A DNA stretch of 63,815 nucleotides, filler included, from Dugesia japonica (lineage: Eukaryota): assembly GCA_001938525.1 (NCBI GenBank). It is 6 parts of 6 records of this genome, joined end to end, with 100 filler letters (N's around TTAATTAATTAA, not from the genome) between each part and the next. Parts side by side here need not be neighbours in the genome. Positions count along the whole stretch, not along the records: positions 1 to 8,762 come from MQRL01262421.1; 5 more parts are not named here. One strand, given 5' to 3'. Both the position numbers and the translations under genes were made by a program. Below, one piece after another: positions 1 to 63,815 of this stretch. The first letter of the stretch is position 1, and each line of letters begins with the position of its first letter. The notes beneath the pieces are model-generated. The model was not told the origin of the DNA. It saw nothing but the letters and a program-made list of their open reading frames with translations, and searched no databases.

Positions 1-1094
1 AATGATTTATTTTGAAGCAGAAAATAAATTATTTGTCAAAAATAAGAAAAATGAAGGTTTTCGCTTAAGTTAAATTGGCAGATAAGAAAATTATGGACAA
101 GAAAAATCAGGGAATTCAAAAATGGTAGTTAGAAAATCGTTACAAGATCCAGAAAGAAGTTATTAGGGTCTGAAGGTTGATAATTAGAACTCCAGTAGTT
201 TTGGAATTCCAAAATTCTACCCAATAAGAAGAAATCATGTGATAATAAATTAAAATAACCGGCCAATAAAAATGCCAAGAACAATTCTTAACCAATAAAA
301 AGAATAGGGGTGTAGAAAAGAACCGGAATAAATACCGATGAAATTTTCACCAAAAAAAATTATCTTTTATCAAGAAAATACTGAGGTTGAACGGGACATT
401 TTCAATTATCACAGAAGGTGATTACCTTTGCTAATTGATTACTGGTGCAACGATTTCCGGCTCGACTCAATATCGAAAGATTATGGAGAACCTCTTGAAT
501 TTTTAATGATTGCTGAAATGGTGTCAATTCACATGCTGTGCTTGCTCTGGATCGGGATCCGGACCACGTTAGTTCTATCAATTGTTTTAATTGCCAGTTT
601 AATGTACCACCAGTAAAGTTGGTATTTTAATATAATTTTCGCTGTTAAAATTTTGTTTTTCTTTGTTTTTAGGATAAATAATTTAATACCAAACTACAAA
701 ATTTATAATTAATTCAGACTGAACTAGTTGATGTAGTAAAGACTATTAAACGACTCTCCAAAGTTGAAATCAATAAAGTAAGGACTAATAAGAAAATAGA
801 TAATGTGAATCATACATGACGGAGAAATCAAAGCGAGTATTTTAAAATACGAACCTGAACCAAAAGAATGCGAGTGTGCTCTTAAATTCAGAGACTACGG
901 CTCCATTCCGAAGATCTGGAATTTTGGGGACTCCAAATTAAATTCTTCACGGTTACCAAAAGGAATAATTAAAGAAAAACCGAATTTAAGTAACTGAATA
1001 TGGGGGATGATTTGTAACCTATTGTGTTGCAAAAAGAGAAAAGAATCTTAAATCTTAATCTTAAAAATTAGCCCACCAAGACAAAACCCCAACA
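1..1094 (+). repeat. 5' LTR (left-truncated by window edge) of an LTR retroelement
   Basis: Alignable by eye with ~7620-8654 (shared AAATACCGATGAAATTTTCACCAAAA, GCAACGATTTCCG, GAATGCGAGT); contains CCAAT motifs; ends ...AAAACCCCAACA at 1094, followed closely by a PBS. Confidence 0.85.
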
Positions 1095-1101
1095 AAGATT
1101 T

Positions 1102-1119
1102 TGGGGGCTTAACCGGGAT
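1102..1119 (+). promoter_or_regulatory. Primer-binding site, tRNA-Pro type
   Basis: TGGGGGCTTAACCGGGAT 7 nt after the LTR end; compare the MLV tRNA-Pro PBS TGGGGGCTCGTCCGGGAT. Confidence 0.85.
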
Positions 1120-1249
1120 ATAAATGGAACATCATCCTCGGGAGGATCATAGAACCATCAATACTACATCCATAAATAAATAGGATTTAAAATTTTACGT
1201 AAATCATTTCAATCAACAAAAACTACACTTAAATGACTCAAATTAATGA

Positions 1250-1560
1250 AACTAAACTGACTAAAGTAAATTAGAAACATTAAGATTAAGGATCAATTAT
1301 GAAATCGCGATTGAAGTAAAGAATAATAAAATTAAAGTAAGAAATTAAGAGTTAAAGTAAATTAAAAATTAAACCGAGAAATTAAGAAATTAAAGTAATT
1401 AAGAAACTAAAGAAAGAAATTAAAGTAAAAAATTAAAATAATCAAGAACTTAAAGTAAGTAATCAAGTAATTAAGGAAATTAAAGTAAGAAATTAAAATA
1501 AGAAACTAGAAAATTAAGGTAATTAAGAACATAAAGTATGAAAATTATAGAAGAAATAAA
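1250..1560 (+). repeat. Degenerate A-rich tandem repeats in the retroelement leader
   Basis: Repeated AAATTAAAGTAA/GAAATTAAG units. Confidence 0.6.
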
Positions 1561-1619
1561 AGAAATGCTAAGAATCAAGGTACCCGACAGCCTAGGAAAT
1601 AATGAGGTAAGGTACGAAA

Positions 1620-2084
1620 ATGTTACAATTGCAAGCTAAAGATTGTCAAACGAAAAATAAAGTATGTTACATCTGTGGAAAACAGGGCCACATCGCAAGA
1701 TTATGTCGACACAGAATAGACCTTGCAGGACCAAGGAATATAACAGAAGCTAGAAAAAGTCGTAATTACGAAGAAAACCATTTTCCAATTAAATATGTAC
1801 AATGGTATCAAATACGAAAAAATAAAGATGCTGAAAATACCAGGAATAAAGAGGTAGCAGAAATCCTGTCCGAAGAAAACCATCAGTTACGTGAACAAAT
1901 GAAAAGTTGTCATCAAAGAATCACTCGACTAAGAGAAGCCCTAGCAGAACTAAAGCTCAATGGAGGAGAAAAGTCACCAGAGGAAACCATACAAAAGGAG
2001 AATAAAATAACCCCAGAATATAAAACAAACACGGAACCTTACGAAGAGGAACAAAACGAGCCAATAGCTGTAATAAAAACTTAA
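1620..2084 (+). pseudogene. Gag-like fragment with CCHC zinc knuckle and coiled coil
   Basis: CYICGKQGHIARLC; a partial knuckle upstream; heptad-like LSEENHQLREQMKSCHQRITRLREALAELKL. Confidence 0.75.
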
Positions 2085-2430
2085 GATGACGGATTTAGCC
2101 TTTCACTAATAATACGAATCAACAACCCACCACTGAAAATACTTTTAGATACTGGATCATTCCGATAGTTAGTAAATATAAAAAAGGTACCATCAAACAA
2201 AAGAAAAGAAATAAAACACTATTTAACCAGAGCAACAAGTATTAAGGGGAAAACCAAGCAAATCATTTGAACATTAGAGTGCAATGCACAACTTCAAGAA
2301 AAAACAATAAAACACCAAATTCTTGTAATGAAAACCAATGTAGATGCAGTATTTGGAACAGATGTAATGCCGAAATCGTTAATTGGTACAAAATTGGATT
2401 TTACTACATTTTAAATCGAATTGGAAAAAC
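2085..2430 (+). pseudogene. Retropepsin-like aspartic protease remnant
   Basis: Manual translation gives LKILLDTGS at ~2133-2160 and a later AVFGTD motif; interrupted by stops and frameshifts. Confidence 0.7.
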
Positions 2431-2892
2431 CAAAATCAGAAATGATAGGCATGTTGCAAGTAAGTCAAGAAATCCCTAATCTAAAAAAAGATCAAAACAT
2501 TTAGGAAGACCAATATCAAAATTGTCTAAACCAATGGTTAGTCAAGAACAGCAAGTGTTATTAGAAGCGTTAGTATGTAACCAAGGTCAAAGTTTATTAG
2601 GTTTAAAACCAGAATCATTTAAAATAAAAGTTTTATGGCTTTTCAATACGAGAAAACTGATCATATTAGGAGATTATGGCTGGTGTGACATAGCGAAATT
2701 GATTGAAAATAACAATTAAGAACCAAGAGAGCCGACAGACGAAAAAACGGAAGAATTATATTTCGGTTCTACACTTATTGATAGCGAGTCCATGGACCCA
2801 ATATAATTAGGGAGACTCTGGAAAATGCTGGAATCAATATATTCGTCCAAAATAAAGAAGATGGACGTTATAATCGACATCTAAAACGATTA

Positions 2893-4250
2893 ATGATAAG
2901 CTTAAGGAACAAAGGCCTCCAAGCATTAACATTATTTAACGAACCGATAGTATCAAAGTGGCAAGAACCAAAATCGACAATGAAAAAGAAAACAAAGTAT
3001 GAAAAGAACATTGAAAAAGAAGAAATCTTGAATGCATCTAAAGACTTACTACAAACGGTAACTATGCAACCACAAGAATTAAACAAAAATACTCACAAGG
3101 TAAATCAATTTCCTGAAGAAGTAGAAGAAAAAACCGTGTTAGTAACAAGGATGCTAAAACTCGTAGAACAGGAACGGTGGATCGTTATCAGTATGCAAAA
3201 GTGCAACATATGTAAAAAGAAGGGACATATTGAAGAAAGTTGTTGGGCAGATAAAATATGCCACTGCTGTGGCGAAAAAGGGCACATATGGAAACATTGT
3301 AGCAATAAGCGGGAAAGGACTATAAAAGAAAAAACACAAATTCGCTACGGTAAGGAAGGAGAACAAGAAAATATAGTGACCGACTCGATTAAACTCTGCA
3401 TGCTACAGGTGGAAACTGTCGAAATAATAGAACCAGATGACTTCACAGAAGTAGTGTCAAAAAAGAAAAAGGAAAGAAAAACAATTAGAGAAATGAAAAC
3501 TAAAAGCCAGTTATCGGAAGCAGGCACTCTAAATATACAGGAAGCCGAAATAATTCAAACATGTAGCCAAGAACAAGTAAACTATATAACAAGGTTGAAC
3601 TCAAATCAAGAGTCAGAATTATCGTCAAGCAACGATCTTACCGATCAGATGGAAGAACTGTTATGGGTATTAACATTACAACTAAAGGTGTTGGAAGAGG
3701 TAACCAATGCAGTACGGAAAGTATCTGTAGAAGCAATAGTAGAAAATTTACTAAAGTCAAGGTATCGAAATTCAGAGAACAAGAAAAAAGGACGATATTC
3801 GCAATGTAATTGTTGTTAAAAACCTGGAATGAAACGGAAGAAGTTATAATGAAACCCACGATACCTAAACAAAAGAAAACTATAAGTGTAGTGAATGTGG
3901 TAAACTTGGTCATCTGGCAACCTGGTGTTGGAAAAATAGATTATGTAAATATTGTGGGGAATCAGATCACCCAAAGAAACTATGTTGGAAAAAACCATGC
4001 AAATTATGTGGCAAATTAGAACATACAGAGATACAATGTAAAAAAGAATGGGATATCGAACCTATTTTTAGAAAGGAGGTTTGCACGAAATGTGGAAAAA
4101 GAGACCACACGATGCCTTTATGTGGGGTAACATTCAAAAAATATGGCCGCAAAGGACATACTGAAATAGTATGCCAACCGTAGAGGAAAAGAACATTTAG
4201 CCGAACAATTTGGTATTCCTAGATGTTTCAACTGTGGTAGAAAAGTAAAA
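2893..4250 (+). pseudogene. Multi-zinc-knuckle (CCHC array) protein of the retroelement
   Basis: ORF 2893-3819 has CNICKKKGHIEESC and CHCCGEKGHIWKHC. A shifted frame at 3887-4183 has CSECGKLGHLATWC, CKYCGESDHPKKLC, CKLCGKLEHTEIQC, CTKCGKRDHTMPLC and one degenerate knuckle. CFNCG at ~4224 is truncated. Confidence 0.8.
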
Positions 4251-4442
4251 TGGTCTGTTCTCATTCCAGGCGTCGTGTAAAGGCTGTAATTGATGCTGTG
4301 GTAATTTTATTGAGTAATTAAAACCAATGATGTTTAAAATTACTGATATTTGTAAAATTTCAAATAAATGTTCAAATTTGTAGTTTTTAGAGATATTTTT
4401 TTTACTGCATTTTACGCTTCAATTCTACTTGCGCATCCTGTA
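4250..4442 (+). mobile_element. 3' end of a Tc1/mariner-superfamily (maT-like) transposon
   Basis: Transposase C-terminus RRVKAVIDAxxNFIE*, then a terminal ...TACTTGCGCATCCTG followed by TA. Confidence 0.55.
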
Positions 4443-5475
4443 TAACCCGGAAAAAACGTCAAATTAACCCTCTCAAGATTAATGATGGATGATCTAGAAA
4501 TGGCTATTCGACAAACAGGTTATCCTAATTTAGCCAGTCAATTCACATGTACACCAACTGCACTACTAGACCTCACGCAAGAAAGGACTATATATATAAT
4601 TATGGGATAAAACCTGGCGAGGAGACTGAATTAGTATTATTAGATAAACATCTGAGTATAGATTACGAAATATGGATAACTAAAAATGAAAGATCACCCC
4701 TATAATGGAGGAATTGGAACAACTGTATCAACAAGAAGTAAATCTCATCAAAATAAACGTTCTCATGGCGGTATTTTGGAAAAAAGATAAGAAAGCAAAT
4801 GAGTAAAGGAAACACATTCTGGCCACTCAAAACGAATCACTCAAACAACGATTGAAAAAAAGAGAGGGCCGTTGTAATACGATAAGAATGCGTAAGTAAC
4901 CATCAAAAAAGTAGTAGCAATGCGAAAAGTAAGAGAAATATTCAATAAAGTTCAAGCAAAAAAGAATAAACCAATTTACAAATACAAAGCCTCGATGAGT
5001 ATAAACCTGGTAAAATGAAACCAATAGATGAGATAATTTAGCAGTTAGAAGACCTGTACGAAAAAGAAATAACCAACGGTAAGTTATTCAAAGAAATCGA
5101 CCAAGATGAAATGTAAATAAATATCGAACATTGCATGGACAAGGATGAAGAATGTTGGCACGAGTAATAATGAGGATACTATTAACACTTCATAAAAATC
5201 TATAGTTATTAAAAGATGACAGAGTAATAAAATTAATCATGCGGCTAAACCAACTAAAAGCTTAATGCCAGAAAACATAATGGATGAAATATTGTATAAT
5301 GCTAGCAAAATGTTTGCTAATCAAGACTTTTAAAAAATTGTCAAATTCCCAGATAAAAGTGAATGCATACAATTTCATATAAAAATGGTAGACCCCTGGT
5401 CAAAACTGTTGAAGATAATTATGAAGTACATGAACAAACAAAAAGACATATATACAGGAAAGATAGAAGAGTACA

Positions 5476-6200
5476 AAATTTGGCAGATTAGTAGACGTCA
5501 TGTATCTCTATAAATGTAAAACAATAGATGCAGTATTATAATCTAACAAGTTGGAGATAATACACAAGAACGAAAAACGATATGTGCAACCTATCAGCAG
5601 AATAATATCCCCAACAGAATATAAACCTATGATCATAAATTGTTCCAATGTATTCGGACCACATTATGTTCTCACATATGGTACGTGTGTTAGATTTCTA
5701 GAGCGCAGTTCGGTAGGAATCGCACATAAGAAATTCTCGATGCTACGACTAAATTACGGAATAAAATTCACTTCAATTGACGTAAGGTTTCTATAATAGT
5801 AAAGACTTAGAAAAGCAAGAGAGTAAACGCTTTTCTTCGTCAGAAGAATGCAGATCTTATTGATTATAGTACAATTAACAAGTGAAGCATTCACAAATGG
5901 ACAGATTAACTACGATACACTACTATCACCAGATCACTTTCAAAAAAGCCACAGTAAATGTTAGGAAGAAAATGTGGGGGAGGTTTATTATCTTCAAACA
6001 AGCAATTGCATGATTAATAAGAATCATGCTGATAATTTCGGTAACCCGATTAGTCATAACACAATTATTGGCCTGTTTTCACATGTACAAAATGGAGTAG
6101 AAAGTAAATTGGAAGATGGTAACGGAAATATTCTTATTTCTGGCTAAGACCATGCTTTTTAACAGTCACTCTAAGAATATATATCGAGTAAAGAGGTTTA
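5476..6200 (+). pseudogene. Env-like chuvirus-type/class III fusion glycoprotein, C-terminal half, decayed
   Basis: Translated blocks KFGRLVDVMYLYKCKTIDAVL, LEIIHKNEKRYVQPISRII...IINCSNVFGPHY, GFYNSKDLEK and KMWGRFIIFKQAIA*LIRIMLIISVTRLVITQLLAC (TM). The order matches the chuviral G motifs GEVIHIIKCVPV / LPV..N...F..P.TRIL..C..P.Y / GIY...DL / MWG.F..FG as I recall them. Confidence 0.7.
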
Positions 6201-6429
6201 TCCGCAATCTCAGACAAAAAAGAAATTCTGAAAAGGAAGTAGTAATTTCAATTATTATGTGAAGAAATGGGTGAGGCAACCAATGAACAGTCAATCACCA
6301 CAAATAGAGTTTCAGGGACTACCTTATAGCCGTGCTTATTATGGCCAATCGCAACTTACTAACAACTCACTAATACCGAGCGAAAATATACTACCACAAT
6401 CTTACATTTCAACAATTACTTTTATTACA

Positions 6430-6960
6430 GTTTTAAAATACAGTTTTATACGGTGATATGTTTTTATATGGTTTTTGTATGTTTTAAAATGTATTTGTAT
6501 ATAAGGTATTTTTATAAATTATTTAAAAGCAATTTTTATGGTTATTATAGGGCTGAATTAGGTAAATTTACGGTTTTCTAGGTTATTATAGTGTTCTATA
6601 TGTTTTTTATGGTTTTATAATGTTTATCTATGTAACTTATATGGTTTTATAGAGTTTTAAAAGTTCATATTGTGCTTTTATAAGGTTTTATATCATAATT
6701 ATATATGTTTTATAAGGTAATAATATGGTTCTATAGAGTAATTATTTGCTTTTGTTTGACCTAATTGATCAATTGTTTTGCAATTACATAAATTTTAATG
6801 AAAAGTTACCAGATGTCCATAAATTATGTCAAAAAGTTACCAGAGATCTAATAATTTTTGTAAAACGTTACCAGATGTCATTAAAATATTTTTAAAAAGT
6901 TATTTAATATAATTTAATTATTTCTAAATATTTACCATTTGTCCCTGAAAGGTTACTAGA
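6430..6960. repeat. Low-complexity degenerate repeats (GGTTTTATA; GTTACCAGATGTC)
   Basis: Short motifs recur at irregular spacing. Confidence 0.45.
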
Positions 6961-7143
6961 GTTAGAAAAGACTAACACATTAAATAAAATCATGCAATAA
7001 ACCAAATGCATTCAATGACATAATAAACATCATACATTCAATAATTGCATCATATAAACGCAAATAATTCAAAGAAATCTATGCATTAAATGTATTCAGA
7101 ACATCCTAAAACCCAATAATACGCATAATCTGTACAATATACA

Positions 7144-8654
7144 TGTTAGGGTGAAACAATTGACATTAGTAATTAAACCAGTGATTAAGTACACCTGAAT
7201 TGTGAAAGAATGTCAAAAGAAATAAAATGAAGAATACAAACAACAGAAGGAGTAAAATCAGTTACGGAAAGGAATAATTGAAGAAAAATACCGGGATTAC
7301 GAAACTAAAGAAGGAGAGATGACTCGTATCAAAGAGGAGGAAATGTTGAAAAACACAAACGGACCGAAAAAAACAAAGAAAGAACAATTAATAACAAATA
7401 AAAGTAATTCATTAACTAAAAGAAAGAAAGTCGAAGAAAATGGATTATCATCTCACAGAAAATAAACGAAAACGAATTAATTAGCAAAAGAAAACAGCGA
7501 AATTATTCAGCGAAGTTATTCAGAAAGACAAAGAAATAAACAGCAAATTAATATTTTGGAAGAAAAGAAAATAAATAATTTATTTATTTAAATAAAATAA
7601 ATTGAACAATTTAAAATAAATTATTTTTAAAAGAAAAATAATTATTTAATGAAAAATGGCAAAAATAACGACTTTCCATGGTGAAAATTAGCAATTAAAG
7701 TGATTCTGGTCAAGAAAAAATCGGAGATCTTGAAAATCTAAATTAAAAAATCAGTAGGAGTCTCAGAAAAAAGATACAGGGGTTTGAAAGTTGACCAATA
7801 GATTCGAAATCCAAAAATATCATAAATAAAAAGGAAATGAAAACGTCAGAAAAGTCGTACGACTCCAAATAACCAATGAACGGAATGGGGATGTGAAGAG
7901 AAACCGGTATAAATACCGATGAAATTTTCACCAAAATATTTATCTTTTGATCAAGCTAATATTGTAATTGAACGGAGATATTTTAAAGTGAATATTCTTG
8001 TTATTCAATCAGGGATGCAACGATTTCCGACTTGAACCGAATATGGAAAATTATGGTGGACCCATTGAATCATAAATAATTACCAAGGGAATGATAATTC
8101 ATATCTCGTGCTTGCTCCGGATTGGGATCCAGACCACGCAAATTTTATTGTTTGTCCTATTTGTTAAATTAATGTATAACAAGTGGCGTTTTGATAATCG
8201 AATATATTTTTCCACTTGTTAAAATCTTGAGTTCTTGATAATTTTAAACCTTAGGTATGGATTGTTAAACTAAACGTAGTAATTAACTGAACTAAATATG
8301 CTTAATTCTGAAAAAGAAAATTTATAATAAATTAAGACTCAACTGACTGATAAAATCAAAATCCAATAAAACAGGTTATGAACGGAAATCTAAAAATTTA
8401 ATGGTTGATAAGTATGATTTGAGAATCAAGCGAGTATTATGAAGTATGAAACCAAACCAAAGGAATGCGAGTATGTACTCGGATTCCGAGTCAACGGATC
8501 CGTTCCAAAGATCTGAATTTTTTGAAGGACACCAGATTCAAATTCATCGTGGAGTTATACCAGGTCAATTACCCCATACATAATTTATATAAAGTTCGAC
8601 CCCTCTAGATTTAATCATATAAGATATCAACCCACCTAGGGTAAAACACCAACA
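7144..8654 (+). mobile_element. Solo LTR (~1.5 kb) related to the LTR at 1-1094
   Basis: Starts TGTTAGGGTG and ends CACCAACA; flanked by 4-bp direct repeat TACA (7140-7143 and 8655-8658); CCAAT and TATAAATA motifs at ~7873-7915; no PBS follows. Confidence 0.8.
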
Positions 8655-8762
8655 TACATATCATTATAGTAAAAAAATATATAAAGTCAATATAAAATTT
8701 CACAAAATTCATAAAAAAAATATACTAACTTCATGGTTTCTATAGGGTTTTATGAGAAAATT

Positions 8763-8862
8763 NNNNNNNNNNNNNNNNNNNNNNNNNNNNNNNNNNNNNN
8801 NNNNNNTTAATTAATTAANNNNNNNNNNNNNNNNNNNNNNNNNNNNNNNNNNNNNNNNNNNN
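8763..8862. other. Artificial contig linker 44N-TTAATTAATTAA-44N
   Basis: Identical 100-nt structure at five places; stop codons in all frames. Confidence 0.95.
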
Positions 8863-11699
8863 AAATTTTAAAACATCAAATAAATCTTACAATTTTTAAA
8901 GTTTCATGAAATTTTGTAATGCACAAACAAAAAAACCACTGAGATTTTCAAATATACATTTCCTGAAAGTCATTAAAGTTTGATTATCTACGAGTTTTGG
9001 GAAGAGGTATGGAGGTTTTTGAGTTCCATCGAAATATATACAGTTACGATATATTTCTCCGACACATTCAGTTCAGCCGACCGTATCCATTAAGTTGAGT
9101 TAGCATCCAATCGACTCAACTAATAATTGATCTTATCGATTAGCTCGCATAATTTAAATTAGGCTAAACTTGATTACAATATGTTCATTTCTAGCAGCAG
9201 TTCTTCCGACCGTTCAAATTTAATCTTAAATGTATACCGCATAACTGTATTTGTCTACTCGTTATGTGATTAAAATGAAAACAACTAGTCTCCACAAACA
9301 GAATTTGGCTAGATACAAATTCACTAAATGATCAAGAATTCAATTCGACTGTTATCAACTCAATGCATGATATTAAATAAGTCTTTAATTTAAATTATTA
9401 GAGAAAATCATTACCGTTTAATAAAAACATTACAGAGAATTATTAATGAAGCATTTAATAGGAAGCATTAAATAATAAAGCATTAAATCACGAAGAAACC
9501 GATAAAAAATCATTAGTTTACTTTAATTTAAACAAAGTTCTCATGTTAATCTTTTAATATCAATGGTACATGGAAGAAACGTATTTTGATATTGCTTTGT
9601 AATATTGCCTGTAGTGATTAATGTTATTATTGCTCGAGGAAAATTTAGATTTAGACTTAATTACGAAGCAATTCTATGTATCTACTAACAGTTATTTTTT
9701 AAACTTTAGAAATTATTGTGATTATTATGTTTGATACCACGTCACTCAAAAATAAATTTAAAGTTTATTAAATTAAAATTAATAAATTCACATAAATTCA
9801 AGTTGTATGTACTGTTACTGATAATTATTTAAAAATTATTAAATCTATCATACTTATTCTATTTTATCAATATTATGAGTTATTTCCAATATTTGTTTAG
9901 AAATTATTTTAATGAATCAATGCTTTATAGAGATTTTCTATTATAAATTAAACATTAATTAAAAAATACATGTGAAATTTAATTTGATTTAAAAATATTT
10001 CAAAGTTTTATCAATAATTAATAAAGATTTTCTATTATAATTTTAATTTAACCGTAAAAAATATTAAATTTAATCATAAAAGTATATAATTGAAATCTAA
10101 NNNNNNNNNNNNNNNNNNNNNNNNNNNNNNNNNNNNNNNNNNNNNNNNNNNNNNNNNNNNNNNNNNNNNNNNNNNNNNNNNNNNNNNNNNNNNNNNNAAT
10201 TCATCATACTTAATTTATTCAATCAATTATAGGAAATATTTTCAATAAATAATTACAAATTTTTCTAAATTTCCAATACTAATTAAGAAATTCCTATTGT
10301 AAATTAAACATTAATTAAATTAATCAAAATTACAAGTAAAAATTTAGAACAGGGTAAATAATTAAATACTAATTAAACAGTAAATTTACCATTAGTGATG
10401 AGTAAGTGTAAAAAAACTATTGATAACTAAAAATCAGAGAACAGTAAGCAGAGCACTGATAACAGAAAGCAAGTCGCACAGAGCTTTGATAACTGAGGTC
10501 AGGTAAACAGTAAAATTTCATTTAAAATACCACTCAATATTGATCTTACTGAATAAATTATCATTTTATTTATATATTCATTGAGGAATCCCAAATCAAG
10601 TACTTGTTTTTTAATATAACTTTTTATTTATAAGGTGTGGTAATTTTAGGTTAATATATTTGTAATAAGTGTAGAATTCTTTATCAAAAAGACTAGTTTC
10701 TAATTAAATTTAAGATAATTTTTATTTTAAATTAAATATGAAAAATGAAAATTTTAATTTTTTTCAAATTAATTTAATTTGACAAATTTCTACCGTATAT
10801 ATTCTTGATTAGTAAAGATTTCTTTATCTAATAGTAATTGATTCATTAAATTTGGATGAAAATTATAAAAAATAACTTTTGATTTGTGTCGATTTAGCAT
10901 AATCAGGTTTTTTGACAATATTTTATCGAATTTTGTTTTGTAAAAAATTAAGTTTGGTGATTTAAGCTAATGTTTTTCTTAATCACTAAAGAATATCGGG
11001 TTTATCTCATTTTCTTTAGTCATAGACAAGATTTGGTGATTTCTAACTAGGCCAATCCTAATCAACGTAAACTTCTCTATTGAATAGACTATGTTATAAT
11101 TAGATTTCAGTTATCCTTTTAAAAATTCATAATTTCCTCCCGATCTCCCAAAATGAAGTGCATGTCTTTTCTATATAAGTTTTTTATGTATAAGATTAAA
11201 CAATTTTAGGTTTAATTAATTGGAATAAGTGAAAGATTGTTTATCGAATAGATACCTTTTTGGCAAATTTTGAGATAATTTTTCAATTTTCGAAAAAAGT
11301 TACCAAATCCTAAATGACAGCTGGATATCTTTGTTAGGAAGTATTTTTGCCGAGACGATATTTTACCTTTTTTTTCTCCTCCTGAGTAAAATAATACTAA
11401 ATTCGAAACCATATGACTTATGTGCGCAGAGAAAATCAAGCAGCAAAAATAAAAATTTGAGATTTTTCACCACGAAACTCTAATTATTTCATTCCGGATT
11501 TAACTTTTGCGATTTAAGATTAACATATTTGAAATCAACAAAGAATTCGTCATCTAATAAATATGATTATTTTATGTAAAGATGAGAAACAATCTTTTCC
11601 AAAAATTTTTATTTGTGAAAAAAAATAATAAACTTTCGAAATTTCAGATGTTCTCCAGAATTCTCATAAAATCTTTATTTAAAAATTTTTAAAAATCTA

Positions 11700-13027
11700 A
11701 AAATTCAAACAAAAATGACTTAATTTCACCAATTTACCACAAAAGTTTAAAATAATATTAAAAAACTTGAAAATTTGAACAAATTCTACTTTTTCAAAAA
11801 CTGACCGATCTCGAGGAAATAATTCATTAATACGCCCAAAAATTACCTAAAACGACCAATCTTGAGGAAATAGTTTAATAAATCTTCCAAAATTACCCAA
11901 ACTGACTAATCTTGAAGAAAATTCAGCCAAATCGCTCAAAAATGAACCAAATTTACCATTCTTGAGTAAACTATTGACTGAATCACTCAAAATTACCCAA
12001 ATTGACCAATCTTGAGGAAATAGTTTACTAAATCTTCCAAAATTACCTTAACTGACTAATCCCTAGGAAAATTACAGCAAAATCGCTCAAAAATGAACCA
12101 AATTTACCATTCTTGAGGAAATAAGTAAACAAATTCACCTTAACCAATCAAAAATCGACTTTATTTGACCTCAGTAAGAAAACCTGCAACCTATTTCACC
12201 TAAATCACCCAAAAATTATCAATTCTGAGGAAATTTTGAACAAACTATCCAAAAATTTACTAAACCAACCAACTTCGAGAAAATATTAAACCAAATTCAT
12301 CTGAACCAATCAAAAATTATCAATCACGAGGAAATATTTGACCCAATCACCGAAAATTACCAATCCCGAGAATTAATTAGACCAAATTCACCTAAACTAG
12401 TCAAATAATACCAAAATCCAACCAAATTTACCCAAACGTCATCAACACGAAGAATTATTCAAGCAATTTTACCTAAAACAGTCAAAGATTTACCTCATTC
12501 AACCTCACCGAAGACATTTTGGACCAATCTCACCTAAATTACCCAAAAATCATCAATCCCGAGGAAATAATTGACCAAATTCAACTAAAACATACAAGAA
12601 TAGACCTTATTTGACCTCACCAAATAAATTTTGGACAAAAATCACTAAAAACCAATAAAAAATTGACCTCTTTCGACCTAACCGAATAAATTCCCAACTT
12701 ATTAAACAGGGAAAAGTAACACCACATTACCGCTTAAAAAGCCTAAAAAATTTTCCCAACTAAATACATAGGAAAAAATAACACCAGTTAATCCTATTAC
12801 GTAAAATTTTACCGATGAAATTAATCTCATAACATAATTTGTGTGCAAAAAATTTTCCCAATTAAATACACAGGGAAAAATTACCACCAAATTAAGTACT
12901 ATTACCTAATGATGAAATTTTAAAATTCCCAACTAAATACATAACGATTATATTTCATTACGTTACGTCACGGTGGAAGGGGGCTACTGAATGTGTGCGT
13001 GGTGCAGACTGCTACTATCTATCTACT
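11700..13027. mobile_element. Terminal region (right end) of a Polinton-type element with a subterminal ~40-bp repeat array
   Basis: Ends ...GCTACTATCTATCTACT at 13027 and is a reverse-complement match to 30922-31433. Array of AAATTACCCAAA..ACCAATCTTGAGGAAA units at ~11790-12700. Confidence 0.7.
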
Positions 13028-13357
13028 TTTGTCAGTCAAACCTTTACCTGCCTTATCAACTAACTTTAATTTAGTATACAAAAAAGTATCATTCAAATTC
13101 AAATATTCAGTTTGAGATCCATTAATATAAAATTCTACATCGCTTTTTAAATCAGAAATTGAATTCATTGGATAAACATCTTCAAATATGGCATTTTCAA
13201 TAACTGCTTGATGTGGTGGACGATCAAAAATACATAACTCAGTTTTACCAGAAATCATTTTCAAAAATTGTTCCATGTCCTCCATTCGTTTGTTTATACC
13301 TGTCGCTTTTGATTTTTTACATTTTTTATTAAATTTTTGCGGTTGCTTTGTTATCAT
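13028..13357 (-). pseudogene. Polinton major capsid protein N-terminus, truncated by an insertion
   Basis: ELCIFDRPPHQAVIE...VYPMNSIS...VEFYINGSQTEYLNLNDTFLYTKLKLV resembles the Polinton PY/hexon-like N-terminus; cut at 13027. Confidence 0.85.
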
Positions 13358-13514
13358 ATTACTTATTTCTGATGGAATCCTATTTTTTATAATGGTTTTA
13401 GAATGGTTTGCTATAATGTTTTAATTTGTTATATATACTGTTGTTATATACTGTTTATTCTTTTTTGTTAATATTGATTTTATTATTTTTTCGATTCATT
13501 ATATAGTAGGAGGT

Positions 13515-14170
13515 GAACTGACTTGTAATTTTTGCTCATAAAACTTTCATTGTATGATATTATTCTCATAATCTTTAATTACATACATGACTGGATTTTG
13601 TTTAGTATTGATTATCGATATTTGAAACACTTCATCGCTCCAATTACCATAAAGGTTTTTATAGAATGGAGATGCGCTTATTTTTGAGATTCTAACATGG
13701 TCACCAACTTTATATTCTGGTTTCTTATTTGCTTTACTTTGATTGCGCGGATAACCATAATTTAAGGGGATTGTTTGAACTTACATCAACCAGTCTTGCT
13801 CCATTTAAACTTTTATGACTACTATGATTATAACTATGAATCAATTTCGACAACGCATTTATCCAGGTTTTATTGCCAGTATGCACAAATATTTTTTCAA
13901 AACATCTCTTATTGTACGATTAAATTGCTCTACATGTGCCGCTTTATACTGAAAGAATACAGTATAGATGTGATAAAAGATTTTTGACTTGTAAATCGAC
14001 TGAATACATCAATTTATGTCAAATTATACTTTTTTCTTTATTTATTTTTGAATATGGGATCATCTTCACCAAATCCACTTGCCATAAATAATCAATACGA
14101 AACGTTTGATATGCTCTTGTTGGAAATCTTTTCAACATTGGTTTGTTCAAACTGTACGCCAGTTGACCTA
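13515..14170 (-). pseudogene. Polinton retroviral-like integrase remnant
   Basis: LWQVDLVKM, LT*IDVFSRF, KAAHVEQFNRTI, W..ALSKLIHSYNHSSH, YKVGDHVRISK, NWSDEVF. Confidence 0.85.
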
Positions 14171-14393
14171 ATAACCACTTTTTTGTCTTTATTTTCGTTT
14201 TTGTGCTGCTTTCATCAATTTGTCTACGCCACAAAAACCTGCGAGATTTTTTGCGTCCGTGCAAATCGTCTTCAGCTTGCCCATTACAACAATTTGATAA
14301 AAACTTTAAATCAAAATTAGGTAATGATTGTAAACCACCCATTGTTTATTTAGAATGATTTCATTATAAAAGTTTCTATAAAACCAACAATTT

Positions 14394-14730
14394 TTATTTG
14401 AAAGGAGTTAATCCTAGGGCTGCTAATGCAATTAGTAGCAATGCTGCTATAAAGCAACCTCTTTGATTATCTTGTATTACTTGCGTCATCAATTTCTTAT
14501 TTTTTGTATTTACAAGTGTTAATAGTGTTCTTTTATGTTTATCAATACTTCCTTTCTTGCATTGCTCACATTTACATTTCCGCGAACAATATTTATAATA
14601 GTTTCAATTAAAGCATCTATAACAAACGTTGGAAATGATTTCAAAATTTGCATTCTCACCGATTTTGAAGATTGAATTAATAATTTAAAAAATGGAATAC
14701 TTCGTTGTAATTTTCTTTTATATTTTAATA
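14394..14730 (-). pseudogene. Small conserved Polinton basic/core-like protein
   Basis: LIETIINIVRGNV...KHKRTLLTL...QRGCFIAALL matches the Polinton small-protein pattern N...GNV..KHK..L..QxGGFL.ALL; homolog at 23072-23388. Confidence 0.6.
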
Positions 14731-14949
14731 ATATAAATTACCCGTATTTGTTTATAATGATGTCCATTTTCCGTTTATGTTCTTCATTTTCTTACCATAA
14801 AATTCCGATAGTTTTTTAAAAATGTTCAACTGTCTACTTTGTTTACTCTTTCCACCCTTTTTTTACAATACGCGTTTTTGTTCATTTACCACGTTTGATT
14901 TTTGAAATACTTTTAATCTAATCAACTACAAATCTTTTAAATTTAGTCA

Positions 14950-15525
14950 TTTTTAAAGTATAATATTTACTTAGTTTGTTTATACACAGTAACACCTTCA
15001 GGATTGAAAATATCAGTTTTCACCCTCAGTTCATCTGGACATTGTTATGTAAAGTCGATACAAATATAACCATGTGGATTTATTGTTGCAGAAATGATTC
15101 TGTCTTGCTAGAAAATGAACATTTAATTTACGTGTCCTATGACTTCCGCCTTGATGGAATAAATTTTGTGTAATGAATATCACAGTCACATTACAATGTA
15201 TGAATATTTTTGTAAATAAATTATTAAACTCTTTTTCTCTGTTTGCCTCTTGATACAGATCATCTACTACAATAACATCGCACGGTTTCAATCTATTGCT
15301 CCAATTTTTATCAAATTCATTAATAATTTTCATTTTAATGTTGCAAAAATTCTGATTGTGTTAACCCACACTTTTCATCTGCACATCTGTGCCAATATAT
15401 TTTGGTAAATTTTGATTTAAATAAATTAGATTTTAGTAACTTGCATGCAAACAAGGTTTTCACACTTCCGCTTGGACCAACAATTTGATAAACAGCATCA
15501 TTTCTCAATTACAATTTATAATTAT
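14950..15525 (-). pseudogene. Polinton packaging ATPase (A32/FtsK-like)
   Basis: Walker A IVGPSGSVKT (~15461-15484), Walker B VIVVDDL, and LFTK...VIFITQNLF. Confidence 0.9.
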
Positions 15526-15549
15526 TAAATTTAATGCATTTTTTATAAT

Positions 15550-16010
15550 ACTATTTGTCTTTGTTTAAATGTTCCTTTTGCAGAACCAACCGAACAAGAG
15601 TTAAGGAACATTTGAAACAAAAAGAAAGTGAAATATTCAAACACTTTCAACACAAACATAAAATTTACCAGAACAACATCACATTACATGGAAAACACTA
15701 GGAACAGGCTACATTTCTACACTACATAGAAAAAAAACATGAATAAATACTAATCAAAGAAAGCAATCCTAAAATAAATATAATTTACAATAATTAAATT
15801 AAATAAGTAAATATAAAATAAGAATTAAATTAACCAATTAAAATTTAATAAAAATGAATTATTTCAAAAATTAATAATATTATAAAAATAACTCTTGAAT
15901 AAATTAAAAAAGTCAATTCCTGACGAAGACGAGGTCGAAATATCAATTTATTATCCAATATCAATAAATAAAACCCTAATTTTGATCAAACCTTTTATAT
16001 TAAATGAATT
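15550..16010 (+). mobile_element. Penelope-like element remnant: GIY-YIG endonuclease C-terminus plus pseudo-LTR
   Basis: RTRVKEHLKQKESEIFKHFQHKH...ITWKTL...ILIKESNPKIN, followed by an AT-rich tail containing CTGACGA...GAAA. Confidence 0.65.
15914..15948 (+). ncRNA. Putative minimal hammerhead ribozyme (degenerate)
   Basis: CTGACGA-A-GAC-gag-GTC-GAAA-TATC with flanking AATT/AATT; lies in a Penelope pLTR context, where such ribozymes are known. Confidence 0.5.
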
Positions 16011-16014
16011 AATA

Positions 16015-16426
16015 ATGTTGGTTAATATTAATTACAAAGGTAAAATATCGCAATATATAACAAGCAAAATGAAGTTTTCTATCAGTAAACCTTCTCAATT
16101 TGTTGACAAAAGTGGAAAATATACGTTAATATTCTTTAGATCAGGAAATTGTCGAATAATGTAAAAACCATTGGAAATGGAGAAATTACAGAACGATATT
16201 AAGGATATTTGTTTGCAATCATTAACAATTGTAATCAATCTGGGACAAGTAATTAATTTGTATAAATTAGCAAAATTGACAAAATGTTGGTTTGAACCCT
16301 GCAAAACGTTTTACAAAGTATGAACCTGTATGTNTTAACGTATTTTCATCTGGAAAAATTGTAATACTACACTATCAANGATATGTAGATAATATAATTT
16401 CTGATTTGTATAATTTAATTGATTAA
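16015..16426 (+). pseudogene. TATA-binding-protein-like gene (intronless, decayed) inside a Polinton
   Basis: Two TBP-type repeats: TLIFFRSGNCRIM and QSLTIVINLGQVINLYKLA...CWFEP..PA...CxNVFSSGKIVIL (cf. TBP YEPELFPG...LIFxSGKxV); one stop and one frameshift. Confidence 0.7.
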
Positions 16427-17464
16427 TTTCACAACATGAATCATGCAATATGAATGCAAGTATAACAAGGCAATTCTTTGTTTGATAATTGTATGTTTTT
16501 CAGTGGACTATTTTAATTGATCGATTTCTGTTAAACAGATAATTGTATTTAACACATTACGTTTTTCATTTTATTCAGTTATTAATTTAAAGAAAATTTA
16601 TCCAAGTCAAATCAAAAGCATAAGGGAAACTTGTAAAGAATCCGCTGATTCTGATGGGCAGGAGGATTTTATTCATGAAGAGAGTAAAATATAATTCTAT
16701 TTTTATTCATAACTTATAATTTTCATTTCTAGATATTATCGCGCTTATTCTTTTTGAAAGAAAGTTTTGACAAAAGAAGAATTCCAATTCGTGTTGTCAA
16801 AATTCTACAAAGAGATTTACCAACATCTTGCTTGTGAGTGTTATAGGTGTAGGTATTCTCTCCTTGAGAAGATAATTCTGAATTTGTAATTTTAATAAAT
16901 TAAAGTTAGTAAAAATTGTTTTTCTTTTAGTTATTAATTATTTAATTAAGTTTTAATTGTCATAAAGGTTTTTTTATGAATAATTTTTTTTGTTCAAAGT
17001 TTTATTTAATTTAAAATTATTATTTGAAAGTTAATTTTATTTGGTTTGTTGTTTACTAAATTTTTATTATTAAGACTTGTTTTTATAAATTGTAAATAAA
17101 TTATTATACTTATTTAACAGCTTTTTTATTATTTAGAAAAAAGTTTCTAAATAATTAATTTGTTTGCTAAATATTACTATAAGAGTTTATAAAAGAGACA
17201 AATACATAACATTTATCTTAAAAATAAGAAATTTACAAAATTTCTCGAATTTACCAAATTGGAGAGTTAATTTTTCTATTAATTTAGTTAAAATTCTTTC
17301 TGCTTTTCTTGACTCGTTGTATTTCTCTCAATAATTATTTTACGATAAAGGTTCATCAGACATTCCTATCTTATTTTTTTTTATTTCCTATCTGATTGTT
17401 TAAACAAAAAATTTTAAATAAAAATAAATAAATAAAAATACAAAAAAAAATTTAAATATTAAGT

Positions 17465-17754
17465 CTGCACGTGGAATTTAATTATGAAGTCTGCCGTGCC
17501 AATAGTTGCAGTGGATATTACCTTGACCTACATTTATTCGACCTTGAAATAATACACCAATTACAATTAAGTATACTGTATCACTGACCCTAAAAATTTT
17601 AGCCAGTTAGAATCAAGTATTATGAATCCCTTTGACCTTAAAAAAAAATTAATTTCCCACCAATCAAAATCAAATATACGTAAACACTTTGACCTTAAAA
17701 AATTTTCTATCGGGTGGAGGTAGAGGTGTTTACATGCTCCAGTATCTATCTACT
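17465..17754. mobile_element. Polinton-type right terminus with TGACCTT subrepeats
   Basis: Ends ...CCAGTATCTATCTACT (reverse complement AGTAGATAGATA); likely the end of the element carrying ATPase, integrase and the TBP-like gene. Confidence 0.6.
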
Positions 17755-18155
17755 TATGAATATAAAAGTGAATTAGACTAATCCAAGTGCGTAAAAAAAT
17801 TACCATGGAATAAAGCTGAAATTAATAATCAACCGTCACGAGTACCGAATGAATAGTAAAATTTATTGACCAAGGAGGTTTAAAGTAATAATCAAAGCTC
17901 AAGAAGAGATTTAAAAATAAGTTAATATTACAGAATAACGTCGAAAATAAAATGAAGGATGACTATTTTGGAATATCTGAAAATGAAAGATAGTGAAATT
18001 GATAATCGGGTACGATTGAATGATAAAAATTTAACTCGATAAAAATTAATGAAACGAAAATGAAACAAAGTTAAGATTCAGTAAAGCACATGTTTGAAGT
18101 TATTAAGACATATAAAGATTGAAGAGTAAAGTTCCTCATGAAAAGCAAAAGTTAA

Positions 18156-18255
18156 NNNNNNNNNNNNNNNNNNNNNNNNNNNNNNNNNNNNNNNNNNNNT
18201 TAATTAATTAANNNNNNNNNNNNNNNNNNNNNNNNNNNNNNNNNNNNNNNNNNNN
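18156..18255. other. Artificial contig linker
   Basis: 44N-TTAATTAATTAA-44N. Confidence 0.95.
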
Positions 18256-18789
18256 TTGTAAAGATAGTACAAAAATCGTGGGCTTCCAAAAACTTTAATT
18301 AGGTCGTACCTTACTAGGGAGTAGTACCTTATAACCAAAAAACAGTGTAATTAATATAATTTTAATCGAATTCTATTTTTTGAAATTCTTTATAATATTA
18401 TTATTAATAATAATATTAATAATAATATGAATGAAAAATTTTAATACTATTAATTATTAATTCTTTCTTCACGTACTCAACATTAATATTAAAAACCAAC
18501 TTAATAATAATTATAATTCTGATTTCTTAATTTTCAATAACATTCTAATAACGAAAACAAACTTCTACGTTTATATCTATATATGTTTATTGTCTGTAAC
18601 CCTCGAATTTTACAGGTTATGTAATAAATTATTAGAGTGTATACAAATTGTAGATTATTGAATTTACCGTTTAAATGATCGTTAATCTTATGCACATTCT
18701 AATATATAACCATCATCTATAAGATCGAAGCTAGATATCTAACAAAATAAGTTTATTGTTTCTCATTGAAGAAATCGACAATGACTCAT

Positions 18790-19005
18790 ACCAAAATAAT
18801 TACAACTGATATGTACTGTAATAAATTGATTCGTTTAGTGGCTGAATTGCGTAATCAATATCCGATTTTAGCCATCAGAAAAGGTGTCCTTCTTCACAAT
18901 GGTAAAGAACACATGAAATGGGTTATAAAATTCTTACCTACCATCCATTTGTTTCTGAAATTGCTCCATAGGACTACTTGATATTTCGATTTTTGCAAAA
19001 TTATT
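18790..19005 (+). pseudogene. Mariner transposase fragment
   Basis: YCNKLIRL...RKGVLLHN and a degenerate HPPYSPDLAPSDY block (..SEIAP*DYLIFRFLQN). Confidence 0.7.
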
Positions 19006-19739
19006 AGGACCAAAGTTTATTCGTTGATTATTTAATATTAAATATTAAATTATTATAATTTTTCGTGATTATGGTATAAAAGAATAAAAAATTATTTTAC
19101 TTTTGTCATTTTACGAGCCTTGTTATATTGCATATATTTTAAAATTTAAATTTAACATTTTTTAAATCTAATCGTTAATTCTTTAATAAATTTATTTCGT
19201 ACATTAATATAATTAAAATTTTTATTTACTCAATTAATTGTAATTTCATCCATATTTTCAAATATTGAAAAATTTCCAAATTTAATTATATCATTTTTAC
19301 ATTTTGAAATTTTTATTATTATAATAGAATTTACAAATTTAAAATAAAAAGTAAAACGCAAAATAGTTTATTTTCTGTAATTAATTTTTAAAATACATTT
19401 AGTTGACTTAGGAATATTGTAAATAAAGATTTCTATTAACAACTACTATATCATTCGATTGTTAAACAAAATAAGAATAATTTAATAATCTCAGAATAAT
19501 TCATTTGTTGAGGATTTTATTATCAATATATTTCTCAATCATTTCTTTTTTTGATTTATATCCTATTTCATTTTAGTGGGCAGTTTCGATTTGCAAAAGA
19601 ATATTGTCCACCTTTTTGAATTAATCTTTAAAGATTCATTTCTATACTTTGAAAGAAAAGCAATAAAAAATTATTTTAGTAACAAATTTATTTCCTGTTA
19701 CGTTTCATTTTCAATATATATTTAATATTCTAACTACAT

Positions 19740-19915
19740 TTCGTGTTATCATATGATATCATGCTATCATATTTTGTTAGTATATGATATCATTTTATCA
19801 TATTGTGTTATCCTATGATATCATGCTATCATATTGTGTTATCATATGATATCATGCTATCATATTGTGTTATCCTATGATATCATGCTATTATATTGTG
19901 TTATCTTATGATATT
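19740..19915. repeat. ~31-bp minisatellite (ATCATATTGTGTTATCATATGATATCATGCT)
   Basis: About 5-6 tandem copies. Confidence 0.85.
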
Positions 19916-22229
19916 ATATTTTATTTTATATTATTATTTTATTTATTATAATGGTAAACTTATTCGATTAAAATTGGTAAAACACAATGTAATTATTATT
20001 TCTAAACAAGACTTAAATTACTATATATTGAAAGGAATCCAATATTTAACTAAAAATAATATACTTCAATAATTTTACAAGTGTTATGGGTATTAATTTT
20101 AAAAAATTTAAATTTAAAATTATGTTTATCATTTTTATTTAACTTGACTTAATTTTATTAACATAAATTTTTCAAAAAAAGATAGAAAATTTGTTTGTTT
20201 TATAAATTTACGTTGTCAAGTGTCCGGATAGTATTTCATTCAGTTACGTTAAAAAACTAAATTCAAATATTTTATATTTATGTGTTTTGAGCTCCAACTC
20301 AAACAGTAAGTTTTATTAGAAATGATGAATATTTTTTATTTTTCATTTTCATTTATTGTAATGCTTTAAAACAAATATTTAATAATCTTTAGGATTTCTA
20401 AAAATTAAGATTCGATTTAATAATTAGATTTCTAATGGTTACTTTAGCTCGACAGTATTGTTTATAATATTAAAAAAAAATAATTGCTCTCGGTTTTTAC
20501 CAAAATCAAAGTTTGAGCAAAACTCATCAAAGTAAAATTCATCAATTCATTTCTGTTAATTATTTTTTTCAAATCCTTTTGAATCAGATCTGCACAATCT
20601 GTGGCTCAGCAAAATGTCTTTCTGGCTCACCCCCGAGAACATAAATTTGGAATATAAGTTATATATTTCTTTCCCTAGATACTCATATCCATCGGGTTTA
20701 TTCCAAATATACGACCTATGACAAAAGAATACAGAGATGTGTGACAAAAAAGTACTTTGAAAACGTGCTTTGTAAACTTTATGTGTTTAATGAAGAAATA
20801 AGACTACCTTCTTTCAAAATATTTTAATTTATTATTTTATTTTAAAAAATATATTTTCGAAATTGTGGCCCTATAAATTGTTAGAATATTCAATTTTGAC
20901 CTTGGCCTAAAAATGCTGTTATAGATCTTCTTAACTTCTTATTTCACATTTATATATTTCGTATAAAATTAATTTAATTTAATTTTTTTAATTAATTTTA
21001 ATTAATGAAATTAAATTTTCTTGAATTTATAATAGTTGTTACTTTTCACTTGTAATTTAATTATGAATAATTCGAAATAATTTCTTCCACAACTAATCTG
21101 AGAATTCAACAGCTGCAAATTTTTAAATATTTCTAATTTTATTTATTTTGTTAATTTAGATTTGTAAAAATTACAACGATTTGTATTTTTATACAATAAC
21201 CATTTATGTTATTCATTTTGATATTTTTGAACTTAAATTAATGTTCAATTTCTAAAACCATTTCCTCTGACAATATAAAACATCGTCATTATTTGAAAAA
21301 GAAAAGTTTTCTAATTATTTTTTTTTTACTTTCAGTTATTAATTTTAAACACACACACAAACGTAACTAAATTAAATTAAATTAAAAAGGGCTTCTCTTG
21401 CTTATAAAAATAAGAAATTCGATTGCTTGTAAACTAAATTGGTCTTAGTCTCAAAACTAAGAATTGAATGTTGGTTTACTCGGTAGCTAAGATTGAATAC
21501 ACTATATCTTCTTGAAATTAAGATAAATAAAACAATTCCAAATTCAAAATTGAATAATTATAATCTGATATTTCAAAACACAAAGAAGGAGTTATTAATA
21601 TTTCGAAAATTAAAACAAATATTATTAATAATTAGAAAATAGTGATTATTTAAACAGTCAATTTTGTTTGAATAATAAAAATTATATTTTTCTTAAATAA
21701 ATCCTTTATATTAATGGCAAGTCTTTTTCCTAATGACTTTTATTATATAAATTTGGATTTACTTTTAAAAATAAGAGTTAAAAAAACAGAAAATAATAAA
21801 ATTATATTGAAAAAATATAATAAAATATTTAATTATTATTCTTGGTAACTAAAACACGGAAAATTTGAAATTCTAAATTTTTAAAATACTAATCATAATA
21901 AAAATATAGTAAAATACAAAATAAAAAACATTATTTGAATGATAAAATTTATTTCAAAATAAATTTTCTTTTTAAGCATGTTTTGACTGTCTAAAATAAA
22001 ATGTTTTGAAATTATTTAAATTAATGCTATTGATGAAGCGATTTTACTAATAAAATCATTATGATAAAATTTTGAAACACTACAATAATTCAATTTATAT
22101 TTAAATAATACTAAAATCATACATATAATAAAAATTACAAGACTTATTAATTACACATAAACATTAATAGTTTAAAATTAAATTAAATTATTGTAATAAA
22201 TTAAATAATTTGCTGATTTGATCAAATGT

Positions 22230-22560
22230 GTGGTATTTATTTGCTTACTCTATTCATTGGTTTACTGGAACTCATTGACTTTACTGTGTCTACTTGCTTA
22301 CTCTATCACATTGATTTTACTATATCACATAGGCTTTACTGTGTGCATTAATTTTACTTTAACACATTACTTTAATTTGTCACATTGGAAATTTTGAAAC
22401 ACATGAGCTTACTGTGTTTATCTTACATTGGTTTGCCGAAACACATTAGTTCACTGTGTTTTACTGTATTAGATTGGTTTTTTGTACCAATTAACTTACT
22501 CTATTCACTTGTTTACTGTATTTACTGGCTTTCTGTATCTCTTGCTAAACTCTTTACCAT
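22230..22560. repeat. Degenerate TTTACTGTGT/CATTGG repeat tract
   Basis: Recurring short motifs; a similar tract occurs at ~23855-24005. Confidence 0.45.
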
Positions 22561-23071
22561 TTTTTTTAAAACTTATAGAAATTTAGGAAATTAATGGAAA
22601 TTTAATAAATCCTTATCAAATTGGTCTATAATAAGTTATTAATTAAATTTGATTAACTTTACGGAAATTAATGTAAATTTAATTAATCTTAATAAAAATT
22701 AGTCTATATTTTAATGACGGGTTTAAATATTTTAATAAAATTACTTATGGAATTAGTAATATTTTTGGTAAATCCATATGAAATTTTTAAATTCAGTTAT
22801 CTAAATAAAATTTTGACTTGAAAAATTACAAAATAATGTCTCAACGTACAATAGATGGTAAAAATTCACACATAAGGGGTCGCAATTCGTACACAGATAA
22901 TCTTAATTTACGTATATATGGTTAAAATCTTTTCATAGCTTACTATAATTTATGCATGGCTTGATAAAATGTTTAAATAGATAGTTAAAATTTTAATTTA
23001 ACATGCTTTCAAAAATGTATAAAAAATGAATAAAGTGATAAACAATTCACTGGGTATTTATTAAAATAATA

Positions 23072-23388
23072 ATGGATTTAGAAAGAAGTCTTCCGTTTTT
23101 TACAGTATTGATAAAATCACCAGCTATGATGAGAAGGAGAATGCTACAGTCATTTCCATCATTTGTTAGAGATTTTACTTGAGATTATTGTTAATGTCGT
23201 TCATGGTAATGTAACTTTAAGCGAAATTAGAAGACAAGCATTGGAAAAACATAAAAAGTTGCTGTTAACACTTATAAATACAAAAATAAGAAATTAATGA
23301 AAAAGGTTTTTTATTAACAAGATAGTGACTTTATAGCATCATTACTACCAATCGCATTTGTAGTATTAGGACTCGCCAATTTCTCATG
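23072..23388 (+). pseudogene. Second copy of the Polinton small core-like protein
   Basis: MDLERSLPFF...QSFPSFV...IVNVVHGNV...KHKKLLLTLINTK...FIASLLPI is colinear with 14394-14730. Confidence 0.65.
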
Positions 23389-25496
23389 AATAATGAGTCT
23401 GTGTGCAACAATAAATAAAATATAAATATAAATATAAATATAAATAAAAAGGAATAAAATATGAATGGTCAGATGTACAACATGTAATTAGAAAAGGTAT
23501 AATTCATTTAAATTATAATACTTAATTATTAATTAATTAAAGTCCTAGATTTAGAAAAAGATTCAGTATTCTAGATAACATAAATATACCTATACCAGAT
23601 TAAAGAGAAGATATGAGTTGATGATAATGACCCAATTTAATGTCAATGTATATGCTTTAATAAATCTTAGATAATAGATCTTGCTATTTCTTTTATTTTT
23701 AATTGTTTGATCTAAACATTTTTTGAACAGTATATGAGTTACATGTACTGGGGGTAAATAATGAAGTCATTGAATAACTAATTGTATATTTTAAGTAAAT
23801 TGAACAAATGTAGGTAAAGTAAGTTAGGGATTGATGATATAATAGTGTGATCTAGTCTTACTGTAAAACATTGGCTTACTCTGACTATTGGTTTTACTGA
23901 ATTATATTAAATGTATAGGTGTAATGAATGTATCGGGTTCAATGCATGTACTAGGTTTATTGATTGTATTGGGTTTATGAATGTATCGGGTTTAATGATT
24001 TGTATTTGTTTATATAAAAGATATACATATGTTGACATATTTTCCTTTATAATATTAAACAATTGCAAAATATTTGACTTATATATACGAATAACAAATT
24101 TTTAAAATTTGAAAAGATTACATTTATTGCAAACAATTAATTTAAACAAAATATATTTAAGATTTTAATAGAATTAATTAATAATTTTATAGTAAGCTTA
24201 TTTCTAAAATATGACTAAATAACATTCAGGTTTTAAGTACCATATTGTCAAGAATTGTTGACTTGTACCCATAAAACAAATATGTGTAACAACTTTTAAT
24301 AATCCAAAGGAAGACAAATGTATGATATCAAAGGAAACCCTCAGATATAAATAAATAGAGTATGACTTCTGTGAAATCTTAGATAAACTTCCATGACTAC
24401 TCATAAATTTTGAATAATTTACCAACACATCTCTGAAATTCTGGGTAAACTTTGAACATATTTCGGAAATATTTGAATTATTTTCCCATTGTTTTTCAGA
24501 AGGTTTGAAAATTTTTCAACACTTCTCTGAAATTCTTTATAATATTTCGACTTTTCTCTAAAATTCTTCGTAAATTCCTAACACGTCTCTAAAATTCTGT
24601 ATAATATTCCAACCCTTCCTTTCTAATACTTCTAAAATGATCTAATCATTTATTTTTTATTATCACCATCTGTCAACCTCTCTGCTTGCTCCTCCTCATT
24701 CTACTCGTCTGCTCTTCTGCTTTCTCCATTTCTTCTTTCCTCTAAAACGTTTAGTAATTTGTAGAAATATTTCCTTCATTTCNATGTATTAATGACTAAT
24801 AAGAATAAAATCATATTGCTCGCGGCATACTTTACTTATAATTTTCAACAATTGTTTTATTGATTGTATTTAGTTCTATAATGTTTAATAGACTTGTATA
24901 GTATAATTTTTAAATGAATTAAATGTATGATGGTTAATTGTATCAAAGCTCTGATAATATTTGTTTGAAATTTCCATATATGTATAATATTAGTGCATAG
25001 ATATAATAAAAGCACTAAAACTTTTATCAAGTTTTATTCAAGTACAGGATTTATATCTTCAAGGTATTCCTGAATATGTCTCAGAATATGTCTCAGAATA
25101 GATTCTTTACACTGATTACATAAATAAGCGAATTGAAAAGATAGCAAAGAAACATTTTGATTACGACATCAATATTAAATCCTATACTTTCATATTGTTA
25201 AGAAAATATTCAATTGGTAATTCATTTTCAAATTTACAACTATTTTTAGACATAATTTATTTCAACTCACACAGCTATCTCACTCATATTATCATATAAT
25301 AATAGAACCATTAAATTACTTATATACAATTAAATAGCTTTCTATTGGATAAAATTACTAATTAATAATTATTTCTTTATATCCCCGCTTCTTAAGAAAC
25401 TTTCTACGTTTTTCCACATTTCTTTATTATCGCTTTTCATTTTCTAGTTGTACTGCATACCGCTTTTCCTTAATTTTCTCAATTATTCGATAAGGA

Positions 25497-26100
25497 AGTA
25501 GGTGGTTACATGCTTTCTAGACTAGATGATTGACAGTTCACCTCACACCTCATAAAATAAACAACAATAAGCTGATCTTTACACCTTTGGAGTCAACTTT
25601 CACACATCGTAATACAAACAACAATAGTTGTGAATTTCCAGAATTTTACATACATTATTTTATTGTTTTTTTTATTAGGTGTGCATTTTCACACTTTTAT
25701 CTTTAATTTTCTCTCTTAAAAATAAAAACAACGATTTTCAGGAATTTCTACACAATACCTTTTATTATTGACCTGTGAAATTTCACACTTTATTATTTTT
25801 TATTAGCGTTTTCATGATTCATTCGTGAGACCATTGGAACTTTCAAGCACTATGCGTTATGCATTGATATATGAATAACATGGTTTTATGATTTTAATGT
25901 TTTTTTTAGATTTGAATTTTAACACATTATTGTAAACAATTATTTTTACAAATATTTTTTTATTTATATCTATGAATTGTCACACCGTATTGTAATCAAT
26001 TAACTTATCATTATTTTTTTACTGACATGTGCATTTTCACACCTTCAAAATATTATTTATATTTTATGGCGTGAACTTTCACTCCGTAATTTTCATAATA
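25497..26100. mobile_element. Probable left terminus of the Polinton at 26.2-30.9 kb with TTTCACAC subrepeats
   Basis: Starts AGTAGGTGG; about eight GTG(A/C)A(A/T)TTTCACAC-like motifs follow. Confidence 0.45.
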
Positions 26101-26187
26101 TTTCATAAAAAATGATAAGTCTCAAATAATATTTTTTCTGTGAAGAATATAAGAATTTATTCATGATCTTTCACCATTATTCAGTAC

Positions 26188-26188
26188 A

Positions 26189-26233
<45 letters not shown>
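26188..26233. repeat. (ATT)n microsatellite
   Basis: About 14 ATT units. Confidence 0.95.
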
Positions 26234-26255
<22 letters not shown>

Positions 26256-26266
26256 ATTAAAAATAT

Positions 26267-26773
26267 TCACAGCAAAAGAAAAATTTGTTTAAATGATGAC
26301 AAGTAATGTACACAAAGTTTTAAACATTTTTTATAAGCACAATAATCTCCATGATTATAATATGGACAAAAAATATTATCTGGTATACTTAATTGCAGGC
26401 GCTCATCTGTTTTATTATAATTGACAATTCGAAGATTGGGGAAAAATTGCTTGAGAGTATTTATTTTCTTTCCATTTACTTGATCATTCACATAAAACAG
26501 TGCGTCATTTGGAATTGCTTTTAAGTCATTGAGTATTCTAGATGGATCAAAGTTTGAATATCCATCAATCTTTCTGAGATGATGACGTCAGAGCCGTAAG
26601 TACTCATTAGTCGTTTGAGCCCGTTTTGATAAACAACCCATTAATTCCGTCATGGCAAACAAGTAATAAAACGGTTGAAGAATATTATCCACATTCATTA
26701 TACATAATTCATTAATTCAATAGTTGGCATTATTATCCTGAAAGGCTTCAATATCAATGAAAAATACAGACAT
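26267..26773 (-). pseudogene. Conserved Polinton protein with DEDD-nuclease-like N-terminus and C-terminal Cys/His cluster
   Basis: MSVFFIDIEAFQ...NEYL..HH...G...CPYYNHGDYCAYKKC; lies downstream of the protease. Confidence 0.55.
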
Positions 26774-26801
26774 TTTCAAATATTTATTGATAATCACACC
26801 A

Positions 26802-27150
26802 TTATGGTTTATAATCATACTTGCCTTTGAGCCATTCAATACAATATTTCCCACATAAAAATGTTAATGTATTCTGGTAAAAAACTTGATTATACTCGAC
26901 ACGTTACTGCATACGCTCCAATTTTGTGACCAGCAATGGTGGGTAAAACATACCCATTGGATCAATAGCATAAATAATATTTGGCTTGACATGAATAGCA
27001 ATACAATGCTCACCATCTAAATTTGATGTATGTCTATTGATTACATAAGATCCTTTTTGAAAAAAGTCCGGTAAACGTTACAGTGGATACACTCCCTTGA
27101 ATCGCCTGATGCCCAGAATACGTTTCAATATTGTTTCAATATAAAAAGTA
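26802..27150 (-). pseudogene. Adenain-like cysteine protease
   Basis: FKGVYP..LP...YVIN...GEHC(W)IA...IDPMG...YQ...CGKYC. Confidence 0.85.
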
Positions 27151-27193
27151 TTATCAATAAATAAATTCTCTTTATAAAAAGACAATTCCTATT

Positions 27194-28300
27194 TCATGAC
27201 ATACACAACACACATACATATATGTATTTGTTATACAACACTACTTCATTCTTGGTGATTTGGATTGCCAAATCAAAACCTCCATATGCATAAATTGTCA
27301 CTGATTCCGCCAAGGCTTTATGGAATCGCATATCCAACTTGGAATTGCCGGTTTTTAGCAATTTTGCATGATCAACTGCAAAGTCCGGAGCCCATAAAAA
27401 GGTGAAAAACGTATACGAATCTTTAAATTTCTTCATTGTAATACCATTGGTTCGACCGACATTTAACAGACCCATATTATGAATAATCGATTGCACATAT
27501 GCCTCAGTATAGTCCATATCAAAGTCAGTAGTAAATGTTTCTCGACAATCAACGTTTCTTGCGAAGCATATTGAATGTGGAGCTAAATGAGCCATAATCA
27601 CCACTTGGTTGTTTTGATGATTGAAAAGCAATCAAAACAAATTTTTGTATATGTTCATCGAAAAAGAGATTATCTTTATATCCTCCATGCGAGTTCTTTG
27701 GAATTGTAAAATGTACGATATTGGTTTTCTGGAAAGGATAAGTTGCATTTTGAAGTTCCAATCTTTGACAATGTCCAAGCATAACTGACTGATCAACACA
27801 AACACGTCGCTCTACTAATTAGTTTGCTTCTATAAAATATGGTTGTGAATTCATCTCCACTGTATCAGTACCCTTGGTATAGTTGTAAATTACCGAACCA
27901 AAATTTCTCGTCAATTTGATTGTACATTAATTTCTAGCAACAAATACTTTGGTTGGTCAAAAAAATCCAAATTAAGTGCATCACAGAGCGTTAGCTTTGC
28001 AGAAGTTTTAATCCAACTCTTTCTCTTGTCATCGTCTTTATAATAACCAATGGCTTCAAGAAAAGTGTTTTTTGTATCCGATCCAAAATTCAATGCTGCT
28101 TCAATTACCGCCTTTTGCATTTACGTATAATTTGTATCCTTAACCTTTACATTATTTATTGTTAATAATGCTTCTTTGAAAAGAGTGTGAAGCAAATAAT
28201 TGGAAGGAATTGTGTTGGTAGTATCAGTTAATTCAAAATTCTTTCCATTATGCTTATACAACCTGTGGTATATTGTAGTCAAAAAGCGATAATTCAGTTT
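27194..28300 (-). pseudogene. Polinton major capsid protein (frameshifted)
   Basis: NYLLHTLF, QKAVIEAALNFGSD, FFDQPKYLL, ATYPF, DNLF, FKDSYTFFTF..PD, GNSKLDMRFHKALAESVTIYAY. Confidence 0.9.
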
Positions 28301-28316
28301 TTTCCGGAATTAATGG

Positions 28317-28697
28317 TTATTTGGTAAAGATGGTTCCACCTAGTCCTCGTCTTTTGTTTATACAGAATTTTATTTTATCTTTCCTTTTACGTAGTCCACT
28401 ACCATGCTGCCCATCAATAACTTCCTTTAATGAATTAAGTGCATTTCCCTTCAAATCCGGCAACATATTCATTGCTTGGTTTTTGATTGATTCTTTAAAT
28501 GACTGCTTCTTGTTTATAACATCATCAACAGGTTTAAGTGCTGCTTACCACAATAACTTTGCAATTGAAAGTCCGAATTTCTGCAAAATTGGAATTGCAA
28601 AACGTCCATTTCTATGCAGCCAATTTCCACCACCTTGTTTTTGTTGACTTTTGATAAAGTATGGCAAGTCTCCACCCATTTGTGGACGACTAAACAT
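28317..28697 (-). pseudogene. Polinton conserved protein resembling adenovirus pVI (QxGxG motif)
   Basis: QMGGDLPYF...QGGGNW...RFAIPIL...QHGSGLRKRK, immediately upstream of the major capsid gene. Confidence 0.6.
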
Positions 28698-28749
28698 TTT
28701 TATAATAGCTCAATCAACCATTTCAATAATAAATCAAATTGTAATCAAA

Positions 28750-30079
28750 TTGTAATCAAATTGTTTATACTTGTCGAAAATGTAGAGTTAAACTTGTTTT
28801 TGATCCATATATCGGAAATCAATCAATCGTCCCGCATCATCACGTATGTTTAATTCAATTTTGTTGATGGTGAATAAATTGGATTCTCAAGTCTTACATG
28901 TACAGGCTTATTATTATCAACTCATATACTCCTCAAAGATGGCACGCATACATCACCAACCAGAATTGGATCGGCTATTGATGAGTAAATATATAGTTCT
29001 CTGCTACCACCATGTAATAATGGTTTATGCAAACCATTTACTTGTTCTGTATACTTGCAGAATTTTGAAGAGGGAAGACCGAGTATTAGAGAAATACTCT
29101 CATCGCATGATACATATTTAACATTAAACATGACCAGTCCAAATTTTGAATCTATAAAAAATTCTTTAAATATTTTATGGTATAATTTTCTAAATGATGT
29201 AATCAGATGATCTATATCCATAACCATTAAATCACTTTCAAACTCAAAATAATTTATTTCTGTTTTGATTTCAGTAAATTTTAATTTAACATCAGTTTTG
29301 GCAATATTATCCCACATTCGAGTATCTGATTCGATAAATGAATCAATCGGTTTGCTTTTCGTCTTTTGCGAATTACATCCCAGGAACCGAACATTAAACA
29401 ATGAATTAAAATCCAATTCCATATTGCAATCAAATTTGATAATTATTTTCTTTTTACCATTAATACTGATTTCGCAATTCTTTTTATTTTTAAAACCAGA
29501 AACAACAGGTTTTCCATTTTTAACCTTAACATTTAAATTTTCTTCAATTTCTTTTATTTTAGCTTTTTATTCCTCAATGGTATTATTCTTGAATTTTTAA
29601 GATATTGATTGAATATTTTCCAGAATCACTTGCTTATCAGATTCGATAACTGAAACTAATGGCTTCTTATTTTTGGTATTGATTAAATTGAATCCAAACC
29701 TTTTAGCATCTGATAACGATTTAAACTCCACTTCTACTTGACAATTTGTTTTTATTATTACTTTCTTTTCATCGGAAAATATACACCAACTATATTTATT
29801 GATAGGGACGGTATTATTATTAAGTTGAAGACTACCATTTTAAATACTTAATTTAAATTGATCTTCAACTTCCACGATCTCTCTTATTTTATATTCAATT
29901 TGTAAACTTTCCCGTACAGTCTGTGGACAATAATAGAAAACCAATTCTGTCATGGCAACTTCCCAATGCTCATCTTTTAAATTGATGACATTCTCATAGT
30001 CAACTAAATACTTGCTCGTATTATTTACAGGTCGACTTCTTGGACAACTATTGCTTGGCAAAACTATATAGAAACTCAT
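28750..30079 (-). pseudogene. Polinton minor capsid (penton) protein with a large internal insert
   Basis: N-terminal MSFYIVLPSNS...NNTSKY...INL..HWEVAMTEL; C-terminal LYIYSSIADPILVGDVCVPSLRSI. Confidence 0.85.
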
Positions 30080-30921
30080 TATTGGATTTGAGATGCTTGA
30101 ATCCACGTAGGCGTTAAAAAGCCATTCCATTCATCTAGATATTGTTAATATTGTCCTTGACTTTTGGTTTTTAAAATTAATTTGATTCGATATATACTTG
30201 GTTTTTCCGGCAACACTTGTAATTCCTGCTAATAAAATTTGCCTTGAATAATATTACTATCTTCATCACGCATTGCATACATGACTGGGGTTTGTCTCGT
30301 GTTGATTTTCGATTTTTGAAAGACTTCATCACTACAATTATTATCAAGGTTTTTGATGAATGGTGTAGTGCTAATTCGAGAAATCCGTACATGTTGTCCA
30401 ATTTTATATTTTGATTTTGGCTTTTTATATATGAAAAATTGCGTATAATCATCACCATCTGTAACATCAACTGGTTTTTTCCTCCCCGATACCTCTTTGC
30501 TTAGAATAGCTGCATGCATAAATAATTTTTGGTAAAACAAGTATTCAATTTTTGTTACCTTGTTTAATTGTGTGCTGAGTGTTCGATTAAAACGCTCAAC
30601 TAAAGCAGCCTTGTACTGAGAAAATACTGAATAGTGCAGTATACTATATTGTTTCAGTAATGATGTTTCCTGGCTATTGTAAATCTCTTTACCAAAAGCA
30701 GTCTAAATAGCTTTCGGGTGAACATCTTTAAACATTTCCGCCAAAACCAACAAAATATCTTTACCAGATTTCCGTTTTACTGTAACCGCACGCAAAAATC
30801 CAATAAATACATCAACACATGTCAATATATATATAATCATTATTTATGCTTGCATATGGAATCATTTCCATCAAATCCTTTTGCCATAGTCTATTAACGC
30901 CAGCAACAATATATTTCCGTG
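30079..30921 (-). pseudogene. Polinton integrase with C-terminal chromodomain-like region, 5'-truncated by an insertion
   Basis: RKYIVAGVNRLWQKDLMEM, LTCVDVF, GKEIYN, KAALVERFNRTL, YKIGQHVRISR, SDEVF, IIQGKFY, QYLDEWNGF..TWI. Confidence 0.9.
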
Positions 30922-31433
30922 AGTAGATATATAGTAGCAGACCGCACCACGCACACATTCAGTAACGCCCCCACCCCCCCGCCGTGACGTAACGAAATTT
31001 AATCCTAATGTATTTAGTTAAAAAATTTAAAAATTGCACCATAAATTGCATCATTAGGCAATAGTACTTAATTTGGGGTTACTTTTTTCCTGTGTATTTA
31101 GTCGAGAAAATTTTTTAGGCTTTTTAAGCGGTAATGTGGTGTTACTTTTTCCCTGTGTATGTAGTTGGGAATTTATTCGGTGAGGTCGAATGCGGTTGAT
31201 TTTTGATTAGTTCAAGTGAATTTGGTCTGAAATTTTCTCGGTGAGGTCGAATAAGGTTGATTTTTGAGTGATTCAGGGAAATTTGGTCAATTATTTCCTC
31301 GGGATTGGTTGGTTTGGAAAATCTTTGGGCGTTTGGTTAAATTTTTCCTCAGGATTGACGATTTTTGGGTGATTAAGGTGAAATTGGTTGCAATTTTTCT
31401 TGATGTCGAATGAGGTTGAATTTTTATTGGTTC
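30922..31433. mobile_element. Left terminus of a Polinton-type element, same family as 11700-13027
   Basis: AGTAGATATATAGTAGCAGACCGCACCACGCACACATTCAGTA... is the reverse complement of the sequence ending at 13027. Confidence 0.75.
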
Positions 31434-31533
31434 NNNNNNNNNNNNNNNNNNNNNNNNNNNNNNNNNNNNNNNNNNNNTTAATTAATTAANNNNNNNNNNN
31501 NNNNNNNNNNNNNNNNNNNNNNNNNNNNNNNNN
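31434..31533. other. Artificial contig linker
   Basis: 44N-TTAATTAATTAA-44N. Confidence 0.95.
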
Positions 31534-32427
31534 ATATCAAGATGGAAACAACATCAAGAGAAAAAATAAAAGAATAAGGAGAAAAATTAATTAAAACATC
31601 AAAACCTCGAAGCCCAACAAGTTTATTGAGATGTGGAGATCCGGATCCTAAAATATATAAAAAACCACCATTACATGCACTGTAATTTTGCTATTTTTCT
31701 AAGATTTTACAAATGTTTACATATAATTTTTTTAATGAAAACATGTCTTTTTAAGTACACTTTTTCTACGGCTTTTTTTTCTCTACGGGTTGTGTTTTGT
31801 TTTTGTTACTCTTTTTTACAATTATTGTTAATATCAATATAATAATATTAATCACATTAAATTATCTGCTCTTCTTAAATATTCTTAAACATATTTTTAA
31901 TAAGATTAAACTGTAGGGTTTATGGAAGCAAAAGTCTTATTGTACGATTTTTTCCTTCCATGATTTCTTTTACAGTTGAATTTTATGAAAAAGATACATC
32001 ATCAATAATAAATATACACGTGTTAAATTCGTTTTCTTCAATTTAATTTAACAATGAAACAAAAGAAATTTCGAAGTTTATCAAATAAAAAGCATTATTT
32101 TGATTTAGAAAATGTCACCATAATTATTCTTTCTATACCATATGCTAATGCTTTGTGATCTTATTTCTAATGAAACGTCCATATTTAGATGTCATGAAAA
32201 TATTAAATTAAACTTTATCAATAAAAAATTAGTTTGTCATCTTTAAAAGTAAAAAAAGTTTTAAAAACTCCTTACATATTCTTTTCTTTGTGAAATCAAA
32301 TAATCATTTCTATTTCGTTCAACAATAACGATTACACTTTTATAGGTATATTATAAATCTTTCAAAGCTTTTCTATGATTATTACTAAAATCACATTATA
32401 AAATCTTTGTGAAACCACTAGTATTAA

Positions 32428-32686
32428 CCTTCGAGTACCGAAACCTCTAAAATTGGATCGGGTATTGAAATGGGGTAAAATGTGACCCCATTAAAATTTG
32501 AGTATTTCACTATATTAAATTTCATAAAAAGCTATAAACATATTTATAATACATATTAAATAATGAATAATATAAAATAACTGGAAGAAATGAAAGAGTA
32601 TTGCGGAAATACTTTTTATATTCTACAAAATTTTGAAATAATAAGAATTTTGGAGTATATTATAATCCCATTCAGAAACGAAAGGG
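32428..32686. mobile_element. piggyBac-type MITE
   Basis: TTAA|CCTTCGAGT...ACGAAAGGG|TTAA. Confidence 0.55.
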
Positions 32687-32699
32687 TTAAGCACTTTAA

Positions 32700-33149
32700 C
32701 CCATTAATGCCCATCGTACATACTTATGTACACCTGATCGAAATGCAATCGTGCGTGTTTTCTTATGATTATTATGAAAGTAAGTCCTTATTCAAACACT
32801 AGACAATACTAATGATCTATGAAAAAATGTAATTTGCCAGTAGCGCATAAATAAATGTCATTGCTTTATGCTTTGTGTTGTGAATAGTGAACAAGATTAT
32901 TCAGGTAAGATGTTTATATTGTTTTTTCTTAGAAATAATAACATAAATACAGTTGTTTTTGATTATTGCCTATAAATGAACTGCAATAAAACATTAATTA
33001 TTATTGCGACGATATTTTTCATTGATTGCATCCTAGTTTATATGATATCTTATTTTTTTTTCATAAATCATTTTGTTCTGTGATTTTGTTTAAATAAATA
33101 GTAATTAAACATTATTTTCACTTGTAATTTTATTTTTGGAGTTAATGGG
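32700..33149. mobile_element. piggyBac-type MITE
   Basis: TTAA|CCCATTAA...TTAATGGG|TTAA terminal inverted repeats. Confidence 0.7.
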
Positions 33150-34489
33150 TTAATACAACATCGCATTTCGTCGACTTTGTTTCTAATTTTTTTTATTAAC
33201 CAGACTAACAACGTTGCTCTTTTTATACGGTTTTCCAACCTACTTATTCTTAAAATACTAATTATTGTACTTTGTTAAATTAAAAACTTGAGATATTTCA
33301 TTTTTGGGATCACCATCGATATTATTTTAAACAAATGAATTTCATTTTTCATTATTGAGTCTTACATAATTTAAGTTTCTTTATAATAATTAAAATGATG
33401 ACTATTAAATTTGGGTTTAAATATATTAGAATAAGGTTTAAATCCTGTATAATATTTATTTTTATTTATAGCAAATTAAAATAATTATCTATAAAAAAAT
33501 TTCACAATAAATAGTTAAAATATAATTATAGACATTATTTGATATTTTCAATTATAAAATCCGCGTCAGAATGATAAAATACACTAAAATTAGATGAAAT
33601 GCTAAATAGTAGGTTCTTCTGTAGGTACGGCTTCTTGTTTGTGAGATCCTTTACATGTGCTGCGTATAGGTCTTGCATATATCATATTTTCAATTGGTTG
33701 ATATGCTAGAATCTGAATAATATAAATTAATTTTAATTAGTTTAACTAAAATTTATTTGATGAAGAAAAAAAATAATTAATCTTGGGGCGCCAACCATCC
33801 TTCAGATTTAAAATTGAAAATAAAAAACTGATTAAAATTTCATTAAAATAATCCAGAATCCGGCTAACTTCAGTCCTTTATCCAGATTTGTTTTAATTTA
33901 TTATTTTAATTAACTTTAATATTTAATTCTTAAATTTATTTATCAAATGTGAATGAAAAACGGTCATCTTAAGGGCCATAATAAATTGATTTCTTGACGA
34001 ATGAACAGAAGAAAAAACGGCACATAAAATTTTATTTATTATTTCATATTTTAGATTATTATTGCTAAATTAGAAATATGTTTTATCAAATTTTCTTTAT
34101 CTGAAGTTAATCCATAGTTCTTAAAAATAATTTCTATTTTTAAAAAAATTTTTCTATAAAGAGAAATTTTGATTTTAATATGTTTAACGATGAAATGAAT
34201 TAATTTTAAAATTGATGATCGAATAAATACGACAGAATATAAAAATTTAATTACCAGAGTTTTCAGAAATAAAGCAAAAACCTTTTAAAAAACATTGGTT
34301 AATTATATTGACATATGAATATTACATTTTACAATGCCTTTTTATTGTAAATGCAAAATATTCTTATTTAGATGACAATTAATAATTTAAATATTGATAA
34401 ATAATAAATAGAGCTGTTATAAAAAAATTGATTAATTCAAGGGCAGATGGTTTTAGTAATAACAGAAATAATTGAAAATCCATTAAATT

Positions 34490-34882
34490 ATAAATCCAAA
34501 AAGTGAAAATCTTATACAATTAAATAGAAACTTGCTGCTTTGAATAAATTGCCTGAGTACAATGGAAATATTACAGAAATATCAAGACAACTCAGTATAG
34601 ATAGGAAATCTCTAAGACGATGGCGTGATAATAAATCAAGACTTTTAAATTCAAATAAACCAGTTACTTCAAGATGTTTGGTAGCTGCACGTAGAAAAGC
34701 ATTTTTATCGATGAGGAAAACTGGATTTTGTAAAATGTATTTTTAGTATAATTAATAGTTTTTAAATGTTTTTTTCGAAAATTAAGTTTATGGACTTAAA
34801 TTTGGAAGGGCTTAATTTTGGGAAATTTAGGCTAGCTTTAAAATGTGATTTTTTCCGAATTTAAGTGCGGAAAACTGTGGTA
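34490..34882 (+). mobile_element. pogo/Tigger-like remnant: HTH DNA-binding domain plus terminal repeat
   Basis: KSYTIK*KLAAL...GNITEISRQLSIDRKSLRRWR; ends ...CGGAAAACTGTGGTA. Confidence 0.6.
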
Positions 34883-35019
34883 CATTTTACAAAATTAATT
34901 TCTAGGTTTATTATAATAATGATGATAACTGTTAAAAGGCAAAACTTATAAAACAAAGAAAAAATATGATTCTTTTATTTAATATGCATACCTTATACAA
35001 ATAATGAATTTTCAGACCT

Positions 35020-35390
35020 TATTGCAGTGTCAGACAATCGATGCTCTACGAAAACATTTGGAATTGTTAAAAATTTCTTAGATTGAGCAGCAAAGCAATA
35101 AAATTGTTGTGGCCATTTGAGAGCTCTTATCTTTGCGAGCATAGATTTTTAGCTCTCACAGGAATTAAGTCAAAGATGCGTGAAAGACTTCAAATGATCG
35201 ATGAGGAGCTGTGTGTTTGTCTTTCAGAAATTGCGCATCGAATCAATATTATTTGCGAAGAAAAAGAAACTCAACGTTCGTAGTGATCAAAAATAGAGTT
35301 TTACCTATGACAGATTAAACATTTATAAGTAAAATTTCTTTCACGTTTTTCAAGTTTTATAAGAAGCAGACAAATTTAAGAAACATAGCA
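35020..35390 (+). mobile_element. hAT (Buster-like) transposase C-terminal dimerization domain and 3' end
   Basis: AIKLLWPFESSYLCEHRFLALTGIKSKMRERL...ELCVCLS..RINIICEEK; terminal AAATTTAAGAAACATAG. Confidence 0.8.
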
Positions 35391-37294
35391 GTGTCTCATG
35401 CGTTTTAGTGCCATGCTTCAATAAATGTGAGTTTTTAATATTGTAAACGGTATGTGCTCATGAATTGATATGATTATGTAATGATGTTCTGATGATCTAA
35501 TAAATGTTAGTTGAAATGGAGTTTGCTTTTGATTTCTTAGCAGGTTTTATTATGTATTGTAAAATATTATATTGATTTATTAGTCATAATTAAGGTGTTT
35601 TATGGGGTTGATAATAAGTTGAATTTAGTGAATGTGTTTTGCGACAGTAATTTAGTTATGCGAATTTGTTTTTAGTGTAATTTTAAGTTTGCTTATATAG
35701 TTCACTACATACTAAGAATTATAAATATGGATGAATTCTAAGATATTCAAAGTTTTTTCCATAACTTTCAAAATAACTTAAACCTACCGGTTCAGAGTTG
35801 ATGTATTTATAACATGTTTACTCATGACGTTATAGCTAAACCTCAGAAGGTTTTTAATCTGTTTAGATGAGTGTCATCATGATTGATAATAAAAAAATAT
35901 CAATATATTAGATAAGTCTTACAAAGCGTTAATAGAATGTAACATAAACTGTGGAGAGGGGTCTGATGTTTAAAACTCGTATTCAATCTGGTGGTTGACA
36001 AAATTGCTAGAATAGATCTTAATAGCCGAAATAATTCTTTCAACAATACAAAAACGAATAAGAATATAAAAAAGCTATCATAAACCAAAAGAGTGGACTA
36101 CCAACCATTCCTCAAAGATCGAAAACAGATACACACGATTAAATTCTTTCGGATATGTAAAGGTTCCATAGACATTTGTGAGCTATAGTAAACAACTGAA
36201 GAAGTAAAAAAATCCATTTTATCATGACTCCTCTTTGAACAAAAGCGCATTCATTATTATTATTACTGATAACAAAATAATACTATCTAAAACAATATTT
36301 TGCAGATTACTAGATTCTAGTACAAATAAATCAAGCAATTTNTAATCCAGTTTAATTTTATTGTTTATTGTTATATTTATTATTATTTTTCGTCAAAGCT
36401 TTCTCGTGATAAATTTCATAACTATAAAAGTTTGAGTTTTGTTTCATAAAAGTTCATTTAAAATTCTTGAATAATATTAAAAAATATAATAAATTCCCAT
36501 AACCAAATTTTAATCAAAGATTACATATAATGTCATTTAAACTATGCAAAGTTCAAGTATACAATTTTGTTCAATAATTTGTTTTTCCAATTACTAATTG
36601 CACATGAAAATAAATGATTAATTATAAATAAAATGAATAAAAAACAATTTAAATTTTAAAATATTTAAGAATTATTTCAATTTATAAAAGAATACAAAAA
36701 ATATAATGAAAACTGCTGACAAAATTTAATGTTTTTATATTATTAATTCTTCATTAGTAAAATTCAAACCTGACAACTTGGATTTTCTAAGGAAAACAGG
36801 AAGGAATCGTTTAAATTAAGAAAATATGTATAAATTTTGTAAATTTTTGGTTGAAAATAAAAAAAGTTCACAATAAATTGAAAAATAAATAAATTAGATA
36901 TTAATTTTTAGAAAATTATATTTGAAAAATTTAGAAGAGACAATTTTTTAGAAATTCTTATTAAATTATTCTTTAGTATTTGTGATTTAGGAAAATCTTT
37001 TAACTTTGGTTGTATATTTTTATTTATTCGTTTTTNNNNNNNNNNNNNNNNNNNNNNNNNNNNNNNNNNNNNNNNNNNNNNNNNNNNNNNNNNNNNNNNN
37101 NNNNATGTTTTCTACAGCGATCCGCTGACCAAACCGAGATGTAAAGTCTTGGGGAGGATTTCCCGGCTTGAAAGACAGCCTTTGTTTATCTTTGCACAGG
37201 TTGCGTGTAGCCCCCCTTAGAATTATTATCAAAAAAAAGAAAAATAAATTTTTATTAAAGTTTTTATTTTAATGAATTCTGATTGTTAATTATT

Positions 37295-37854
37295 GAATTT
37301 TAAAATTTGAATGTCCAAGAGAGATTAAACCAGATTGTGGTAGAACATTTGCATCGAAAACAATGAAAGATATTGCTAAATAGTTATATATTAAATTATC
37401 ATACTTATCATCACAAGACTAACGAGATCACTGAGAAACAATTTCGTACGATGCGGGATAAAGGAAGTATAGATTGGAGAAATATTCTACCAACAGTGGA
37501 ATTTGTTATGAACGTGACGATTCAGATATATTCAAAGAAAATTCTAGCAGAGATAGTTTTTGGTAAACACTTGAGTCGAGAACATTGATAAGCAATTATG
37601 AAGAACAAAGAAGCAGAAATGCACAAATCAGAAAAGAGGTACAACAACAGACGCTGATTAAAAGACAATTCAATATTGGGGAACAAGTGCTGGTGAAAGT
37701 GGAGATGCAAGATAAAGGTCAGGATAGATTCAAAGAATTCTGTGAAATTCTAGAAAAAATTCACGATATAGGGTATAATTTGACAGGGGAAAAAAGAATA
37801 TGGAAAATCTTTATAATTCTTAAAGGAAGGAAATTTAAGAAAAGTGTGATTTAG
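37295..37854 (+). pseudogene. Ty3/gypsy integrase fragment
   Basis: CPREIKPDCGRTFAS, HHKTNEITEKQFRTMR, DWRNILPTVEFVMN, FNIGEQVLVK; same family as 58690-59620. Confidence 0.8.
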
Positions 37855-38139
37855 GAAACTTTTTAAGCTTGGTTGTATATTTTTATTCATTTTTCGTAAT
37901 ATTTGTGCCATTTGAATATTTGAGTTTTTTAAAAAGTGAGTGTAAATTTTGAAGTAAAATTTTTGCAATATTTTAAATTAAAGTTAATATTAATGTTGTA
38001 TAATCTTCTACAGCCAACAATCCGATGGCTGGGGAAATTTTGTTGACTAAGCAATTAGTAATAATGTTATGATTGATTTTTTAAAACAATCGCCGTTGAT
38101 AATGGGTAATTATATTTTAAGAACATTTACCAACCCAAT

Positions 38140-39320
38140 AAAATGGATATTTTGCTGTTCTTCGTGTTAAAAAAATACACATATAACAGAGATGTTAAAA
38201 TAAAAAATAAATGTAATAACGTTTCAATGATCTGGGAGAAAAGCAGTCATTTATGAATTTTAAAAATCTATGTAAACTTGAAGTAAAGTAATATTTCGAT
38301 TTATCTGGAACAAAGTAAAGTCTTAGAAAATTATTAGTAGTTGCTTTTCTAAATGAAGAACAGTGAGAAATTTATGAAAACAAAGACGAAGCATTGTGAT
38401 TTGATGAAAGATTGAGAAAAGCTTTCTTCAAGCCAACGACAGGGCTTAAAGAATTTGGGAAAGCTCTAAATTATCGAAGGCCTGAAAAGCATGTCAGTAT
38501 TTATAGAAAGAATATAGAAGAAATGGTAGAATAGTTATTGGCTCACAAATGAAACAAGGAAGATTTAACGGTAAAGTTAATAATCAATAATTGAGATGAC
38601 AAAGAGATAAAACATAAAAGNAAATCAGGAAAAATGGATAAAGTAGAAGAAATTTGAAAAAAAATGAAAAGACTGGGAAGACGTAAAAACGAAGTAAAAT
38701 TTGAAGAAATAAATGTAATTCATAATTCTAAAACAAAAAAAAATTAATAATGACGGCAATGAAGGGGTAAAACAGAATAAAAACAAAGGAAGACGAGAAA
38801 TCACGTGTTGGGCCTGTACCAATATAAGTTATGTAAGAAAAATTGCCAAGAAAGAAAAAAGTGCTACGCTTGTGAGTCAGAACAACACTTGAAAAGAGAC
38901 TGCACTAAGCCAGTTACTCAAGAAGTAACAGGAACGGACACCACAAGGATGACTGTTATACAAATATGAAAAGGAAATTTAATGGAATAAAAAATTTCAG
39001 AAAGGAATTATTATTTGAACAATACACATAACAACATAAGAAGGAATGAAGACCGTGGTAATGCAGTTGAAGGAAATTAAAGAAATCGTACATAGAGAAA
39101 AGATAAAGTATATTATAAGGAAAGGGAAAATATGAATCAGGAGTAATTTCCAAAAGGCAAAGCTCCGACTCAAAATCGAGATTTTTAAATCAAGTTCAGG
39201 CACATATAAATGGCAAAGTAAAGTGGAAGAAATTAAACAGATAAAAGACAAAAATGGAACATGTAAGAAGTTTCGATTAATGGAAGATATAATAAAAACA
39301 GAAATCGGTAAAATATGAAT
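38140..39320 (+). pseudogene. Ty3/gypsy gag and pol remnants
   Basis: Knuckles CWAC... and CYACESEQHLKRDC at ~38806-38903; FDERLRKAF resembles the gags at 61.4 and 62.5 kb. Confidence 0.6.
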
Positions 39321-39447
39321 TATTATGGCTCTTCAACTTTGTAGTATTGAATAAAATTTGGATGGAAACTTGTAATATTGTTAATTTAACCAATATTAAT
39401 GTTAATTTAACTAATATATTACTTTTGTAAATCTTTTTACAAACAAA

Positions 39448-39867
39448 TATTAGGTAGTTGCATTAATTCTCGCTGCTTGTTTTAATTAACTAACTTATTA
39501 AATATTTCAGCGATAATTTAAATCAATCAGTAAGATTTGGTAAGTATTAATATTTAAATGTTAAAATAATGGGATATTATTTAATTAAGTTGTACAGCAA
39601 ACGAAAACCAATCCATTTAATATGACTAGTTTTATTCTAAAAAACGCACATTTGCGGGAGGCGTTGCTTTTTTGTTTTCATCTCAAAGGAAGTGCTGCAG
39701 AAAGTCATAGGATTCTTTCAGAAGCTTATGACAACCATGCTCTGTCTGAAACATGGTGTCGAGAACGGTTTCGGCAATTCAAAATTGGTGATTTTGATTT
39801 GCAGGATAAACAACGACCAGGTCAACCAAAGCGCTTTTCAGATGAAGATTTGGAAAAGTTGTTGATC
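39448..39867 (+). mobile_element. Mariner element 5' end with transposase HTH N-terminus (cut by gap)
   Basis: TATTAGGT terminus; HLREALLFCFHLKGSAAESHRILSEAY...FKIGDFDLQDKQRPGQPKRF. Confidence 0.9.
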
Positions 39868-39967
39868 NNNNNNNNNNNNNNNNNNNNNNNNNNNNNNNNN
39901 NNNNNNNNNNNTTAATTAATTAANNNNNNNNNNNNNNNNNNNNNNNNNNNNNNNNNNNNNNNNNNNN
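39868..39967. other. Artificial contig linker
   Basis: 44N-TTAATTAATTAA-44N. Confidence 0.95.
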
Positions 39968-40765
39968 ACTTTTTATTTTTCGAGAATACTACGTAAAATA
40001 TTGAAAAAACCAAAAAATACCCCCGTTAAATTGTTAACAGATTAGTATAAAAATATTTGAAATCTGAGCATAAAAGTTATTTTTGAAAAACGTGGACTGT
40101 TCACCCGGATTCCCGTGAAAATTTGAATTATTTGTAAAAAATTTTTATTTATTGTGAAAGTTACTTTTTTGATAATTACTCACTTTTTAAAATTTTTAAC
40201 CATTGATCAGAATGATAAAATTAAATATTTTCAAAATTAAGAAAATAAACTAAGATTTGGATCAAAAAATGTTTTTTAAAAATTTTTATTAAGGTTAAAA
40301 TTTAAAAACTTTAACTTACTTCCCCAAATCTTCGAGTTTGTCTTCTTCGAGAGTTACGATTGATTTATTCAAGAAGATAAAATCAAAAATTGCGTCGAAG
40401 AAAGTTTAATTTTTGAAATTTTTAACCCTAATAAAAATTAAAAAAAACACTTTTTGGCCTAAGCCTTAGTTAAATTTCTTCATTCATTCAAAAATAAAAT
40501 ATTTAAACATAATGGACTTTTNTTTTGGATTTCCGTGAAAATTAATTAAAAATTAATTTTAGTAAATTTAAACAGCAAATCATTTATTTCACTTTATTTT
40601 AACTAAATATTTAATTTCCCGGTCGATTATCAAATAAATGACGTAATTATTTTTATTTCGACTCCCATGAAAAATTTCTGGATCCAATGAAAATTACTTT
40701 TAAATTAAATAACACATGTTATTGAAAATAAAAGAAAATTATTAAAGACAATTTTAGATAGTAAT

Positions 40766-41513
40766 ATGAAAGGTCTTCCAACCAAGAAAAGAAAAGAAGA
40801 TGAAATAGTCATTTTAGATAATGAAATAGCAAATATAAACGAAATAAAAAATGTGGACGAAATAGTCCATGCAAATGATGTAATTACAGAAGAAAATAAT
40901 GTTGCAAATGATCCAGATGATGATGATTGGGAGAATTTTCAAATTGTGAATAAGTTGAATAAAGAGGATATGGTATTACAAAATTTTATTGATGAAGAAG
41001 AAGCGCTCGTCGGTGGCTTTTTAAATATTTTTTGTGGCTCAGAAAGTTAACCAAAAATTAAAAATGATGATGTATTTATCGAAGAGAACTTGTTCAGATG
41101 CCATCATATTTTGAAGATTAATATAGAAAAATGGAATTCCACAGAAATTATATTACCACAAGTAATATTAGAATAATTATTTAAAATTATAAAATAATTA
41201 AAACATGTCAAGATACAATTTGGCATAAACGTGGAATTTATCATGCAGAACGAAACATAAAACTTGCAGATTGCCAAATAGCGCTATCTAACTCTCTGAT
41301 CAATTTTCTGAGAACGGCATCAAACAATTAAATGAAAAATTGCAATAAGGAATAAGATCGGCAGCAGCTAGATAAAAAATAATTTTGAAATTACACAAAT
41401 TTCAAGCATTAGTAGGCTTTCTGGGAAAAGTTATATTAAAACCATAAAGAACCTAGTAAAGAAAAATGCTATATTCAATGTGCAAAAAAATGACAATAAA
41501 TGTTTTTTGTATA
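40766..41513 (+). pseudogene. N-terminal region of a Polinton-type protein-primed DNA polymerase B, truncated by an insertion
   Basis: Acidic N-terminus, then VKIQFGINVEF and SGKSYIK...LVKKNAIFNVQKNDNKCFLY (cf. GSSYIxLP...KKAIINxxNxDNKCFLW). Confidence 0.65.
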
Positions 41514-42200
41514 AATAGATAGATATGAGCGCACTGGATCACATCCCCCCGCGGAGGAAGTGATCTACTCATTTGAGTGATCCAGGAATGTAGGATTTTG
41601 ATTGGACGTTACGAATATGGGAAACTATTTTTCGAATTCGGGTTAGAATGGTCGAGTTTCTGCTCGTGAAAGTTAAAAATTCGAATTTTTGGTTCTCAGA
41701 ATACAATTCTAAACATTTTTTAATTATGGTTTTTTATAAATAATTTTAATTAATTGAATGAGCGCACTGGATCACTTGAACTTGATTTATAAATTTCGCA
41801 GTCAAAACGTATCTTATCGCTTCTTAAATAATACCATTTTATTCAAAATAAAATTCTGAAAATATCTTGTATAGGGTTTGATATATAAATGTGCTTGGTT
41901 CGAAAGATAGAAAATTACCGGGTACCATGCCCCAACCTGGATAAAAGAAATTTTTTACTCTAGAAATACTTATTACAAGCCAACAAATTTGGTATCGTTG
42001 AACTCAGAATAAAAAGCTGAACATATTCCATATGGGATTTACAGTATAAAATTGTTTCGTTCAAGAAATAATATATAATTATATAATTAATTATAAATTA
42101 TAATCAAAATAATTATTATATTTAAAATATTTTTAGACTATTAAACTCAGAATTACCAACTCTATTGGAATATAATTTTACTTTTCTCAAAACACAGATA
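41514..42200. mobile_element. Inserted element beginning with a (AG)TAGATAGATA-like terminus
   Basis: AATAGATAGATATGAGCGCACTGGATCAC at the exact point where the polB frame stops; TGAGCGCACTGGATCAC repeats at ~41759. The right boundary is uncertain. Confidence 0.5.
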
Positions 42201-43329
42201 AATATATTTAACTCAACACAGCACACTTATTCAACTCAACACAGATAAATAGATTTATATTTTTTGAATATGAATGTATTGAGTTATAATTATTTATAAA
42301 TAATCATTATAATACTAAAAAGAAATAATATTAAATAATTAATTAATTAATTAATTAAAACTTTGAAATTATTTTAAATTAATTTTTTTTGTAATCTTAA
42401 AGCTATTTTACTAATAATAATTAGCATTATAATAAACATTGAGATAACTTAGTTTACTTTAAAATAATTCTAAAATCATACATATAATTTAAATTACAAT
42501 ATGCATTTAAAATCATATTGTATTTTTTGTTGATCTTATTGGTCTGTATTCTGTTAAAAGTCTTAAATTTAATACAATGATTTAGTTTAATTGACTGATT
42601 TGATCATACTTTGAAAATACTTACTTAAATACTTTTCCCATATATCCATCTTTTTCATTAAGGCGTTGATCCAAAACGGTAACGGCCAACGTTTGTATAT
42701 TTTTGAGCAATTGTGCCTTGAAATTACTCTGTGCTTCATAAGGCTACGCCTAATAAAGACGTGTAAAATTATTATTAAATTGTGGATAATTTTATTAGAA
42801 TTCTACTGTTATTTGTCATAAAAGAAAATAAATTTTTGAGTTTTATTGTATTTGTTCTTACATTCATTTGTTATCTATATTAACTAGAATTATAAATATT
42901 ATAGTTGAACTAAAACGACTCAGATCGAAAAAAATAATTGTCTTACCAAACTATTTTAATTTACCGCAACTGGAAATTAACTGATTTTGGTCTCGTCAGA
43001 TTGAGAACATATTATGAAGACATGTAAATTGAAATTCATGATATATAAATATAATTTCATCTTTTGAACCTCACATATATACTTATGACTAATATGAATA
43101 AAATCCAAATGACTGGGGCATACTTTACTTATAACTTTCAACAATTTTTTTATTCATTGTATTTACTTTTACAGTGTTTAATGAACTTGGGTAGTATAAT
43201 TATTAAATAAAATAAATGTATCACGATTAATTGTATCAAAAATCAGATTATATTTGTATGAAAATATTGTATACGTAATATATTAGAACATATATTAGCA
43301 TATATTAGAAAATATATTAGCAGCAAACT

Positions 43330-44466
43330 ACCGACTTCATATCATATGGATACAATATTTCTTCTCAAACCTCTGGGAGATAATAGATCGGCAGATGATC
43401 TTTGAGAACTACGCAGACACTAACAAGAGATAGAACCTAATTAAAAAGATGAAGACAATAGCATGTTGTTCAGAGATGCTTTCGTAAGAGCTATGCCTCT
43501 AAATATCAACCATCCTATCGTTTCCAAGAAAAATTGCTCATTGACTGACTTGCGCAAATCGAATTTTTACAAGTGGTACACAGCATCTCGAGTCAAACAA
43601 ATTCAAGTGAAGTACAGCAACTACAAGATGAGATAAATCAACTGAAAATGATTAACCCAAAAAACTCAAATTCAACAGATGGAACTTGCTATTACCACCG
43701 CAAATATAGAAAATTAGCCAGAAAATGCCGTGAACCATGTGATTAGAATTCTAAACAAACTCAGGGAAACGACAAAGGTTCTCAAATATTCCGGTGATTG
43801 AGAACCCTATCACTCCTGAACCGGAACTCATTTCTCCAACATTCATTGTTCCAGCAAATCATCAAAGCCAGGTAATAAATTTTCTAATTGACACAGCAGC
43901 AGATGTTAGTATTCTACCAGCCAAACAATTTCACACCGATCAATGTGAAACGACTAAACAACTAATTTCAGCTGGTGGTAGCACAATTCCAACTCGAAGA
44001 CAACGCACTTTGTGCCTTAACTGCTTTGGACTTCCACAAATATTCAAGTGGACATTAATTGTCGCAGAAGTTCGTCAACCAATATTGGGATCAGACTTCT
44101 TCAGGCACAATGACATTATAAAAGACTGTCCAGGAGATAGAATTATTCTCGACAACAGCTTAGCTCAAGGATCGCGAAAGAATGATCATTCCAATAGAAC
44201 AACGCACAATTATAATCTACAACCAGAACTTCGAATCATGACAACAGGACATTCTAAATCTCAAAAATCTTGACGACTAGTTAGAACAATGTTTGAAACA
44301 TTTTGCCATGAATTTGAAAAACTTCTAGAAAAAGTAATTGTAAAAAGAAGCACAAGCGCCTGGACATCTCTCTTGGTTGTTGTCAAAAAGAAAAATAATC
44401 GCCAATGCGGTAACTAACGATTACTAAATGCAGTGACCATTCCTGACAGGTATCCTTTACCTCGTA
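43330..44466 (+). pseudogene. Ty3/gypsy gag-protease-RT remnant
   Basis: CYYHRKY...ARKCREPC; FLIDTAADVSILP; PILGSDFF; RT start SAWTS..VVVKKK...RLLNAVTIPDRYPLPR, cut at 44466. Confidence 0.85.
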
Positions 44467-47400
44467 AGTAGGTAGATAGTGGCACACGGGCACAATTTCT
44501 AAATCACTCCCCTTCCCCCCCNGGAAACACATTACGCTTGAGCTGCGTTTTATTGACATGATTTTTGAGGTATTTTTTTTCTTAAGATTTTTAGGATCAA
44601 AATTATTTTGATAAGATCAATTTTTTTTGGATCGGATCAGTTTTTTTGATCCTGAAAGTGCGTGTGTGTATTTTTAAATTTTAAATTTTGTGTGTTTAGG
44701 GTGCTAAGGTGGTTTTTTAAAAGAAGGTCAAGTTGTGTTTGTGTGTGTGGTTGTTTGTGTAAGATTGCAAAAAACGAGGAGGAGGAGATGGAGATAATTA
44801 TTTTGTGGTTTTGAAGATTTTGTTGTGGTTGTAGGTTTGTATGTTGTTGATGGAATTTGTTGGTTGATGTGTTGTTGGAGAGGTAATGTGATGGTGAAGA
44901 TGATGATTGTCGAATGTGCTTTGATTTTGTATTTTAAGGGCTACTATTTGATTGGTTTATTTTGTAAGTACTATAAGTGTGTTAAAAAAGTATTTCGTGA
45001 GGTGGAGGCTAGTATGTGTGGAAAGACAATTAATTATCAGATTTTATAATTATCAGAAAATCTTTTTATTTTTAAATTAAATTAAATTAAATGTAATTAA
45101 ATTAAATTAAATTTAATTAAATAAAATTTAATTAAATAATTTTTTATGTAAGATATGGGGTAGTCTGTATATTTTGCATAAGATGAGCAGTCTTGGTATT
45201 TTAAACTTATTATTACAAGATATCAGGCTGTCTTGATATTTTTTAACACATTATTACAAGAAATTTATGCATGGTAGGGGCAGTCTTGATATTTTTTTAG
45301 ATATTATTACAAGAATTCGGACAGTTTTGGTATTTAACATGGTATGTGCAGTCTATATATATTTGTGCATAGTATGAGTAGTCTTGAAATTTTTAACGGG
45401 GAGTCACTATTTTAAAATGGGGAGCCTCTAGATGTAGCATACCTATTGCATTTATTTAAAATATTCAAAATGGCGGCTACATTGAATTTTAAAAAATCAA
45501 AATGGCAGCTATGTTGAGTTTTAAAATTTATCAGACCTGTGATTTTCAGTGTATGTGTGTTGCAGCTGTAATGCTTCTGAGTTGCATTTATGAAAATATA
45601 TCTATCAAAAAACTTCAAAGAGGGAGTCTTTGTGATATTTACATGTTAAAATTTATCTATCAAAATATTTGCATAATAAAATATAACTTTTATTAAAATA
45701 TTCAAATAAAAAATCTTCAAATATCTTTGTGATATTTACATGATAAAATATAATTTTTATTAAAATATTCAAATAAAAAACTCAAAGAGGGGAGTCTTTG
45801 TGATATTTACATGTTGAAATATATCTATCAAAAAACTTCATAGAGGGGAGTCTTTCTGATATTCAAATAAAAAATTAAAAGTTAAAAAAAGTTCTTTGTG
45901 ATATTTGCATGATACAACATTCAAATTTAAACTTTTCTTTACAAGATGATAAAAACAGAACTTTTTTCATAAAAAACATTAACTAGATAATTTTCTATAA
46001 AAACATTTTAGTGATGCAATTTTAAATAAAAAATCTCATTAGTGTTGAAATCTTTAATAAAAAATCTCATTGACGATTCAATTTTTAATAAATAATATCA
46101 TTAGCGATGCAATTTTCCATTTATAAAAAACATATTGGTGATGATAATAAACACATATATAGTGACAATTTTGTATACAAAATGATAAAAACATACAAAT
46201 TTTAAATATAGCTAATAAGCCTATATAAAAAGACTTATAAGTATATATTTTGATATCTAAATAGGGTTTATGAGTGTATAAAGTTTAAGAGTGAAGAGGG
46301 TTTATGAGTGCATTGGTACCTTGTATTATAGGGTTTATTTATATAAATCAGATGAAAAATCATAGTTACAATGTTTTATTGACATTGCAAACCATGTAAT
46401 ATAAGGTTTATGAGTGTATTTATCCATATTAACCTTGTATTATATGGTTTATGAGTGTATTATTTACATAGCAACAATGAAATATGAGGTTTATGAAATA
46501 TAAGACTTATGAGTGTATTAATACAAAGTAATCCTGTAATATAATGTTTACGAGTATATTATTTGTTTAGATACCATATAATATTTACATAACAACCTTT
46601 TAGTATATGGTTTTTGTGTGTATTCTTTGCATATTAACCGTGTATTATAGGATTTAGCAGTGTATTATTTACATAGCAACCATGTATTATAAGGAATTTG
46701 GGTGTATTAAAACATAGTAACCCTGTATTATAAGCTTTACGAGTATATTATTTACCTAGCAACCATGAAATATAAGGTTTATGAAATATAAGGCTTATGA
46801 GGGAATTATTCTACATAACAAACGTGTAATATAAGGCTTATGAAGGTAATGTTTACATATAGTTTTATATAGTTTATGAGTATATTATTTACATATTAGC
46901 TGCGTAATATATGGTTTACAAGTGTATTATTTGCATTAAGTACCATGTAATATTTACATAACAACTGTTTAATATATGATTTTTGTGTGTATTATTTACA
47001 TAGTAACCATGTATTATATGGTTTATGAGTATATTATTTACATATTGACAGTGTAATATAAGGCGTACAGAGGTATTATTTACGTGAAAACTGTATAATA
47101 TAAGACTCTCGAGGGAAATATTTACATAACATACTTGTATAATAAGGATTATAAGATTTACGAGTGTATTATTTGCTTAGGTAACATGTAATATTTACGA
47201 AACAACCATTTAATATATGATTTTTATGTGTATTATGTACATAGTAACCATGTTTTATATGGTTTATGAGTCTGTTTTTTACATAGTTACCTTGTATTAT
47301 TTACATAGCAACCATATATTATACGGATTTTGTATGTTTTAAAACATATGAACCATGTATTATAAGGTTAATGAGTATATTATTTGATAGTTCCCATGCA

Positions 47401-48400
47401 TTATCTGCATAGCAACCATATATTATAAAGATTCTGAGTTTATTATTACATATTAACCACGTATTATTTGCATAGTTACCTTGTCTTATTTACATAACAA
47501 CCGTGAATTATAGGGTTTACGCGTATATTATTTACAAAACAACTGTTTAATGGATTTGTATGTATTATTTACATAGTAACCATGTATTATAAGGATCATG
47601 GGTGTATTATTTACATAACAACCATGCAATATAAGGATTTTGTGTGTATTAATACATAGTAACCCTGTATTATAGGGTTTATGAGTATATTATTTGCATA
47701 GTTAACTTGTGTTATTTACATAACCACCCTGTATTTAAAGTTTTATGGGAATATTATTTACATGTACTATACGTTGATCATGCACAATACTTGCTCGCGT
47801 AATGTTCATGACAATTTTAGATAACAAATAAATAATAAGTCTATATAAAAACTTATAAGAAAATATTTTTATGATTTTATAGGGTTTAAGTTTATATTAT
47901 TTACATATTAACCGTGTAATATAATGTTTTCAAGTGTATTTTTTGTATAATTATCTTATATTATTTACATAGTAACCCTTTAGTATAGGGTTTATGAGTA
48001 AATATGATTTTGAGTATATATAGTTTAAATACCCTATACACACAAAAGCCTATATGTTTACTCAAATTCTTTTATACACATAAACCCTATAGATTTATTA
48101 AAGATATTTACTTTTAAGTTTTTATATTGTCTTTTAAGATTATACATTAATTGGAAGTTATACACTCAAAATAAAAATCCTATAAAAATATTTACTTAAA
48201 TAGGCTTATAAGGTAATTTTACAGTATTTTTAAGTTATAAAAATAAAAATGATCCACACTCATAAATATTATTTACTCATAAAGCCTTTACATTTACATT
48301 AATATTTACTTATAAGTTTTTATATAGGTTCATAAGTTATAAATGAAAAAGTTAATGAATTATTAATGAATTATTTATAAACAATTTACCCAATTAACTG
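44467..48400. mobile_element. Element with an AGTAGGTAGATAG terminus and kb-scale subterminal repeat arrays
   Basis: The terminus interrupts the gypsy RT; successive repeat blocks at ~45150-45400, 45570-45920, 45960-46150 and 46260-48000. Confidence 0.55.
46260..48000. repeat. Degenerate ~41-bp minisatellite (TATTATTTACATAGTAACCATGTATTATAAGGTTTATGAGTG)
   Basis: Dozens of diverged tandem units, including ~21-bp half units. Confidence 0.85.
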
Positions 48401-48807
48401 TTAAAATAAAACAAACAGAAATACCTATTGCAAATATCTGAATTGAATACATTTAAGAAAATTAAGTTTTCTCATTTTTCGTGTACCAATTTCTAGCTGA
48501 AAGAATTGGTTTTGCTTTTAAGAATTCCGAAAAAATAAGAATGTAACATTTTCACCGAACATTCTTGGAGTTGAAATATATAGATCACCATTGTATTGTT
48601 TGTGAATTAAATTCCATTAAATTCTAATTTATTTTAAATTTAACAATTAATTCTATGTAGTTATAAAAAATTGATTTTGTTTTTTTTCCTTAAAATTATA
48701 ATTATTATAATAACATGTATTTTTCTTTTGGGGAAAAATTAAAACAAAAAACCATTTTCAATCAGAATTTGTAGCCCTAAAGAGGACTAGTTTATCGTTC
48801 TCATTTC

Positions 48808-48907
48808 NNNNNNNNNNNNNNNNNNNNNNNNNNNNNNNNNNNNNNNNNNNNTTAATTAATTAANNNNNNNNNNNNNNNNNNNNNNNNNNNNNNNNNNNNN
48901 NNNNNNN
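48808..48907. other. Artificial contig linker
   Basis: 44N-TTAATTAATTAA-44N. Confidence 0.95.
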
Positions 48908-49893
48908 TTTCCACCATAAAACTTAGTGAATTTAGACTCGAAAAAAAATTTGGTAACCTCACTGACTTCCTGATAGGTTTTGAATATTATCCCATTTGAA
49001 AATTTTTTGTAAAGATCGGAAAAGGTGATAATCATTTTGGCAAGGTCCTGGGAGTAAGAGGGATGTTGTTAAACAGACCAGCCAATTTCGATAATTTTTT
49101 CTCGTGTCACTCGCCATTAGTGATTTCGAATTGTCGTGTAAGATGATAACATTTTGGTGGTTCACAAAAGGAGGACGTTTTTCATGAAGTTTATCTTGAA
49201 CTCTTTACAGTTGGTGAATGTATTTATCTGCAGTAATTATTTCATTTTGATTTAACGCTGTATAGGACTTCATCATACAGACAATGAAATCTTCTTTCCA
49301 TGTTTGATTGGTTTAAGATCTGGTAAATGTGATGGATCTTTATCAAACCATTGTCTTTTACGACGTATATTTTTATATGGAACCCATTTTTATCTCATGT
49401 TATAATTTTGTCTTAAAAGTCTCCGTTTTTTGCCATGGAAATTGAGATCCGATATCCTTACTCCTAATTTGTGTTAAGCCTCTTAGCTAACCCAATTGTT
49501 TATCCTAAATTCTGTTCCAATAATGCCTTTAGAATGTTGTCATCAAAGTCAGANTAGCGACCCGTCTCTGGTTCATTGATAATTTAACGAAATTTAACAA
49601 ACCAATTTCGTTTTTATCCAATCGTATATTAGACCGTTACCGTAAACACTGAATACTTTTCAACCGTCACTGTAGCACTATTGCCTTGTTTGAATTTCCA
49701 AAGCATAACATAACGAATACGCACTCGTTCGTTCGCTATTCTAAAGATTAAATTAACAATTTAATTTATCAAACACAACGCACCAGTCACTTGTCACATG
49801 ACTAGCAAAACTCTTATTCATATAGTTGAAACAAAGAATCGTTTATCCTATCGAAAAAAATAAATCGAAAGTTATTTATGACTCAACCTAATA
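48908..49893 (-). mobile_element. Decayed mariner element
   Basis: Terminus TATTAGGTTGAGTC on the minus strand; KWVPYKN, VIILHDN, DYHLFRSLQ motifs. Confidence 0.85.
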
Positions 49894-52800
49894 TATATTT
49901 TAATAGAGAAGTGTTAATTAACGAAGTAACGGGCTAATCTTACATTTGAAAGTGTTGGAGAGATGTTCGGCCCAGTGTACATTATCGTGTACATCCTCTG
50001 GTAAAAAATTACTCCAATTACTATTATTTCTAAAAGGAAAACAAACGAATTAGAAAATGAGTAGTTTGATGTAAATATGATTAATGAATGAATAAATGGA
50101 GAAATTTCGTGATTACAAAAGACCAGGCAGTATTGTAACATGAAACCAAAATAGTAACTATATCGAATTATTAAGATAATGGGTTTCAAATGTTAAAATT
50201 TTACCGATAAAAACCGATAAAAGTCTAAGTTATCCAGCTATCAATTTTACTTTATAAAGGGTTAATACGGCCCAGCTGCCATGGAATACTCAAAGTGACT
50301 AAATGACCAGGGGTGCCAGATGTCCCGCAGGTAAAAAATTCTGACAGAATCACATTAATTGCACGATACTGGTCACGAGAAGTAGTAAGCATTTACCAGA
50401 ATCGTTTCTAACCACTCGGGAAATTTAGACATTAGTGGTTACGTAGTGTTTCATAGGATAGGTAAGACGGTCCATTTTTGGTACTTATTAACCTCTAAAT
50501 TTGGCATTTAAAAAACAATAATTTATTCTTCCCCAGAAAAATTCTTAATGTTTTCTTCATCACCTCGTGAATTATAATATGTCATCATTATTTGGAATTT
50601 ATGACAGTGCTTAAAAACTATTGGCAATGGACCGCCCTATTCATTGTACACGTCTCGATTAAAACACAAGTAAAAGCGGGATTTGTAAAAATTGTCCTTG
50701 TTTGTGCCACAAGACCTAATTCGAAATCTGAGATCCCTGCTTGTGATGCATCTGGACCACGTTTCGCGCATCCAAATTTACTGGTGTTATGAAACAAAAC
50801 AAAATATTGGAAAATAAATCAATATCATTGTTATTATCTTATCTAAATGAAATTTTATAATTTATTTCAATAGTGCAATGTAATATTAATTAATTAATTA
50901 ACTAATTAATTCATTCAGGAGAGACCGCCGGAGCAGCCAGTGATTCAAGCTCTAATTCATCCGAATCATCATCATCCAAATCCGATTCATCTGATTCAGA
51001 CTCGGATAGTGATGATGAATGAATGACGACGATTGGTCAGTGGAATATTAAATAAATACACATCAGATTTCCTAGCAGATTGTCATCTCGTCAGTATATA
51101 AATATAAATATAAATAAATATAATAATAGAATAAATACGTACAACCAATGCTGATCTGATGACATCAGGTTCACTATTCAACCTGAGTCTTTCAATCATA
51201 TCCATTTATTATTAATATTATTATTATTACACACGTGACTCGCAATTTGACTGTTTGTGTGTGTGCGTGTGTGTATGTGTGTTTGTGTAATATGTCTTAT
51301 TAGTTTATTGGAGAATGTATCTAATATTATCTCTTGTTCCTGTGTTTATATGTGTGTGCGTGTGTGTGTTGTGGCGGGCTCAATTGGTGGGCATTTGTAA
51401 ATGATGTGTATATATATATATTATTGTTGCAGTGGGAGCAACCGTTACTAAAAATTAAATTCAATATTTTACACTAAAAATATTAAAAATTTAACCATCA
51501 TTCTACAAAAATGCAATCTGTATTCAAAGAAACAAATAATTTTCTTCAAGTTTTAGTGTATAAAGAGGTGATATATCCTTTAAATGATTGTTTATTATTA
51601 ATATTATTATTATTATTATTGTTAATGACTTCATGTTAAAATGAAATAATCAGTGAGACTTATTAATAATGGATATCGTCGTTATTTTGGCTCTTATTTG
51701 TATGACTTTTCTTTTTTAAATTTGAAAATTTGTAATTCTACAATTAATTATTGTATTCACTATTATTATTGTATTATTTGGTAATATTAATATACAGTGT
51801 GAATTTGACAGTGAATGTAGCAATATGAACAATAAATGACGATAATGTTTATCCACTCGGTTTCTATTCTTTCCATTGATAAAATAAACCATTAATTTTT
51901 GTTTAAAAATATTTCATGTTTATAATTATGACAATTGAATATGTCGTAAATTTCTTTTTTTGACTGACTCCGTTCTACAATAATATTTTTATTGTTAAAT
52001 TAAAATTTCCTGATTAAAAAAAATCAAATATGCTATATTAGCATAGAAAATTCTAATCTTAATGCTTTCCATTTATGTGATATATGAAAGTTTACTGATA
52101 AAATAACTACGATGGCAAGATGTATTGTAAATTCGATTGTATATAACTTATTTTGTAAGTTTATTTGAATAATATTTTAAAATAAATCAATTGCTTAGTT
52201 TTCAAAGTTAATTTAATTGCTATTCTATTAATTGGTAGATTTAAATTACAAAAATAACATTTTAACAGAATCAACCTAAATGAGTTATTAATTCAGGCAG
52301 ATAAAAATTCAACATATACAAAATATCGTTCTATTTACGGAAGTAAAACCATATTTCAAGCATACATAAATGTGAGGCAGTTAACTATATTTTTAGCAAG
52401 TATTCTGTTTTTCGCTGCTATGAAGTTATTTTAATTGTCAGTTAAAACAATAGATTTTCTGTCTCTCCACTTCACAATATTCTTTACATTTTTAAGTACA
52501 AACCTAAGCAAATTAGACAAAGGAAAATGTGATGTAAAAATATATTTAACTTTGTTCTAAATTTTTAATTAATAAATAAGGTAAATTATTTTTTAATATT
52601 TTGAATTATGAATGATAATGCTAGTGAATTTTTTGAAAAAAATTGATTCAGGATATGATGAATAACTAGTACTGAAAGAAACTGCAGTGTGAGTTGTAAA
52701 TTATTTATGAGGTTTTAAAAATGTTNTTGGATCACGATGTGATAGCTACAATAGTAATATTTCGATTTATAAGTATTAATTTAATGAAATACAATGGTCT

Positions 52801-53399
52801 CAAACGAAGTTGGTTGCAAAGGTCATTGAATAAAGATGCTATCAATATTTAAAATTATTAAAAAGTTTAGCTTAGATTGGTGGATTTTATTTTTTCAATG
52901 AAGTGACCACGGGCAAATAAAACAAGTTGATTTAACTATACTTTTTAAGTATTGGGCTTGAACACTAAAACCTGAATAAGAAACGAGAAAAAATAAGGAG
53001 GATATCAGAAAAAAATGGAACTTGGGAAATTTGAGCACGAAAATGAAAATAACGAAAAGAGAAAGTCTGTCGAATATAATAAAAGAACCGGATGGGTGCT
53101 GGGCCAGATAATCTTAGAGATTATTATAATTATTGTTATTCTTATTATTATTGTGCAGATTATAACCAAAATTTGTCGTAGATGCCCCATATCTAAACTA
53201 TTAAAATTTTTTTTAATTATGATTCATGGATATTATATAAAAATGCATATTAAAAAAATAATACTTATTTTATAAGTATTATTTTATTAAGTAATGAGGT
53301 CTCTACGACCCTATTAATTAATATAAGCATTATTATTTCATTGCTATTATCACTATTATCACTATTATATTTAATTAATTAGCTTGTAAACGCTGATCC

Positions 53400-54340
53400 A
53401 GACAAATGTGTTACTAATCGCGTTTGAAAAATACAAAATGAGAAACTGAATCAAACCGATTAAAGTTGTATGATAAGAAAAACAAGTTTATAGAATTTTC
53501 TAAATTCCGTGTCCATCAAGTGTTAGTTACTAAACGCTCACGATGTTGTTGTTCAATGTATTGTCAGAAAGTTGCTGATAAAAGTCTGCTGCTAAATCTC
53601 CAACAGAAGTGTAAAAAAGAAAGGTGTGAGTTACGAAATGAAGTGCTGTGTATAAAGATACTGCAAACCAAATCCGATATGAAGCGGGTACAATGAAAGG
53701 AAAGGGAAATGGCCATACAGCGGGCAAACCGACTCATGGTCGATATTATAAAAATATACGCAAAACGATAATCCATTCTATTCACCTCATTAAGAACCAA
53801 TAGACAGATAAAGAAGTGAATGAGAAAGAAAATACCACCAATTTGGATAGTTGAGTCTTAATAAATAAATTGTAAGAATATGAGGTGTTACTTTTCGATT
53901 TTGTTTGGTTGTGTATGACCGTAAAGAAGTAACTGTAATCATCATGTAAGTTTTCAGTACGAGCTATTGAGTGCACTGAGGAAGTGTTGTAATCTGTGAA
54001 CTCAGAAAAAAAGCCATGTTTCAATGGTGTCACAAATATTTGCGGACTGATGAAATTACAGAAAAGGTAAATGAAGATAATTGGAGAAGTAAATTTATTT
54101 CAAATATCGAAAAGCCTAGAATGCCAACAAAAGTCTCAATGTCTGTTCATCTAACAATGTAACTGATGCTTTATTAATCGTAAAATTTAGTTCAAATTGT
54201 ATTAGGCATATAAAGCGGAAAATTTTTTCAATAATAAATGTAGTTGCTAACTCGAGAATTCATACAAATGAACATTGAAGAGGTTCTTTTTCAATGGACC
54301 GTCCAAAACTGATGATTTGGAATATATAAAAATGAATTAA
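53400..54340 (+). pseudogene. Possible hAT (KIAA1586/ZNF862-like) transposase remnant
   Basis: Broken frames ending ...IFSIINVVANSR and FNGPSKTDDLEYIK, resembling a hAT dimerization domain. Confidence 0.35.
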
Positions 54341-55199
54341 GATATTTTTCCTATAAAAAAAACCATTAAGAGCTTACGGGGCTAACACTTTAGTGTGACT
54401 ATACAGAGTTGGTGACTGTAAAGAGTGTGACTATAACGAGGTTCTACACCCAACACCATCTATTGTCGCACAAGTTGACACCATAACCAATGGCACTTCT
54501 GCATTGAGTATTTCAAAAGGAAATAAAGAAAAGCGCATATATTATGACATATTATGACATATTCTTTAATAATAAACATAGTTGCTGATATATGCACATA
54601 TGATATAGTTGATAAAAGTATATTTACTGTGAAATCTGCTGAGGGTTATTTTCAGATAGTATCTTAATATTAATTTCATATTTCGTATTCATTAGTTTAA
54701 CGCATTTCACAGTCAATTCATTTCCAAGTTTATTTCTGTTAGTAGATTTTGTGGAATTCATTGATGTAAACAATTTTTCAAAATATCTTATAATTTTTAA
54801 ACGAATGTGAAACCAAACAAGAATTAAAAAGCATTAACAAGTTTCTTAAAAATAAAATTGTTTGATAAGTAATCTCTTAAATAATCTCTTACAATATTTT
54901 CAAATTTTTAATTCTCCATTAATAGTCACGTCTGAAAAATTTTCTTTCTATCTCAGAAATCAAGTTTTCAAAATTATTTTTTACATTATCTTGTTTTAAA
55001 TTTAAATAATTCGATAGTTTGAAATTTCATTTTGTATGGATAAAGAATAAAGAGAAATGTATTTTTAAAATTTTTAAATTGATTAAAATCGCAACTGGAA
55101 AGCTTGTTTTATTTACTATCAAATGATTAAATGGTATACATATATCTGTTAATATAACTTCAAACAAATTGATAGCTTCTAAGAATTTTGTCTTCTCTT

Positions 55200-57700
55200 T
55201 AGTTGGTGTCGTCACTAATTTGGTCTTCTAACAAATTTCACAGCCACAAACTATCTTCTGCATTCGGCTTCACAAATTCTTCGCAATGTATTTGCCTCAC
55301 ATATATTCGCTCAACTCCTCCATGATATAATAATTTGTGCATTTCTTCTATTATTTCCTGGTAAGCCCGAAATTTTTGTTTAGTTAATTAAATCTTTTTC
55401 TTCAAAAATGTTTAGCTGATCCTCTTTTCCCTTTTTAATTGTATTCAATACTCTTGCTTTAATCTTCTTTTTAGCTTCACGTGACATTTGAAATTGTATA
55501 TATACCTTACATCTTGGTCTAGATTGCATATCCGCCTTATGTTGAATTCCGTTTTTATATTCCAATACCATATCTAAACTACTCAGATAATTAATCCACG
55601 TCTGACATTGTGATGTAATTGATTTTTTTCTTGTTATCTTGAAAATTAAAGGTCTATAATCTGCCCTCAGAGTAAATCTTCTACCGTAAAAGTAATGTTT
55701 TAAATGAATGCAAAATAATAAACATTTAATAACTCTTCGTGTAATGCAGTATTCCTTTTCATGACTTGTCATTGAGTATGATCCATAGGTAACAAGTCTT
55801 TCTCTTCCCTCCTTATCTCTCTGTGACAACACTGCTCCAATTGTATCGAAACTGGCACCTGTATCTAATATAAATTTTTTGTTTACGTCTGGAAAACACA
55901 ATATTGATGCAGTCATTATAGATTTTCTTTGACCCTCAAAAGTATCGTTTATTTATCGGTCCATTCTAGCTTCTTGTTGCTTGGTCCACTACAGAACGGT
56001 TCTAAAATTCTTGATTTTCTTGTGTAAATTTCAATAAATTTCTTGCATTAATTACAAATACCTAAGAAATTTCACGCAGTTAGGTTTGCCAAATGTTCTT
56101 ATTTCGTCTATTTTAGATGCTAATTATGTGCTCAAGAAATTTGATTTTGCTTTGAAGAAATTGACACTTTTTTGGATTAATCCTTAAACCAGTTTTCATT
56201 ATTTCTGTCAATACTCTGTCAATTACTTTATAATGTTGGTTTTTATTGTTCGTGAATATCAGGATATCATCAAGATAAGCTATGGCTCCTGTATTTCCGC
56301 CTACAACTTTTGTCATCATTTCTTGAAAATTTTCCGGTGCCACTACGATACCAAATGTTATTCTATTAAAACAATATTGTTCATGCTTCATTAAAAACGC
56401 CGCTTTTTCATGAGATTCTTCTTAGAGCTTTGATTTGAATTTACGGATAATATTATTCACAAACAGATTTTGAATAGCTTCTACAATGTTAGCTTCCAAG
56501 TTAATTGATTGCCTGTACGGTTTTACTTTGATTGGTTCTCTACTTGTGATTATTTTGTTTTTTTGTCAGATGTGTACGTCATACATCCAATTTATATGCC
56601 ATAAAAGATCTTATTTATTTCTACTTATCTTTAATAACCACTGATCGTCTTTAATCTTCATAATATTTAAATTTCTTGTCAATCGCTCTCCTTTTTTGTC
56701 TCCAAAGTTTTACTTCAAAATCACAGATGTTATTTTCAACTTTTTCATCCGTTTTACTATCAACTTTTGTTATAAGTTGGTATCCAAAAATCTTCTGCAT
56801 ATCTATTTCTCTAATTTGATCTGGGATCACTCTTTCTGCAACTAAGAAAGAAACCTCTTTGCAAACGTTATAAATTGTAACAATTTTCCAACAATTTAAA
56901 GTGTACTATCGTTTGCACAATCCAATCTTTCATCACTCCTTTCTAAATGTAATTTTCGTAATTTATTTTAACAAACTCATAGCATTACTTTGAGCTCCAG
57001 CTTTATTTCCTTGACTTGATACCGGAACACTTTGTCTGCCTTGCATTCCCAATATCATCCAACTTCTCAACGCCTTGCGGAGGATCAACTACTTAATTTA
57101 ACACAGAAAGACTCCAACCAACTCCTCAACGGGTGGAGCCCTGTCTTTTGGGTACTGACTTTCAGAATCATTTTCATATACTTCCTAATATCCATCGTTT
57201 GTATTGACGTCTTCATCTGAAATCGCATGTATTCGATTATATAGGTTTCTTGACGTTCCAGCAGTTACAAATATCTCAGTTGTTCTTTTCATTTTCAAAT
57301 TTGTGTAGCACTCTCAACCCCTATATTTACCATTTGTACATCGCTTACACTTAACGTCTTGATATAACCTTCTAACATGGCCACTTATTTACAACCAAAG
57401 CATTTTGTTGGTTTTTTATCTGGACAATTTGACTTTTATGTGGCTTATATATGACAAGTCCAACACTCTACCACTTTTTTCGTTGGACAATTTGCTTTAG
57501 TATGACTGATCCTATGACATAACCAACATTCAATATTTCGTTTTTCCTTTTTTTGATCTAGATAACTACTCACTGTATGATTTACAGGTTTCTGATAATT
57601 TTAACTTGTAACTCTGATGTAGAGTCTAATTACATCAACTTGATATCTTCTTTTCTCTATTTGATTTACTAATGTCATTGTTTTTTCAATTTATTCTATC
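55200..57700 (-). mobile_element. Ty3/gypsy retrotransposon remnant (gag knuckles, RT, RNase H, integrase start)
   Basis: Knuckle array at 57330-57535; RT FNRITFG..APENFQ..AYLDDILIF; RNase H FILDTGAS..IGAVLSQ...RFTLRADY. Confidence 0.9.
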
Positions 57701-58679
57701 TTCTGTGGTTAACTCTGTGGTGGAATAGATAAATAAAAATTTAAATAAAATTAATTAAGTAATATTGTAAATAAGCCAGAATAAATATATGCAATAAAAA
57801 TTGAAATTATATGCAAAATGATAACAGAAATTCGTAAATTAAATTTTAAAGTAAAAGAATGATAAATGAGTAAATTACAACGTTTGTAAAGAACACTGGA
57901 ATTATTTAAATGGTATTTAAATCAAATAATAAATTAAAAATGATAGTAAAAGGAATGAATGTATTAACAGTGAAATAGTAAAGATGTATATAATCTAATG
58001 ATTATTAAATTATTAACAATATGAAACATTGAGGTAGAATTTTAAGTAAAATATTTATAATACTAATTAAAATAAATTAGCAATAATATAAAAAAGACAG
58101 AAAATAAAATCAAAATAATGCCTAAAAAAGTGAATAATGAAAATGAACAACTATTTATACTCTTAGAAAATTGGCTATCGATAAATCAAGTTGACATGAG
58201 TAAACAAAAAAGAATCGTTTTCAAATAAGGAATATGGAAGAAAATAGGAAATTAATCAATTTAGATTAACTTATTAAACACCAAAGTTCTCAGTGTGTTT
58301 ACATTGAGCAAGTAATTACGAAAAAAATCCAAATAAAATTAAAAGATTTTTATTATTAAGAAAAATAGTTGTGAGGAATACGCACCTCATTAATAATACT
58401 TTCTTCCTTTGTATTCATTACAAAAGAATAACTGAAAAACAATGATTAAAGATCTTTAAAATAAAATATATTATAAATAAATATAATTATTGTTTAAAAA
58501 TAAATTACAACTTCATTAAAACTTAATCAACACTTAAATTACAAATCAATCGCAATGAAATAGTAAAAACTTTATAAAAATGTACAAAATTTACTTTCTT
58601 ATGCAAATTTTCGTCAAATAACTTTACAAAACTGAAATATTAAAACAACCTACAAAATTCTCCTTTAAAAAATTTTTAA

Positions 58680-61510
58680 AAGTTCCCTTTATATCCCTCT
58701 AATTTAAGAATTTTTAAAATTTTTTCTATATTTCTCTCAATCTTCTTACCGTTCTCTGCTTCTAGAAAATATCTTCTCTCATGTACCTTCCCGATGACTT
58801 GATATGGCTCCACAAATCTGTCCTGATTCTTATCTTTGACTTCTGCCTTTATCACCTTTTCGAACTGTATTTTTGTTTGAATTTGTCTCCTCTCTTTAAC
58901 ATCACCAGTACGCTGATCCGTATATCATCTTTCTCTACTGATATGCCTTCCAAATATTAACTATGCATGACTCATTTGTGTAGTCTTTTGTTTCGTTGCG
59001 TTTATTGCGAAATATATTTCTGGTTGAATACCTGCCTAGTCTGTTGTCCCTCTTTCTTTCATTGTAGCCGTCAACCATTCTCGCATAGTACGAAATTGTT
59101 TCTCGATCTGTCCGTTTGTATTATGATGGTACGGGCTTGATGATTGTAATTTGCTATTGAATTTCTCTGCGAATTCTTTCATAACATTTGATTCAAATAC
59201 CTTCCCGAAATCTGATCGCAACACTCTGGGGCATCCAAATTGCAAGATCTAATTCTTAAAAATTGACTCTACAATTGCTACTTCATCTTAACTTGATAAT
59301 GCTACCAGTACTATATACTTACTATACTGATCAATCATTCCCAGTATATATTTCTTTCTGCCTTTTGTCTCTCTCCATGGTCCACAAATATCTACATAAA
59401 CTACCTGAAAACACTTAAACGTCTCCGATTTCATTGTTACTTTTTTCGTAGCGAGATCACCGCTTTGTTCTCTGACAGATTTTACAGCTATATACAACTT
59501 CCAGAATCCGTTGTCTCAACTGTGGTCGTTCAAACTTATTCTTCATATATTTCTTTGTCTTTTCCACATCCGCGTGACACAATAACTTATGTATCTCTTG
59601 ATTTTATCTTTCATTTGTTCTTCTACAATCCACAGTTTTGGGTTAGTCTTATCTCTATCTGTTTCTTAGTTTTACATTCCAATCTTCTGAAATTTCATTC
59701 AACGTTCTAGTTTTAATCTTTCCTTTCATTGCATCCGTATGTATCGTCTGACATTGAACACATGACTCACAACCTGGTCTCAATAACATATTGGCATTGC
59801 TGTGAAGAATGCCTGTCCTATACTCCAGTAGCATATCTAAACTGCTTAGTTAATTGATCCACGTCTGAAACTGTGATTTTATTGACTTTTTAGTTGTCAA
59901 CATAAACGTTATTGCTTTGTGATCTGTCCTTAATGTAAATTTCCGTCCATAAAGATTATATTTCAAATATACACAGAAATAGTACACCGCCAATACTTCC
60001 TATCTGGTAATACAATATCCTTTCTCCTGTGCCAACATTGCATGCGATCCATAAGCCATCACTTTTCCTTTACCCTGATTGTGTTTCTGAGATAATACCC
60101 CTCTTTCAAAACTAGCGTCTGTGTCTAAAAAAAATCTTTGCTCAAATCTGGGAAATTCAGAATTGGCCCCGATACTAAAGCATTTTTAAATCTTGAAAAA
60201 TTTCATCCAATTCACTAGTCCAATCCAACTTTGTATTACTTGGACCACAACATATTTTTCCAATTTCCTGGTCTTAATTGCCTACTCCTCCAGCTGTATA
60301 TCTTTAAACTTTTTTAAGCAACACATACTTATTACATTAATACGGGCTCACGTATTTAATAAACATACTAGCTTAACATTCTGAATTCTTACTAAAACAT
60401 TAGATCTGCCTTTTAATTTTTCATAAGAAATTGTATTCTCTTTTCTACCTTCAATCGCTCCAATCCATTCATTACTATCCGAACTACTAAATGTTTCTCT
60501 CGTAAAAAATCAATACGCTTTCTCTCCTATTTTCCATCTATTCTCCCACAACTCTGATCCTTGAGGATAACTGCCAAAATTTCCGCTTAATGGATGGCTC
60601 CAATCAACTCCTCTACCGATGGAGCCCACTCGCTTGGGAAAGTATTTCCTTCCTTGTCATCTGTCTTGCAGTTTACATGCTGTTCATCTCTACATTATGT
60701 TCATTTCTATCATATTAAATTGATTATATCGATTCCTTTCCTCATTCGTTGTTTGTNTCTCTCATCTGTCTCATTCCCGAAATATCATAACAATTTCCCG
60801 CCCTATGAGCCTTAATATTGCATCTTCCGCCTCTCATTTCTGGACACCATCTTTTTATGTGTCTTACTTTTCCACATCCAAAATATCTCACAGGTCGTCT
60901 TTGTGGACACTTTCTACTCAAATGCCTCTTTCTATGACACCACCAACATTCCATTATTTCTTTTACCGGACAATTTTCTGTCTTGTGACAAACTTTGCGA
61001 CATATCCAACATTCCAACTGTTGATTTAATTTACTTCCATCTACTGGTGTACCCCTTAAATGTAGTTTTGGATTCTGAAAATCGCGATTTACCACCTGCA
61101 TATAACTTCAAACAACATTAATTTGTTCTTTCGTTTTCTCCAGTTGGTCTAACAGAACTAAAGTTTCCTTAATTTCTTCCAGTTTTTCTAATTTTCTTAG
61201 TACCACGTCTTCCTCAACTCTTCTATTTTCTGAACAAAATACTAACGTTTTGGCGAGTAATTTCTACTTTGTAATGTCTTTGTTATCAATTATCCTGTCG
61301 ACCAGATTCTCCACTTTCTTTACATATATAACAACATCTAAATTTCCCCTTTTAAAATTTACTAAATTCTGAAAATCTTCTACTATATCCTTTTCTTTTC
61401 GAACGCCAATCGTAGCCTCGATTGAAATTCTTCCATCTTTTTTGCCATCTTAACATAATCTTCTACTGAATCTTCATCCAGTAAACAAAGGAATAGTCTC
61501 TCCTGTTCTT
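58680..61510 (-). mobile_element. Ty3/gypsy retrotransposon remnant (gag, RNase H, integrase; RT not visible)
   Basis: Five-knuckle gag at 60780-61020; FLDTDAS...KFTLRTDHKAI; VYVDICGP..IDQYSKY, PRVLRSDFG, SSPYHHNTNGQIEKQFRT. Confidence 0.9.
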
Positions 61511-62329
61511 TAGAAAATAATAAAATAAAATCAACAGTAGTCAAAATGAATAATAAACATATCAATAGATTTATTAAATTGAACAAAATGATGTAGATAC
61601 AATTTTCTTAAAAATTATCAAGTATGAATAAAAATTGATATCATGACATAGTATGAACAAATACAAAACGGATATCAATGTAAAATAAAGATGAAAGAAT
61701 TAACAAACTGAAAACTTACGTTAATTACAGTAAAATGACATAAAGTTTGAAAATTAATGAGAAGACATTTTATATTAAATTTTGAAGTTAAACATTATAA
61801 ACCAAATTTGAACAACTAAAGTTAAGAAAATAATAAAATAACATACTTAATCATATTGAGGGAGGTTATAGACTAATATTAATGATAATTTCGATTATTA
61901 TAAAATTTGGGTGTTTCAAACCTGAACCCTACATTAGAAATAAAAAGTAGAAGTTAATATGCGACCAATCAAATAGCAGTGTGATTTACTCAGTGTTATT
62001 GGTTCTTTGAGTATGTATTTTTATCTTGATGACATTTTATTTAAAATATATTTTTATTGGTTTTTTGTCAAGTATAGATTGTGCATGTTTGTAAAACTGA
62101 TATATAAACAATTGTAAATGCTCATGAAATTTTGTGAAAGTGCTTATAAACTCTAACCCTATTTAGTGAAAATAAATATTTGTTAGAAGATCTTAGTGAT
62201 ATCATTGATTTGACAGTCAATATAAAGAAGCCTCAAGAAGAAACTTTATCTGAGATTGAAGCCAGATTTCTTATCAAGTCAGTAAATTTTAGTAGTAAAC
62301 GAGCTTAATTGTTGGAAACTTCAACACTT

Positions 62330-62803
62330 CAAAGTCACGTCTTCACTTTTTGGTTATCTGAACAATATACTAGCATTTTTGCTACTATTTCTTCTTCAGT
62401 AAAATCTTTATTGTAATTAATCTTTTTACTAATCCTTTACATTCTTAAAATAAACTTGAATCTCTTTATTTCCACTCCTGTAGTTAATCAAATGTTGAAA
62501 ATCTTTGATAACATCTTTCTTTGTCTCAAATGCAAAACTTAAACGAGCTAGAAACATGTCAATCATTTTCAACGTCTTTGCATAATCTTCCAAGAAATCA
62601 TCATCTAACAAACAAGAGACTAATCTCTTCTGTTGTTTCATCAAGGTAATGTATTTAACGTCACAATACAGTTCACAACGCTTTATGAATTTTTCGATAT
62701 CATTTGGTAATAACCATCTGTTATTGAATAGGTATATACCTCTGCTAGGTAAATCTTCAAATGATAATTTATTTTCGAAATCAGAAAAATTATTTTTAGA
62801 CAT
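62330..62803 (-). pseudogene. Gag N-terminal fragment of the same gypsy family
   Basis: IEKFIKRCELYC...LVSCLLDDDFLEDY...RLSFAFE resembles LFLCLLDEDSVEDY...RLRLAFE at 61383-61510. Confidence 0.65.
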
Positions 62804-63815
62804 TTATTTCACAATTAATTCAGAGGACTGATTTAAATATGGGTAAATAGAAATAAATCCATATGATTAATTATTTTAATAGCTTTCTATTAGTTGAAGT
62901 GATAAAATTAGAAATAAGCTATATAGTGATTCTATTTAAAATAAAATAAAGTTGTACATTTTAAAAAAAAGATTTATTATGTTCAAAATACACTTATGAA
63001 AACTTTTCCAGGTACAAATTAATTAGAACCTCAGTCGTTGACCAGAGAGGCCTCAGACTTCATCTGATTTATAAAAATAGTAACTAGAATAAGATTTGGC
63101 TCACTATTTATACTAGTGAGATACGTTAAAAATTTCCATTATTTATACAATAATTTAAAAAGAATTTCATTGATCAAATAAAATTTCCATAAATAAATAA
63201 AATGATTAACATAATTTTAAAAAAATTTTCAATAAGTACGGTGATTAAACAATTAATTCAAAAAATAAGGCGATTAAACAGTTATTTATAAAATCCGGTT
63301 ATATGGTAAACAAATTCGATATTAATCGATTCGACTTAAAAGATTAAAAATAAACATATTTAAAAACTGATAAATACGACTTTTAAAAATAAAATAAACA
63401 TATTTACAGTCATAAATAAAAATAAAAAAACTATTTACAGAAAAATATAAATGTTCATTTACCATCAAATAATAATATGAGATAATAAATCGATCATTAA
63501 AAAATTGTCAATAAATCATTTATTGATTTTAGGTGTATTGATTGAAGGCTTGATAGATTGATTAGTTTGGAATTGAGTTGTTTTGATGATTGAGTTATTC
63601 AGATTGTTTGTATGTAGCTTGTTTTGATTATTATATTTGTGCATTGCTTTCCCCAACAGAAAATAAATTTTTTCTAATTCTATCACCCTATTGTTTGGTT
63701 ATAATGTTGGGGAAAACGAAAATCAACAAATTTAAATAAGTACGCACACACCTATATATATTAAATAAGCATGCAAAAAATAAATACAACTCAATTCAAG
63801 CTAATCCAATAATTC

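What the first reader, a model, noticed from the sequence alone, without database searches (positions are those of the whole stretch)
5476..6400. Chuvirus-type fusion glycoprotein (env-like) downstream of an LTR/PBS/gag/protease unit
Seen: four colinear blocks across frameshifts (DVMYLYKCKTI; YVQPISRII..C..GPHY; GFYNSKDLEK; MWGRFIIF plus a hydrophobic TM segment), largely missed by the ORF track. Known: chuvirus-related class III glycoproteins have been captured as env by some BEL/Pao and other LTR retrotransposons in arthropods and nematodes. Inference: the element starting at LTR 1-1094 may be an enveloped invertebrate retrovirus-like element from an independent env capture. A transposon fragment at 4250-4442 separates env from gag, so linkage is not proven.
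Basis: partly seen in the sequence, partly recalled or inferred. Interest (0 to 1): 0.72.

Follow-up and report, generated by a model that had tools for sequence, protein, structure and literature searches.

The report
Broken retrotransposon envelope gene fragment
This is a real but broken piece of a virus-like envelope gene from a known kind of invertebrate jumping gene, lying next to parts of what is probably a different jumping gene, so it is an ordinary genomic fossil.

Summary
The homology is real. 5479-6253 matches Pfam PF24664 (chuvirus/Monjiviricetes fusion glycoprotein; E 2.6e-7), and an intact relative folds like chuvirus G and herpes gB. But only the C-terminal 40% is present, broken by three frameshifts and at least three stops; identical contigs from a second study confirm the breaks. 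Its nearest relatives are not viruses or BEL/Pao elements. They are Ty3/gypsy polyproteins with env in frame between gag and protease-RT-integrase, the GAG-ENV-POL type published for flatworms, nematodes and bryozoans (PMC6431247, PMC13524379). In 17 of 17 relatives holding both domains the protease follows env; here it precedes env, and the piece holds no pol. The upstream LTR-gag-protease unit is 10-200 times deeper in contigs than env and stops at a transposon fragment. The two LTR-like copies are only 65% identical. Best reading: a dead remnant of a known env-bearing gypsy lineage, joined secondarily to another LTR family. An independent env capture is not supported.

The parts
5479..6253 (+). 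Pseudogene fragment: C-terminal ~40% of a gB/chuvirus-type class III envelope protein (late ectodomain, membrane-proximal region, TM, tail); frameshifts near 5782, 5813-5825 and 5941; in-frame stops at 5539, 6011, 6098 (5824 too, depending on the switch point)
   Evidence: Pfam PF24664; tblastn with relatives, E to 5.5e-25; own profile columns 384-637 of 646; switch points; stops read
5978..6085 (+). Hydrophobic, TM-like stretch of the env fragment, interrupted by a stop at 6011
   Evidence: Kyte-Doolittle windows above 1.5, peak 2.2
1..1094 (+). LTR-like repeat, cut by the start of the piece, ending in CA; exact extent uncertain
   Evidence: second copy at 7615-8654, 65% identity over 904 aligned columns of 1-950; no codon periodicity in the differences; contigs switch between the two copies
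1102..1119 (+). Primer-binding-site-like sequence 7 nt after the LTR end
   Evidence: position seen in the sequence; the tRNA-Pro assignment is recalled and was not confirmed
1611..2084 (+). Gag-like ORF piece with one CCHC knuckle
   Evidence: PF00098 E 2e-4
2085..2450 (+). Retropepsin-type aspartyl protease, LDTGS at 2145, three stops
   Evidence: PF00077 E 1.9e-4; own profile E 1.7e-13; stop count
2785..4244 (+). Zinc-knuckle-rich coding region: 344-aa ORF with two CCHC, ORF 3869-4183 with four, and a knuckle cut off at about 4244
   Evidence: no homologues found; Atlas hits only 0.80-0.82
4245..4442 (+). Fragment of another repeat, probably the 3' end of a Tc1-like DNA transposon (ends CTG then TA); its left end is missing
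   Evidence: AT skew drops to -0.1 against about +0.3 in the upstream flank; separate depth class; no TIR pair or TSD found; Tc1 resemblance recalled, no Pfam hit
4443..5478 (+). Decayed A-rich stretch of unknown origin, mostly low copy, directly upstream of the env fragment
   Evidence: no Pfam hit; no convincing match to the relatives' pre-env regions; contig depth 6-14 in two of its bins
6456..6902 (.). Degenerate 10-nt and 31-nt tandem repeats, where the relatives continue into protease
   Evidence: Tandem Repeats Finder; env-to-protease spacing in relatives
7615..8654 (+). Second LTR-like copy in the same orientation, probably starting further upstream (about 7300), ending in CA, with no PBS-like TGG directly after it
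   Evidence: contig depth 47,000-116,000 in X1

Best explanation
The stretch is a dead remnant of the envelope domain of a Ty3/gypsy GAG-ENV-POL retroelement (Burro-like, 'ancient errantivirus' with HSV/gB-type ENV). In intact relatives a single polyprotein carries Gag, a class III fusion glycoprotein, one or more proteases, RT, RNase H and integrase (shown). The protease presumably releases the glycoprotein, which would trimerise in a membrane and fuse particle with cell (inferred from the fold; not tested here). This copy lost the N-terminal 60% of env and all of pol and then decayed, so it cannot make a fusogen. It now lies behind the 5' part (LTR, PBS, gag, protease, knuckles) of a much more abundant LTR family, most likely joined by nested insertion followed by a deletion at the transposon fragment near 4245 (inferred). 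The host is an AT-rich invertebrate, plausibly a planarian (inferred, not shown).
For: 16 of 18 library hits carry PF24664; 12 of these 16 have a protease and 3 an RT downstream in the same ORF, the other 4 are 89-215 aa pieces. Loci L001 and L002 hold env-PR-RT-RH-IN in one 3703- or 3426-aa frame; best solved match of their pol is Ty3 Gag-Pol. P0022 has a weak Bcl-2 hit just before env and P0029 ankyrin repeats, as described for Burro (PMC6431247). Identity 24-45% to retroelement envs against 15-20% to two stand-alone G-like proteins; tree places it in the polyprotein clade, 100/100. Protease follows env in 17 of 17 relatives holding both, but precedes it here. No pol in the piece, while the same profile finds decayed pol elsewhere in the window. 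Depth of 1466-4395 is 27,000-187,000 in X1 against 905-2,715 on env and 5-14 on three flanking bins. No read on 5275-6153 in 2 of 2 RNA runs laid.
Against: The env does lie between two same-orientation LTR-like copies, with a purine-rich stretch before the second, and A-rich strand skew is mostly continuous from gag to env, as in one element. Three deletion joints of similar depth (2237-2328, 4568-4658, 5979-6251; depth 23-30 in X1, about 10 in X3) hint at a few sister copies that could span protease to env. No contig shown settles the 4245 junction (16 pieces listed, 29,885 not shown). The fragment's branch is long (2.82) and only two outgroup rows, both unnamed, were in the tree. Only 4 relatives reach back to a CCHC gag, so 'never upstream' is well tested in few. 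No RT is present, so the carrier could not be placed directly. Depth is not a copy number (tool caveat).
Confidence: 0.72

Rival explanations
1. One old element: LTR-PBS-gag-protease-...-env-LTR, in which a deletion at the transposon fragment removed pol and other sequence (gag-pol-env order), or a pol-less subfamily that carried the env piece and multiplied with it.
For: Env lies between two LTR-like copies; strand skew mostly continuous; env bins are repeated (905-2,715 against about 6 in X1) and three joints of similar depth hint at sister copies.
Against: LTR copies only 65% identical, while most laid contigs are 90-99% alike to this locus; depth falls from about 100,000 to 30 between 4245 and 4512; closest relative long enough to tell (P0001, 43%) has protease after env; the missing env half is not explained by a deletion at 4245, since 1 kb of other sequence lies between.
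Confidence: 0.2
2. A non-retroviral endogenous viral element: a piece of a chuvirus or other Monjiviricetes glycoprotein mRNA reverse-transcribed in trans and inserted among LTR elements.
For: Pfam family is a viral glycoprotein family; best predicted-structure matches of the intact relative are chuvirus-type G; such inserts are often flanked by LTR fragments in arthropods (PMC10084718, passages).
Against: All sequence hits long enough to tell are retroelement polyproteins; identity to stand-alone G-like P0024/P0025 is half that to retroelement envs; tree excludes it from that pair.
Confidence: 0.05
3. Chance similarity or an assembly artefact.
For: Single-frame Pfam score is only just above the cut-off; the window is a fragmented, repeat-rich assembly.
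Against: Colinear matches in both frames with E 4.7e-22 and 8.2e-26 to the relatives' profile; shuffle control; contigs identical letter for letter across the breaks in X1 (5639-6170) and X3 (5632-6251), two studies.
Confidence: 0.01

Closest known systems
Planarian Burro / GYPSM1 giant gypsy elements (Arkhipova and Yushenova 2019, PMC6431247; section 7 read whole)
   Same: Env with hits to mononegavirus fusion glycoproteins, in frame between gag (after BCL2) and protease; relatives found here show env-PR-RT-IN in one frame, a Bcl-2-like domain before env and ankyrin repeats.
   Different: This copy holds only the last 40% of env, broken, with no BCL2, RT or integrase; no Burro sequence was available for direct comparison, and the host is not established.
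'Ancient errantiviruses' with HSV/gB-type ENV in GAG-ENV-POL order (Chary and Hayashi 2026, PMC13524379; abstract, sections 5 and 6 part 1, section 10, passages, supplementary file 1 rows)
   Same: Ty3/gypsy carrier, gB-type env related to the Chuviridae glycoprotein, env before pol; reported for Nematoda, Bryozoa and Platyhelminthes, with 6 Schmidtea mediterranea families of 1-215 copies.
   Different: Those are intact; this is a pseudogene fragment behind a protease. Four short env motifs were not found in the 7 supplements, whose long cells are cut, so identity with a listed family is untested.
Anakin, mosquito BEL/Pao element with captured chuvirus glycoprotein (Dezordi 2020, PMC7642597; search listing only, plus passages in PMC10084718, PMC12440569 and PMC13524379)
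   Same: Chuvirus-type glycoprotein used as env by an LTR element.
   Different: The relatives of this fragment have Ty3-like pol and env fused ahead of protease, not a BEL/Pao carrier.
Chuvirus / Monjiviricetes G and herpesvirus gB (class III fusion proteins)
   Same: Pfam PF24664 membership; model of intact relative L002 matches Tacheng tick virus 4 G (E 1.4e-34) and HSV-1 gB (E 1.6e-10).
   Different: 15-20% identity to stand-alone G-like proteins; global TM-scores low (0.13-0.39) because the monomer model has pTM 0.40; the window fragment itself was not folded.

Membership tests
Class III (gB/chuvirus-type) fusion glycoprotein | Sequence match to PF24664 above the curated cut-off | tested here: met
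   29.4 bits against cut-off 27
Class III (gB/chuvirus-type) fusion glycoprotein | gB-like fold | tested here: met
   Tested on intact relative L002 (30-35% identical over the shared part), not on the fragment: all listed top PDB matches are herpes gB
Class III (gB/chuvirus-type) fusion glycoprotein | Signal peptide or first TM, fusion-loop domain, full ectodomain | tested here: not met
   Profile columns 1-383 of 646 absent from 1-8762 on both strands; 11 of 14 conserved cysteine columns fall in the missing part, 2 of the remaining 3 are kept
Class III (gB/chuvirus-type) fusion glycoprotein | C-terminal membrane anchor | tested here: met
   Hydropathy peak 2.2 at the homologous place, with a stop inside
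Ty3/gypsy GAG-ENV-POL errantivirus (Burro-like) | Env belongs to the clade found in these polyproteins | tested here: met
Ty3/gypsy GAG-ENV-POL errantivirus (Burro-like) | Env followed by protease, RT, RNase H, integrase | tested here: not met
   Met in relatives; at this locus nothing of pol follows env
Ty3/gypsy GAG-ENV-POL errantivirus (Burro-like) | RT groups with Ty3/gypsy | not testable with these tools
   No RT at the locus; relatives' pol best matches Ty3; no RT tree was built
Intact LTR element spanning 1-8654 | Paired near-identical LTRs and a target-site duplication | tested here: not met
   65% identity; 5' end lies beyond the piece, so no TSD can be read
Intact LTR element spanning 1-8654 | PBS after 5' LTR and polypurine tract before 3' LTR | tested here: inconclusive
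   PBS-like site at 1102-1119 (tRNA recalled); purine-rich stretch near 7310 resembles one at about 1000 inside the first LTR-like copy
BEL/Pao Anakin-type element | BEL/Pao-type pol | tested here: not met
   No pol here; relatives are Ty3-like
Chuvirus-derived non-retroviral EVE | Closer to viral G than to retroelement env | tested here: not met
   outgroup limited to two unnamed proteins

The most novel reading that the evidence does not exclude
A very abundant pol-less LTR family (gag, protease, many zinc knuckles) has a subfamily that picked up the membrane-anchored C-terminal part of a gB-type env from a GAG-ENV-POL partner, placed it downstream of protease, and multiplied with it: a non-autonomous passenger reusing part of its helper's envelope gene.
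Probability: 0.12. Interest if true: 0.45.

Novelty: new member of a known kind. Interest (0 to 1): 0.15.

Why it matters
As it stands it matters little: it is one more decayed copy of an env type already documented in gypsy elements of flatworms, nematodes and bryozoans, and it cannot encode a fusogen. Its modest value is as a record of a divergent env sub-lineage (nearest library proteins only 43-45% identical over the TM region). If the env piece proved to be a fixed part of the abundant pol-less LTR family, it would be a case of a non-autonomous element borrowing part of a helper's envelope, which would interest retroelement specialists.

Tried and rejected
No whole genome is held, so full-length copies could not be retrieved. 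Word-indexed searches with the env piece and the 344-aa ORF found nothing; the full HMMER search did; its hits P0010 and P0018 are repeats without PF24664 and were dropped. Viral contigs gave no relative for three queries, nor did prokaryote genomes. Rfam: 0 matches in 1-8762. Idea that the LTR-like copies are a decayed gene: rejected, no codon periodicity. Idea that the knuckle cut at 4244 continues after the insert and so proves linkage: dropped, because the apparent His-Pro is also the transposon-like end, and depth falls to 30 at 4512. Idea that 4443-5478 is the missing env half or the relatives' pre-env region: no support (one weak hit, iE 0.023 among 13 queries). Frame 6232-6456 as env tail: not above shuffles. 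ESM Atlas for 2785-3816: only generic CCHC clusters under 0.9; the env fragment was not searched there. No RNA holder listed in the run index. Troyka elements considered from the search listing; first of five parts read, termini CG..CG do not fit the CA ends here. The Grohme 2018 genome paper was not held and Sacco 2022 did not appear in the search; both are cited only through other papers. Earlier-finding look-ups by place, sequence and words gave one related note in six look-ups.

Full report
Setting. The window is six pieces joined by spacers; the finding lies on the first, 1-8762, about 30% GC. No whole genome is held. The rest of the window is transposon debris, so the host cannot be read from a gene. 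An AT-rich invertebrate, plausibly a planarian, is my inference from composition and from the literature match below; it is not shown.

Observation. The four blocks exist as described. Pfam PF24664, the Monjiviricetes fusion glycoprotein family, hits one of 21 frames scanned at 29.4 bits (cut-off 27; E 2.6e-7; about 5780-6175; profile 475-607 of 653), and ORF 5542-5793 weakly at profile 399-438 (E 0.11). A full HMMER search with 5780-6259 gave 18 proteins; 16 carry PF24664 and 2 are unrelated repeats. These align to 5479-5949 in one frame and 5939-6253 in the next. A profile of 23 relatives' env regions matches columns 384-547 (iE 4.7e-22) and 534-636 (iE 8.2e-26) and nothing for columns 1-383 on either strand of the piece. 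The segment 5482-5781, not used to find the relatives, scores 46.3 bits; 360 of 500 shuffles were scored and the best reached 3.2. Three frame switches, near 5782, 5813-5825 and 5941, fit better than one (174.7 against 163.6 bits); stops lie at 5539, 6011 and 6098. A TM-like peak of 2.2 lies at the homologous place. Contigs from two studies are letter-for-letter identical across the breaks (X1 5639-6170; X3 5632-6251); X1 may be the window's own source, X3 is another sample. So the fragment is real, is the last 40% of the protein, and is dead.

What family. Of the 16 relatives, 12 have a protease and 3 an RT downstream in the same ORF; the other 4 are short pieces. Two metagenome loci hold env, protease, RT, RNase H and integrase in one frame of 3703 and 3426 aa, L001 with CCHC knuckles in front. 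The best solved match of the relatives' alignment is Ty3 Gag-Pol (E 2e-80). In 19 relatives scanned, 17 hold a protease, and in all 17 every protease lies after env; the protease profile was seeded from downstream copies, but it detects the window's own protease (E 1.7e-13). P0022 has a weak Bcl-2 match just before env (E 9.6e-4, below cut-off) and P0029 ankyrin repeats. Identity of the fragment is 24-45% to these envs and 15-20% to P0024 and P0025, two unnamed stand-alone PF24664 proteins of 652 and 657 aa that I take to be viral G. A 19-row tree puts the fragment with the 16 retroelement rows (100/100) apart from that pair, on a long branch (2.82); five short rows (P0001, P0002, P0008, P0012, P0016) were left out. 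An AlphaFold model of the intact L002 env (pLDDT 64, pTM 0.40) matches herpesvirus gB in all listed PDB rows (best E 1.6e-10) and chuvirus-type G first among viral models (Tacheng tick virus 4, E 1.4e-34); global TM-scores are low (0.13-0.39).

Is it linked to the upstream unit? The piece has an LTR-like repeat ending at 1094, a PBS-like site at 1102-1119 (tRNA identity recalled; not confirmed), a CCHC ORF, a protease with three stops and at least six more knuckles. There is no RT, RNase H or integrase in the piece, although the same profile finds decayed pol on other pieces. For linkage: a second LTR-like copy at 7615-8654 brackets the env, strand skew is mostly continuous, env bins are repeated, and three deletion joints of similar depth hint at a few sister copies. 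Against: the LTR copies are 65% identical over 904 columns, while 13,335 of 17,380 contigs laid from X1 are 90% or more alike; the order protease-then-env is the reverse of all 17 relatives; summed contig depth is 27,000-187,000 over 1466-4395 in X1 (11,000-45,000 in X3), falls to 30 at 4512, is 5-14 in three flanking bins and 905-2,715 on env (226-1,095 in X3) (the tool warns that this is no copy number). The drop coincides with a fragment at 4245-4442 that looks like the 3' end of a Tc1-like transposon (recalled resemblance) and cuts a knuckle; it has no left end and no TSD, which points to a deletion breakpoint. None of the 16 pieces shown, of about 29,900, bridges that junction. Two RNA runs (6% and 25% read) put no read on 5275-6153.

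How it most likely works. Shown: relatives encode env inside a gypsy polyprotein ahead of protease, and the family has a class III fold. Inferred: the protease releases the glycoprotein, which acts as a trimeric membrane fusogen for the particle. Shown: this copy lacks the first 60% of env and all pol and is broken at six or more places. Inferred: it is debris of such an element, joined to the 5' part of a different, abundant LTR family by nesting and deletion (confidence 0.72; rival of one element or a pol-less carrier subfamily 0.2; free-virus insert 0.05).

What is known. Arkhipova and Yushenova 2019 (PMC6431247, section 7 read) describe env between BCL2 and protease in planarian Burro elements, with hits to mononegavirus fusion glycoproteins. 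Chary and Hayashi 2026 (PMC13524379; abstract, sections 5 and 6 part 1, section 10, passages) report HSV/gB-type env related to the Chuviridae glycoprotein in GAG-ENV-POL order in Nematoda, Bryozoa and Platyhelminthes, list six Schmidtea families (supplementary file 1) and argue for an ancient origin rather than recent captures. Dezordi 2023 (PMC10084718, passages) found chuvirus glycoprotein inserts often flanked by LTR fragments without capture. Searches for a planarian non-autonomous env-bearing element and for gag-env-pol added nothing further; paywalled papers and Repbase were not searchable, so the abundant pol-less family may well be described. An earlier scan note on a coral gypsy element with this env type (e1-7768745) agrees but is not independent evidence.

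Verdict. Observation confirmed; interpretation partly supported. It works like nothing now; by descent it is a gB/chuvirus-type env of the gypsy GAG-ENV-POL lineage, but the locus fails the membership tests for an intact errantivirus, for BEL/Pao Anakin and for a virus-derived insert. New member of a known kind; interest 0.15.

Noticed in passing
window 8763-8862, 18156-18255, 31434-31533, 39868-39967, 48808-48907: The window is six unrelated pieces joined by N44-TTAATTAATTAA-N44 spacers, so only 1-8762 is context for the finding.
   Followed up: yes
window 952-1052 and 7261-7370: The end of the first LTR-like copy resembles the stretch before the second (score 69; 200 shuffles mean 30, max 67). 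It includes a purine run followed by TGT at 1014, so the true LTR start and the 1-1094 boundary are uncertain.
   Followed up: partly
window 1466-4244: This gag-protease-knuckle region belongs to a very abundant family (contig depth roughly 10,000 times the low-copy bins) for which no pol and no library homologue was found; possibly a non-autonomous LTR family.
   Followed up: partly
window 13019-15360 and 26267-30702 (minus strand): Two pieces with decayed ORFs that look like Polinton/Maverick integrase and ATPase genes (recalled resemblance; no fitting Pfam hit); they share 13521-13723 and 30215-30417 at 75%.
   Followed up: partly
window 39589-39864: Mariner (Mos1-type) transposase HTH, PF17906 E 7e-12.
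   Followed up: no
window 43755-44465, 55380-56430, 58979-61107: Decayed gypsy protease, RT, RNase H and integrase pieces and a multi-knuckle gag on other pieces; no env near them.
   Followed up: partly
window 46300-48030: Degenerate satellite with a unit of about 42 nt, loosely like the T-rich repeat at 6456-6735.
   Followed up: no
P0009 (HBK71150.1): A 2627-aa gag-env-pol polyprotein is filed as a hypothetical protein of a Flavobacteriaceae MAG: probably animal DNA binned into a bacterial genome.
   Followed up: no
L002 10617-12107; P0029: L002 has an RNase T-type exonuclease ORF after pol; P0029 has seven protease domains in 4844 aa; 11 of 19 relatives scanned carry two or more.
   Followed up: no
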